A stretch of 64,000 bases of DNA from Isurus oxyrinchus (Eukaryota), in assembly GCA_026770705.1 (NCBI GenBank), contig JANJGN010000242.1:372001-436000 (forward strand). Reading direction: 5' to 3'. This document shows, one piece after another, positions 1-64,000 of this stretch. A program made the position numbers and the translations under genes. The notes beneath the pieces were generated by a model. The model made no database searches and had not been told where the DNA came from. It saw nothing but the letters and a program-made list of their open reading frames with translations. Each line of letters opens with the position of its first letter. The stretch's first letter is position 1.

Positions 1-1330
1 TAAAAGTACAATTCGAGCCCAGGTTGCTGGGTGAGGTCTATGGAGCAAAGTACTGTAATAGGCTCCAATCTGGGATGCTGTGTAAAGTTTTGGTCTCCTT
101 ACTTGAGGAAGGATCTACTTCCTTTGCTGGGAGTGCAACAAATGTTCATCAGACTGATTCCTGAGATAAAGAGATTGTCTTATAAGAAGAGATTGAGTAA
201 TCTGGGCCTATCTTCCCTAGGGTTTAGAGGAATGAGATGTAATGAGATGTAATTTCATTAGAACATCTAACACCCAGGACAGGATAGATTCCGGATGGGT
301 GTTTCCCCGGGCTGGTAGGCCTATAACTACGGCTCACAGTTTCAGAATAAGGATTCGGTCATTCGAAGTGAGAAAAAGAGACATTTCTTCAGTCAAGCTA
401 TTGTTGTGAATCTCTGACATTTTCTAGCTCAGAGAGTGGTTGCGTGTATTAAATGAAGTTTTCAATGGATTTCGGGATGCAAAAGGAATCAAGGGGACAT
501 TGCGGCGGGAGATGGGAGATGAGTCGGGATATTATTGAATGACGGACCAGGTTTGAAAGGTGACATGGGCGCCCCTTCTTCTGTTTGTTGTATTAAACTC
601 TTTGAGCTGTTACACTTATGAGGAAAAAAAATCAGGAACAATCTACATCTTTGTGGAAAGATTGGACAGGCCGGTCCTCTTGTCTCTGGAGAACAGAGGA
701 GCAAGAGCAGAAATCAGTGAAATCGTTTAAATAATGAACGGGCTCATTGGGGTGGTTGTAGAATAGCTGATTATTTGTGGGTGAGCCTAGGGCCATTAAC
801 ATAACACAGTCACTAAGAGAACAAATAATGACATTAAGAAGGACAAGTGTAAAAACAGGCAGGTCAGAATGTGAAACTACTGCCGCAGGCAGTGGTTGGA
901 GCAGATAGTACTGACACATTTATGAGGAGACTTAAAAATACAGAAGGGAGAACGAAACAGAGTGACTCAGGGAGCTGAGTGGAAATTGTCAATTAGATTT
1001 CGGGCAGATGGCGGCTGGTCCGCAGTAAGTAAACAGGCATAAATCATTTGAGCCGAATGGATTAATCCCCTTCAGGCAGATTCTGTGTAAAGTAAAATTT
1101 AGAGAGAACTCCAATTAGAGAGCCCGTCAATCTGTAAATGGGCGGAAAAATTTTTTGAAATTGTCCGAGAGCCGGAAGAGGCAGTTCCCAGTGAGTAACA
1201 GTAAAACCACTGCGGTAACTGAACAGGCTGAGGCCAATCGACTACTGCGAAACTCTGAGACAATTTCCCACGATTGCTAAATCCCCATGCAAGAAACGCA
1301 AACAGCACAAAGGAAATCTGGAAATAAAAT
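1..1330 (+). repeat. Inverted, diverged copy of the NAR-TCR J-to-supporting-V intron (includes a CR1 LINE 3' fragment)
   Basis: 1090-1260 is the reverse complement of cassette intron sequence at ~14400-14560; the CR1 peptide (GVQQMFIRLIPE) is on + here but on - in every cassette. Confidence 0.7.
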
Positions 1331-2479
1331 GAAACTAAATGTAAGTATTTCAAAATGAATGGAAATGGAGAAGTATGAAACCTATTGATATAAGAAATTA
1401 AGATTTTTTTTTTCAAACAAACACTGATTGAAAAACATTCACTCAATATTTTTCCTTCCGATTACGTTTAAAGAATCGTGGTCTCTTAGATTTAATCTGC
1501 TGCAACCAGTGTTGGTAATGATGATATACAAATGTATCCGCGGCCCCACATTGCAGACGGTGACTCGGGTGATCGGCCACATCGACCTCTCAGGATTCAT
1601 GTTTCACGAAGGTCACTGTCACTACCTGCTGAAAGGACCTTTGGTTGTGTTAAATGTGCTTAAAAATACAAGTTGTATTTGTGCTAGCTCTGAGGCAAAA
1701 CAAATTTATGTCATGCACTGTTCTGCGCTTTTTCAGGCCAGGAGCATTCAAAATCAGAAGGAAATTGGGCGATATTTAACGTGCAAAACTTGTGTATGAA
1801 GCAGGAACGCCTTGTCGGGTCTTAATTTTGTCTTTCGATGAATCAGCTGAGGATTATGTCTTTGAATGCACATTGGGGATCAGCGGCAGCTACTTAAAGG
1901 TCGATTCAACAATCGACCACGTTTGTGTGACGTACAGTCGACCAAATTAGTGTGACGTCCTCGGCTCCTGAAGTCGTTTATTGGCCCTTTTCTGCCCTTG
2001 GTGTACGTGCCTGGATTATTGAGCAGCCCCATGTCCTTGTCCCCGTCAGTTTCCAGGAGCATTTGACTGCGGTTGGTTCACTAGGTTTATTTTAACAGAA
2101 CGTGTTGTTAGAGCCGGGACAGTTTATACATAATGACGCGATTTCACAAGGTAGTGAGTGTGACCTTTAAAACAAGTCCCAGACACAGTGGGCACCCCCA
2201 TTTCACTGTCCCTCTGAGCGTGGCTTCATGTTCTAAAACTGCAACTGGAAACTCTGAATAAACCAGAACTGGAACTCACACATTGCTCACTGGAATCATC
2301 GTTTCAAATGCAAATCACAGAGGGAGGAGTGCAGCAATCATTTGTTTCAATGCTGTGGAGAGTTTATTCTTTGCGGTATTTCTGTACTTCTGCCTGAGTG
2401 TTGGCAAAGTCACTGGACTGTCTCAAATTGTAACCTGATCCTCAGTTGCTGGACTGAGGCGGGTCTCAGGCTCCTTCCA

Positions 2480-5045
2480 TTGGGTCAGACATTCAGCTGA
2501 ACAGTTCAGGGATCTTGACCCAGAGACAGTGATGGAATGGAGATATATTTACAAGTCAGGATGGTGAGTGACTTGGAGGGGAACTTCCAGGTGATGGTGG
2601 TGTTCCCATCGATCTGCTGCCCTTTCCCTTCTAGGTGTTAGTGGTCGTGCATTTGGGAAGTGCTGTCTAAGGAGCCTTGGTGAATTCCTGCAGTGCGACT
2701 TGTAGATGGTACACACTGTTGCTACCGTGTGTCGGTGGTGCAGGAAGTGAATGTTTATGGATGGAGTGTCAATCGAGCGAGCTGCTTGGTCCTGGATGGT
2801 GGCAAGCTTGATGAGTACTGTTGAAACTACACTCATCCTGGTAAGTGGAGAATATTTCATCACACTCCTGACTTATGCCTTTTAGATTGTGGACAGGATT
2901 GGGGTGTCAGGAGGTGAGCTATTCCCCACGACAATCCCGGCCTCTGAATTGCTCGTTTAGCCACAGGTATTTATATGATTAGTTTGGTTCAGTTTCTGGT
3001 GAATGGTAACCCCCCCAGAATGTTTATAGTGGGGGATTCAGCAATGGCAATTATATTAAATGTCAAAGGGCGATGATTAGATTCTCTCTTGTTGGACATA
3101 GTCATTGCCTGACACTTGTATGCTGCGAATGTTACTCCTGGATGACAAGTCCTCAGCTTTGACCAGATAAGACTGGATATTCTTCAGGTCTTGCTGCGTT
3201 TGGACATATACTACTTCAGTAACTGAGGAGTTGCGAATATTGCTGAACATTGTGCAAGCATCAGCAAGCATCCCCACTTCTGACATTATTCTGGAAGGGA
3301 GGTCATGAATAAAGCAGCTGAAGATGGTTGGGCCAATGACATAACACTGAAGAACTCCTGCAGTGATGTTCTGGAGCTGAGATGACTGACCTCCAACAAA
3401 TACAACCAATTTCCTTTGTGCTAGGTATGATTCCAATCAGCAGCGTTTTCTCACTTATTCCCATTGACCCCAGTATTGCGAGAGCATCTTGCTGCCACAC
3501 TCTGTCAAATTCGGCCTTGATGAGAAGGGCACTCACCCTCACCTCACCTCGAGAGTTCAGCTCTTTTGTCCATGTTTGAACCAACTGTAATGAGGTCAGG
3601 AGCTGAGAGGCCCTGGTGGAACCCAAGCTGAGCGTCAGTGAGCAGATTATTGATAAGCAAGTGCTGCTTAATAGCACTGTTGATGACCCCTTCCATTGCT
3701 TTAACGAGGATCAAAAGTAGGCTGATGGGGAGGTATTGGGCCGGGTTGGATGATTCCTACTTGGAGATTTTCCACATAGCCGGGTAGATGCCAGTGTTGT
3801 AGCTTTACTGGAATAGCTTGGCCAGGGGCAAGGTAAGCCCTGGGGTCTGCAGTAATGTTGCCAAATATGTCAGGAACCATAGCCTTTGCAATATCCAGTG
3901 CCTTCAGCCGTTTCTTGATGTCAAGTGGAGTGAATGGAATTGGCTGAAGACTGGCACGTATAATGCTGGGGATCTCAGAGGAGGCTGAGATGGATCATCC
4001 ACTCGGCATTTCTGGCTGAAGGTCGGACCAACTGGTTCAGACTTACCTTTTACACTGATGTGCTGGCCTCCCCCATCATTGAGGATGGGGATATGTCAGT
4101 GGATTCCTGTTCCAGTGAGTAGTTTAATTGTCCACCACCATGCATGGCTGGATGTGGCAGAACTGCAAATCTTAGATCTGATCCGGTGGTTTTGGAATCT
4201 CTTATCTCTGCCTATCACTTGCTGCTTATGCTGCTTGGCACGCAAATGGTTCTGTGTTATAGCTTCACCAGGTTGACACTTCATTTTTAGGTATACCTGG
4301 TGCTGCTCCTGGCATGCCCTCCTGCTCTGTTCATTGAATCATGATTGATCCCCTGCCTTGATGATAATGGTGGAGCAGAAGATATGTCGGGCCGTGAGGT
4401 TACAGATTGTGCTGGGTATAATTTTGCTACTAATGGCCCATAGCGCCACATGGATGACCAGTCTTGAGTTGCTAGATATGTTCAAAAACTATCCAGTTTA
4501 GTACAATAGTATTGCCACATAGCACGATGGAGGGTATCCTCTATGTGAATGTCGGACTTCGTCACCACAAGGACTGTGCAATGGGCACTCTTACCAATAC
4601 TGTGATTTCAGATGGATCTGCGGAAGGCAGGGTGGTGAGGATGACGTTATGTATGTTTTCCCATCACCACCTGCCGCAGACCCAGTCAAGCATCTACGCC
4701 CTTTAGGACTCGGCCAGCTTGGTCGGTAGTGGTGCCATCCAAGCCACTCTTGGTGATGGACATGGAAGTCCCCCACCCGGAGTACCTTCTGTGGCCGGGC
4801 CACGCTCAAATGGTGTGCAACATGGAGGAATACCGATTCATCAGCTGAGGGAGGGTAACCAGCAGGAGGTTTCCTTGCCCGTCTTTGACCTGATGCCATG
4901 AGGCTTCACAGGGTCTGTTGTCGATGTTGTGGACTCCCAGGGAACTCCTCCCAACTTTATAACTCTGTGCCGCCACCTCTGCCGTGTCTGTCCTCCGGTG
5001 GGGCAGGACATACCCAGGGATGGTGATGTCTAGGACATTGGCAGA
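2480..5045 (-). mobile_element. Degenerate non-LTR retrotransposon ORF2 (CR1/L2 group; APE endonuclease + RT), frameshifted
   Basis: Fragments IPGYVL, VGDFHVHHQEWLG (endonuclease) and KAEFDRVWQ, ESYLAQRK, AGVLQ..IGPTIFSCFIHDLP, MLADAC (RT) spread over several frames. Confidence 0.9.
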
Positions 5046-5623
5046 TAAGGACAAGAGATTTCCTTTTCCTTAATGAAATTGGGAAAACCAGATATACGAC
5101 ACTCGGCAATCATTAGATTATTTTAAATTCCAGATTTTTATTGCATTCAAATTTAACCATCTGACGAGGTCCCCAAATCTTTATCCTGTGTCTCTAAATT
5201 ACGAGTCGAGTGACATTATTACTACGCCACCACCCCCCTTTCCATCATGACTTTCCTTAGCTAGTCTACATCTGTGCAGGTGACAGTTAATTTTTCCCTA
5301 AATATCGTTTCTAAAAGCTATCCTGATTCTCACCCTAAAATCGTTCTGCCCCATGGCACCACTCTGCTCTGTTAGGAGGACTGAGTGATTATGGCCAATG
5401 CCCCCGCAATTTTCAAGCTCACTTCCTATGTCCTTGGATGAATCTCATCAACTGGACGCATTAACTTTACCTGCAGTATAATTTCCCGAAACATATATCA
5501 TCCTTGGAGTTAAGTTTATTTCGCGCCATTTTCCGTGGGTGCAAATATTTGAAGGGATTTAACGTATGTGTGTTTGTGGGTGGGGTGTGGGGGCCGGAGT
5601 GGGCGCTTGTGGTGGCGATGGAC

Positions 5624-6517
5624 GGGGACAGATTTTCACCAATACTTCAGGCACCAAACGGTAAAATTTGAGCCAAGGTTGGATCTGCAGATGCATCTCC
5701 CGTTTTGATAAAGAAGTTGAAGTCTGAGCTGGGAACCGCTGTGAAGGCTGTGAACATGTCTGCTGGCTCTCCTTAAGGAGGCTTCACATCAGTTGGCGCA
5801 AAACTTTCAATTAAAGCACAGTCCAAAGAGAGTGCACGTGATTGGGAGAAAACACGATCTTCGTGTTAATTTCAAGCCCGTTGAGTTTAAAAGACCGCTC
5901 ACCACTGACAGGGAGTCATCGTTTCATGTCCATTGTTGCTGCACCTGTGAAGTGGACCCACATAGTGAAGCTCCCTGAGACACCTTGTCAGGGCATAAGC
6001 AACTCTTGAATAATGTTTATTCTGGACGTTTTCTGGGGGATTTGCCTAAAAAGATTAATCTCTGCTACTTAATCTCATTGGACATTTTACAGGAGTTGGC
6101 AGGTAAATGAGATAACCTAGTAAAAATCATCTTATTAGCCCTCCCTTGATCTGAATGAGGAATGGGAGAAAGTAATGAGACCAGACATCAGCTCTAACTG
6201 CTCCGGAGAGACACTGGAGGACACGGGCAGTGACGTGACATCCGGCCCCCAGGCATGCTCTAATTATGATAATCAAAAATGAGGCCCTAAACTGAGCTAA
6301 AGCCAGACTCTCAAATAGTTTTGTTTTTATCTCAAATAGTTGCGTCTTGCTCGCCCAGCACCTTTTCACGCCTATTTACACCCCTTAGTCCCAATGACTA
6401 CCACACTTATGCACAGGCTATCTCACGCTGTGCTGAGTTGGACGCCCGAGTGCAGAGCAGCCTGTGTCACAGAGAGAGGCCTCTCCCAGCCGTAGTGAAT
6501 TGTTAGAAAATCTACCC
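5624..6517. mobile_element. Possible non-autonomous DNA transposon/MITE
   Basis: Imperfect terminal inverted repeats GGGACAGATTTTC ... GAAAATCTACCC; no coding capacity. Weak. Confidence 0.25.
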
Positions 6518-6649
6518 TCAGCCCGAAGCAAACCTCTTTCCGGCCGGAGGTTGTCCTGAGTCTTCCTCCCACCAGACTGTGGGTGCCTTGTTGAGCGGAG
6601 AGAATCTCTCAGTCAATTGTAGGCGGAATCTGGGAAATCACGGAAGGTA

Positions 6650-7490
6650 AAAGCAAAAAACTGCGGATGCTAGAAATCCAAAACAAAAACAAAAAATACC
6701 TGGAAAAACTCAGCAGGTCTGGCAGCACCTGTGGAGAGGAACACAGTTAACGTTTCGAGCCCGAATGACCCGTCAACAGAACTCAGTAAAAATAGAAAAG
6801 GGGTGAAATATAAGTTGGTTTGTGAGGGGGGTGCGGGGGGGGGGGGGCAGGGTAGGGGGAGGGTGGTGCGAGGGGGGCGGTGATGGGACAAGAAGAGCTG
6901 GATAGAGGGCCAGTGATGGGTGGAGATAACTAAAAGATGTCACAGAGAAAAGGACAAAGAGGTGTTGCATGTGGTGATATTATCATTGGAATGTGCTAAT
7001 TCACGGTGGAAAGCTGGACAAGTGGGAATGGGGTGGGAGGAAGGGATCGAAATACGCTTAAATGTAGAGGTAAAACAATGGATGGAAATACACTTAAAAC
7101 TAATCGAAGTAGGTGGGAAAAGAAACATCTATATAAATTATTGGAAAAATCAAAAAGGAGGGGCAAAACTGAAACGGAGTTGGGGATGGAGGAGAGAGTT
7201 CATGATCTAAAGTTGTTGAACTCAATATTCAGTCCGGAAGGCTGTGAAGTGCCTAGTCGGAAGATGAGGTGCTGCTCTTCCAGTTTGCGTTGGGCTTCAC
7301 TGGAACAATGCAGCAAGCCAAGGACGGACATGTGGGCAAGAGAGCAGGTTGGAGTGTTGAAATGGCAAAGCGGTCACCCAGTCTGCGTTTGGTCTCTCCA
7401 ACGTAGAGGAAACCGCATTTGGAGCAATGAATGCAGTAGACTAAGTTGAGGGAAGTGCAAGTGAAATGCTGCTTCACTTGAAAGGCGCGT
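6650..7490 (-). mobile_element. Penelope-like retroelement 3' fragment (GIY-YIG endonuclease)
   Basis: FQVKQHFTCTSLNLVYCIHCSKCGFLYVGETKRRLGDRFA in ORF 7253-7627 is a typical Penelope GIY-YIG motif. Confidence 0.85.
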
Positions 7491-7845
7491 TCGTGGTAGC
7501 TTCTTATCAACTTAATTGGGAAAAGACAAATTGAACCAATTCGGAGAGAGAAAAAAAATCTTTCAGTCTGTGTGGAAACAGGCAGCAATAAACTTGCACT
7601 TTGGTGAATAATGAATCGGCAAAGCACGCATTTATGCTGTCAAGTAAAGGAGATGAGAATGTGAAATAATTTGATCAATTATGTTTCCAGGCGAATTGCA
7701 CAGCAAGGGAAAATTAAAGGGTGTGAGGAGCGAGAAGGAAATGTAGCCCTGATCAGTTTAATCTTTTTCATCTGTGCGGGGAAAATGCTAAGAAGCATTG
7801 AGAAATCACAAGTGAATAATGGATGCATTCCCAATATCCCTGTAT

Positions 7846-8224
7846 CACTGTGCGTCTGTAATCCCACCATGTTCAGGTTTTTGTACTGGTCTCTCCGTGC
7901 TCTGTATCACTGAGTGTCTGTAATCCCACTATGTTCAGGTTTTTGTATAGCTCTCCTCATGCACTGTATCACTGTGTGTCTGTAATCCCACCATGATCAA
8001 GTATTTGTACAGCTCTTTCCATGCTCTGTATCACTGTGTGTCTGTAATCCCACCATGTTCAGGTTTTTGTACAGCTCTCTCCGTGCTCTGTATCACTGTC
8101 TGTCTGTAATCCCACCATGATCAGGTATTTGTACAGCTCTTTCCATGCTCTCTATCACCGTGTGTCTGTAATCCCATCATGATCAGGTATTTGTACAACT
8201 CTTTCCATGCTCTGTATCACTGTG
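7846..8224 (-). repeat. 62-bp tandem array of 23-spacer recombination signal sequences (6 full units + 1 extra heptamer)
   Basis: Heptamers start at 7846, 7908, 7970, 8032, 8094, 8156, 8218; nonamers (GGTTTTTGT/GGTATTTGT on +) at 7876, 7938, 8000, 8062, 8124, 8186; each spacer is 23 bp and matches the supporting-Vdelta RSS spacer. Confidence 0.93.
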
Positions 8225-8252
8225 CACAATGTTACAAGTCAGTATAAAATCC
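8186..8252. other. V(D)J signal joint (23-RSS fused head-to-head with a 12-RSS)
   Basis: GGTATTTGT-23-CACTGTG|CACAATG-12-ATAAAATCC with no bases gained or lost; GTGCAC at 8222-8227. The right half matches the D 5' RSS (cf. 16930-16957). Confidence 0.9.
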
Positions 8253-8616
8253 CCCGGGTACTTGGTGAGATGTGGGGATATTACTTAAGCAACGGGGTCT
8301 GACATGCCCGGATCCAAATGTCAGACCAGGATCACATCTGGTGTTAGGGGTTTGTAACTGGGCTCAGTAATTCCCAATCCCCATTCACTGACACCAATCT
8401 CGGGAAAGACATCACAATCCGTAAACACTCGGCATTTATAAAACTCAAGATGTTAACGCCAATAACACAATCTCATTATAAACTAGACTGTGGGGCAGAC
8501 GGTTTGAGGCGGAACAGTGAGGGTTTAACTGCGAATTTAACTCCGCTTTTTCATTTGTTTCTGCGATAATCTGCAGTGAGTTTTTGTATCGCGGGAAGCC
8601 GAGACCCATCACTGTG

Positions 8617-9085
8617 CTGCTCCAGTACTGAGCTTTACAGAAATAGGTGGCGGTGTCTTCAACTCTCAATTCCTGAATTTCCAGCGAAAATGTCTTTTCT
8701 GCTTCATTCACCGACAAAACTACTCTCCTTCCGCTGGACATCCGGTCCTGCTTTCTCCCGGTCTGGGTTCGTCTGAAGAAATCCCCGCCCGTCAAAGGAC
8801 GAGCGAAAAAATCACAATATAAAACACAGGAGATGGTGAGAGACTGATAGTGCTTCCTGGTCACTGCCGCCGGGGTCTGTGTCACTGACTAACTGAAAAA
8901 GCCTGGAAATTAAACAGAGAGAGTTTAATGGACCATCAGAGCCGAACGACAGAACGGGGTTAAAACCCCAGAGAATGTCTGTAATTGGGATGGATTCGGG
9001 CACCTTTATATTAAATCCACATAATGTTTCATCGGTACTCACGGGGTAAACAGACACACAGGGTGAAAACAAGGAGGATTCCCAT
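8617..9085 (-). pseudogene. NAR-TCR V segment 1 (leader 9043-9085, V exon 8617-8902), pseudogene
   Basis: Leader MGILLVFTLCVCLP with GT donor; in-frame TAG near the start of the V exon; RSS CACAGTG-22-ACAAAAACT at 8579-8616; FR1 Cys lost (RKHYQ). Confidence 0.88.
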
Positions 9086-10964
9086 CGTTCTGCTGCCGGA
9101 AGCTGAGGGTTTATATGACGGGGAGCTGGGGACTGCAGCCTTGGACTGCACTCGGAGGCCGGGTCTCAGAGCTGCACTAAAATATTTATGGGGGTTCGAG
9201 TTGATTTGCACTGTGCAGTTCCGCTGAGATCATTGATGGGCCGAACCGTTCCCGGGTCGCTGGCTTAGTGTTGTGTGAATAAGAGACAGGTTTATAAAAG
9301 GAGGCTGCAATATTCTGATTCTACATTTGGATTGTGATCCGGATGTGAAAGTCCCTCCCACAATACTCTGGTGTACAGGAGTGGGGGAGGGGAGCTTTTC
9401 TTTCTGACAGTTGTGCTGCCGCCTTCATTTCCCCGCAGTAATGAACTGGGAGGTCTGTGCATGTGTTTGTAATGGGTGATGTTTGTTAAAGGTAGAATGT
9501 GGTCCCAGGACACTAGGAGAATCGCCCCGCCCCGCTGTTATTCCAACATTCCGGACATTGTTTAACATCGCCCTGAACGGGCTGGCGTGACCTCAGATAA
9601 ACTTCTGACCTGAAGGTCGGCGCCTCAGACGGGGCATCTTCCCTGGACCAGCAACTGGGGACAGGTTATAATATGAAGTAGCCCAGTGACATTAACAATA
9701 TCCAGGCAGATATGCACAACATGCATGTAAACCAGTCATGGCTGGTTAGTTCAGTTCGCTGGATTGCGTGCTTGTGGTTTGGGAAAATACGACAGCACTG
9801 GTTCTATTCGCGTTCTGTCTGAGGTAGGCTTGTGGCATGCCTGCTCCTGCGGGTGGAAGGCAATGGTAAAGCATCACAAGCAAAGCCCTCAAGAAAACAG
9901 CTCAGGATGAAACAACTGCAGAAAATCGGCCATCTGCGGAGCACAAATAACAAACTCCCCTCGTCATTTTACCAAATGCATGCCACACCTGCCCTGCGGC
10001 GGGTTACAGGTAAAATGATGTTTCATGTCACCCATGTTTGATTTCCAGTTTGGGGACATTCAGAATTTCCGTTTGTACCGACACAGGTTGAAACGACGCT
10101 CGGAAAGCCAATGGACTTTGGGGAACCACTGTGCTTGGAGCTTGCTTTAAAGTGAACAGTCACCACGTTCTGTTCTGAAAAATGGGTTCTTTATATTCGT
10201 TTACGCAATGTGGGCTTCGCTGATAGGGCCAGTATTTATTGCCCATCCCTAGTTGCCCTTGAGAAAGTGCTGATGAGCTGCCTTCTTGAACCACAGCAGT
10301 CCCTGCCGTGTAAGAGCACCCACAATGCTGTTCGGTAGGGAGTTCCAGGATTTTGTCCCAGTGACAGCAGAGGAACGGCGACATATTTCCAACTCACGAT
10401 GCTGAGCGACTTGGAGGGGATAAGAATGATCTCTTTCCCAGCAACAACAACACTCGCCCAAATAAGCCTTGTGACAAGGCCGAGGTCAAATACTTCACAA
10501 ACCTGACGTCGGTGTTAGGGAAAATGCTGCGCAGCATTGCGGGCAGGGGCTGAAAGCCCATTAAAGGGCGAAAGGGACTTTGAAACAGCTGCACATCACA
10601 CAAATAAAGCTCACCGCACGCCACATAGACATGGCCCATGATTTGGCCTACAGTGGTTAAAATCACAATTTTTTCTGCATGTCCGGCCAATTGGTGACAG
10701 TCTTTTTTAATGTAATTAAAAAGCGGGTTTGAGCCTACTACAGAGTGTAAAGCACTGTTTAAAATAAACATGTGCATGTGTAGTGCAGTATAAACGTTTT
10801 TAATATAAATAGGGATATGGTCTGAACAGCATTAACTAAGAAAGGGCCTAGTGTAATATAAATAAATAGAGTCTAATTCAGTAATCACTGAGGCGAGGCC
10901 TGGAGTAAAACAGCTAGAAATGGCGTCTTGAACCAGGTTTAGAGCAGCCGGAACAAAGACAGGA

Positions 10965-11215
10965 CCTAATGAAATCTAAATAGAGTCAAGAGTAGTGTTT
11001 GAAGTTCCTCCTTCCGGTACACCTCTTGATTTTCAAGTGTCTTTGGAAAGTTCTCTAAGTGTTCCACAGTGAAGACAGACACAAGATACCTGCAGAACGC
11101 CTCTGCGATTTCCTTGCCTTCTATTATCAATTCCCGAAGTACACTACGGAGAAGACTAACACGAGCTTTAATCACTATTTAATTCTTTAAATATCTGTAG
11201 GAACTCTTACTCCCT
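10965..11215 (-). mobile_element. CR1 LINE ORF2 fragment (copies near 39830-40080 and 60680-60940)
   Basis: ELIIEGKEIAEAFCRYLVSVFTVE resembles the CR1 inter-domain motif. Confidence 0.6.
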
Positions 11216-11757
11216 GATTTTTGAAATATTCTGCCTTTGTCATTCAGGAAGAAATGGCGAAGATTCAGGTTCGGAACATCTGTCAGAACGAAGAGGTTGT
11301 GAATTGCCCTGGATATCACTGCACTGTGGTTACTCTCCAACCTGCGTCAATTCTGTTTTACCACCTCCAATAGCGCTTGGACGCTCTGAGATGTTCACTG
11401 AGTATTGGAGCTCGGTGATAGGGTACATGTTTTCTCATGTCCCAGTCATGGCGTCTGCTGTAGTACACGCAGAAAGCGAAACGGTTCCCTTAGTATTGAT
11501 GGAGCCCGTTAGTTCGACATCGCCCTTTGCTGCTGTGCCGGACACTGCCAGTATCACTCACACACACACACATTTGGCAATCTATGCTCTGCTAGAAACA
11601 GTCGTAATCAACACACACACAAACACACACACACACACACACACTCACACACAAACACGCACACCTTTAGCAATCTACTTTCTGCTGGACGCTGCTGGTA
11701 TCTTTCTCTCTCTTTTTCTCTCTCATACAAACACACACGCACACACACACACACACA

Positions 11758-12480
11758 TTCGGAGTAATCCAGAGATTACAACCCGAGAGGTCTTGCCTCT
11801 TAGTCTACTGCCTAACTCCCTGAATTCTTGATGCAAAACATCGTCGTCCTTTCTACCAATGTCATTGGTACCAACATGTACCATCACCTCTGTCTTATCC
11901 CCTTTCAGGATGCCTTGCAGCCGTTCAGTGACATCCCGGACCCTGGCACCAGGGAGGCAACACACCATCCTAGAGACACGTTGACAGCTACAGTAGCGCC
12001 TATCTGTTCCCCTGACTACAGAATTCCCTATTACTATTGTTCTTCCTCTCTTTCTCCCGTCCTGTACCTACAAGCTGCTTGTGGTGCCAGAAACTTGGCT
12101 CTGTTTGCACTCCCTGGAGGAACCAGCGCCCCCATCAGCCTCCAAAATGGAATATCAATTTGCGAGCGGGACGCCAAGGGGCTCCTCAACTACCTGCCTG
12201 TTTCTCTTGGATTACCTGGGACTACCCATTCCCTTCCTTTCTCAAGTCCCTTCAGCTGCAGTGTGACCAGCTCTGTAAAAGTGCTATGCATGATGCTCTC
12301 AGACTCACGGATGCTCTACAGTGTCCCCATACGCTGTTTCAGCTCTGAAACTCGAGATTCCATTTGGAAACAATTCCTCCACACACGCTGTTTCTGGGCA
12401 CTGGAAATGTTCCCGGCTTCCTACATGGAGAACGAGGAGCACATCACGGCTTTGAGCTCTCTTGCCATCTTATATTCCTT
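11758..12480 (-). mobile_element. CR1 LINE ORF1 fragment (SGNH esterase)
   Basis: VCCLPGARVRDV, VMVHVGTNDI, RVVISGLL motifs. Confidence 0.85.
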
Positions 12481-13255
12481 TAAATGAAACCTTTTAAATC
12501 AATTACTCTAGGACCCTTCTTTCCTGATCCTCGTTACTGCAGAATATACAAACCACAAACCACAAAAAGACCTTAAACTAGAAGCGATTAAAGTCGTAAA
12601 TACTTCCCATCCTTACCCACTACCAGCCAGTCATTTCTTTCCCTTGTAGCCTCTAAATATGCAGCAGGGCAAGGCCACACTCAGAATATTTATGAAGTTG
12701 GATAGCAAAGATAAAATGCAAAGTGCACCTCCTCCCCTCTGTGCGGAATTCCCACTGTGCACCAAATTACCAATAGCCACACTCACTCTGGCTGTGTCTC
12801 CCTCAGGATGAGGTCTCTCCCCTGCTCGGGTGCAAGCAAACTGATAGTCTGCTTCTAATCGTCCCTTTCTTAATTAGAGCTGAGGTGAAATAACCAAGTG
12901 GTTATGGTACTGGGTTTGTAATGCCGACATCAAGAGTGCAAATCTCACAATGACAAACTATGAAACAATGTGAGCTGACATGACTCAAACTTGTTAAGCT
13001 TCAAATAGTAATCAACAACTTATTAAGACCCTAATCGGGCATCAGGTGATTGACAATTGACTGTTACACCGTCAGTTGAATCAGCTCCCCAACCAACCTT
13101 TTAACTTGAAAACTGTAGTTCCAAAAATTAAAGAGAAATTAAAGAAAAAGACTTACCAGTTCAATTCCCACTGTGCATTAACGGTACCCACCGTTCGTTT
13201 GCAAGCACCATGATCAGGTTTTTGTACAGCTCTCTCCGTGTTCTGTACCACTGTG

Positions 13256-13561
13256 CTGTGCGCCGACTCAGTGCACAGTAATACACAGCGGAGTCGCTCA
13301 GTTGCAGTTTGGTGATATTTAACCGGCTGATTTTCTCGGCAGCATCGATAGAAGCAGGAATTCTCCCCCCAGCAGTGTTTTCTTTATTGTCCTCTCCTGA
13401 AGTGTGTCTCTGAAGCAGATATTCCGGAGCCTGTCCTGGGGATTGACGATACCAGTGTACTGTGTACGGACAGAACCCTGAATATTCACACCTTAAAGTA
13501 ACGGTGTCACCGGCAGCAGAGGTTTGTTCAGGCGGATTTCGGGAAATTATGGAACTGGAAT
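13256..13561 (-). CDS. TRDV: Leaderless supporting TCR-delta V exon (cassette 2), intact
   Basis: Phase-1 AG acceptor; hand translation is open: SSSIISRNPPEQTSAAGDTVTLRCEYSGFCPYTVHWYRQSPGQAPEYLL...LSDSAVYYCALSRRT; extra CDR1 Cys; consensus RSS CACAGTG-23-ACAAAAACC (13217-13255); no leader seen between J and this exon. Confidence 0.93.
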
Positions 13562-15009
13562 CTAGAGATATGGAAAAGGGACATTTTATTTTTGCTCAGC
13601 CACTTTTTGACCAGGTGAATATATCAATCCCGTGAATAGCTCTGCTTTTTGCAGTAATTTTACTTCCTGGATGCCTGTATGAACGATGTTCACTGTTATG
13701 AAAATATGATCAAGTTGGGAATGAGGTAATATGTTGTTTTACACGGCGACCTCTTCCGATTAGTACTGCACTTTCTGAATTGTTGTTGAGGACATATTCC
13801 ATTGTAACTTTCAAAGGGGTAATGGATCGATACTGGAAATATAAATAGAAATATAGAGCTATGGAGAAAATTCATGGGCAGTGTGAACAATTGGATTGCA
13901 CTTTTATAGTGTCAGCGCCTACACGAGAGGCCGAATGTCATCATTCCGTGCTGGATAATTCTATGAGTTATGTTACTTTCCAGTTTCCATTTTTCTTGGT
14001 GAGACACAAACACGAGGGAGAATTTCATGTACAGCGAGGCAACCAGTTTCCAACAAAAAACTTGTTTGTTGGAGAGGAACACAGCTGTGTTGCATGACTG
14101 CGCACAGCAAGATCCAACACAAACTGATGGGAATCGTCAGCACCAATTGGGCAAAACCGAGAGTGAGCATCTACGGTCGGTCATTTAATGCGATTTAAAA
14201 CTAATCGGGAATTTCTATCTGCCTTCTGCTCTATTTCTCAATGTTCTATCAATAGTGTCCTATCTTATCCAGTTCAGCTTAATTTCGCATATGTGCAATT
14301 AATTTCATTTTATGTCTTTAATTTCACGTTCCCTTTATTTCACATTTTATTTTTGCTCCTTGCTCTTTTTTCAATCGTGCGAACTTGCCCCAAACTCTCT
14401 AAGTTTTCGGTTGGGCTCAGTCTGTTCAGTTTCCGCAGTGGTTTTACTGTTACTCAGTGGCAACTGTCTCTTAGGGCTCTATGACAATTTCAACGCTTTT
14501 CGCTCATTGACTGATTCTCTCTCGGGTTCACTGTGCGGAGTTTTCTCTCAATTTTACATTATCGAGGAAGAAGAATGTGGAAGAGGAATGGGCCATTCAG
14601 CCTGTGTATATAATCAATTCCAGCCTGACCCCACCCGAAACCTAATTGACCATTTACATCCCGCTCCCTGTGCTGGTCTGTTCCGTTCTCCCTCCTGCTT
14701 TTTCAAGTGTTCCACTAAATATATCAATCCCAATTCGAACCTCTCCCTGTGGCAGCAACTTCCACATTCTGACCAGCAGTTGTTTAAATTAATTTGTCTT
14801 AAATGTTTTATTTGTTCTGTTAGTTACTGTCATATGTTGACGGCTATTGCTTTAGACGCAATTTGTCCAGAGTAAAGCCGCTCATTATTGAAAAGATTTC
14901 CAGGGAATCTCCTCTTGGTTCTTTTTTCTGGAAAAAAAAGAGACCCAGCCTGTTCAACCTTCTCAGAGAGATGTGGATTGTAGCTGATTTATTTCTTCAG
15001 AAGTGTAAG

Positions 15010-15590
15010 GAATCAGAGCAGAGAATCCAATCAATAGAAGCAGGAGCCGCCATATCACCTTTCAAACCTGCTCAGCCATTCAGTAATATCCTGGCTGATT
15101 TACAACCTCAACGTCACATTCCCGCACTCTCCCCAGATCCCTGATCCCATTACTGTCTGAAAACCTACCGAATATTGTCTTGAATGCATACAGATTATGA
15201 ACACCCACAGCTCTCTGACTTACCGAATGCCACAGATTCACAAGAATGGTTCTACTGAATATATCTTTCCTTCTCAGTTCTATTGGATGACACTTTACTC
15301 TGAGGCTGTGACCCCGAGTTCTATAGTTCTCATTCTGGGGAAAGTCCGACCCAGGATCTGCGCTGTCAATGTTCTACAGAATAGTAGATGTTTTCATGAG
15401 ATCACCTCTCGTTCTTCTAAACTCGAGGAAATTTGGACCGAGACGACTAAATCTCTTCCCATTGGATAATCCTTTCATCTCAGGAATCAGTCTGATGAAA
15501 CTTTGTTGCACTCCTTCCAAAGCAGATTGATCTCTTTTCAGTAATGAGACCAAAACTTTACACAACGTCCCGGACTGGAGTCCATTTTAG
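15010..15590 (-). mobile_element. CR1 LINE 3' fragment within the J-supporting V intron (present in every cassette copy)
   Basis: ALEGVQQSFIRLIPEMKGLS..RRTRGDL; homologues near 26150-26680, 32950-33500, 35190-35710, 43550-44080, 50000-50540, 56430-56980. Confidence 0.8.
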
Positions 15591-16479
15591 TCCTTGACCC
15601 CATAAACCTCCCTCACCACTGGGTCGTACTGTACTTTGAAAGTCGCCCAGAAATCATCAAATCCTTCTCTCCCTTTGGATTATTTTTTATTGCTGGTTTT
15701 AAGTGAGCATGCTCCTTGTTAATAATTGTCTCCTCGTGTTTCTCTTCTCCTTTATAAGATTAATGCATTATCCTCACTCTATCACTGCACTATGTTGCTT
15801 AATTCACAGTAATCAGGGATACAGACAAATTACAGCAATCCAACCTCTCAAACATTTACAGCCAATATAGTGATTTGACTGCTGTTCCAAACATTCACAT
15901 TTCTGTCTGTGGGAGGAAAGTAATTGGTTCTGTGAAGATAATTGATAGAAAAGGCGGAGACAACGTCACTAATTTCAGTCATTGATTGTCCAATAATAAG
16001 ATTCCATCTGGACCCACATCAGGATCTCTTATATCTGAAGCCCGTTGTGTCACTCTCCTGTTTTTCTACTGGGTCAGGTGTTGAACGAGCCGCTGCAGGT
16101 ATCCGAACTGGCCCCAGTTGTGTTGAATTGATTCCCACAGTTCCTGGTTCACATTGCGCGGCTCGGACTGCACTCCGCTGCCCAGGAGAGAGCTCTGTGA
16201 CTCCGCTCCCGGGCTCTAAGGGACGGATAGAGCTCCCTCAGCCACAGTAAACACCGGGAGTGCAATCCGGAGTGTCGACAATCTCCGCTCATTAAAACCG
16301 ATTCAGAGTGTGAGAGTTCGTGATGTTGATGTTTTCTCCGAAGATCATGTTAAACCAATAATGTTCCAGATTCTGCCAACTCTCACATCCCCACTCAAAC
16401 TCCACTGATATCAATAATAAACTGACGGTAAACATTACCCGAGGCGGGCTGTAACCCGGAGGGGTTTGGAGCTACTTAC

Positions 16480-16532
16480 CGGCTGTGACAGTCACCACCG
16501 TCCCGGATCCATCCGCATAATCAGTATACCAT
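16480..16532 (-). CDS. NAR-TCR J segment 2
   Basis: WYTDYADGSGTVVTVTA, GTAAGT donor; RSS heptamer 16533-16539, 23-bp spacer, nonamer 16563-16571. Confidence 0.92.
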
Positions 16533-16914
16533 CACAGTGACACCGCTCTCAGTCTCCCCGGTACAAAAACTACCGACGCCTCAACCTGCCGGGAAATCAT
16601 CATCAGACAGCAGAAACTGCCCAATTATACAGCGGGTTTAAATAAATAAAAAATGTTCAATGTTTCAAAGTTTTTGTAGGTTCAAACTGTTCTTTGTGAG
16701 GCCCTGAACTCTGAGTCAATGATCCCCGGAGAGAGATGCTCCCTTCATATAAACCGAGAAAAATATCAGAGAAAGATAACTGAATGGTGGAAATTACAAT
16801 GAAATTTAAATAGATTGCAGCAAGAATAACATGATCCCGACAATTCATTATCTTTGCCGCGAGAATTTACGTTGTGATCGTAGAGAGGTATTTGCTCGGG
16901 TCTCTCCCACTGTG

Positions 16915-16929
16915 ACTGTCCCAAGATAA
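16915..16929 (-). other. NAR-TCR D segment 2 (TTATCTTGGGACAGT), 12/12 RSS
   Basis: Heptamers 16908-16914 and 16930-16936, 12-bp spacers, nonamers 16887-16895 and 16949-16957. Confidence 0.92.
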
Positions 16930-17311
16930 CACAGTGTTACAGGTCAGTACAAAATCCCCGGGTACTTGGTGAGATGTGGGGACATTAGTTAAAAAGTGGA
17001 AACTGCTGTTCCCGGTTCCAGCTGTTGGACCGGCGTCATATCAGGTGTAACTGGGATCAGCCATTGCCAATCCCCAATCGCTGACACCAATCCCAGGAAA
17101 GACATGACCATCCGCACACACTCGACACTTATAAAACTCAAGATGTTAACGGCAATAATCCAATCTGATTTAAAATTAGACTGTGGGGCAGACGGTGTGA
17201 GGAGGAACTGTGGGGGTTTTAACTGCAGATTAACTCCGCTTTTTCATTTGTTTCTGTGATAATCTGCAGTGAGAGATTTTGTATCGCGGGAAGCCGAGAA
17301 CCATCATTGTG

Positions 17312-17792
17312 AGATTTGTACCAGTACTGAGCTTTACAGTAATAGGTGGCGGTGTCTTCAACTCTCACATCCCGAATTTCCAGCGAAAATTTCTTTTCTG
17401 CTTCATTCACCGACACAACAAATCTCCCTCCGCTGGAGATCCGCTCCCGCTCTGTCCCGGTTTGGGTTTGTCTGAAGAAGTCCCCGCCCGTCAAAGGACG
17501 AGCGTAGAAACCACCATAGAAAACACAGGTGATGGTGAGAGACTGACACTCCTTCCTGGTCACCGCTGCCGGAGTCTGTGTCACTGACTGACTGAAAGAG
17601 CCTGGAAAATAAACAGAATGAGTTTAATGGACCATCAGAGCCTAAATACAGAGCAGGGTTAAACCCCCAGGCAGTGTCTGTAATTGGGATGGATTCGGGC
17701 TGCTTTATATTCAATCCACATAACGTCGGTTTGTTTGATCGGTACTCACGGGGTAAACAGACACACAGGGTGAAAACAAGGACGATTCCCAT
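17312..17792 (-). CDS. NAR-TCR V segment 2 (leader 17750-17792, V exon 17312-17601), intact
   Basis: VTQTPAAVTRKECQSLTITC...ERISSGGRFVVSVNEAEKKFSLEIRDVRVEDTATYYC aligns by eye with the IgNAR V pattern (short FR2-CDR2); splice sites intact; RSS CACAATG-22-ACAAAATCT. Confidence 0.93.
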
Positions 17793-17908
17793 CGTCCTGC
17801 TGCCTGAAGCTGAGGATTAATATGACGAGAGATGGAGACTGCAGCCCTGGACTGCACTGGAGACCAGACCTCAGAGCTGAACTGAAATGTTTTAGAGGGA
17901 TCGAGTTG

Positions 17909-17916
17909 ATTTGCAC
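17909..17916 (-). promoter_or_regulatory. Octamer-like motif (GTGCAAAT on the coding strand) upstream of the NAR V leader
   Basis: One mismatch to ATGCAAAT, ~115 bp 5' of the ATG; conserved at 9204, 29042, 46431, 52474. Confidence 0.4.
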
Positions 17917-18809
17917 AGGACAGTTTCGCTGATATTCATAGATTTTCCGCACGGTTCCCGGGTCACTGGCTAAGTGTTGTGTGAATAAGAGACAGGTTAT
18001 GAAAGGAGGCTGCAATTTTCTGACTCTACATTTGGATTGTGATCCGGATGTGAAAGCCCCTCCTACAATACTCTGGTGTACAGAGTGAGGTAGGGGAGCT
18101 TATCTTTCTGACAGTTGTGTTATCGCCTTCATTTCCCCGCAGTGATGAACTGGGAGGTCGGTGCACGTATTTCTATTGCTGTGTTTGTGTTAGGTGGTGT
18201 TTGTTAAAGGTGGAATGTGGGCCCAGGACAACAGGAGAATCACCCTGTCCCGCTTTTATCCCAATATTCCGGAGATTGTTGCCTGGTTCTTGTGACCCCG
18301 GACAGGTATCTGCTGTTTCGCAAAAGGAAATCACAAGGTTTGCTTTAATTGTCCATGGGACCTCCCCTCTGCCAACACCGGAGTGTCCTTGAGCCATGAA
18401 CACCACACTGGCTGGAAAGATTATCCGAACCCCGTACAGTGAAACACCCAATTTTCCCACCAAACCATTCACCAAAAATTATTTCACTTGCAGCATTTCC
18501 AGTTCGGATAAAATTTTACCGATCTGAAACGTTAGCTCTGATTCTCTCTCCACTGAGAGGCATCTTAACCGGCTAACCTTTACTTTTTCAGAATTTTCTG
18601 TTCTTGTATTTCAGGTTTGCAGCATTTGTGGATCTCATCTTGTCGATTACTGCATCGTGTAGGATTGGAATGGAACCCCTGCTGTGTTTAACGTGTCTCT
18701 GAGCTGTGCTTATTATCTTTGATCGTTTATAACGCCTCCTTTTCATTGGCCACTGCTCAGGCAGAAACTCCGCACCGAGGGAATTGGAAGAATGGTTGTT
18801 TTAAACATT

Positions 18810-19110
18810 TGTTTTATTCTTTCATGGGATGTTGGCGTTGCAGGTAGGTCAGCATTTATTGCCCTGCTCTAATTGCTCTTGTTCAAGGGCATTTAAGAGT
18901 TAACCTCATTAATGTGGCCCCGGAGTCCAATGTAGGCCAGACTAGGTAAGTTCAGTAGATTTCCATCCCTGAAACACATTAGTGAAGCAGGTGGGTTATT
19001 CACGGAAATCGGTAATGGTTCTGTGGTCATCTTTAGACTTGTAAATCCAGATTATAAGGCGAATTGATATTGCACTGTGATTCAGGTTTTGAGGGTCAGC
19101 GTGTCTTCCA
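18810..19110. mobile_element. Decayed SINE-like interspersed repeat (copies ~29940, 47315, 53395)
   Basis: Non-coding; shares an end motif (ttattc..atg.gggc.tcgct..agcatttattgccc) with the LINE-tail fragments at 10190, 39050 and 59900. Family not verified. Confidence 0.45.
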
Positions 19111-19439
19111 GGGTCAGCCCCTGACTTTTGAAATATGCTATCTTTGTCTTTCAGGAAGAAATTGCGAAGATTCAGGTTCTGAACATCTTTCAGAATGAAG
19201 GGGCTGTGAATTGCCCTGGATATCACTGCACTGTGGTTACTCACCAACCTCCGTCAATTCTGTGTAACCACCTCCAATATTGCTTGGAAGATCTGAGATG
19301 TTCACTGAGTATTGGAGCTAGGTGATGGGGTACATGTTTCCACATGTCCCAGTCATGGCGTCTGCTGTACACGAAGAAAACGAAACGGTTTCCCTTGTAT
19401 TGATGCGGACCTTCAATACGACATCGCCATTTGCTGCTG

Positions 19440-19725
19440 TGCTGGACACTGCCAGTATCACACACACAAGCCGTTTTCGGACGCAGACACACACACACAC
19501 AGAACGACACACATTTAGCCAATCTACCTTCTGCTGGACACTGCCGCAAACCCGTAATCACACACATACACAAACTTTTGGCAATGCACCCTCTACTGCA
19601 CATTGTGATAATCACACACACACCAACACGCTCACACCTTAAGCAATCTACCCTCTGCTGTACAGTGTTATGATCATGCACACACACACCTTCGGCTATC
19701 TACCATCTGCTGGACACTACCGCAA

Positions 19726-19773
<48 letters not shown>

Positions 19774-19817
19774 AAACACACCTTTAGCAATCTACCCTTT
19801 CATGGTCACTGACGGAA

Positions 19818-19853
<36 letters not shown>

Positions 19854-20097
19854 GCACAAACACACACCTTTTGCAACCGAGTCTCTGATGGACACTGCGG
19901 GAATCACACATGCACACAAAAACACCTTTAGCTATATATTCTGTGATGGCCACTGCCGGAATCGCACACACACACACATATACACCTACACCTTTTGCAA
20001 TCTACCCTCTGCTGGACACTGCCGCAATCACATACACTCGCACACATACACACACACAATCTTTTAACAATCTTCCCTCTGCTGGACACTGTGATAA

Positions 20098-20134
<37 letters not shown>

Positions 20135-20285
20135 CGCACACCTTAAGCAATCTACCCTCTGCCGTATAGTGTCATACTCTCACACACACACTTTTAGCAA
20201 TCTACCTTCTGCTGTACAGTGTCATTATCTCACACGCACACTTTTATCAATCCACCTTCTGCTGGACACTGCCGTTATCACAATC
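19440..20285. repeat. Complex CA-rich satellite
   Basis: Unit TTAGCAATCTACCCTCTGCTGGACACTG.. alternating with (CA)n. Confidence 0.9.
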
Positions 20286-21337
20286 CTTAACCTTTCTGCT
20301 TTTTCTTCAGCCAAGTGTGATGCGGTGCCATGGGGCCTTGTCACTGCACCAGTAACCCAATGACCCAGGGCAATATCCCAGGTTCAAATCCCACTATGGT
20401 GCTTGAATTTAATAACTATCTCGAATTGCCTTCAGCGGTAAACCGCTCTTAACTGTCATGACAAAACCCATCTGGCTCGCAAATGACTTGTCCTGCAGGG
20501 GACTCTAAAGACGCAGATAGTTAGAAATGCTGACTCTCATTTGGCAGGGCTCTGTCATCAGCAGCGGGTCTACTTATCAGGTTTTATGCCCACTTCCAAA
20601 TAATTTTGGAGTATAAAAACAAATAATTATGGCCATACTCAGCAAGTTGGTAAACATGGGTGCAGAGCAAATCAGAAATAAGGATTCATTTCCACGAAAT
20701 TACATCTGAACTCAGTTTGATGAGTGGCAGGTTTCTGGTGAAAGGTCACAGACTGGAAACTTCGTTCTTTTTCTGGTTGTATTTCCATAATTTTCTGTTT
20801 GTGTTTTGAATTTGGTTAAAATTTTGTTGCGGGACACAAGAGCGGAGGGGGAAATGTCACTCGCAGGACAATCCCAGGCGCATTCTTTTAGATAACTATT
20901 TGGTCAAAACTTGGGACGACAGTAAATATGCCTACATTGCGGACACTTCAGCTTAAGCACGGATTTTACTGTAGAATTATATTGATGTTCTTTAAGAATT
21001 ATCACACAACAGTACAAAATAAACACTCTGGATCTCTCTCGGTTCCATGGGACACAATCGGACAATGAAGTTCCGCACGTAGAAAAGACCGCACTGAGCA
21101 ACTGCCCCCTCAGTCCGACACTCTCTGCTGTGACCAACAATATTTCTGATGAAAGACACTCTCCACTAGGATTTACTAGTCAACCCGGGGCTGCCGTGCA
21201 CGTATCTCCCGTTAGCCGTTCATGCTCCGAGCCGCCTGGCCCGCCTTGTGCTATCAGAGAGATTGCTGTAGCTCTCCCGGAACTGTAACCAGAAGCGTGG
21301 TTTTTATACAGTGATTGCCGCGTTTTGTCTCAGTGTG

Positions 21338-21622
21338 GAGCTCGGCCGCACAGTAATAAACCGCGGTATCGGCGTTCACCGTGTCTACAATGAGCAATTG
21401 GCCGCGTTTCTCCGACTCGGTAAGATTCAGTTCAAATCGCCAGCTTCTCCCTTTGCCTGTCGATATCTGCCTTATAAACCACTCCAGTCCCTGACCGGAT
21501 TTCTGTCTGTACCAATGCATCACGTAGAAGTCGGACAACTCGTAGCTGCAATCAATCTGCCCCGAATCCCCGCTCTGGACTGTTTCCAAGCGGGAAATTG
21601 AAGCACACGGTCCTTGAGACAT
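21338..21622 (-). CDS. TCR alpha/delta-type V segment of a different family; leader and acceptor uncertain
   Basis: IDCSYELSDFYVMHWYRQKSGQGLEW...DTAVYYCAAEL; RSS CACACTG-23-ATAAAAACC (21299-21337); GTAAGT donor at 21681-21686 but no clean leader ORF. Confidence 0.8.
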
Positions 21623-22089
21623 CGACCAGTAAAAATATTCAGAGTATGAAACACTGGAACAACGAGATTAATAATGAAAAACTTACTCTAGGTGATTGGA
21701 TCTCTGTCCTGTATCTATCTGTTCGCATCGCCAGGATGACGGATAATATCTTTAGCTGTGCAGCACAACATATGTTTGCTATGAGAATGTCAATATGAAA
21801 ACATGACACAGCTCACAACAGAAGAAAAGGACCCGGGTGAAGAGATTAAAATGTTGGCTGATTAAAGTCAATGATGGATATTCAATGTCTCCGTCACGTG
21901 TTTATTTTTCCCGCTCCTTATTGGCGGGAAATTGATATTGTTCCCCGGATATGAGGAAGCGGGTTGTTGGTCCGCTGCTCATTTCCCCCGCGGTTCTCGT
22001 CTGAACCGATCAGTTGTCTGAAGACCAGCAGCTTCTTCCGCTCCGGGTGGAGGGGAGTGAGGGGAAGAACATCTCTTTATGAGAGACAC

Positions 22090-23960
22090 TCTCGTTAGCG
22101 ACCAACCTGACACTAATTATATTTCTTTGTCCATACCAAGCTTGAATTGTACCATGTTGCTGTCGCTATCACTAAAATGCTCGCCTACCACCACTTCAGC
22201 CACATGACCGGCTTCATTCCCAGAATTTGGTCCAGCACTGTGCCGTCTCATGTTGGAGCCTCTACATATTGACCTAAAAAGCTCTTCTGTACACATTTCA
22301 AGAAATCCACTCCATTCAAGACCTTAACACTATGCCTATCCCAAATAATGTTGGGAAAGTTGAATTCACCTAATGTAACTACCTTATCGTTATTGCTTTT
22401 ATGCACTTCCGCAAAGTGCGCACATATTTGCTCCTCAATATCCCGCTTACCATCTGGGGGTCTATAAAAAACACCTAATAATGAGGTTGCCCCTTTTTTA
22501 TTTCTAAGTTCGACCCACAAAGCTTCGTTCGATGCCCCTTCCAAGATATCATCTCTCCTTATTGCATTATCTGACTCTTTAACTAATAATGATCCTCCTC
22601 CTGCTTTTCCTCCTCTTTTATCCCCTTTCCTGTCTCGCCGGAGGTTTCTATATCCTGGAATGGTGAGCTGCCAATCCTGCTCCTGTTTTAATCACGTCGC
22701 AGCGATGGCTACTATATCACAATTGCAAGTATCAATCCACACCCTTAGCTGCTCCGTTTTACCTGTAATACTCCTGGCATTAAAGTAGAGGCCATCCAGC
22801 CTTGCCCTACTCCCTTGAAGCCTAAACAAAAAATACAAATAGTTGGAAAAACTGATCAGGTCTGGCAGCAAAGACCAAGAAGAGTAGAGTTGACGTTTCG
22901 AGTTCTCATGACCCTTCAACAGAGGCTTAATGCAGCTATTTTCCCTCTGACTTGGGTGTTTTACTATATTCTGATGCGACCCTTTTCTTCTAACATTGTG
23001 TGTCCACTCCCCCTGCCGAATTAGTTTAAAATCCTCCTAACAGCACACGCAAACCCGCCCGCAAGGATGTTAGTTCTGTGCTGGTTCAGATGTAGACCAT
23101 CCGGCTTGTACAGATCTCACCTTCCCCAGTAAGATTCCCAGTGATCCAGGAATCTAAAACCCTCCCTCCTGCACCAACTCTTAAGACACGTATTCATCTG
23201 CACTATTCTCCTATACCTGAGCTCCTTAGCAGGTGGCACTCGGAGTAATCCCGAGATTACAACCCGAGAGGACTTGTTTTTTTGTCTACTGCCTAACTCC
23301 CTGAATTCATGATGAAAGACATCGTCGCCATTTCGACATATGTCATTGGTACCAACATGTACCATGACATCTATATTATCCTCGTTTCTTGATCCCCTAC
23401 AGCTGATCAGTGACATCCCGGACCCTGGCACCAGGGAGGCAACACACCATCCTAGAGACACGTTGACGGCCACAGTAGCAGCTATCTTTCCACTGACTAC
23501 AGAATCCCCTATTACTATTAGTCTTCCTCTCTTCCTCCCCTCCCGCACTGACAGGCTGCTTGTGGTGCCAGAAGCTAGGCTCTGTCTGCACTTCCAGGAG
23601 GAACCAGCGCCCTCATCAGCCCCCAAGATGGAATACCAATTTGCGAGCGGGACCCCAAGGGGCTCCTCAACTACCTGCCTGTTTCTCTTGGACTGCCTGG
23701 TAGTCACCCATTCCCTTGCCACCTGAAGTCCCTTCAGCTGCGGTGTGACAACCTCTGTAAACGTGCTATCCACGATGCTCTCAGACTTGCGGATGCTCCA
23801 CAGTGTCCCCAGCTGCCGTTCCAGCTCTCAAACCCGAGATTCCAGGAGCTGCAGCTGGACACAATTCCTGCACACATGCTGGATCTGGGAACTGGAAATG
23901 TTCCCGGCTTCCTACATGGAGAACGAAGGGCACATCACGGCTGTGAGTTCTCTTGCCATG
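22090..23960 (-). mobile_element. CR1 LINE 5' part: ORF1 (SGNH esterase) and start of ORF2 (endonuclease), degenerate
   Basis: IVIGDSVV, VHVGTNDI, LKSWCRREGFRFLDHW; YFNARSI, EALWVELRNKKG..GVFYRPP, LGEFNFPNIIW. Confidence 0.9.
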
Positions 23961-24373
23961 TTATATACCTTTAAATTAAACCTTTCAAATCAATTATCTT
24001 CAGGACCTTCTTTCGTGACCCTCATTACTTCAGAATATTCAAACTACAACCAATAAAAAGACTTCAAAATAGAAGCGATTGAAGTTGTAAATATTTCACG
24101 ACATTAACAACTACATGCCAGTCATTCCTGTCCCTTGTAGCCTCACTTGAATCAGCTCCCTTACCAACCTTTTAACTTGACTCCTGTAGTTACAAAAATT
24201 AAAGAAAAATTAAACAAAAAGACTTACCAGTTCAATTCCCACTGTGCACCAAATTGCAAGTACCCTGACTCACTCTGGTTGTGTCTCACTCAGGATTAAG
24301 CCACTCACCTGTTCGTGTGCAAGCACCATGCTCAGATTTTTGTACAGCTCTCTCCGTGTTCTGGACCACTGTG

Positions 24374-24679
24374 CTGTGTGCCGACTCAGTGCACTGTAAT
24401 ACACAGTGGAATCGCTCAGTTGTAGTTTGGTGATATTTAACCGGCTGATTTTCCTGGCAGCATCGATAGAGGCAGAAATTCTGCCCCCGGCAGCAGTTTC
24501 TTTATTCTCCTCTCCTGAAGTGTGTCTCTGAAGCAGATATTCCGGAGCCTGTCCTGGGGACTGACGATACCAATGTACTGTGTACGGACAGAACCCTGAA
24601 TATTCACAGCTTAAAGTAACGGTGTCACTGGCAGTAGCAGTTTGTTCAGGCTGATTTCGGGAAATTATGGAACTGGAAT
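24374..24679 (-). pseudogene. TRDV: Supporting TCR-delta V (cassette 3); open frame but second canonical Cys replaced by Ser
   Basis: CEYSGFCPYTVHWY...DSTVYYSALS; RSS CACAGTG-23-ACAAAAATC (24335-24373). Confidence 0.88.
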
Positions 24680-27596
24680 CTAGAGAATATAGATAAAGGA
24701 CATTTTTTTTGTTCAGCCCTCGTTTGACCTGGTAACTATGTCAATCGCTTGAATAGCCCTGCTTTTTGTGTAATTTTACATGCTGGAAGCCTCTTTGAAC
24801 CATGTTCACTCTTATGAAAATATGATGCAGTGGGGAATGATGTGATAGCTTGTTTTGCATGGCGAACTCTTCCGATTAGTACTGTACTGTCTGAATTGGT
24901 GTTGGGGACAGATTCCATTGTAACTTTCAAAGGGGTAATGGATCTATACTGGAAATGTGAATAAAATTATAGAGCTATGGAGAAAATTCATGGGCAGCGT
25001 GAACAATTGGATTGCACTTTTAAAGACTCAGCGTCTACACGAGGGGCTGAATGTCATCATTCCGTGCTGGATAATTCTATGAGTTATGGTACATTCCAGT
25101 TTCTATTTTCCTTGGTGAGAGACAAACAGGAGGGAGCATTTCATGTTCAGCGAGGCAACCAGTTTCCTACAAAAAACATGTTTGTTCGAGAGGAACACAG
25201 CTGTGTTGCATGACTGTGCACAGCACGATCCAACACAAACTGATGGGAATCTTTAGCACCAATTGGGCAAAACCGAATGTGAGCATCAGTGGTCAAAGTT
25301 CAATCATTTACTGCGGTTCAAAACTAATCGGGAATTTCTATCTGCATTCTGCCCTACTTCTCAATGTTCTATCAATAGTGTCCTATTTTATCGAGCTCAG
25401 CTTAATTTATAATATATACAATAAATTTCATTTTATTTCTTTAATTTCACATTGCCTTCATTTCACATTTTATTTGTGCTCTTTGCATTTTTTCAATCGT
25501 GCGATCTTGCCCCACACCCTCAGTTTTCGGAAGGCTCAGTCTGTTGAGTTTCCGCAGTGGTTTTACTGTTACTCAGTGGCAACTGTCTCTACGGGCTCCA
25601 TGAAAATTTCAAAGCTTTTCGCCCATTGACTGATTCTCTCTCGGGTTCATTGTGCGGAGTTTTCTCTCAAGTTTACATTATCGAGGAAGAAGAATTTGGA
25701 AGAGGAATGGGCCCTTCAGCCTGTGTATATAATCAATTCCAGCTTGACCCCAGCAGAAATCTAACTGACCATTTCCAAAGAGCTCTCTGTGTTGGTCTGT
25801 TCCATTCTCCCTTCCGCATTTTCAAGTGTTCCACTAAATATATCAATACCAACTCCAACCTCTCCCTGTGGCAGCAACTTCCACATTCGAAACTGCCTAT
25901 GTTTAAAAACATTTGTCTTAAATTTTCTATTTGTTCTGTTAGTTACTGTCATATGTTGACGGCTACTGGTTTAGAAACAATTTGTCCAGACTAAAACCGT
26001 TCATTTTTGAAAAAGTTTCTATGGATATTCCTCTTAGTTCTGTTTTCCGGAAAAAAGAGACCCAGCCTGCTCAATCTTCCCAGGGAGATGTGGATTGTTG
26101 CTGATTTATTTACTCAGGAGTGTAAGAAAGCCAGGCAGAGAATCCAATCAATAGAAGCAGGAGTCCCAGAGCACCTTTCAAACCTGCTCAGCCATTCAGT
26201 AATATTCGGGCTGATTTACAAAATCAACGTCACATTCCCGCACTCTTCCCATATCCCTGATCCCTTTAGTGTCCGAAAACCTGGCGAATATTCTCTTGAA
26301 TGCACGCAGATTATGAACATCCAGAGCTCTCTCAGTTACGGAATGCCACAGATTGACAACAGTGGTTGTACAGAAGATATTTTTTCCTTCTCAGATGACT
26401 CTTTATTCTGAAGTTGTGACCCCGTTTTCTATACTCCTCAGTCTGGGTAATCTCCGGCTCAGATTCTGCCCTGTCAAAGCCCTTCTGTATATTAGATGTT
26501 TTCCTGAGATCACCTCTGATTCTTCTAAACACTAGGAAATATAGACCATTAGACTAAATCTCTTCCCATTGGACAATCCCTTCATCTCAGGAATCAGTCT
26601 GATGAATTCTTCATGTACTCCTTCCAAAGCAGATTGATCTTTCTTCTGCAAGGAGACCAAAATTTTACACAGCATTCCGGACTGGAGTCCATTTCAGTCC
26701 TTCCCTCGATACACCTCCCCCAACACTGAGTCGGATTGTACTTTGAAAGGTGCCTAGAAATCATCCAATCCTTCTCTCCCTTTCGGTTATTTCTTTCTTG
26801 CTGGTTCTAAATGAGCATTTTCCTTGTTTGTAACTTTTCCCTTATGCCCCTCCTCTCCTTTATGAGATGAATGCATCATTCTAACTTGCTCACTGCACTG
26901 TGTTGTTTCAATTCACAGTAATCAGGGATACAGATAAATTACACCAATCGCATCTCTCAAACATTTACATTCAAGAAAGAGAAGTCTCTGCAGTTCCAAA
27001 CTTTCACATTTCGGTCTGAGGGCGGAAAAGGAGGAACGTCATTGGTTCTATGAAGACAATTGATAGAAATAGCGGGGACAATGTCAATAATTTCCGTCAA
27101 TGATTGTCACATAATAAAATTTCATCTGGACCCGCATCAGGATCTCTTATATCTGAAGTCCCTTCTGTCAATTTCCACTTTTGCTCCCGTTTCAGTTATT
27201 GAATGGCCAGCTGCAGGTATCCGAACTGGCCGCAGTTGTGTTCAGTTTATTCACCCGCTTTCTGCTTCACATTGCGCGTCTCGGACTGCAATCTGCTGCC
27301 CAGGAGAGAGCTCTGTGACCCCAATCCCGGGCTCTAAGGGACAGACAGAGCTCCCTCGGTCACAGTAAACACAGGGGATGGAGTCCGGATTGTGGACAAT
27401 CTCCGCTCATTAAAAGCGATTCAGAGTGTGAGAGACTGTGATATTGATGTTGTCCCCGATGTGCCCGTTACAACAATAATGGTCCAGATTCCACCAAATC
27501 CCACATCCCAACTAAACTACACTAATCTCAATAATAAACTGACCGTGAACATTACACGGGACAGGCTGTAACCTGGCGGGGTTTGGAGTTACTTAC

Positions 27597-27649
27597 CCGC
27601 TGTGACAGTCACCACCGTCCCGGATCCATCCGCATAATCAGTAACCCAA
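27597..27649 (-). CDS. NAR-TCR J segment 3
   Basis: WVTDYADGSGTVVTVTA, GT donor intact, heptamer 27650-27656, 23-bp spacer. Confidence 0.9.
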
Positions 27650-28033
27650 CACAGTGCCACCGCTCTCAGTCTGCCTGGTACAACAACCACCCCGACACCT
27701 CAACCTGCCGGGAAGTCATCATCAGACAGTAGAAACTGTCCAATTATTCAGCGGGTTTAATTAAGTAAAAACTGTTCAATGTTTCAAAGTCTCTGTCGGT
27801 TCAAACTGTTCTTTGTGAGGCTCTGAGCTCTGAGTAAATGAACCCCGGGACAAGATGCTCGCTTCATATAAACCGAGAAAAATATCAAAGAAAGAGAACT
27901 GAATGGTGAAAATTACAATGAAATTTAACCAGATTCCAGCGATAATAACATGAATCCGAGAATTCACTATCCGTGCCCGGAGAATTTATATTTAAATTAT
28001 ACAGAGGCATTTGCTCAGGTCTCTCCTATTGTG

Positions 28034-28050
28034 ACTCCCCCACCCAACCA
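28034..28050 (-). other. NAR-TCR D segment 3 (TGGTTGGGTGGGGGAGT), defective 5' heptamer
   Basis: Same position as the other D segments; 5' heptamer CTCAGTG, 3' heptamer CACAATA. Confidence 0.8.
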
Positions 28051-28444
28051 CTCAGTGTTCCAAGTCAGTATAAAATCCCCCGGGTACTTGGTGCGATGTG
28101 GGGACATTAGGTTAAACACCGTGGACTGCGATTGCCAGTTACAGCTGTTAGACCAGGATCACATCTGGTGTTAGGGGTTTGTAACTGGGATCAGCCATTC
28201 CCAATCCCCATTCACTGACACCAATCCCAGGAAAGACATCACCATCCGCACACACTCGGTTGCTTTAAAACTCAAGATGTTAGCTGCAATAATCCAATCT
28301 CATTATAAACTAGACTCTGGGGCAGACGGTGTGAGGTGGAACTGTGAGGGTTTAACTGCAGATTAACTCCGCTTTTTCATTTGTTTCTGTGATAATCTGC
28401 AGTGAGAGTTTTTGTATCGCGGGATTCCGAAGTCCATATCTGTG

Positions 28445-28923
28445 TTCTTTGTACTCGTACTGAGCTTTACAGTAATAGGTGGCGGTGTCTTCAACCATCA
28501 CATCGCGAATTTCCAGTGAAAATTTCTTTTCTGCTTTATTCACCGACACAACAAATCTTCCCCCGCTAGAGATCCGCTCCCGCTCCGTCCCGGTTTAGAT
28601 TTGTCTGAAGAAATCCCCGCCCGTCAAAGGATGAGCGAAAAAAACACCATAGAAAACACAGGTGATGGTGAGAGACTGACACTCCTTCCTGGTCACCGCT
28701 GCCGTGGTCTGTGTCACTGAGTGACTGAAATAGCTTGGAAATTAAACAGAGAGAGTTTAATGGACATCAGAGCCGAACAACAGAACGGGGCTATCCCCCA
28801 GACAGTGTCTGTAATTGGGATGGACGTGGGCGGCTTTATATTAAACCCACAAAATGTCCGTTTGTTTGATCGGTACTCACGGGGTTAACAGACACACAGG
28901 GTGAAAACAAAGAGGATTCCCAT
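28445..28923 (-). pseudogene. NAR-TCR V segment 3, pseudogene
   Basis: TAA in the leader, acceptor AG->AA at 28735-28736, TAA in FR2, heptamer CACAGAT. Confidence 0.9.
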
Positions 28924-30569
28924 CGTTCTGCTACCTGGAGCTGAGGCTTTATGTGACGGGGAGCTGGAGACTGCAGCCCTGGACTGCACTTGGAGACCGG
29001 GCCTCAGATCTGGACTGAAATATTCTAGGGGGTTCGAGTTGATTTGCACAGGGCAGTTGCGCTGAGATTCATTGTTATGCCGCACGGTTCCCGGGTCGCT
29101 AGTTAAGTGTTGTGCGAATAAGAGACAGGTTTATGAAAGGCGGCAGCAATTTTCTGACTCTACATTTGGATTGTGATCCAGATGTGAAAGCCCCTCCCAC
29201 AAGACTCTGGTTGACGGGTGTGGGGGAGCGGAAGAGCTTTCCTTTCTGCCAGTGACGAACTGGGAGACCGGTGCATGTATTTATATTGGGTGGTCTTTGT
29301 TAAAGGTGGAATGTGGTCCCAGGACATCAGGAGAATCCCCCTGTCCCGCTTTTTTCCCAATATTCCGGACATTGTTGCCTGGTTCCTGTGACGCCGGAAG
29401 GTATCTGCTGTTTCGGAACACGAAATCACAAGGTTTGCTTTAAATACCCATAGAACCGCCCCTCTGCCAACACAGGAGTGACCTTGAGCTATGAGCCCCA
29501 CACGGGCTTCATTGGTAAACCGGACCCCGTACAATTAAACCACTTCCCCAAAACCATTGACCAAAATTTATTTCACTTGCAGCATGTCCAGTTCGGTTAA
29601 AATTTTACCGATCTGAAACGTTAGCTCTGATTCTCTAGCCCCTGAGAAGCATCCTAACTGGCTAACATTTACTTTCTCAGAATTTTCTGTTCTTTTATTT
29701 CAGATTTGCAGCATCTCTGGTTTTCGGCATTTCGATTATTGCATCGTGTGGGAGTGGATTGGAACCCCTGCTGTGTTTAACTTGTCTCTGAGCTGTGCTG
29801 ATTATATTTGATCGATTCTAACGCCTCCTGGTCTTTGGCCAGTGCACTGGGGTGTGGGGGGGGGGGGGGGGGGCGGTGCGGGGGTGTGGGGGTGGACCTC
29901 GCACCGAGAGACTGGGAAAAATGGTTGTTTTACACATTTGTTTTATTCTTTCATGGGATGTGGGCGTTGCTGGTTGGTCAGCATTTATTGCCCTGCTCTA
30001 ATTGCCCTTGTTCAAGGGCATTTAAGAGTCAAGCGCATTGATGTGGGCCCGGAGTCTGATGTAGGCCAGACTAGGTAAGGGCAGTAGATTTCCCTCCCTG
30101 AAGCACAATAGTGAAGCAGGTGTTTTTATTAACGGAAATCGATAATGGTTCAGTGGTCATCATTAGACTTGTAAATCCACAGTATTAGGAGAATTGTTGT
30201 TGCACAGTGTATGCAGGTTTGGAGAGTCAGCGTGTCTTTCAGAGTCAGCCGCTGACTTTTGAAATATTCTATCATTGTCTTTCAGGAAGAAATGGCGAAG
30301 ATTCAGGTTCTGAACATCTTTCAGAATGAAGGGGTTGTGAAATGCCCTAGATATCACTGCACTGTGGTTACTCACCATCTTCCGTCAGTTTCCGTTTTAC
30401 CACCTCCAAATTTGCTTGGAATCTCTGAGATGTTCACCGAGTATCGGAGCTCAGTGCTGGGGTACATGTCCCAGTCATGGCGTCTGCTGTTTTACACGAA
30501 AAAAAACGATACGGTTCCCTTAATACTGATAGAGCCCTTCAATTCGATATCGCCTTCTATTGGTGTGCT

Positions 30570-31139
30570 GGACACTGCCGGATTCACACACGCACGCTGC
30601 GCTCAGGCGCAGACACACACAAACACAGACACAACTTTAGCTATCTACCCTCTGCTGGACACTGTCATGATCTCACTCTCTCTCTCTCTCAGACACACAC
30701 ACACACACACACTTTAAGCAATCTAACCACTGCTGGACACTGTGATAATCACAAACACACGCACATACACACAAACACACACACACACACACACACACAT
30801 TTAGATAATCTACCTTCTGCTGGACACTGCCGGAAACTCTCTCACACACACGCACACAAACACAAATACACACACGCACACACGCACACGCCTTTACGAA
30901 ACTACCCTCGCATGGACACACACACACAAACCTTTAGCAATCTACCTTCTGCTGCACACTGTGATAATCACACACACACACACACAAATGGACACACTTT
31001 ACGCAATCTACCATCTGCTGCAGAGTGCCAAAATCACACACACACACCTTTTGCAATCCACCTTCTGATGGACATGCCGGAATCACTCACAGACACACAC
31101 ACATTTAGATAATCTAACTTCTGCTGGACACTGCCTCAA

Positions 31140-31183
<44 letters not shown>

Positions 31184-31440
31184 CTTTAGCAAGCTACCGT
31201 CGCATACACACACGCACACACAAACCTTTAGCAATCTACCGTCTGCTGGACACTGTGATAATCACACACACACACACGCACACACATACAAACTTTTAGC
31301 TCTGCTGGACTCTATGATAATCACACACACACGCACGCACACACACATTAAGCAATCTACCCTCTGCTGTAGAGTGTCATAATCTCACACACAGACTTAT
31401 AGCAACTTAACTTCTGCTGGACACTGCCGGAATCACACTC
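30570..31440. repeat. Complex CA-rich satellite
   Basis: Same unit as 19440-20285. Confidence 0.9.
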
Positions 31441-34364
31441 CTTAACCGTTCTGCTTTTCCTTCTGCGAAGTGTGATGCGGTGGCGTAGGAGCCTTGTCAC
31501 TGCACCAGTAACCCAGGGTAATATCCCCGGTTCAAAACCCGCCATAGCACTTGAATTTAATAATTATCTTGAATTACCTTCACCGGGAAACCACTGTTAA
31601 CTGTCATGAAAAAAACTAACTGGCTCACAGATGGTTTGTCCTGCAGGGGACTCTAAACACGGAACTAGTTAGAAATGCTGACTCTCACTTGGCAGGGCTC
31701 TGATATCAGCAGCGAGTCTACATATCAGCTTTTATGCTCCCATCCAAATAATTTTGGAGTATAAAAACAGATAATTATGGCCATAATCGGCAAGTTGGTA
31801 AACATGGCAGAGCGAATCAGAAATAAGGATTCATTTACGTGACATTTCATCTGAACCAAATTTGAGGAATTGGAAGATTCTGGTGAAAGGTCACAGACTG
31901 GAAACTTCGTTCTCTTTCTGGTTATGCTTCCAGACTTTTCATTTTGTGTTTCGAATTTGGTTAACATTTTGCTGCGAGATACAAGAGAGGAGGGGGGAAT
32001 ATCACCCGCAGGGCAATCGCAGGCGCATTGTTTTAGGATCAATTTAGTCACATTTTGGGACGAGAATAAATATGCCCACATTGCGGACACTTCAGTTTAA
32101 GCACGGATTTTACTGTATAATTATATTAATGTTCTTTAAGAATCATCACACAACGGTACAAAAGAAACACGCAGGATCTCTCTCGGTTCCCTGGTACATC
32201 ATCAGACAATGAAGCTCCCAACGTAGCAATTTATTTCCCCTTATTTCTTAAACTTTACGTTCCCTTTTTTTTCACATTTTCTTTGTGCTGTTTTGACTTT
32301 TTGCAATCGTGGGAACTTGCCCCAAACTCTCTAAGTTGTCTGTTGGGCTCAGCCTGTTCAGTTTCCGCAGTGGTTTTACTGTTACTCACTGGGAACTGCC
32401 GCTTCCGGCTCTCTGACAATTCGTGCTCTTTCCGTTCATTAACTGATCCTCTCCCGGGTTCACTGGGTGGAGATTTCTCTCAGTTTTACATTATCGAGGA
32501 GGAGGAATGCGGAGGGGAAATGGGCCATTCAACCTGTGTATATCATCACTTCCGGTCAAACCCCATCAGGAATCTTATTGACCATTTACATCCAGTTCCC
32601 TGTGTTGTTCTGTTCCGTTCTCCCTCCTGCATTTCAAGTGTTCCACTAAATATATCAATACTGTCTCCAACCTCTCCCCGTGGCAGCAAGTTCCACATTC
32701 TGACCTGCCTTTGTTTCAATTCATTTGTCTTAAATGTTTTATTTGTTCTGTTATTTACTATCATATGTTGACGGCTATTGCTTTAGACTCAAATTGTCCA
32801 GACTGACACCGTCCATTATTGAGAAGATTTCTATGGACATTCCTCTTGGTTTTGTTTTCCAGAAAAAAGAGACGCAGCCTGTTCAATATTCCTAGAGAGA
32901 TGTGGATTGTTGCTGATTTCTTTACTCAGGAGTGTAAGAAATCAGGGCAGAGAATCCAATCAATAGAAGCAGAAGCTCACATATGACGTTTCAAACCTGC
33001 TCAGCCATTCAGTAATATCCGGGCTGATTTACAACCTCAATGTCACATTCCCGCACTCTCCCCAGATCCCTGATCCCTTTACTGTCCGAAAACCTGATTA
33101 ATATACTCTTGAATGCACACAGATTATGAACACCCATATCTCTCTGAGTTACGAACTACCACAGATTCAAAACAACGGTTCTGCTGAAGATATGTTTTCC
33201 TTCTCAGATGACTCTTTATTCTGAAGCTGTGACCCCGAGTTCTATACTCCTCAGTCTGGGGAGACACCGACCCAGAATCTGCCCTGTCAAAGCCCTTCAG
33301 TATATTAGATGTTTTCATGAGATCACCATTCATTCTTCTAAACTCTAGGAAATGTCGACCGAGACGACACAATCTCTTCCCAAAGGTCAATCCATTCACC
33401 TCAGGAAGCACTCTGATGAATCTTTGCTGCACTTCTTTCAATGCAGATTGATCTCCCTTCTGTAAGGGGAAGAAAGCTTTACACAGCATTTCGAACTGGA
33501 GTCTATTTCAGTCCTTCCCTCCTAAAGCTTATTCACCACGGAGTCGGATTGTACTTTGAAAGGCGCCCAGAAATCATCCAACCCTTCTCCCACTTTCGAT
33601 TATTTTTTTATCTTTCTGGTTCTGAATGAGCATTCTCCTAGTTTGTAATTGTTCCCTTATGTTCCTCATGCTCTCACTGCACTGTGTTGCTTATTCACAG
33701 TATTCAGGAATACAGATACATTTCAGCAATCCCATCGCTCATGATAGATGAGTATCTGCAGTTCCAAACTTTTACATTTCGGTCTGAGGGCGGAAAAGGG
33801 GAAGAGTGTTTGGTTCTTTGGAGACAATTGAAAGAAATGGCGGGTGCATTGCTACTAATTTTAGTCACTGATTTTCCAATAATAAAATTCCACCTGGACC
33901 CACATTAGGGTGTCTTATATCTGAATTCCCTTTTGTCACTCTCCCGTTTTTCTCCCGGGTGAGTTATTGAACGAGCCTCTGCAGGTTTCCGATATGACGC
34001 AGTTTGTTCAGTTTATTGACCCGGTGCCTCATTCATGTTGTGCGGCTCATACTGCAATCTGCTGCCCAGGAGGGAGCTCTATTACCCCGCTGCCGAGTTC
34101 TAAGGGACAGACAGAGCTCCCTCAGTCACAGTTAACACCGGGAGTGGGGTCTGGATTGTCGACAGTCTGCACTCATTAAAAGCGACTCAGATTGTGAGAG
34201 TTCGTGATGTTGATGTTATCCCCGATGTGCCCGTTGATGCAATAATGGTCCAGATCCAGTCAACTACCACATCCCACCCAAACCCTCCACTGATATCAAT
34301 AATAAACTGACGGTGAACATTACCCGGGATAGTCTGTAACCCGGCGGGCTTTGAAGTTTCTTAG

Positions 34365-34420
34365 CGGCTGTGACAATCACCGCCGTCCCGGATCCATACA
34401 CAGAATCATATTTATAATCA
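34365..34420 (-). pseudogene. NAR-TCR J segment 4, defective
   Basis: DYKYDSVYGSGTAVIVTA; donor GT->CT; heptamer AACAGTG. Confidence 0.88.
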
Positions 34421-34802
34421 AACAGTGGCACCGCTCTCGGTGTCCGCGGTGCAACAACCATCGACACCTCAATCTGCTGGGAAGTCATCATCAGACAGTT
34501 GAAACTGCGCAATTATTCAGCGGATTTAAATAAATAAACAATATTCATCATTTTAAAGTCTCGGTTGTTTCAAACTGTTGTTTGTAAGGCACGGAGCTCT
34601 GAGTAAATGGTCCCGGGAACGAGATATTCTCTTCATAAAAACCGAGAAAATTATGAAAGAAAGATAACAGAATGATTTAAACTACAATGCAATGTAACTA
34701 AATTACTGCAATAATAACATCAACCCGACAATTCACTATCAGGGCTCGGAGAATTTATATTGTGATCGTTCAGAGGTATTTGCTCAGGTCTCTCCCACTG
34801 TG

Positions 34803-35111
34803 ACTGTCCCAAAATAATGTTGCCGTAGTATCTGTACTGAGCATTACAGTAATAGGTGGTGCTGCCTTCAACTCTCACATCCCGAATTCCCAGCGAAAAT
34901 GTCTTTTCTGCTTTATTCACCGACACAGCAAATCTCCCTCCGCTGGAGATCCGCTCCCGCTCTGTCCCGGTCGGGGTTTGTCTGAAGAAATTCCCGTCCG
35001 TCAAAGGACGAGCGTAGAAACCACCATAGAAATCACAGGTGATGGTGAGAGACTGACACACCTTCCAGGTCACCGCTGCCGTGTTCTGTGTCACTGACTG
35101 TCTGAAAGAGC
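34803..35111 (-). other. Pre-joined NAR-TCR V-D exon (V4D4), open frame, leader deleted
   Basis: YYCNAQYRY-YGNI-ILGQ directly followed by the D 3' 12-RSS; D at 34803-34817, junction at 34818-34827; acceptor intact; V-intron homology ends at ~35175. Confidence 0.9.
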
Positions 35112-36616
35112 CTGGAAATTACACAGAGAGACTTTAATGGACCATCAGAGCCTGACCACAGAAAGAAGTTAAAATAGATTCGGGAGCCCCCATATCACCT
35201 TTCAAACCTGCTCGGCCATTCATTAATAACCGGGCTGATTTACAACCTCAATATCACATTCCCGCACTCTCCCAATATCCCTGATCCCTTTAATATCCGA
35301 AAACCTGGCGAATATTCTCTTGAATGCACACCGATTTGAACACCCACAGCTCTCTGAGTTACGGAATGCCACAGATTTACAACAATGGTTGTACTGAAGA
35401 TGTTCTTTCCTTCTCAGAAGGCTCCTTATTCTGAAGCTGTAACCCCGAGTTATACAGTCCTCAGTCTGGGAAACTCCGGCCCAGGATCTGCCCTGTCAAA
35501 GCCCTTCAGAATATTTTATGTTTTCATCAGATCGTCTCTCATTCTTCTAAACTCTAGGAAGTATAGACCGAGACAACCAAATCTCATCCAATTGGACAAT
35601 CCCTTCATCACTGGAATCAGTTTGATGAACCTTTGCTGCACTCCTTCCAATGCACATTGATCTCTCTTCTGTAAGGAGACCAAAATTTTACACAGCATGT
35701 CGGACTGGAGGAGATTTCAGTCCTTTCCTCCATAAACATCCCCCAACACCGGGTCGAATTGTATATTGAAAGGTGCCCAGAAATCACCCAATCCTTCTCT
35801 CGCTTTCGAGTATTTTTTTCTTGCTGGTTCAAAATGAGCATTCTCCTTGTTTGTAATTGTTCCCTTATGGCCCTCCTCTACTTAATAAGATTAATGCATC
35901 ATCCTCACTCGTTCACTGTACTGTGTTGTTTCAATTCACAGTAATCAGGGATACAGATAAATTACACCAATCCCATCTCCCAAACGTTTACATTCAATAT
36001 AGGGAAGTGACTGCAGTTCCAAACTTTCCCGTTTCGGTCTGAGAGTGGAAACGGAAGAAAGTGATTGATTATGTGAAGCCAATTGATAGAAATGGCGGCG
36101 ACGATGTCACTAATTTCAGTCACTGATTGTCAAATATTAAAATTTCATCTGGAACCACATCAGGATCTCTTTTACCTGAAGTCCCTTGTGTCACTCTCCC
36201 GTATTTCGCCCGGGTCAGATATTGAACGACCCGCTGCAGGTATCCGAACTGGCTGCAGTTGTGTTGCGTTTATTCACCCGGTGCCTCATCCACATTGTGC
36301 GGCTCGGACTGCAATATGCTGCCCTGGAGAAAGCTCTGTGACCCCGCTCCCGGGCTCTAAGGGACAGATTTTTCTCCCTCGGTCACAGTTAACACCGGGA
36401 GTGCAGTCCGGACTCTCGACAATCTCCGCTCATTGAAAAATATTCAGTGTGAGAGTCCGTGATGTTGATGTTGTCCCCGAGTGCCCGTTACAACAATAAT
36501 GACCCAGATTCCGCCAAATCCCACATCCCACCTAAACCACACTAATCTCAATAATAAACTGACGGTGAACATTACACTGGACAGGCTGTAACCCGCCCAG
36601 GTTTGGAGCTACTTAC

Positions 36617-36669
36617 CGGCTCTGAAAGTCACCACCGTCGTGGATCCTTCCGCATAATCAGTTTCCCAA
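36617..36669 (-). CDS. NAR-TCR J segment 5 (degenerate GxG motif)
   Basis: WETDYAEGSTTVVTFRA, GT donor intact, RSS CACACTG-23-ACAACATCC. Confidence 0.85.
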
Positions 36670-37051
36670 CACACTGACACCGCTCTCAGTGTTCCCGGTA
36701 CAACATCCAACGACACATCAAGTTGCCGGCAAATCATCATCAGACAGTAGAAACCGCTCAAGTATTCAGCGGATTTAAATAAATAAAAAATGTTCAATGT
36801 CTCAAAGTCTCTGTCGGTTCAAACTGTTCTTTCTGAGGCCCTGAGCTCTGAGTAAATGATCCCCGGAACGAGATGCTCGCTTCAAATAAACCGAGAAAAA
36901 TATTAAAGAAAGATAACTGAAAGGTGGAAATTACAACGAAATTGAACCAGATTCCAGCGATAACAATATGAACCCGACAATACACTCTCCGGGCCTGGAG
37001 AATTTGTATTGTGATCTCAGAGAGGTATTAGCTCGGGTCTCTCCCACTGTG

Positions 37052-37067
37052 AGTTTCTCAAACACCA
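37052..37067 (-). other. NAR-TCR D segment 5 (TGGTGTTTGAGAAACT), 12/12 RSS
   Basis: Consensus heptamers 37045-37051 and 37068-37074. Confidence 0.88.
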
Positions 37068-37460
37068 CACAGTGTTACAAGTCATTATAAAATCCCCCGG
37101 CAACTTGGTGAGATGTGGGCACATTAGTTCAACACCGGGGACTGCGGTTCCCGCTTCCAGCTGTAAGACCAGGATCACATTTGGTGTTAGGGGTTTGTAA
37201 TTGGGATCAGCCATTCCCAATCCCCATTCACTGACACCAATCCCAGGAAAGACATCACCATCCGCACACACTCGGCAGTTTTGAAACTCAAGATGTTAAC
37301 TGCAATAATCCAATCTCATTATAAACTAGACTGTGGGGCAGACGGTGTGAGGCGGAACTGTGGGGGTTTAACTGCAGATTAACTCCGCTTTTTCATTTGT
37401 TTCTGTGATAATCTGCAGTGAGAGTTTTTGTATCGCGGGAAACTGAGGCCCATCACTGTG

Positions 37461-37940
37461 TTTTCGGTATTCGTACTGAGCTTTACAGTAATAGGTGGCG
37501 GTGTCTTCAACTCTCACATCCCGAATTTCCAGCGAAAAGGTCTTTTCTGCTTTATTTACCGACACAACAAATCTCCCTCCGCTCGAGTTCCGCTCCCGCT
37601 CTTTCCCGGTCTGGGTTTGTCTGAAGAAATCCTCACCTGTGAAAGGACGGGCGAAAAAACCACCAGAGAAAACACAGGTCATGGTGAGAGACTCAAATTC
37701 CTTCCTGATCACCGCTGCGGGAGTCTGCACCACTGAATGACCGAAAGTGCCTGGAAGTTAAACAGAAAGCGTTTATGGAGCATCAAAGCCGGACCAGAGA
37801 ACGGGGTTAAACCCCCAGACAGTGTCTGTAATTGGGATGGACTCGGCCAGCTTTATATTAAATCCCCACAATGTCGGTTTGTCTGATCGGTATTCAAGGG
37901 GTAACCAGACACACAGGGTGAAAACAAGGAGGATTCCATT
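37461..37940 (-). pseudogene. NAR-TCR V segment 5; open V exon (37461-37750), dead leader
   Basis: Leader start reads AAT GGA (ATG out of frame), donor GT->TT; FR1 Cys lost (KEFES); RSS intact. Confidence 0.87.
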
Positions 37941-40420
37941 CGTTCGGCAGCCTGGAGCTGATTGTTTATATGACGGGAAGCTGGGGACTGCAGCCCTGGA
38001 CTGCACTGGGAGACCGGACCTCAGTGCTGGGCTGAAATATTTTAGGGGGATCGAGTTGATTGGCACAGGGCGGTGTCGCTGAGATTGTTGATTTGCTGCA
38101 CGGATCCCGGGTTGCTGGCTTAGTTTAGTGTGAATAAGAGAAAGGTTTATAAAAGGAGGCTGCAATTTCCTGACTCTACATTTGGATTGTGATCCGGATG
38201 TAAAAGCCCCTCCCACAAAAATTTGGGGTACAGGGGTGGGGGGAGGCGAGATTTTCTTTCTGCCAGTTGGGCTGCCGCATTCCTTACCCCGCAGTGATGA
38301 ACTAGGAGGTTGATGCATGTGCTGTACTGGGTGGTGGTTGTTTAAGGTCGAACGTGGGCCCAGGACGCAAGGAAAATTCCCCCTCCCCGCTCTTACTCCA
38401 ATATTGCGGAGATTGTTTAACATCGTCCTGAAAGGGCTGGCGGGACCTCAGTTCGACTCCTGATCTGAAGTTCGGCGCCTCAGACCCGGCATCTTCCCTG
38501 GCCCAGCAACCGGGGAAAGGTTAGAATATGAAGTAGCCCAGTGACATTACCAATATCCTGGTAGGTCTGCACAACATGCACATAAACAAGTTATGGTTAG
38601 TTCAGTTCGCTGGATTGCGAGCTTGTGGTTCGGAAAAATGTAACAGCACTGGTTCTATTGGGGTTCTGGCTGAGGTAGGCTTGTGGCCTTCCTGCTCCTG
38701 CGGGTGGAAGGCAATTGTAAAGCAAAGCTAACAGGAAAGCAACTCAGGGTGAAGCAACTGCAGAAAATCGGCCATTGGCGGAGCAGACATGAAATAATAC
38801 AAAGAACAAACTCCCCTCGTCATTGAAACAATTGCTTCCCACACCAGTTCTGCGGCGGATTACAGACAAAATGATGCTTCATGTCAGCTCTGTTTGATTT
38901 CCAGGTTGGGGACATTCAGAACTTCCGTTTGAACCGACACAGTTTGAAAAGACACCCGGAAGGGCAATGGACTTTGGGGAAACACTGTGCTTGCAGCTTG
39001 CTTTAAAGTTCACATTCACTGCTTTCTGTTCTGAAAAAATGGGTTCTTTTTATTCGTTCACGCAATGTGGGCTTCGCTGGCAGGGCCAGTATTTATTGCC
39101 CATCCCTAGCTGCCTTTGAGAAGGTGGTGGTGAGCTGCCTTCTTGTCCACTGCAGACCCTGTCGTTTAAGAGCACCCGCTGTGCTGTTTGGGAGACAGTT
39201 CCAGGATTTTGACATAATGGCAGCAGAGGAAAGGCGATATGTTTCGTAGTCACGATGCTGAGTGACTCTGGGGTGTTAAGAATTATCTCTTACCCAGCAA
39301 CAGCAACACTCGCCCAAATAAGCCCTATGACAAGGCCGAGGTCAAAGACTTCATAAACCTGACACCGGTGTTAGGAAAAATGCTGCGCAGCATTGAGGGC
39401 AGGGGCGAAAAGACCATTAAGGGGCGAAAGGGACATTGAAACAGCAACACACCTCACAAATAGGGCCGACCGCACGTCACATAGACATGGGCGATTATTT
39501 GACCTTCAGCAGATAAAATCACAATTTTTTCTGCATGTTCGGCCAATTGGTGAGTATTTTTAATGTAATTAAAATCCGGCTTTGAGGCTACCACAGAGTG
39601 TAAAGTCCTGTTTAAAATAAACATGTGCATGTGTAGTGCAGTATAAACGTAATTAAAACAAATAGGGATATGGTCTGGAATAGTGTTAACAAAGACAGGG
39701 CTGGTGTGATTTTAATAAATATCGGGTCTAATTCAGTAATCACTGAGGCGAGGCCTGTAGTGAAACATGTAGAAATGGCATCGAGTGCAACAGGGAACTT
39801 GTTTAGAGCAGCTAGAACGAAGACAGGACCCCATGAAATCTAAATAGAGTGAAGAGTAGTGTTTTAAGTTCCTCCTTCCGGTTCAGCTCTTGATTTTCAA
39901 GTGTCTTTGGAAAGTTCTCTAAGTGTTCCACAGTGAAGACAGACACAAAATACTTGTGCAACGCCTCTGTGATTTCCTGGCCTTCTATTATCAATTCCCG
40001 AAGTACACTACCGAGAAGACTAACACTAGCTTTAATCAATATTTCATTCTTTAAATATCTGTTGAAATTCTTACTCCCTAATTTTTGAAATATTCTACTT
40101 TTGTCTTTCAGGAAGAAATGGCGAAGATTCGGTTTCTGAACATCTTTCAGAATGAAGGGGTTGTGAATTGCCCTGGATATCACTGCACTGTGATATCTCG
40201 CCAACCTGCGTCAATTCTGTTTTACCACCTCCAATATCGCTTGGAAGCTCTGAGATGTTCATTCATCATTGGAGCTCGGTGATGGCGTACATTGTTCCAC
40301 ATGTCCTAGTCATGGCGTCTGCTGTTTTACATGAAGAAAACTAAACGGTTCCCTTAATATTGATGGAGCCCTTTAGTTCGACATCGCCGTTTGCTGCTGT
40401 GCCGGACACTTCCAGTATCA

Positions 40421-40481
<61 letters not shown>

Positions 40482-40597
40482 TTAGCAATCTATCCTCTGC
40501 TGGACACAGTCATAATCACACACACACAGACAAACACACAAACACAAATACGCACACCTTTAGCCATCTACTTTCTGCTGGACACTGCAGGAAACTT

Positions 40598-40631
<34 letters not shown>

Positions 40632-40659
40632 ACACACACACTCACACACACACACACAC

Positions 40660-41370
40660 ACTCGGAGTCATCCAGAGATTACAACCCGAGAGGTCTTGCT
40701 TTTTAGTCTACTGCCTAACTCCCTGAATTCTTGATGCAAAACATCGTCGTCCTTTCGAACAATGTCATTGGTACCAACATGTACCATCACCTCTTCCTTA
40801 TCCCCTTTCAGGATGCCATGCAGCCGTTCAGTGACATCCAGCACTGGCACCAGGGAGGCAACACACCATCCTAGAGCCACGTTGACGGCTACATTAGCGC
40901 CTATCTGTTCCCCTGACTACAGAATCACCTAATACTATTGCTCTTCCTCTCTTTCTCCCGTCCTGAACTTACTGGCTCCTTTTACAGCCAGAAGCTTGGC
41001 TCTGTCTGCACTCCCTGGAGGAACCAGCGCACTCATCAGCCTCAAAAATGGAATACCAATTTGCGTGCGGAACCCCAAAGGGCTCCTAATCTACCTGCCT
41101 GTTTCTCCTGAGTTACCTAGGACTACCCATTCCCTACATTCCTCAGGTCTCTTCAGCTGCAGTGTGACCACCTCTGTAAATGTGATATCCTAGATGCTCT
41201 CAGACGCACGGATGCTCTACAGTGTCCCCATCCGCTGTTCCAGCTCTGAAACCCGAGATTCAGGACACAATTCCTGAACACATTCTGGTTCTGGGTACTG
41301 GAAATGTTCCCGGCTTCCTACATGGAGAATGAGGAGCACATCACGGCTTTGAGCTCTCTTGTCATCTTAT
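40660..41370 (-). mobile_element. CR1 ORF1 fragment (paralog of 11758-12480)
   Basis: VMVHVGTNDI, RVVISG. Confidence 0.8.
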
Positions 41371-41783
41371 ATCCCTTTAAATTAAACCTATTAAATCAAT
41401 TACCCTCGGGCCCTTCTTTCCTGATCCTCGTTACAGCAGAAGGTACAAACTACAAACCACAAACAGACCTTAAACTAGAAGCAATTACAGTCGTAAACAC
41501 TTCCCGACTTTACCCACTACCTACCAGTCATTTCTTTCCCTTGTAGCCTCTAACGCTGTAGCAGGTCAAGGACACACTCAGAAGATTTAAGAAGTTGGAT
41601 AGCAGAGATCCAATGTAGAGAGCACCTCCTCCCCTCTGCGCCGAATTCCCACTGTGCACCAAATTACCAATAGCCACACTCACTCTGGCTGTGTGTCACT
41701 CAGGATGTGTTCACTCACTTTTTCGTGTGCAAGCACCATGCGCAGGTTTTTGTACAGCTCTCTCCGTGTTCTGTACCACTGTG

Positions 41784-42084
41784 CGCCGACTCAGTGCACA
41801 GTAATACACAGCGGAATCTGTCAGTTGTAGTTTGGAGATATTAAACCGGCTGATTTTCTCGGCAGCATCGATAGAAGCAGAAATTCTTCCCCCGGCAGCA
41901 TTTTCTTTATTTTCCTCTCCTGAAGTGTGTCTCTGAAGCAGATATTCCGGAGCCTGTCCTGGGGACTGACGATACCAGTGTACTTTGTACGGACAGAACC
42001 CTGAATATTCACAGCTTAAAGTAACGGTGTCACCGGCAGCAGAGGTTTGTTCAGGCGGATTTCGGGAAATTATGGAACTGGAAT
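41784..42084 (-). CDS. TRDV: Leaderless supporting TCR-delta V exon (cassette 6), intact
   Basis: CEYSGFCPYKVHWY...TDSAVYYCALSR; consensus 23-RSS at 41745-41783; coding end 5 bp shorter than its paralogs. Confidence 0.92.
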
Positions 42085-44990
42085 CTAGAGGATATAGAAA
42101 AGAGACATTTTATTCATGTTCAGCCACTGCTTGACCAGGTGAATATGTCATCGCGTACATAGCTCTGCTTTCTGCAGTAATTTTACTTGCTGGAAGCCTG
42201 TTTGAACCGTGTTCACTCTTATGAAAATATAATCAAGTCGGGAATTAGATGATATCTTGTTTTACATGGCGAACTCTTCCGATCAGTACTGCACTGTCTG
42301 AAATGGTGTTGGGGACAGATTCCATTGTAACTTTCAAACGAGTAATGGATCTATACTGGAAATGTAAATAAAAATATAAAGCTATGGAGAAAATTCATGG
42401 GCAGTGTGAACGATTGGATTGCACTTTCAAAGGGTCAGCGCCTACACGAGGGGCTGAAGGTCATCATTCCGTGCTGGATAATTCTGTGAGTTATGTTACA
42501 TTCCAGTTTCTATTTTCCTTAATGAGACACAAACAGGAGGGAGCATTTCATGTTCAACGAGGCAACCAATTCCCAACAAAAACGATTTGTTGGACAGGAA
42601 CACAACTGTGTTGCATGACTGTGCACTGCAACATCCAGCACAGACTGATGGGAATCGTCAGCACCGATTGGGCAAAACCGAGAGTGAGCATCAGTGGTCA
42701 ACGGTTAATCATTTACTGCGGTTTAAAACTAATCAGGAATTTCTATCTGCCTTCTGCTCTATTTCTCAATGTTCTATCAATAGTGTCCTGTTTCATGCAG
42801 ATCAGCTTAATTTCAAATATATGCAATTAATTTCATTTTATTTCTTTAATTTCACATTCCCTTTATTTCACATTTTATTTGTGCTCTATGCGGTTTTTTC
42901 AATCGTGCGAACTCGCCCTAAAATCTCTAAGCTGTCAGTTGGGCTCAGTCTGTTCAGTTTCCGCAGTGGTTTTACTGTTCATCACTCGGAACTGCCTCTT
43001 CTGGCTCTCTGACAATTTCAACGCTTTCAGCAGGTTGACTATTTCTCTCTCGGGTTCACTGGGCGGAGGTTTCTCTCAATTTTACATTATCGAGGAAGAA
43101 GCATGTTGAAGACGAATGGGCCTTTCAGCCTGTGTGTATAATCAATTCCAGCCTGACCCGACCCGAAACCGAATTCACCAGTTCCATCCAGCTCCGTGTG
43201 TTGGTCTATTCCATTCTCCCTCCTGAATTTTCAAGTGTTCCACTAAATATATCACTACTACCTCCAACCTCTCAGCAAGTTCCACATTCTGACCTGCCTT
43301 TGTTTAAATTCATTTGTCTTAAATGTTTAATTTGTTCAGACAGTTACTGTCATATGTTGACAGCTACTGCTTTAAATTCAATTTGTCCAGACTAAAACCT
43401 TTCATTATTGAAAAAATTTCTATGGATATTCCTCTTAGTTCTGTTTTCTGGAAAAAAAGACCCAGCCTGTCCAATCTGCCCAGAGAGATGTGGATTGTTG
43501 CTGATTTCTTTACTCAGGAGTGTAAGAAATCAAGGCAGAGAATCCAATCAATAAAAGAAGGAGCCTTCAGATCATCTTTCAAACCTGCTCAGGCACTCAG
43601 TAATATCCGGGCTGATTTACAACCTCAACATCACATTCACGCACCCTTCCCATACCCCTGATCCCTTCAGTGTCCGAAAACTTGACGAATATTCTCTTGA
43701 ATGCACGCAGATTATGAACATCCAGAGCTCTCTGATTTACGGAATGCCACAAATTATCAACAATGGATGTACTGAAGATATATTTTCCTTCTCAGATGAC
43801 TCTTTATTCTCAAGCTGTAACCCCAAGTTATGTACTCCTCAGTCTGGGAAATTCCTGCCCAGAATCTGCCCTTTCAAAGCCCTTCAGAATATTTTATGTT
43901 TTCAAGAGATCGTCTCTCATTCTTCTAAACTCTGGGAAGTATAGACCGAGACGACTAAATCTCTTCCCATTGGACAATGCTTTCATCACAGGAATGAGTT
44001 TGATGAATCTTTGTTGCACTCATTCCAATGCAGATTGATCTCTCTTCTGTAAAGAGACCATATTTTACACAGCATTTCGGACTGGATTTCATTTCAGTCC
44101 TTTCCTCCTTAAACCTCCATCAAAACTGATTCTGATTGTGCATTGAAACGCGCTCAGAAATCATCCAATCCTTCTCTCCCTTTCGATTATTTTTTTCTTG
44201 CTGGTTCTGAATGACCATTATCCTTGTTTGTAATTGTTCCCTTATGGCCGTCCTCTCCTTTATGAGATTAATGCATCATCCTAACTCGCTCACCGCACTG
44301 TGTTGTTTCAATTCACAGTAATCAGGGATACAGATAAGTTACACCAATCCCATCTCTCAAACATTTGCATTCCATAAAGAGAAGTGGCTGCAGTTCCAAA
44401 CTTTCACATTTCGGTCTGAGAGTGGAAACGCAGGAAAGTGATTGGTTATGTGAAGACAATTGATAGAAATGGCGGGGAGAATTTCACTAATTTCAGTCAC
44501 TGATTGTCAAACAATAAAATTTCATCTGGACCCACATCAGGATCTCTTATATCTGAAATCACTCGTGTCATTCTCCCGTTTTTCGCCCCGGTCAGGTGTT
44601 GAACGACCCGCTGCTGCAGGTATCTGAACTGGCCGCAGTTGTGTTGAGTTTATTCACCCGGTACCTCGTTCACAATGCGCGGCTCGGACCTAAATCTGCT
44701 GCCCAGGAGAGAGCTCTGTGCCCCCGCTCTAAGGGACATTTAAATCTCCCTCGGTCACAGCAACACTGGGAGTGCAGTCCGGACTCTCGACAATCTCCAC
44801 TCATTAACAGTGATTCAGAGTGTGAGAGTCCGAGATGTTTATATTGTCCCCGATGTGCCCGTTACAACAATAATGGTCCAGAGTCCGCCAAATCCCACAT
44901 CCCACCTAAACTACACTAATCTCAATAATAAACTGACGGTGAACATTACATAGGACAGGCTGTAACCCGGCGGGGTTTGGAACTACTTAC

Positions 44991-45043
44991 CGGCTGTGAC
45001 AGACACCACCGTCCCGGATCCATCCGCATAATCAGTTTCCCAC
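44991..45043 (-). CDS. NAR-TCR J segment 6
   Basis: WETDYADGSGTVVSVTA, GT donor, RSS CACGATG-23-ACAACAACC. Confidence 0.9.
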
Positions 45044-45424
45044 CACGATGACACCGCTCTCAGTCTCCCCGGTACAACAACCATCGACACGTCAACTTGC
45101 CGGCAAATCATCATCAGACAGTAGAAACTGCCCAATTATTCAGCCGTTTAAAATAAATAAAAATGTTCAATGTTTCAAAGACTCTATCGGTTCAAACTGT
45201 TCCTTGTGAGGCCCTGAGCTCTGAGTAAATGATCCCGGGAACGAGGTCCTCGCTTCATATAAACCGAGAAAAATATCAAAGAAAGAGAACTGAATGGTGG
45301 AAATTACAATGAAATGTAACCAGATTCCAGCGATAATAACATGAAACCGACAATTCACTATCCAGGCCCGGAGAATTTATATTGTGATCGTAGACAGGTA
45401 TTCGCTCGGATCTCTCCCACTGTG

Positions 45425-45439
45425 ACTGTCCCAAAATAA
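45425..45439 (-). other. NAR-TCR D segment 6 (TTATTTTGGGACAGT), 12/12 RSS
   Basis: Heptamers 45418-45424 and 45440-45446 (CACAGCG). Confidence 0.9.
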
Positions 45440-45831
45440 CACAGCGTTACAAGTCGGTATAAAATCCCCCGGGTACTTGGTGAGACCTGGGCACTTTAGT
45501 TAAACAACGGGCACTGCGGGCCCGGTTCCAGGTGTTAGACCAGGATCACATCTGGTGTTAGGAGTTTGTAACTGGGTTCTGCCATTCCCAATCCCCCTTC
45601 ACTGACATCAATCCCGAGAAAGACATCACCATCCGCAAACACTCGGCATTTATAAAACTCAAGATGTTAACGGCAATAATCCAATCTCATTATAAACTAG
45701 ACTGTGGAGCAGATGGTGTGAGGCGGAACTGTGGGCGTTTAACTGCAGATTAACTCCACTGTTTCATTTGTTTCTATGATAATCTGCAGTGAGAGTTTTT
45801 GTATCGCTGGTAGCCGAGGCCCATCATTGTG

Positions 45832-46312
45832 AGATTTGTATCTGTACTGAGCTTTACAGTAATAGGTGGCGGTGTCTTCAACTCTCACATCCCGAATTTC
45901 CAGTGAAAATGTCTTTTCTGCTTTACTCACCGACACAACAAATCTCCCCCCGCTGGAGATCCGCTCCCGCTCTGTCCCGGTTTGGGTTTGTCTGAAGAAA
46001 TCCCCGCCCGCCAATGGACGAGCGTAGAAACCACCATAGAAAACACAGGTGATGGTGAGAGACCGACACTCCTTCCTGGTCACCGCTGCCGGGGTCTGTA
46101 CCACTGACTGACTGAAATAGCCTGTAAATTAAACAGAAAGATTTTAATGGACCATGAGAGCCGAACTGCAGAGCGGGGTTAAACCCCCAAACAGTGTCTG
46201 TAATTGCGATGGAGTCGGGCAGCTGTATGTTAAATCCACACAGTGTCGGTTTGTTTGATCGGTACTCACGGGGTAAACAGACCCACAGGATGAAAACAAG
46301 GAGGATTCCCAT
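45832..46312 (-). CDS. NAR-TCR V segment 6 (leader 46270-46312, V exon 45832-46121), intact
   Basis: Open leader and V, GT/AG sites intact, FR1 Cys present, RSS CACAATG-22-ACAAAAACT. Confidence 0.93.
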
Positions 46313-47949
46313 CGTTCTGCTGCCTGGAACTGAGGATCTATATGACGGGGAGCTGGAGACTGCGGACTTGGACGGCACTGGGAGACTGGACCTCAGAGCT
46401 GGCCTGAAATATTTTAGGGGGATCGAGTTGATTTGCACAGGGCAATTTCGCTGAGATCATTGATTTGCCGCACGGTTCCAGGGTACCTGGCTCAGTGTTA
46501 AGTAAATTAGAGAGAGGTTTATGAAGGAGGCTGCAATATTCCGACTCTACATTTGGATTGTAATCCGGATGTGAAAGCCCCTCCCACAATACTCTGGTGC
46601 ACAGGTGTGGGGGAGGGGAGCTTTTCTTTCTGCCAGTTGTGCTGCTGCCTCCTTTCCTAGCAGTGATGAGCAGGAAGGTCTTTGTAAGTATTTGTGTTGG
46701 GTGGTATGTGTTAAAGGTGGAATGTGGTCCCAGGACATCGAGAGAATCCCCCTGTCCCACTCCTATCCCAATATGCAGGAGATTGTTGCCTTGTTCTTGT
46801 CAATCCTGACGGGGTTACTGCTGTTTCGCAAAAGGAAATCACAAGGTTTGCTTTGAATACCCCTGCGAATTAGCCCCGCCAACACCGGAGTGTTCTTGAG
46901 CTATGAGCCCCACACGGGCTTCATTGATTAACTGGACCCCGTACAATTAAACCAGTTGCCCCCCCCCAAACCATTAACCAAAACTTATTACACTTGCAGC
47001 ATTTCCAGTTCGGATAACATTTTACCGATCTGAAACGTTAGCTCTGATTCTCTCCCCCCTGAGAGGCATCCTAACCGGCTAACATTTACCTTTCCTGAAT
47101 TTTCTGTTCTTTTATTTCAGATTTGCAGCTTTGGGGATCTCATCTTTTCGATTATTGCATCGTGTGGGATTGGAATGTCACCCCTGCTGCATTTAACCTG
47201 TCTGAGCTGTGCTGATTATCTTTGTTCGATTCTAACGGCTCTAGTTCATTCGCCACTGCACGGAGGGAAACCTCGCACCTAGAGACTGGGAAAAATGGTT
47301 GTTTTAAACATTTGCTTTATTCTTTCATGGGATGTGGGCGTCGCTGGTTTGTCAGCATTTATTGCCTTGCTCTAATTGCCCTTGTTCCAGGGTACTTAAT
47401 AGTCAACCGCATTAATGTGGGCCCGGAGTCAGATGTAGGCCAGACTAAGTAAGGGCGGCAGATTTCCCTCCCTGAAGCACATAAGTGAAGCACTTTGGTT
47501 TATTAACGACAATCGGTAATGGTTCAGTGGTCATCAATAGAATTGTAAATCCAGATTATTAGGAGAATTGATATTGCACTGTGAATCCAGATTTGGAGGG
47601 TCAGCGTGTCTTCCAGGGTTAGCCCCTGACTTTTGAAATATTCTATCTTTGTCTTTCAGGAAGAATTGGTGAAGATTCAGGTTCTGAACATCTTTCAGAA
47701 TGAAGGGGTTGTGAATTGCCCTGGATATCACTGCACTGTGGTTTTTCACCATCCGCCGTCAGTTCTGTTTTACCACCTCCAATATGGCTTGGAAGATCTG
47801 AGATGTTCACTGAGTATCGGAGCTCGGTGCTGGGGTACATGTTTCCACATGTCCCAGTCATGGCGTCTGCTGTTTTACACGAAGGAAACGATACGGTTCC
47901 CTTAATATTGATAGAGCCCTTCAATTCGAAATCGCCGATTGTTGCTGTG

Positions 47950-48500
47950 CTGGACACTGCCGGAATCAGACACACACGCCGCGCTCAGGCGCAGACACAC
48001 ACAACTTTAGCTATCGACCCTCTGCTGGACACTGTCTTATCCTCTCTCTCTCTCTCTCTCGTAGACACGCCCACACACGCACCTCATGCAATCTAACCAC
48101 TGCTGGACACTGTCATGTTCACAAACACACACACATACACACAGACACACACACATTCAGATAATCGACCTTCTGCTCCACACAGCCGGAATCTCTCACA
48201 CACACAGGCACACACACAAACACGCACGTTTAGCAAATTACCCTCGCATACACACACATACACACACACAACACGCACACACAGAAACCTTTAGCAATCT
48301 ACTGTCTGCTGGACACGGTGATAATCACACACAAGCACATACACACACTTGAAACTTTAGCTCTGCTGGACACTGGGATAATCACACACACACACGCACG
48401 CACACACCTTAAGCAATCGTCTGTAGAGTGTCATAATCTCACACACACACACTTTTAGCAGTCTACCTTCTGCTGCACACAGCCGGAATCACACTCCTTA
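47950..48500. repeat. Complex CA-rich satellite
   Basis: Same unit as 19440-20285. Confidence 0.9.
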
Positions 48501-51421
48501 ACCGTTCTGCTTTTCGTTCAGCGAAGTGGCGTAGAGGCTTTGTCACTGCACCAGTAACCCAGGTAATAACCCCGGTTCAAATCCCACCATGGTACTTGAA
48601 TTTAATAGCTATCTCGAATTATCTTCAGCGGGAAACCGCTCTTAAATGTCATGACAAAATCCATCTGGCTCGCAGATGGCTTGTCCGGCAGGGGACTCTA
48701 AACACTCAGCTAGTTAGAAGTGCTGACTCTCACTTGGCAGGGCTCTGTCATCAGCAGCGAATCTACCGACCAGCTTTTATGCTCCCATCCAAATAATTTT
48801 GGAGTATAAAAACAATTAATTATGGCCATACTCGGCATGTTGGTAAACATGGGTGCAGAGCGAATCAGAAATAAGGATTCATTTCCGCGACATTTCATCT
48901 GAAGTCAATTTGAGGAGTTGTAGGTTTCTGGTGAAAGGTCACAGACTGGGAACTTCATTCTCTTTCTGGTTATGCTTCCAGACTTTTGTTTTGGCGTTTC
49001 GAATTTGGTTAACATTTTGCTGCGAGATACACGAGAGGAGGGAGGAATTTCACCCGCAGGGCAATCGCAGGCACATTCTTTTAGGTAACTATCTGGTCAC
49101 ATTTTGGGACGAGAATAAATATGCCCACATTGCGGACACTTCAGTTTAAGCACGGATTTTACTGTATAGTTATATTAATGTTCTTTAAGAATCATCACAC
49201 AACGGTACAAAAGAAACACGCAGGATCTCTCTCGGTTCCCTGGTACATCATCAGACAATGAAGCTCCCAACGTAGCAATTCATTTCTCCTTATATCTTAA
49301 ACTTACGTTCCCTTTTTTTCACATTTTCTTTGTGCTGTTTTGGCTTTTTGCAATCGGGGAAACTTGCCCCAGACTCTCTAAATTTTCGGTTGTGCTCAGC
49401 CTGTTCATTTCCGCAGTCCTTTTACTGTTACTCACTGGGAACTGCCTTCCGGCTCTGACAATTTGGACTCTCTCCGCTCATTAACTGATCCTCTCCTGGC
49501 TTCACTGGGTGGAGCTTTCCCTCAGTTTTACATTATCGAAGAAAAAGAATGCGGAGGGGAAATGTGCCATTCAACCTGTGTATATCATCACTTCCGGCCA
49601 AACCCCGCCAGGAATCTTATTGAACAATTACATCCAGCTCCCTGTGTTCTTCTGTTCGGTTCTCCCTTCTGCATTTTCAAGTGTACCAATAAATCTTCCA
49701 ATACTGTCTCCAACCTCTCCCCGTGGCCGCAAGTTCCACATTCTGACCTGCCTTTGCTTCAATTCATTTGTCTTAAATGTTTTATTTGTTCTGTCATTTA
49801 CTCTCATATGTTGACGGCTATTGCTTTAGACTCAGTGTGTCCAGACTAAAACCGGTCATTATTGAAAAAATTCTGTGGATATTCTTCGTGGTTCTCTTTT
49901 CCAGAAAGAAGAGACTCAACCTCTTCAATCTTCCCAGCGAAATGTGGATTGCTGCTGATTTCTTTATTCAGGAGTGTAGGAAATCAAGGCAGAGAATCCA
50001 ATCAATAGAAGCAGGAGCCCCCATATCACCTTTCAAACCTGCTCAGCTATTCAGTAATATCCGGGCTGATTTACAACCTCAATGTCACATTCCTGCACTC
50101 TCCCCATATCCATGAGCCCATTAATGTCCGAATAACTGGCGCATATTGCCTTGAATGCACACAGATTAAGAACATCCACAGCTCTCTGAGTTACGGAATG
50201 CCACCAATTCACAACAGTGGTTGTACTGAAGATATATTTTCCTTCTCAGATGACTCTTTATTCTGAAGCTGTGTCCCCGAGTTCTATACTCCTCAGTCTG
50301 GGGAAACTCCGGCAAAGAATCTGCCCTCTCAAAGCCATTCAGTATATTAGATATTTTCATGAGATCACCTCTTATGCTACTAAACTCTAGGAAATATAGA
50401 CCGAGATGACTCAATTTCTTTACATTGGTCAATCCCTTCATCTCAGGAATCAGTCTGATGAATCTTTGCTGCACTTCTTCCAATGCAGATTGATCTCCCT
50501 TCTGTAAGTGGAAGAAAACATTACACAGCATTTCGAACTGGAGTCAATTTCAGCCCTTCCCTCCATAAAGCTCATTCACCACGGAGTCGGATTGTACTTT
50601 GAAAGGCGCCCAGAAATCATTCAACCCTTCTCCCCGTTTCGATTATTTTTTTTTCTTTCTGGTTCTGAATGAGCATTCTCCTAGTTTGTAATTGTTCCCT
50701 TATGTTCCTCACTGTCTCACTGCACTGTGTAGCTTATTCAAAGTAATCCGAAATACAGATACATTTCAGCAATCCCATCTCTCAAACATTTATTAGTCAC
50801 AATAGATGAGTGTCTGCAGTTCCATATTTTCACATTTGGGTCTGAGGGCGGAAAAGGAGGAGAGTGTTTGGTTCTATGAAGACAATTGAAAGAAACGGCA
50901 GGTGCATTGTTACTAATTTTAGTCACTGATTTTCCAATAATAAAACTCCACCTGGACCCACAGTAGGGTGTCTTATATCTGAAGTCCCTTTTGTCACTCT
51001 GCCGTTTGTCTCCCGGGTAAGTTATTGAACGAGCCGCTGCAGGTTTCCGAATAGGCCGCAGTTTATTGAGTTTATTCACCCGGTGCCTCATTGATATTGC
51101 GCGGCACATACTGCAATCTGTTGCTCAGGACGGGGCTCTGTGACCCAGTTCCCGGGCTCTAAGGGACAGACAGAGCTCCCTCGGTCACAGTTAACACCGG
51201 GAGTGTGGTCCGGATTGTCGACAAACTGCACTTATTTAGAGCGATTCAGAGTGTGAGAGTCCGTGATGTTGATCATGTCCCCGATGTGCGCGTTGATCCA
51301 ATAATGGTCCAGATTCCATCATCTCCCACATCCCACCCAAACACCGCTGATATCAATAATAAACTGACGGTGAACATTACCCGGGATAGTCTGTAACCCG
51401 GCGAGGTTTGGATTTACTTAG

Positions 51422-51478
51422 CGGCTGTGACAATCACCACCGTACCGGACCCATCCACAGAATCATATTTATAACCCA
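51422..51478 (-). pseudogene. NAR-TCR J segment 7; RSS intact, splice donor GT->CT
   Basis: GYKYDSVDGSGTVVIVTA then GCT AAG TAA; heptamer 51479-51485, 23-bp spacer. Confidence 0.87.
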
Positions 51479-51860
51479 CACAGTGACACCGCACTCTGTG
51501 TCCCCTGTACAACAACCTTCGACACCTCAATCTGCTGGGAGGTCATCATCAGACCGTAGAAAATGCCCAATTATTCAATGTATTTAAATAAATAAACAAT
51601 ATTCACCATTTCAAAGTCTCTGTTGTTTCAATCTGTTGTTGTTAAGACCCTGAGCTCTGAGTAAATGGTCCCGGTAACGAGATATTCGCTTCCTAATAAC
51701 CGAGAAAAATATGAAAGAAAGATACCAGAATAATGGAAATTACAGTGAATTGTTACCAGATTACAGAGATAATAACATCAACCCGACAATTCACTATCCA
51801 TGCCCAGATAATTTATATTGCGATCGTTCAAAGGTATTCTCTCAGGTCTCTCCCACTGTG

Positions 51861-52361
51861 ACTGTCCCAAAATAATGCTACAGTAATATCTGGACTGAGT
51901 TTTACAGTAATAGGTGGCGCTGGCATCAATTCTCACATCCCGAATTTCCAGCGAAAATATCTTTTCTGCTTTATTCGCCGACACAACAAATATCCTCCCT
52001 CTGGAGATCCGCCCCCGCTCTGTCCCGGTCTGGGTTCGTTTGAAGAAATCCCCGCCCGTCAAACGACGAGCAAAAAAAATCACCACAGAACACACAGGTG
52101 ATGGTGAGAGACTGACACTCCTTCCTGGTCACCGCTGCCGGGTTCTGTGTCACTGACTGACTGAAAGAGCCTGGAAATTAAACAGAGAGAGTTTCATGGA
52201 CCATCAGAGCCGAACCACAGAGCGGGGTTAAAACCCCAGACAGTGTCTGTAATTGGGATGGACTCGGGCAGCTTTATATTCAATCCACACAATGTCGGTT
52301 TGTTTGATCGGTACTCACGGGGTAAACAGACACATAGGTTGAAAACAAGGAGGATTCCCAT
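51861..52361 (-). pseudogene. Pre-joined NAR-TCR V-D (V7D7) with intact leader (52319-52361) and a +1 frameshift in a T8 run
   Basis: YYCKTQSRY-YCSI-ILGQ then 12-RSS; D 51861-51875, junction 51876-51885; homopolymer at 52072-52079. Confidence 0.88.
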
Positions 52362-54029
52362 CGTTCGGCTGCCTGGAGCTGAGGCTTTATATGACGGGGA
52401 GCTGGAGACTGCAGCCCTGGACTGCACTGGGAGAACGGACCTCAGAAGTCGGACTTCTAGGGGCATCGAGTTCATTTGCACAGGGCAGTTTCGCTGAGAG
52501 TCATTGTTATGCCGCAGGCTTCCCGGGTCGCTGGTTAAGTTTTGTGTGAATAAGAGACAGGTTTCTGAAATTAGGCTGCAATTTTCAGACTCTACATTTG
52601 GATTGTGATCCGGATGTGAAAGCCCCACCCACAATACTCTGATGGACGGGTGTGGGGGAGGGGGAGAGCTTTTCTTTCTGCCAGTGACGAACTGGGAGAC
52701 CGGTGCATGTATTTATATTGGGTGGTCTTTGTTAAAGGTGGAATGTGGTCCCAGGACATCAGGAGAATCGCCCTGTCCCGCTCTTTTCCCAATATTCCGG
52801 AGATTGTTGCCTGGTTCTTGTGACCCTGGACAGGTATCTACTGTTTCGCAAAAGGAAATCACAAGGTTTGCTTTAAATACCTCTAGGACCGCCCCTCTGC
52901 CAACACAGGAGTGACCTTGAGCTATGAGCCCCACACGGGCTTCATTGATTAACCGGACCCCGTACAATTAAACCACTTCCCCCAAAACCATTGACCAAAA
53001 CTTATTTCACTTGCAGCATTTCCAGTTCGGATAAAATTTTACCGATCTGAAACGTTAGCTCTGATTCTCTCTCCACTGAGAAGCATCCGAACCGGCTAAG
53101 CTTTACTTTCCCAGAATTTTCTGTTCTTTTATTTCAGATTTGCAATATCTCTGGTTTTCGGCATTTCGATTATTGCATCGTGTGGGAGTGGATTGGAACC
53201 CCTGCTGTGTTTAACTTGTCTCTGAGCTGTGCTGATTATATTTGATCGATTCTAACGCCTCCTGTTCTTTGGCCTGTGCACGGGGGCGGGGGGGGGGGGG
53301 GCGAGGGAGGGGATGGGGGGGGGGGGGGGGGTGTCGGTGGCGGGAGGGTACTTCGCACCGAGAGACTTGGAAAAAATGGTTGTTTTAAACATTTGTTTTA
53401 TTCTTTCATGGGATGTGGGCGTCGCTGGTTGGTCAGCATTTATTGCCCTGCTCTTATTGCCCTTGTTCAAGGGCATTTAAGAGTCAAGCGCATTGAGGTG
53501 GGCCCGGAGTCTGATGTAGGCCAGACCAGGTAAGGGCAGTAGATGTCCCTCCCTGAAGCACATTATTGAAGCAGGAGGGTTTATTAACGGAAATCGGTAA
53601 TGGTTTAGTGGTCATCATTAGATTTGCAAATCTACATTATTAGGAGAATTGATGTTGCGCAGTGAATCCAGGATTGGAGAGTCAGCGTGTCTTTCAGGAT
53701 CAGCCGCTGATTTTTGAAATATTCTATCTTTGTCTTTCAGGAAGAAATGGCGAAGATTCAGGTTCTGAACATCTTTCAGAATGAAGGGGTTGTGAATTGC
53801 CTTCGATATCACTGCACTGTGGTTACTCACCATCTTCCGTCAGTTCTGTTTTACCACCTCCAATATCGCTTGGAAGCTCTGAGCTGTTCACTGAGTATCG
53901 GAGCTCGGAGCTGGGGTACAAGTTTCCACATGTCCCAGTCATGGCCTCTGCTGTTTTACACGAAAAAAACGATACGGTTCCCTTAATATTGATAGAGCGC
54001 TTCAATTCGATATCTCGTTTATCGGTGTG

Positions 54030-54230
54030 CTGGACACTGCCGGATGCACACACGCACGCCGCACTCAGGTGCAGACACACACGCACACACACACACACCA
54101 CTTTAGCTATCTCCCCTCTGCTGGACACTGTCATAACCTCTCTCTCTCTCTCTCAGACACACACAACACACCTTAAGCAATCTAACCACTGCTGGACACT
54201 GTCGTAATCACAAACACACACACATACACA

Positions 54231-54273
<43 letters not shown>

Positions 54274-54925
54274 ACATTTAGGTAATATATCTTCTGCTGG
54301 ACACTGCCGGAATCTCTCTCACACACACGCACACAAACACACATACACACACACACACACACACCTTTAGCAAACTACCCTCGCATGGTACACACACACA
54401 CACACACAAACCTTTAGCAATCTGCCTTCTGCTGCACACTGTGATAATCACACACGCACACAAACGCACACACTTTACGCAATCTACCATCTGCTGCAGA
54501 GTGCCATAATCACACACACACACCTTTTGCAATTCAATTTCTGATGGACATGCCGGAAGCACTCACAGACACACACACACACATTTAGATAATTTAACTT
54601 CTGCTGGACACTGCCTGCATCTCTCTCACACACACACACGCACACACACACACACACACGCACACACACACACTTTAGCAAGCTACCGTCGCTTAAACAC
54701 ACAAACCTTAAGCAATCTGCCGTCTGCTGGACACTGTGATAATCACACACAGACACGCACACACACATACAAACTTTTAGCTCTGCTGGACACTGTGATA
54801 ATCACACACACACACACACACACGCACACACATTAAGCAATCTACCCTCTGCTGTAGAGTGTCATAATCTCACACACACAATTTTAGCAATTTAACTTCT
54901 GCTGGACACTGCCGGAATCACACTC
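54030..54925. repeat. Complex CA-rich satellite
   Basis: Same unit as 19440-20285. Confidence 0.9.
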
Positions 54926-57857
54926 CTTGACCATTCTGCTTTTCCTTCTGCGAAGTGTGATGCGGTGGCGTAGGGGCCTTGTCACTGCACCAGTAACCCA
55001 GGGTAATATCCCAAGTTCAAAACCCGCCATAGCACTTGAATTTAATAATTATCTTGAATTACCTTCAGCGGGAAACCGCTGTTAACTGTCATGAAAAAAA
55101 CTAACTGGCTCGCAGATGGCTTGTCCTGCAGGGGTCTCTAAACACGCAGCTAGTTAGAAATGCTGACTCTCACTTGGCAGGGCTCTGTCATCAGCAGCGA
55201 GGCTACATATCAGCTTTTATGCTCCCATCCAAATAGTTTTGGAGTATAAAAACAGATAATTATGGCCATAATCGGCAAGTTGGTAAACATGGCAGAGCGA
55301 ATCAGAAATAAGAATTCATTTCCAGGACATTTCATCTGAACCAAATTTGAGGTGTTGGAAGCTTCTGGTGAAAGGTCACAGGCTGGAAACTTCGTTCACT
55401 TTCTGGTTATGCTTCCAGGCATTACTTTTTGTGTTTCGAATTTGGATAACATTTTGCTGGGAGATACAAGAGAGCAGGGGAGCATATCACCCGCAGGGCA
55501 ATCGCAGGCGCATTCTATTAGGATCAATTTAGTCACATTTTGGGAATACATATGCCCACATTGCGGACATTTCACTTTAAGCACAGATTTTACTGTAAAA
55601 TTATATTAATGTTCTTTAAGAATCATCACACAATGGTACAAAAGAAACACGCAAGATCTCTCTCGGTTCCCTGGTACAACATCAGACAATGAAGCTCCCA
55701 ACGTAGCAATTCATTTCCCCTTAATTTTTAAACATTACGTTTCCTTTTTTTCACATTTTCTTTGTGCTGTTTTGTCTTTCTGCAATCGTGGGAACTTGCC
55801 CCAAACCTCTAAGCTGTCTGTTGGGCTCAGCCTGTTCAGTTTCCACAGTCGTATTACTGTTACTCACTGGGAACTGCCGCTTCCGGCTCTCTGACAATTC
55901 GTGCTCTTTCCGCTCATTAACTGATCCCCTCCCAGGTTCACTGGGTGGAGATTTCTCTCAGTTTTACATTATCGAGGAAGAGGAATGCGGAGGGGAAATG
56001 GGTCATACAACCTGTGTACATCATCAATTCCGGCCAAACCCCACCAGGAATCTTATTGACAATTTACATCCAGTTCCCTGTGTTGCTCTGTTCCGTTCTC
56101 CCTCCTGTTTGTTGAAGTGTTCCACTAAATATATCAATACTGTCTCCAACCTCTCCCCGTGGCAGCAACTTCCACATTCTGACCTGCCTTTGTTTCAATT
56201 AATTTGCCTTAAATGTTTTATTTGTTCTGTTATTTACTATCATATGTTGACGGCTATTGCTTTAGACTCAGTGTGTCCAGACTGACACCGTCCATTATTG
56301 ACAAGATTTCTATGGATATTCCTCTTGGTTTTGTTTTCCAGAAAAAAGAGACCAAGCCTGTTCAATATTCCTACAGAGATGTGGATTGTTGCTGATTTCT
56401 TTACTCAGGAGTGTAAGAAATCAGGGCAGAGAATCCAATCAATAGAAGCAGGAGCCGCCATATCACCTTTCAAACCTGCTCAGCCATTCAGTAATATCCG
56501 GGCTGATTTACAACCTCAGTGTCACATTCCCGCACTCTCCCCAGATCCCTGATCCCTTCACTGTCCGAAAAACTGATTAATATACTCTTGAATGCTCACA
56601 GATTATGAACACCCCTATCTCTCTGAGTTACGGAATACCACAGATTCACAACAACGGTTCTGCTGAAGATATGTTTTCCTTCTCAGATGACTCTTTATTC
56701 TGAAGCTGTGACCCCGAGTTCTATACTCCTCAGTCTGGGGAGACACCGACCCAGAATCTGCCCTGTCAAAGCCCTTCAGTATATTAGATGTTTTCATGAG
56801 ATCACCATTCATTCTACTAATCTCTAGGAAATATAGACCGAGACGACACAATCTCTTCCCAAAGGTCAATCCCTTCACCTCAGGAAGCACTCTGATGAAT
56901 CTTTGCAGCACTTCTTTCAATGCAGATTGATCTCCCTTCTGTAAGGGGAAGAAAGCTATACACAGCATTTCGAACTGGAGTTTATTTCAGCCCTTCCCTC
57001 CATAAAGCTCATTCACCACGGAGTCGGATTGTACTTTGAAAGGCGCCCAGAAATCATCCAACCCTTCTCCCACTTTCGATTATTTTTTATCTTTCTGGTT
57101 CTGAATGAGCATTCTCCTAGTTTGTAATTGTTCCCTTATGTTCCTCACTCTCTAACTGCACTGTGTTGCTTATTCACAGTATTCAGGAATACAGATACGT
57201 TTCAGCAATCCCATCTCTCAAACATTTATTTTTCATGTTAGATGAGTATCTGCAGTTCCAAACTTTTAAATTTCGGTCTGAGGGCGGAAAAGGGGAAGAG
57301 TGTTTGGTTCTATGGAGACAATTGAAAGAAATGGCAGGTGCATTGCTACTAAATTTAGTCACTGATTTTCCAATAAGATAATTCCACCTGAAACAAATTA
57401 GGGTGTTTTATATCTGAAGTCCCTTTCGTCACTCTCCCGTTTTTCTCCCAGGTGAGTCATTGAACGAGCCTCTGCAGGTTTCCGATATGCCGCAGTTTGT
57501 TCAGTTTATTGACCCGGTGCCTCATTCATGTTGCGCGGCTCATACTGCAATCTGCTGCCCAGGAGGGAGCTCTATGACCCCGCTCCCGTGTTCTAAGGGA
57601 CAGATAGAGCTCCCTCGGTCACAGTTAACACCGGGAGTGGGGTCTGGATTGTCGATAATCTGCACTCATTAAAAGCGACTCAGATTGTGAGAGTTCGTGA
57701 TGTTGATGTTATCCCCGATGTGCCCGTTGATGCAATAATTGTCCAGATCCAGTCAACTACCACATCCCACCCAAACCCTCCACTGATATCAATAATAAAC
57801 TGACGGTGAACATTACCCGGGATAGTCTGTAACCCGGCGGGCTTTGAAGTTTCTTAG

Positions 57858-57913
57858 CGGCTGTGACAATCACCGCCGTCCCGGATCCATACACAGAATC
57901 ATATTTATAATCA
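57858..57913 (-). pseudogene. NAR-TCR J segment 8, defective (near-identical to J4)
   Basis: Donor GT->CT, heptamer AACAGTG. Confidence 0.88.
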
Positions 57914-58295
57914 AACAGTGGCACCGCTCTCGGTGTCCGCGGTACAACAACCATCGACACCTCAATCTGCTGGGAAGTCATCATCAGACAGTTGAAACTG
58001 CGCAATTATTCAGCCGATTTAAATAAATAAACAATATTCATCATTTTAAAGTCTCGGTTGTTTCAAACTGTTGTTTGTAAGGCACTGAGCTGTGAGTAAA
58101 TGGTCCCGGGAACGAGATATTCTCTTCATAAAAACCGAGAAAATTATGAAAGAAAGATAACAGAATGATTTAAACTACAATGCAATGTAACTAAATTACT
58201 GCGATAATAACATCAACCCGACAATTCACTATCCGGGCTCGGAGAATTTATATTGTGATCGTTCAGAGGTATTTGCTCAGGTCTCTCCCACTGTG

Positions 58296-58794
58296 ACTGT
58301 CCCAAAATAATGTTGCCGTAGTATCTGTACTGAGCATTACAGTATTAGGTGGTGCTGCCTTCAACTCTCACATCCCGAATTCCCAGCGAAAATGTCTTTT
58401 CTGCTTTATTCACCGACACAGCAAATTTCCCACCGCTGGAGATCCGCTCCCGCTCTTTCCCGGTCTGGGTTTGTCTGAAGAAATCCCCGCCCGTCAAAGG
58501 ACGGGCGAAAAAACCACCAGAGAAAACACAGGTAATGGTGAGAGATTGACATTCCTTCCTGATCACCGCTGCGGGAGTCTGCACCACTGACTGACCGACA
58601 GTGCCTGGAAGTTAAACAGAAAGAGTTTATGGAGCATCAGAGCCGAACCAGAGAACGGGGTTAAACCCCCAGACAGTGTCTGTAATTGGGATGGACTCGG
58701 CCAGCTTTATATTAAATCCCCACAATGTCGGTTTGTCTGATCGGTATTCAAGGGGTAACCAGACACACAGGGTGAAAACAAAGAGGATTCCATT
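58296..58794 (-). pseudogene. Pre-joined NAR-TCR V-D (V8D8), chimeric pseudogene
   Basis: Same junction as V4D4 (58311-58320); TAA at 58345-58347; dead leader as in V5. Confidence 0.9.
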
Positions 58795-61457
58795 CGTTCG
58801 GCTGCCTGGAGCTGATTGTTTATATGACGGGAAGCTGGAGACTGCAGCCCTGGACTGCACTGGGAGACCGGACCTCAGTGCTGGGCTGAAATATTTTAGG
58901 GGGATCGAGTTGATTGGCACAGGGCGGTGTCGCTGAGATTGTTGATTTGCTGCACGGATCCCGGGTTGCTGGCTTAGTTTAGTGTGAATAAGAGAAAGGT
59001 TTATAAAAGGAGGCTGCAATTTTCTGACTCTACATTTGGATTGTGATCCGGATGTGAAAGCCCCTCCCACAATACTCTGGGGTACAGGGGTGGGGGGAGG
59101 GGAGATTTTCTTTCTGCCAGTTTGGCTGCCGCATTCCTTACCCCGCAGTGATGAACTAGGAGGTTGATGCATGTGCTGTACTGGGTGGTGGTTGTTTAAG
59201 GTCGAACGTGGGCCCAGGACGCAAGGAAAATTCCCCCTCCCCGCTTTTACTCCAATATTGCGGAGATTGTTTAACATCGTCCTGAAAGGGCTGGCGGGAC
59301 CTCAGTTCGACTCCTGATCTGAAGTTCGGCGCCTCAGACCCAGCATCTTCCCTGGCCCAGCAACCGGGGAAAGGTTAGAATATGAAGTAGCCCAGTGACA
59401 TTACCAATATCCTGGTAGGTCTGCACAACATGCACATAAACTAGTTATGGTTAGTTCAGTTCGCTGGATTGCGAGCTTGTGGTTCGGAAAAATGTAACAG
59501 CACTGGTTCTATTGGGGTTCTGGCTGAGGTAGGCTTGTGGCCTTCCTGCTCCTGCGGGTGGAAGGCAATTGTAAAGCAAAGCTAACAGGAAAGCAACTCA
59601 GGGTGAAGCAACTGCAGAAAATCGGCCATTGGCGGAGCAGACATGAAATAATACAAAGAACAAACTCCCCTCGTCATTGAAACAATTGCTTCCCACACCA
59701 GCTCTGCGGCGGATTACAGACAAAATGATGCTTCATGTCAGCTCTGTTTGATTTCCAGGTTGGGGACATTCAGAACTTCCGTTTGAACCGACACAGTTTG
59801 AAAAGACACCCGGAAGGGCAATGGACTTTGGGGAAACACTGTGCTTGCAGCTTGCTTTAAAGTTCACATTCACTGCTTTCTGTTCTGAAAAAATGGGTTC
59901 TTTTTATTCGTTCACGCAACGTGCGCTTCGCTGGCAGGGCCAGTATTTATTGCCCATCCCTAGCTGCCTTTGAGAAGGTGGTGGTGAGCTGCCTTCTTGT
60001 CCACTGCAGACCCTGTCGTGTAAGAGCACCTGCTGTGCTGTTTGGGAGGCAGTTCCAGGATTTTGACCTAGTGGCAGCAGAGGAAAGGCGATATGTTTCG
60101 AACTCACGATGCTGAGTGATTCTGAGGTGTTAAGAATTATCTCTTACCCAGCAACAGCAACACTCGTCCCAATAAGCCCTATGACAAGGCCGAGGTCAAA
60201 GACTTCATAAACCTGCCTGCGCTGTTAGGGGAAATGCTGCGCAGCATTGAGGGCAGGGGCGGAAAGACCGTTAAGGGGCGAAAGGGACATTGAAACAGCA
60301 ACACATCTCACAAATAGGGCCGACCGCACGTCACATAGACGTGGCCGATTATTTGACCTTCAGCCGATGAAATCACAATTTTTTCTGCATGTCCGGCCAG
60401 TTGGTGAGTATTTTTTAATGTAATTGAAATGCGCCTTTGAGGCTACCACAGAGTGTAAAGTACTGTTTAAAATGAACATGTGCATGTCTAGTGCACTATA
60501 AAAGTAATTAATATAAATAGGGATATGGTCTGGAATGGTGTTAACAAAGAGAGGGCTGGTGTGATATTAATAAATATCGGGTCTAATTCAGTAATCACTG
60601 AGGCGAGGCCTGTAGTGAAACATGTAGAAATGGCATCGAGTGCAACAGGGAACTTGTTTAGAGCAGCCAGAACGAAGACAGGACCCCACGAAATCTAAAT
60701 CGAGTGAAGAGTAGTGTTTTAAGTTCCTCCTTCCGGTTCAGCTCTTGATTTTCAAGTGCCTTTGGAAAGTTCTCTAAGTGTTCCACGGTAAAGACAGACA
60801 CAAAATACTTGTGCAATGCCTCTGTGATTTCCTTGCCTTCTATTATCAATTCCAGAAGTACACTACGGAGAAGACAAACACTAGCTTTAATCAATATTTC
60901 ACTCTTTAAATACCTGTTGAAATTCTTACTCCCCAAATTTTGAAATATTCTACCTTTGTCATTCAGGACGAAATGGCGAAGATTCGGTTTCTGAACATCT
61001 TTCAGAATGAAGGGGTGGTGAATTGCCCTGGATATCACTGCACTGTGGTTACTCGCCAACCTGCGTCAATTCTGTTTTACCACCTCCAATATCGCTTGGA
61101 AGGTCTTAGATGTTCACTGAGTATTGGAGCTCGGTGATGGGGTACATGTTTCCACATGTCCCAGTCATGGCGTCTGCTGTTTTACACGAAGAAAACTAAA
61201 CGGTTCCCTTAATATTGATGGAGCCCTTTAGGTTGACATCGCCGCTTGCTGCTGTGCCGGACACTTCCAGTATCACGCTCACACTCACACACACACACAT
61301 TTAGCAATCTATCCTCTGCTGGACACAGTCATAATCACACACACAAACACACAAACACACAAACACAAACACGGACTCCTTTAGCCATCTACTTTCTTCT
61401 GGACACTGTTGGAAACTTTCTCTCTCTCTCTCTCTTTTTCACACACGCACACACACA

Positions 61458-62180
61458 CTCGGAGTAATCCAGAGATTACAACCCGAGAGGTCTTGCTTTT
61501 TAGTCTACTGCCTAACTCCCTGAATTCTTGATGCAAAACATCGTCGTCCTTTCGAACAATGTCATTGGTACCAACATGCACCATCACCTCTTCCTTATCC
61601 CTTTTCAGGATGCCATGCAGCCGTTCAGTGACATCGCAGACCCTGGCACCAGGGAGGCAACACACCATCCTAGAGACACTTTGACGGCCACAGTAGCAGC
61701 TATCTTTCCAAGGACTACAGAATCCCCTATTACTATTATTCTTCCTCTCTTCCTCCCCTCCCGCACTGACAGGCTGCTTGTGGTGCCAGAAGCTAGGCTC
61801 TGTCTGTACTTCCAGGAGGAACCAGCGCCCTCATCAGCCCCCAAGATGGAATACCAATTTGCGAGCGGGACCCCAAGGGGCTCCTCAACTACCTGCCTGT
61901 TTCTCTTGGACTGCCTGGTAGTCACCCATTCCCTTGCCTCCTCAAGTCCCTTCAGCTGCGGTGTGACAACCTCTGTAAACGTGCTATCCACGATGCTCTC
62001 AGACTTGCGGATGCTCCACAGTGTCCCCAGCTGCCGTTCCAGCTCTCAAACCCGAGATTCCAGGAGCTGCAGCTGGACACAATTCCTGCACACATGCTGG
62101 ATCTGGGAACTGGAAATGTTCCCGGCTTCCTATATAGAGAACGAAGGGCACATCACGGCTTTGAGTTCTCTTGCCATGTT
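61458..62180 (-). mobile_element. CR1 ORF1 fragment
   Basis: IVIGDSVV, VCCLPGARV, VHVGTNDI. Confidence 0.85.
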
Positions 62181-62652
62181 ATATCCCTTTAAATTAAACC
62201 TTTCAAATCAATTATCTTCAGGACCTTCTTTCGTGACCCTCATTACTTCAGAATATACAAACTACAACCAATAAAAAGACTTCAAAATAGAAGCGATTGA
62301 AGTTGTAAATAGTTCACGACATTACCCACTACATGCCAGTCATTCCTGTCCCTTGTAGCCTCATTTGAATCAGCTCCCTTACCAATCTTTTAACTTGACT
62401 ACTGTAGTTACAAAAATTAAAGAAAAATTAAAGAAAAAGACTTACCAGTTCAATTCCGACTGTGCACCAAATTGCAAGTACTCTCACTCACTCTGGTTGT
62501 GTCTCACTCAGGATTAACCCACTCACCTGTTCCTGTGCAAGCACCATGCTCAGATTTTTGTACAGCTCTCTCCGTGTTCTGGACCACTGTGTGTCTGTAA
62601 TCCCACCATGTTCAGGTTTTGTACAGCTCTCTCCGTGTTCTGTACCACTGTG

Positions 62653-62958
62653 CTGTGCGCCGACTCAGTGCACAGTAATACACAGCGGATTCGCTCAGTT
62701 GCAGTTTGGTGATACTTAACCAGCTGATTTTCTCGGCAGCATCGACAGAAGCAGAAATTCTCCCCCCGGCAGCGTTTTCTTTATTTTCCTCTCCTGAAGT
62801 GTGTCTCTGAAGCAGATATTCTGGAGGCTGTCCTGGGGACTGACGATACCAGTGTACTGTGTACGGACAGAAACCTGAATATTCACAGCTTAAAGTAAGG
62901 GTGTCACCGGCAGCAGAGGTTTGTTCAGGCGGATTTCGGGAAATTATGGAAGTGGAAT
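62653..62958 (-). CDS. TRDV: Leaderless supporting TCR-delta V exon (its NAR V-D-J would lie beyond the window end)
   Basis: Open: STSIISRNPP...CEYSGFCPYTVHWY...SESAVYYCALSRRT; followed by two tandem 23-RSS (62614-62652 and 62553-62591). Confidence 0.92.
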
Positions 62959-64000
62959 CTAGAAGATATAGAAAAAGGACATTTTATTTTTGCTCAGCCA
63001 CTTTTTGACCAGGTGAATATGTCAATCGCGTGAATTGCTCTGCTTTCTGCAGTAATTTACTTGCTGGAAGCTTGTTTGAACCATGTTCACTCTTATGAAA
63101 ATATAATCAACTCGGGAATTAGATGATATCTTGTTTTACATGGCGAACTCTTCCGATTATTGCTGCACTGTCTGAATTGGTGTTGTGGGCAGATTCCATT
63201 GTAAGTTTCAAACGGGTAATGGATCTATACTGGAAATGTAAATAAAAATATAAAGCTATGGAGAAAATTCATGGGCAGTGTGAACAATTGGATTGCACTT
63301 TTAAAGGGTCAGCGCCTACACGAGGGGCCGAAGGTCATCTTTCCTTGCTGGATAATTCTGTGAGTTATGTTACATTCCAGTTTCTATTTTCCTTGGTGAG
63401 ACACAAACAGGAGGGAGCATTTCATGTTCAGCGAGGCAACCAATTTCCAACAAAAACGATTTGTTGGACAGGAACGCAACTGTGTTGCATGACTGTGCAC
63501 AACAATATCCAGCACAGACTGATGGGAATCGTCAGCACCAATTGGGCAAAACCGAGAGTGAGCATCAGTGGTCAACGGTTAATCATTTACTGCGGTTTAA
63601 AACTAATCAGGAATTTCTATCTGCCTTCTGCTCTATTTCTCAATGTTCTATCAATAGTGTCCTATTTCATGCAGATCAGCTTAATTTCAAATATATGCAA
63701 TTAATTTCGTTTTATTTCTTTAATTTCTCATTCCCTTTATTTCACATTTTATTTGTGCACTTTGCGCTTTTTTCAATCGTGCGAACTCGCCCCAAAATCT
63801 CTAAGTTGTCAGTTGGGCTCAGTCTGTTCAGTTTCCGCAGCAGTTTTACTGTTAATCACAGGGAACTGCCTCTTCTGGCTCTCTGACAATTTCAACGCTT
63901 TCCGCAGGTTGACTAATTCTCTCTCGGGTTCACTGGGCGGAGGTTTCTCTCAATTTTACATTATCGAAGAAGAAGAATGTGGAAGAGGAATGGACCATTC

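Follow-up and report, generated by a model that had tools for sequence, protein, structure and literature searches.

V(D)J recombination joins signal ends precisely, heptamer to heptamer, under the 12/23 rule, and recombination substrates can be built so that the resulting signal joint is retained. In cartilaginous fishes, RAG activity in the germ line has so far been deduced from coding joints and from one hybrid-joint inversion. The coding joints are those of germline-joined VD, VDJ and VJ immunoglobulin genes (Lee et al. 2000, PMC2193156; commentary PMC2193153), and the hybrid joint is a germline inversion of the D1-D2 intersegment in shark IgH clusters (PMC2193153). Lewis and Wu (2000, PMC2193153) considered three possible products of germline RAG, namely coding joints, signal joints with insertions that could account for the origin of D segments, and hybrid joints, with shark evidence for only the coding-joint and hybrid-joint events. 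Chromosomal signal joints are produced by inversional V(D)J rearrangement in lymphocytes, for example in V-kappa inversions (PMC2118803), and signal joints on excised circles take part in the "cut-and-run" reaction, in which they bind RAG, are poorly cut and stimulate cutting of a partner RSS (Kirkham et al. 2019, PMC6509286). A literature search of incomplete coverage found no report of a germline signal joint.

Here we analyzed a 64-kb window of the Isurus oxyrinchus assembly GCA_026770705.1 (contig JANJGN010000242.1, 372,001–436,000 of the forward strand; all positions below are those of the window) and found a 12-RSS and a 23-RSS fused head to head at their heptamers, a structure that is probably a RAG1/2 signal joint left on the chromosome and that most likely arose in germ cells of an ancestral animal. 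Like the germline-joined shark immunoglobulin genes, it would be a heritable RAG product outside lymphocytes in a multi-cassette antigen-receptor locus. Those genes, however, are coding joints in which segments were kept and signals lost, whereas here the signals are kept and the segments lost, and the locus is of the TCR-delta/NAR-TCR type and not an immunoglobulin locus. The cases discussed by Lewis and Wu, who predicted chromosomal germline signal joints (PMC2193153), share with it a non-standard RAG product fixed in the germ line. Unlike the joint in their scheme for the origin of D segments, the fusion has no inserted bases and pairs a 12-RSS with a 23-RSS, whereas D segments at this locus are 12/12; having no inserted bases, it has not become a D. 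In lymphocyte inversions and in recombination substrates a head-to-head 12/23 fusion is likewise kept in the chromosome, and the retained product is set only by RSS orientation, but the inversions are somatic and keep the coding joint too, the substrates are artificial, and the structure described here corresponds to a deletion in which the coding ends are lost and which appears inherited. Signal circles have the same head-to-head structure, and a joint with the CACAATG-variant heptamer was tested in that system (PMC6509286); the circles are episomal and somatic, whereas this fusion is chromosomal, lies 354 bp from a good 23-RSS and stands beside six more units of a 23-RSS array.

The window contains a cluster of NAR-TCR-type cassettes, with all genes on the minus strand. 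Intact cassette B (13217–17600, minus) provides the reference for the parts missing from cassette A. It comprises a NAR V (17316–17600) with a leader upstream and a 23-RSS with a 22-nt spacer, a V–D spacer of ~330 bp between the V 23-RSS and the D 5′ 12-RSS, a 15-nt D segment (16915–16929) with a 12-RSS on both sides (12/12), a 23-RSS 5′ of J (16533–16571) with J ending in the splice donor GTAAGT, a J-to-supporting-V intron of ~2.9 kb, and a leaderless supporting V (13256–13552) with its own 23-RSS at 13217–13255, all on the minus strand. Cassettes B, C, E and H each have a leaderless supporting V with a 23-RSS 3′ of the NAR J. The homologues of the supporting V that carry names are TCR alpha/delta V regions, and the best solved-structure matches of the NAR-type V are shark VNAR domains (E 1.5e-15). 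Criscitiello et al. reportedly described, in 2006, a doubly rearranging NAR-TCR design in which V-D-J is followed by a leaderless supporting TCR-delta V, and the cassettes here fit this architecture. A scan for facing RSS pairs with gaps of 0–30 nt recovered three ordinary D segments in the window, each 12/12 with 15–16 nt between the heptamers. Other elements of the cluster include a V of conventional appearance (21299–21640, minus; ending ...YYCAAEL, with a 23-RSS) that lies between cassettes C and B, and (CA)n-rich minisatellites, one in each inter-cassette spacer (19684–20279, 30613–31429, 40437–40661 and 54209–54832), whose units of 50–90 bp have a CACTG-like core. A conserved motif also occurs 40–110 bp past the supporting-V RSS (13150–13177, 62439–62466 and an equivalent site at about 24.23 kb); on the gene strand it consists of CACAGTG, GGAATTGAACTG and a GTAAGT splice donor, and resembles a heptamer-flanked stub of a J-like exon.

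Cassette A follows the reference layout from the leader to the D 5′ 12-RSS. The leader exon of its NAR-type V (9043–9085, minus; ATG at 9085, donor CCCC/GTGAGT) encodes the peptide MGI.LVFTLCVCLP common to cassettes A and B, the V exon (8617–8902, minus) is open apart from an in-frame TAG at 8889–8891, and the V 23-RSS (8579–8616, minus), formed by CACAGTG, a 22-nt spacer and ACAAAAACT, is conserved in the cassette alignment. The V–D intervening sequence (8253–8578, minus) aligns over its full length with cassettes B–E at 85–87% identity, the range that also holds for the other parts from leader to 12-RSS, and is followed by the D 5′ 12-RSS (8225–8252, minus), which on the gene strand reads GGATTTTAT, a 12-nt spacer and CATTGTG, with a nonamer score of 7/9, and which agrees with its counterparts in four sister cassettes through to the final base of the heptamer. 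Directly abutting that base is a supporting-V-type 23-RSS (8186–8224, minus) that reads CACAGTG, a 23-nt spacer and ACAAATACC on the gene strand, has a nonamer score of 8/9 and forms unit 1 of a tandem array. On the plus strand, positions 8186–8252 thus run GGTATTTGT, a 23-nt spacer, CACTGTG/CACAATG, a 12-nt spacer and ATAAAATCC, and the heptamer–heptamer fusion (8218–8231) has its junction between 8224 and 8225 with zero bases lost or added. The junction creates an ApaLI site, GTGCAC, at 8222–8227. An earlier note on this DNA, made from the letters and open reading frames, had placed the V, a normal V–D spacer and the D 5′ 12-RSS in this order, which the alignment with cassettes B–E bears out, and its coordinates, spacer lengths and ApaLI site are all confirmed in the sequence. 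The motif CACNGTGCACNNTG occurs once in the 64-kb window compared with 0.02 occurrences expected from 100 shuffles, and in the scan of facing RSSs 0–30 nt apart the fusion between 8224 and 8225 is the sole zero-gap 23/12 pair in the window.

Both partners of the fusion can be assigned from their sister copies. BLAST alignments of cassette A with its four sisters B, C, D and E begin at 8225 (8227 for C), that is, at the heptamer border. On the other side, the 23-RSS at 8186–8224 together with its 11-nt flank is identical to the supporting-V RSS of cassette B at 43/50 positions (spacer 18/23, flank 10/11), and to NAR-V, NAR-J or other V RSSs at only 16–26/50. The heptamer of the D 5′ 12-RSS accordingly abuts the heptamer of a supporting-V 23-RSS, as the earlier note had claimed, and the fusion that it had described as precise and obedient to the 12/23 rule is exact at both heptamer borders, with spacers of 12 and 23 nt. 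Searches of positions 1–7900 with tblastn and short-word BLAST detected no remnants of D, J or the supporting V, in agreement with the proposal that these segments have been deleted from cassette A, which lacks the J–V intron as well. It is highly improbable that RAG played no part and that a deletion by replication slippage, end joining or unequal exchange ended on heptamer borders by chance, or that the region is a diverged D. Heptamers do recur throughout the region, and an aligner can superimpose the unit-1 nonamer on the D 3′ nonamer of sister cassettes, but spacer and flank match the supporting-V RSS rather than the D 3′ RSS, the breakpoints offer no useful microhomology, and neither end is off by a single base. 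If the breakpoints were free to fall within a few hundred base pairs on each side, we estimate that such a coincidence would have a chance of order 1e-5. A diverged D 3′ RSS was rejected as the identity of the 23-RSS on the basis of the 43/50 identity to the supporting-V RSS. An assembly misjoin or chimeric read would need a shared overlap or would give random breakpoints, and neither would be expected to yield a heptamer-exact 12/23 fusion. RAG transposition was also rejected: transposon ends would have their heptamers turned outward, and those of the fusion are turned inward, the arrangement of a joint.

The anatomy of cassette A suggests how RAG could have produced the fusion. In an intact cassette, the D 5′ 12-RSS and the supporting-V 23-RSS point apart and enclose D, J, the intron and the supporting V. 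Because of this divergent orientation, joining the two would, by the established V(D)J mechanism, keep the signal joint on the chromosome and release the coding-ended fragment. RAG would have brought these two 12/23-compatible signals together and cut each at its heptamer border, and precise ligation of the two blunt signal ends would have left the fused 12-RSS and 23-RSS in place. The coding-ended fragment, estimated at ~3.7 kb by analogy with positions 13256–16929 of cassette B, would have left the chromosome as a circle with a supporting-V-to-D coding joint on it, or else have been lost. The same off-pathway join between the D 5′ RSS and the supporting-V RSS, with excision of ~3.7 kb, had been proposed in the earlier note and is supported here, its size and the excised circle being modelled on cassette B. 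What remains of cassette A is a dead end, consisting of a V and its own RSS that lack a D, a J and a second V, and the V has since decayed. Reintegration of an excision circle was considered as a different route to the same fusion and rejected: had cassettes B and A given rise to such a circle, the flank of B would follow the joint, and that flank is absent.

The 23-RSS partner belongs to a tandem array (7840–8224, minus) of 6.2 copies of a 62-bp unit, each combining a 23-RSS with the 11 nt that natively follow the nonamer and with a 12-nt linker, GGATTACAGACA. The units are 84–95% alike and 3/7 heptamers are mutated. A two-unit array with the identical linker lies directly behind an intact supporting V at 62553–62652, and at loose ends at position 8099, reads from another individual and from a related species pass from array-like units into supporting-V coding sequence. 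Because the linker is the one found behind an intact supporting V and not the 12-RSS end, the array predates the joint. An origin of the array after the joint was rejected on the same evidence, since the linker would then equal the 12-RSS end, and in the mechanism outlined above the array would already have stood behind the supporting V before joining. With the 23-RSS lying in a pre-existing array, any of its units could have served as the partner, as could a downstream supporting V.

This freedom of partner bears on whether germline RAG made the signal joint with some other topology, through an internal array unit, through the supporting-V RSS of a farther cassette or by an inversion whose coding joint lies outside the window, each of which we regard as accounts that are, taken together, quite unlikely. 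The DNA distal to the array (1–7839) is TE-rich, with LINE reverse-transcriptase and endonuclease ORFs at about 2500–5000 and a GIY-YIG-like ORF at 7253–7627, and it is unrelated to the flanks of other supporting Vs, so the far side of the event has no homology anchor. A distal flank that matches no other cassette would suit a different topology, and positions 3–1359 (plus) match the J–V intron of the cassettes in inverted orientation at ~75% (for example 14304–15637, minus), which is the order predicted by an inversion. However, the 3–1359 block is the 3′ part of a LINE, with the reverse-transcriptase C-terminus readable both at 31–252 and in the cassette intron, and independent copies of one element explain the match. 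The inversion model was rejected because this LINE 3′ end is present in both places and no inverted supporting V or RSS follows the inverted block. Cassette A is also the last cassette before non-cassette DNA, and a deletion within the cassette is for this reason the simplest account of the anatomy. LINE 3′-part copies of one family sit in the J-to-supporting-V intron of every cassette, and the one with which the window starts gives the false impression of a cassette fragment in inverted orientation. In an exact-protein look-up, neither a 31-aa ORF that crosses the junction nor either of two ORFs from the flanks had a match, and the controls likewise had none.

The V left behind in cassette A has decayed. 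Its in-frame TAG at 8889–8891 is the fifth codon after the conserved acceptor and corresponds to CAG, CAC or CAT in seven paralogues, and its private changes are 19 nonsynonymous versus 3 synonymous. Unrooted counts of private substitutions in cassette A give 20/274 (7.3%) in the exon versus 21/378 (5.6%) in the noncoding RSS–spacer–RSS interval (p=0.41). The equivalent unrooted counts are 1/274 (0.4%) versus 21/378 (5.6%) in cassette B (p=1e-4) and 4/274 versus 18/378 in cassette E (p=0.03). By these counts the orphaned V has changed as fast as the noncoding sequence beside it, whereas in intact sisters the V is under constraint. It follows from the similar exon and flank rates that the V of cassette A has drifted in the manner of noncoding sequence for roughly the whole time since the cassette became distinct, and it may have died by the stop codon before the deletion or independently of it. 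Defects are common in the cluster, where 4/8 V copies in the window, including that of cassette A, are defective: the NAR-type V has in-frame stops in cassettes C and G and a frameshift in cassette F (28449–28733, 51893–52169 and 58328–58591). Cassette D has a germline-joined NAR-type V–D (34835–35110) where a supporting V is expected, and its own V exon (37474–37746) is fast-evolving, with 16/274 private changes versus 9/378 in the noncoding flank.

Neighboring joints provide a second line of evidence on the germ line. In the window, three diverged copies of the NAR-type V are each joined to D by a few junctional bases, and the D 3′ 12-RSS is the only D signal that they retain (34790–34850, 51850–51900 and 58290–58335, all minus, with V ends at 34835, 51893 and 58328). 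At these germline V–D coding joints GGCAACA or TGTAGCA precedes TTATTTTGGGACAGT, and one copy has a stop and another a frameshift. The presence of three diverged coding joints in one window shows that RAG has acted heritably in this cluster. Together with the stop codon and neutral rate of the orphaned V, these joints favor, if indirectly, an old germline state, and the germline status of the signal joint, which the earlier note had made conditional, is probable. Since the window has just one copy of the joint, its age finds no backing in duplicates that have diverged.

We also mapped sequencing records to positions 7500–9000, using Logan contigs from one run of the species, two raw Illumina runs from another sample and Logan contigs from a related species. 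The records covered ~4% of each raw run, corresponding to ~4–5 reads at an identity of at least 99% per 1.5 kb, and about half of the contigs. Among these ~4% of raw reads and about half of contigs, no record bridges the junction between 8224 and 8225, and the right flank of cassette A is likewise unsampled. In the bin 8163–8213, depth was 0 in the Logan contigs of two runs and 0.3–0.5 in the two raw-read runs. Paralogues running on into unlike sequence made up 74% of the raw reads mapped, and at 8369–8467 every mapped record carries paralogue letters, which is why the right flank counts as unsampled. The related species (run X8) contributed only a flank piece, 93% identical, among the contigs read. 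A loose end at 8231 in run X3 belongs to the paralogous cassette E, as its D (ACTGTCCCAAAATAA) shows. Given partial sampling, the dominance of paralogues and the unsampled flank of cassette A, the absence of a bridging read weighs little.

These records bear on the alternative that the RAG chemistry is real but the joint is somatic or mosaic, carried by a thymocyte or T cell, a rare haplotype or a chimeric molecule that was placed in the reference while the germ line stayed intact. We consider this unlikely. No bridging read or contig appeared in four thinly sampled runs, which represent two individuals of the species and a relative; the joint is single-copy and precise, and the heptamer triplets at the junction are perfect, as a fresh joint would have them. 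A somatic origin would explain all of this. The read test is powerless, however, when the flank of cassette A is itself unsampled, and a polyclonal event would be present in a tiny minority of molecules and would not win the consensus path. Moreover, the germline stop in the V of cassette A and its neutral pattern of substitution fit a cassette long out of use, and a circle from the neighboring cassette would bring the RSS flank of B, whereas here a six-unit array is followed by unrelated DNA. If the joint were nonetheless somatic or an artefact, it would be a mere assembly curiosity.

We lean toward regarding the joint as the first natural chromosomally inherited signal joint, one that is old enough for the orphaned V to have become a pseudogene, records off-pathway, segment-deleting 12/23 joining by RAG in shark germ cells, offers the raw material from which D segments could arise in the scheme of Lewis and Wu, and is perhaps a fixed cut-and-run site to which RAG binds in thymocytes. 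By analogy with excised signal circles, a chromosomal joint near 23-RSSs may be a RAG-active site in thymocytes. The locus is amenable to PCR through its diagnostic ApaLI site, which would allow the frequency of somatic joining and the survival of chromosomal signal joints to be followed, and it can address whether signal joints attract RAG and evolve into D segments. If the germline reading is true, a retained signal joint would be a third and independent kind of footprint of germline RAG. The two-step NAR-TCR layout would then offer RAG a legal 12/23 pair that, once used, costs the cassette its D, J and supporting V in a single step, and what RAG can do to receptor genes in germ cells would include destroying them besides pre-assembling them.
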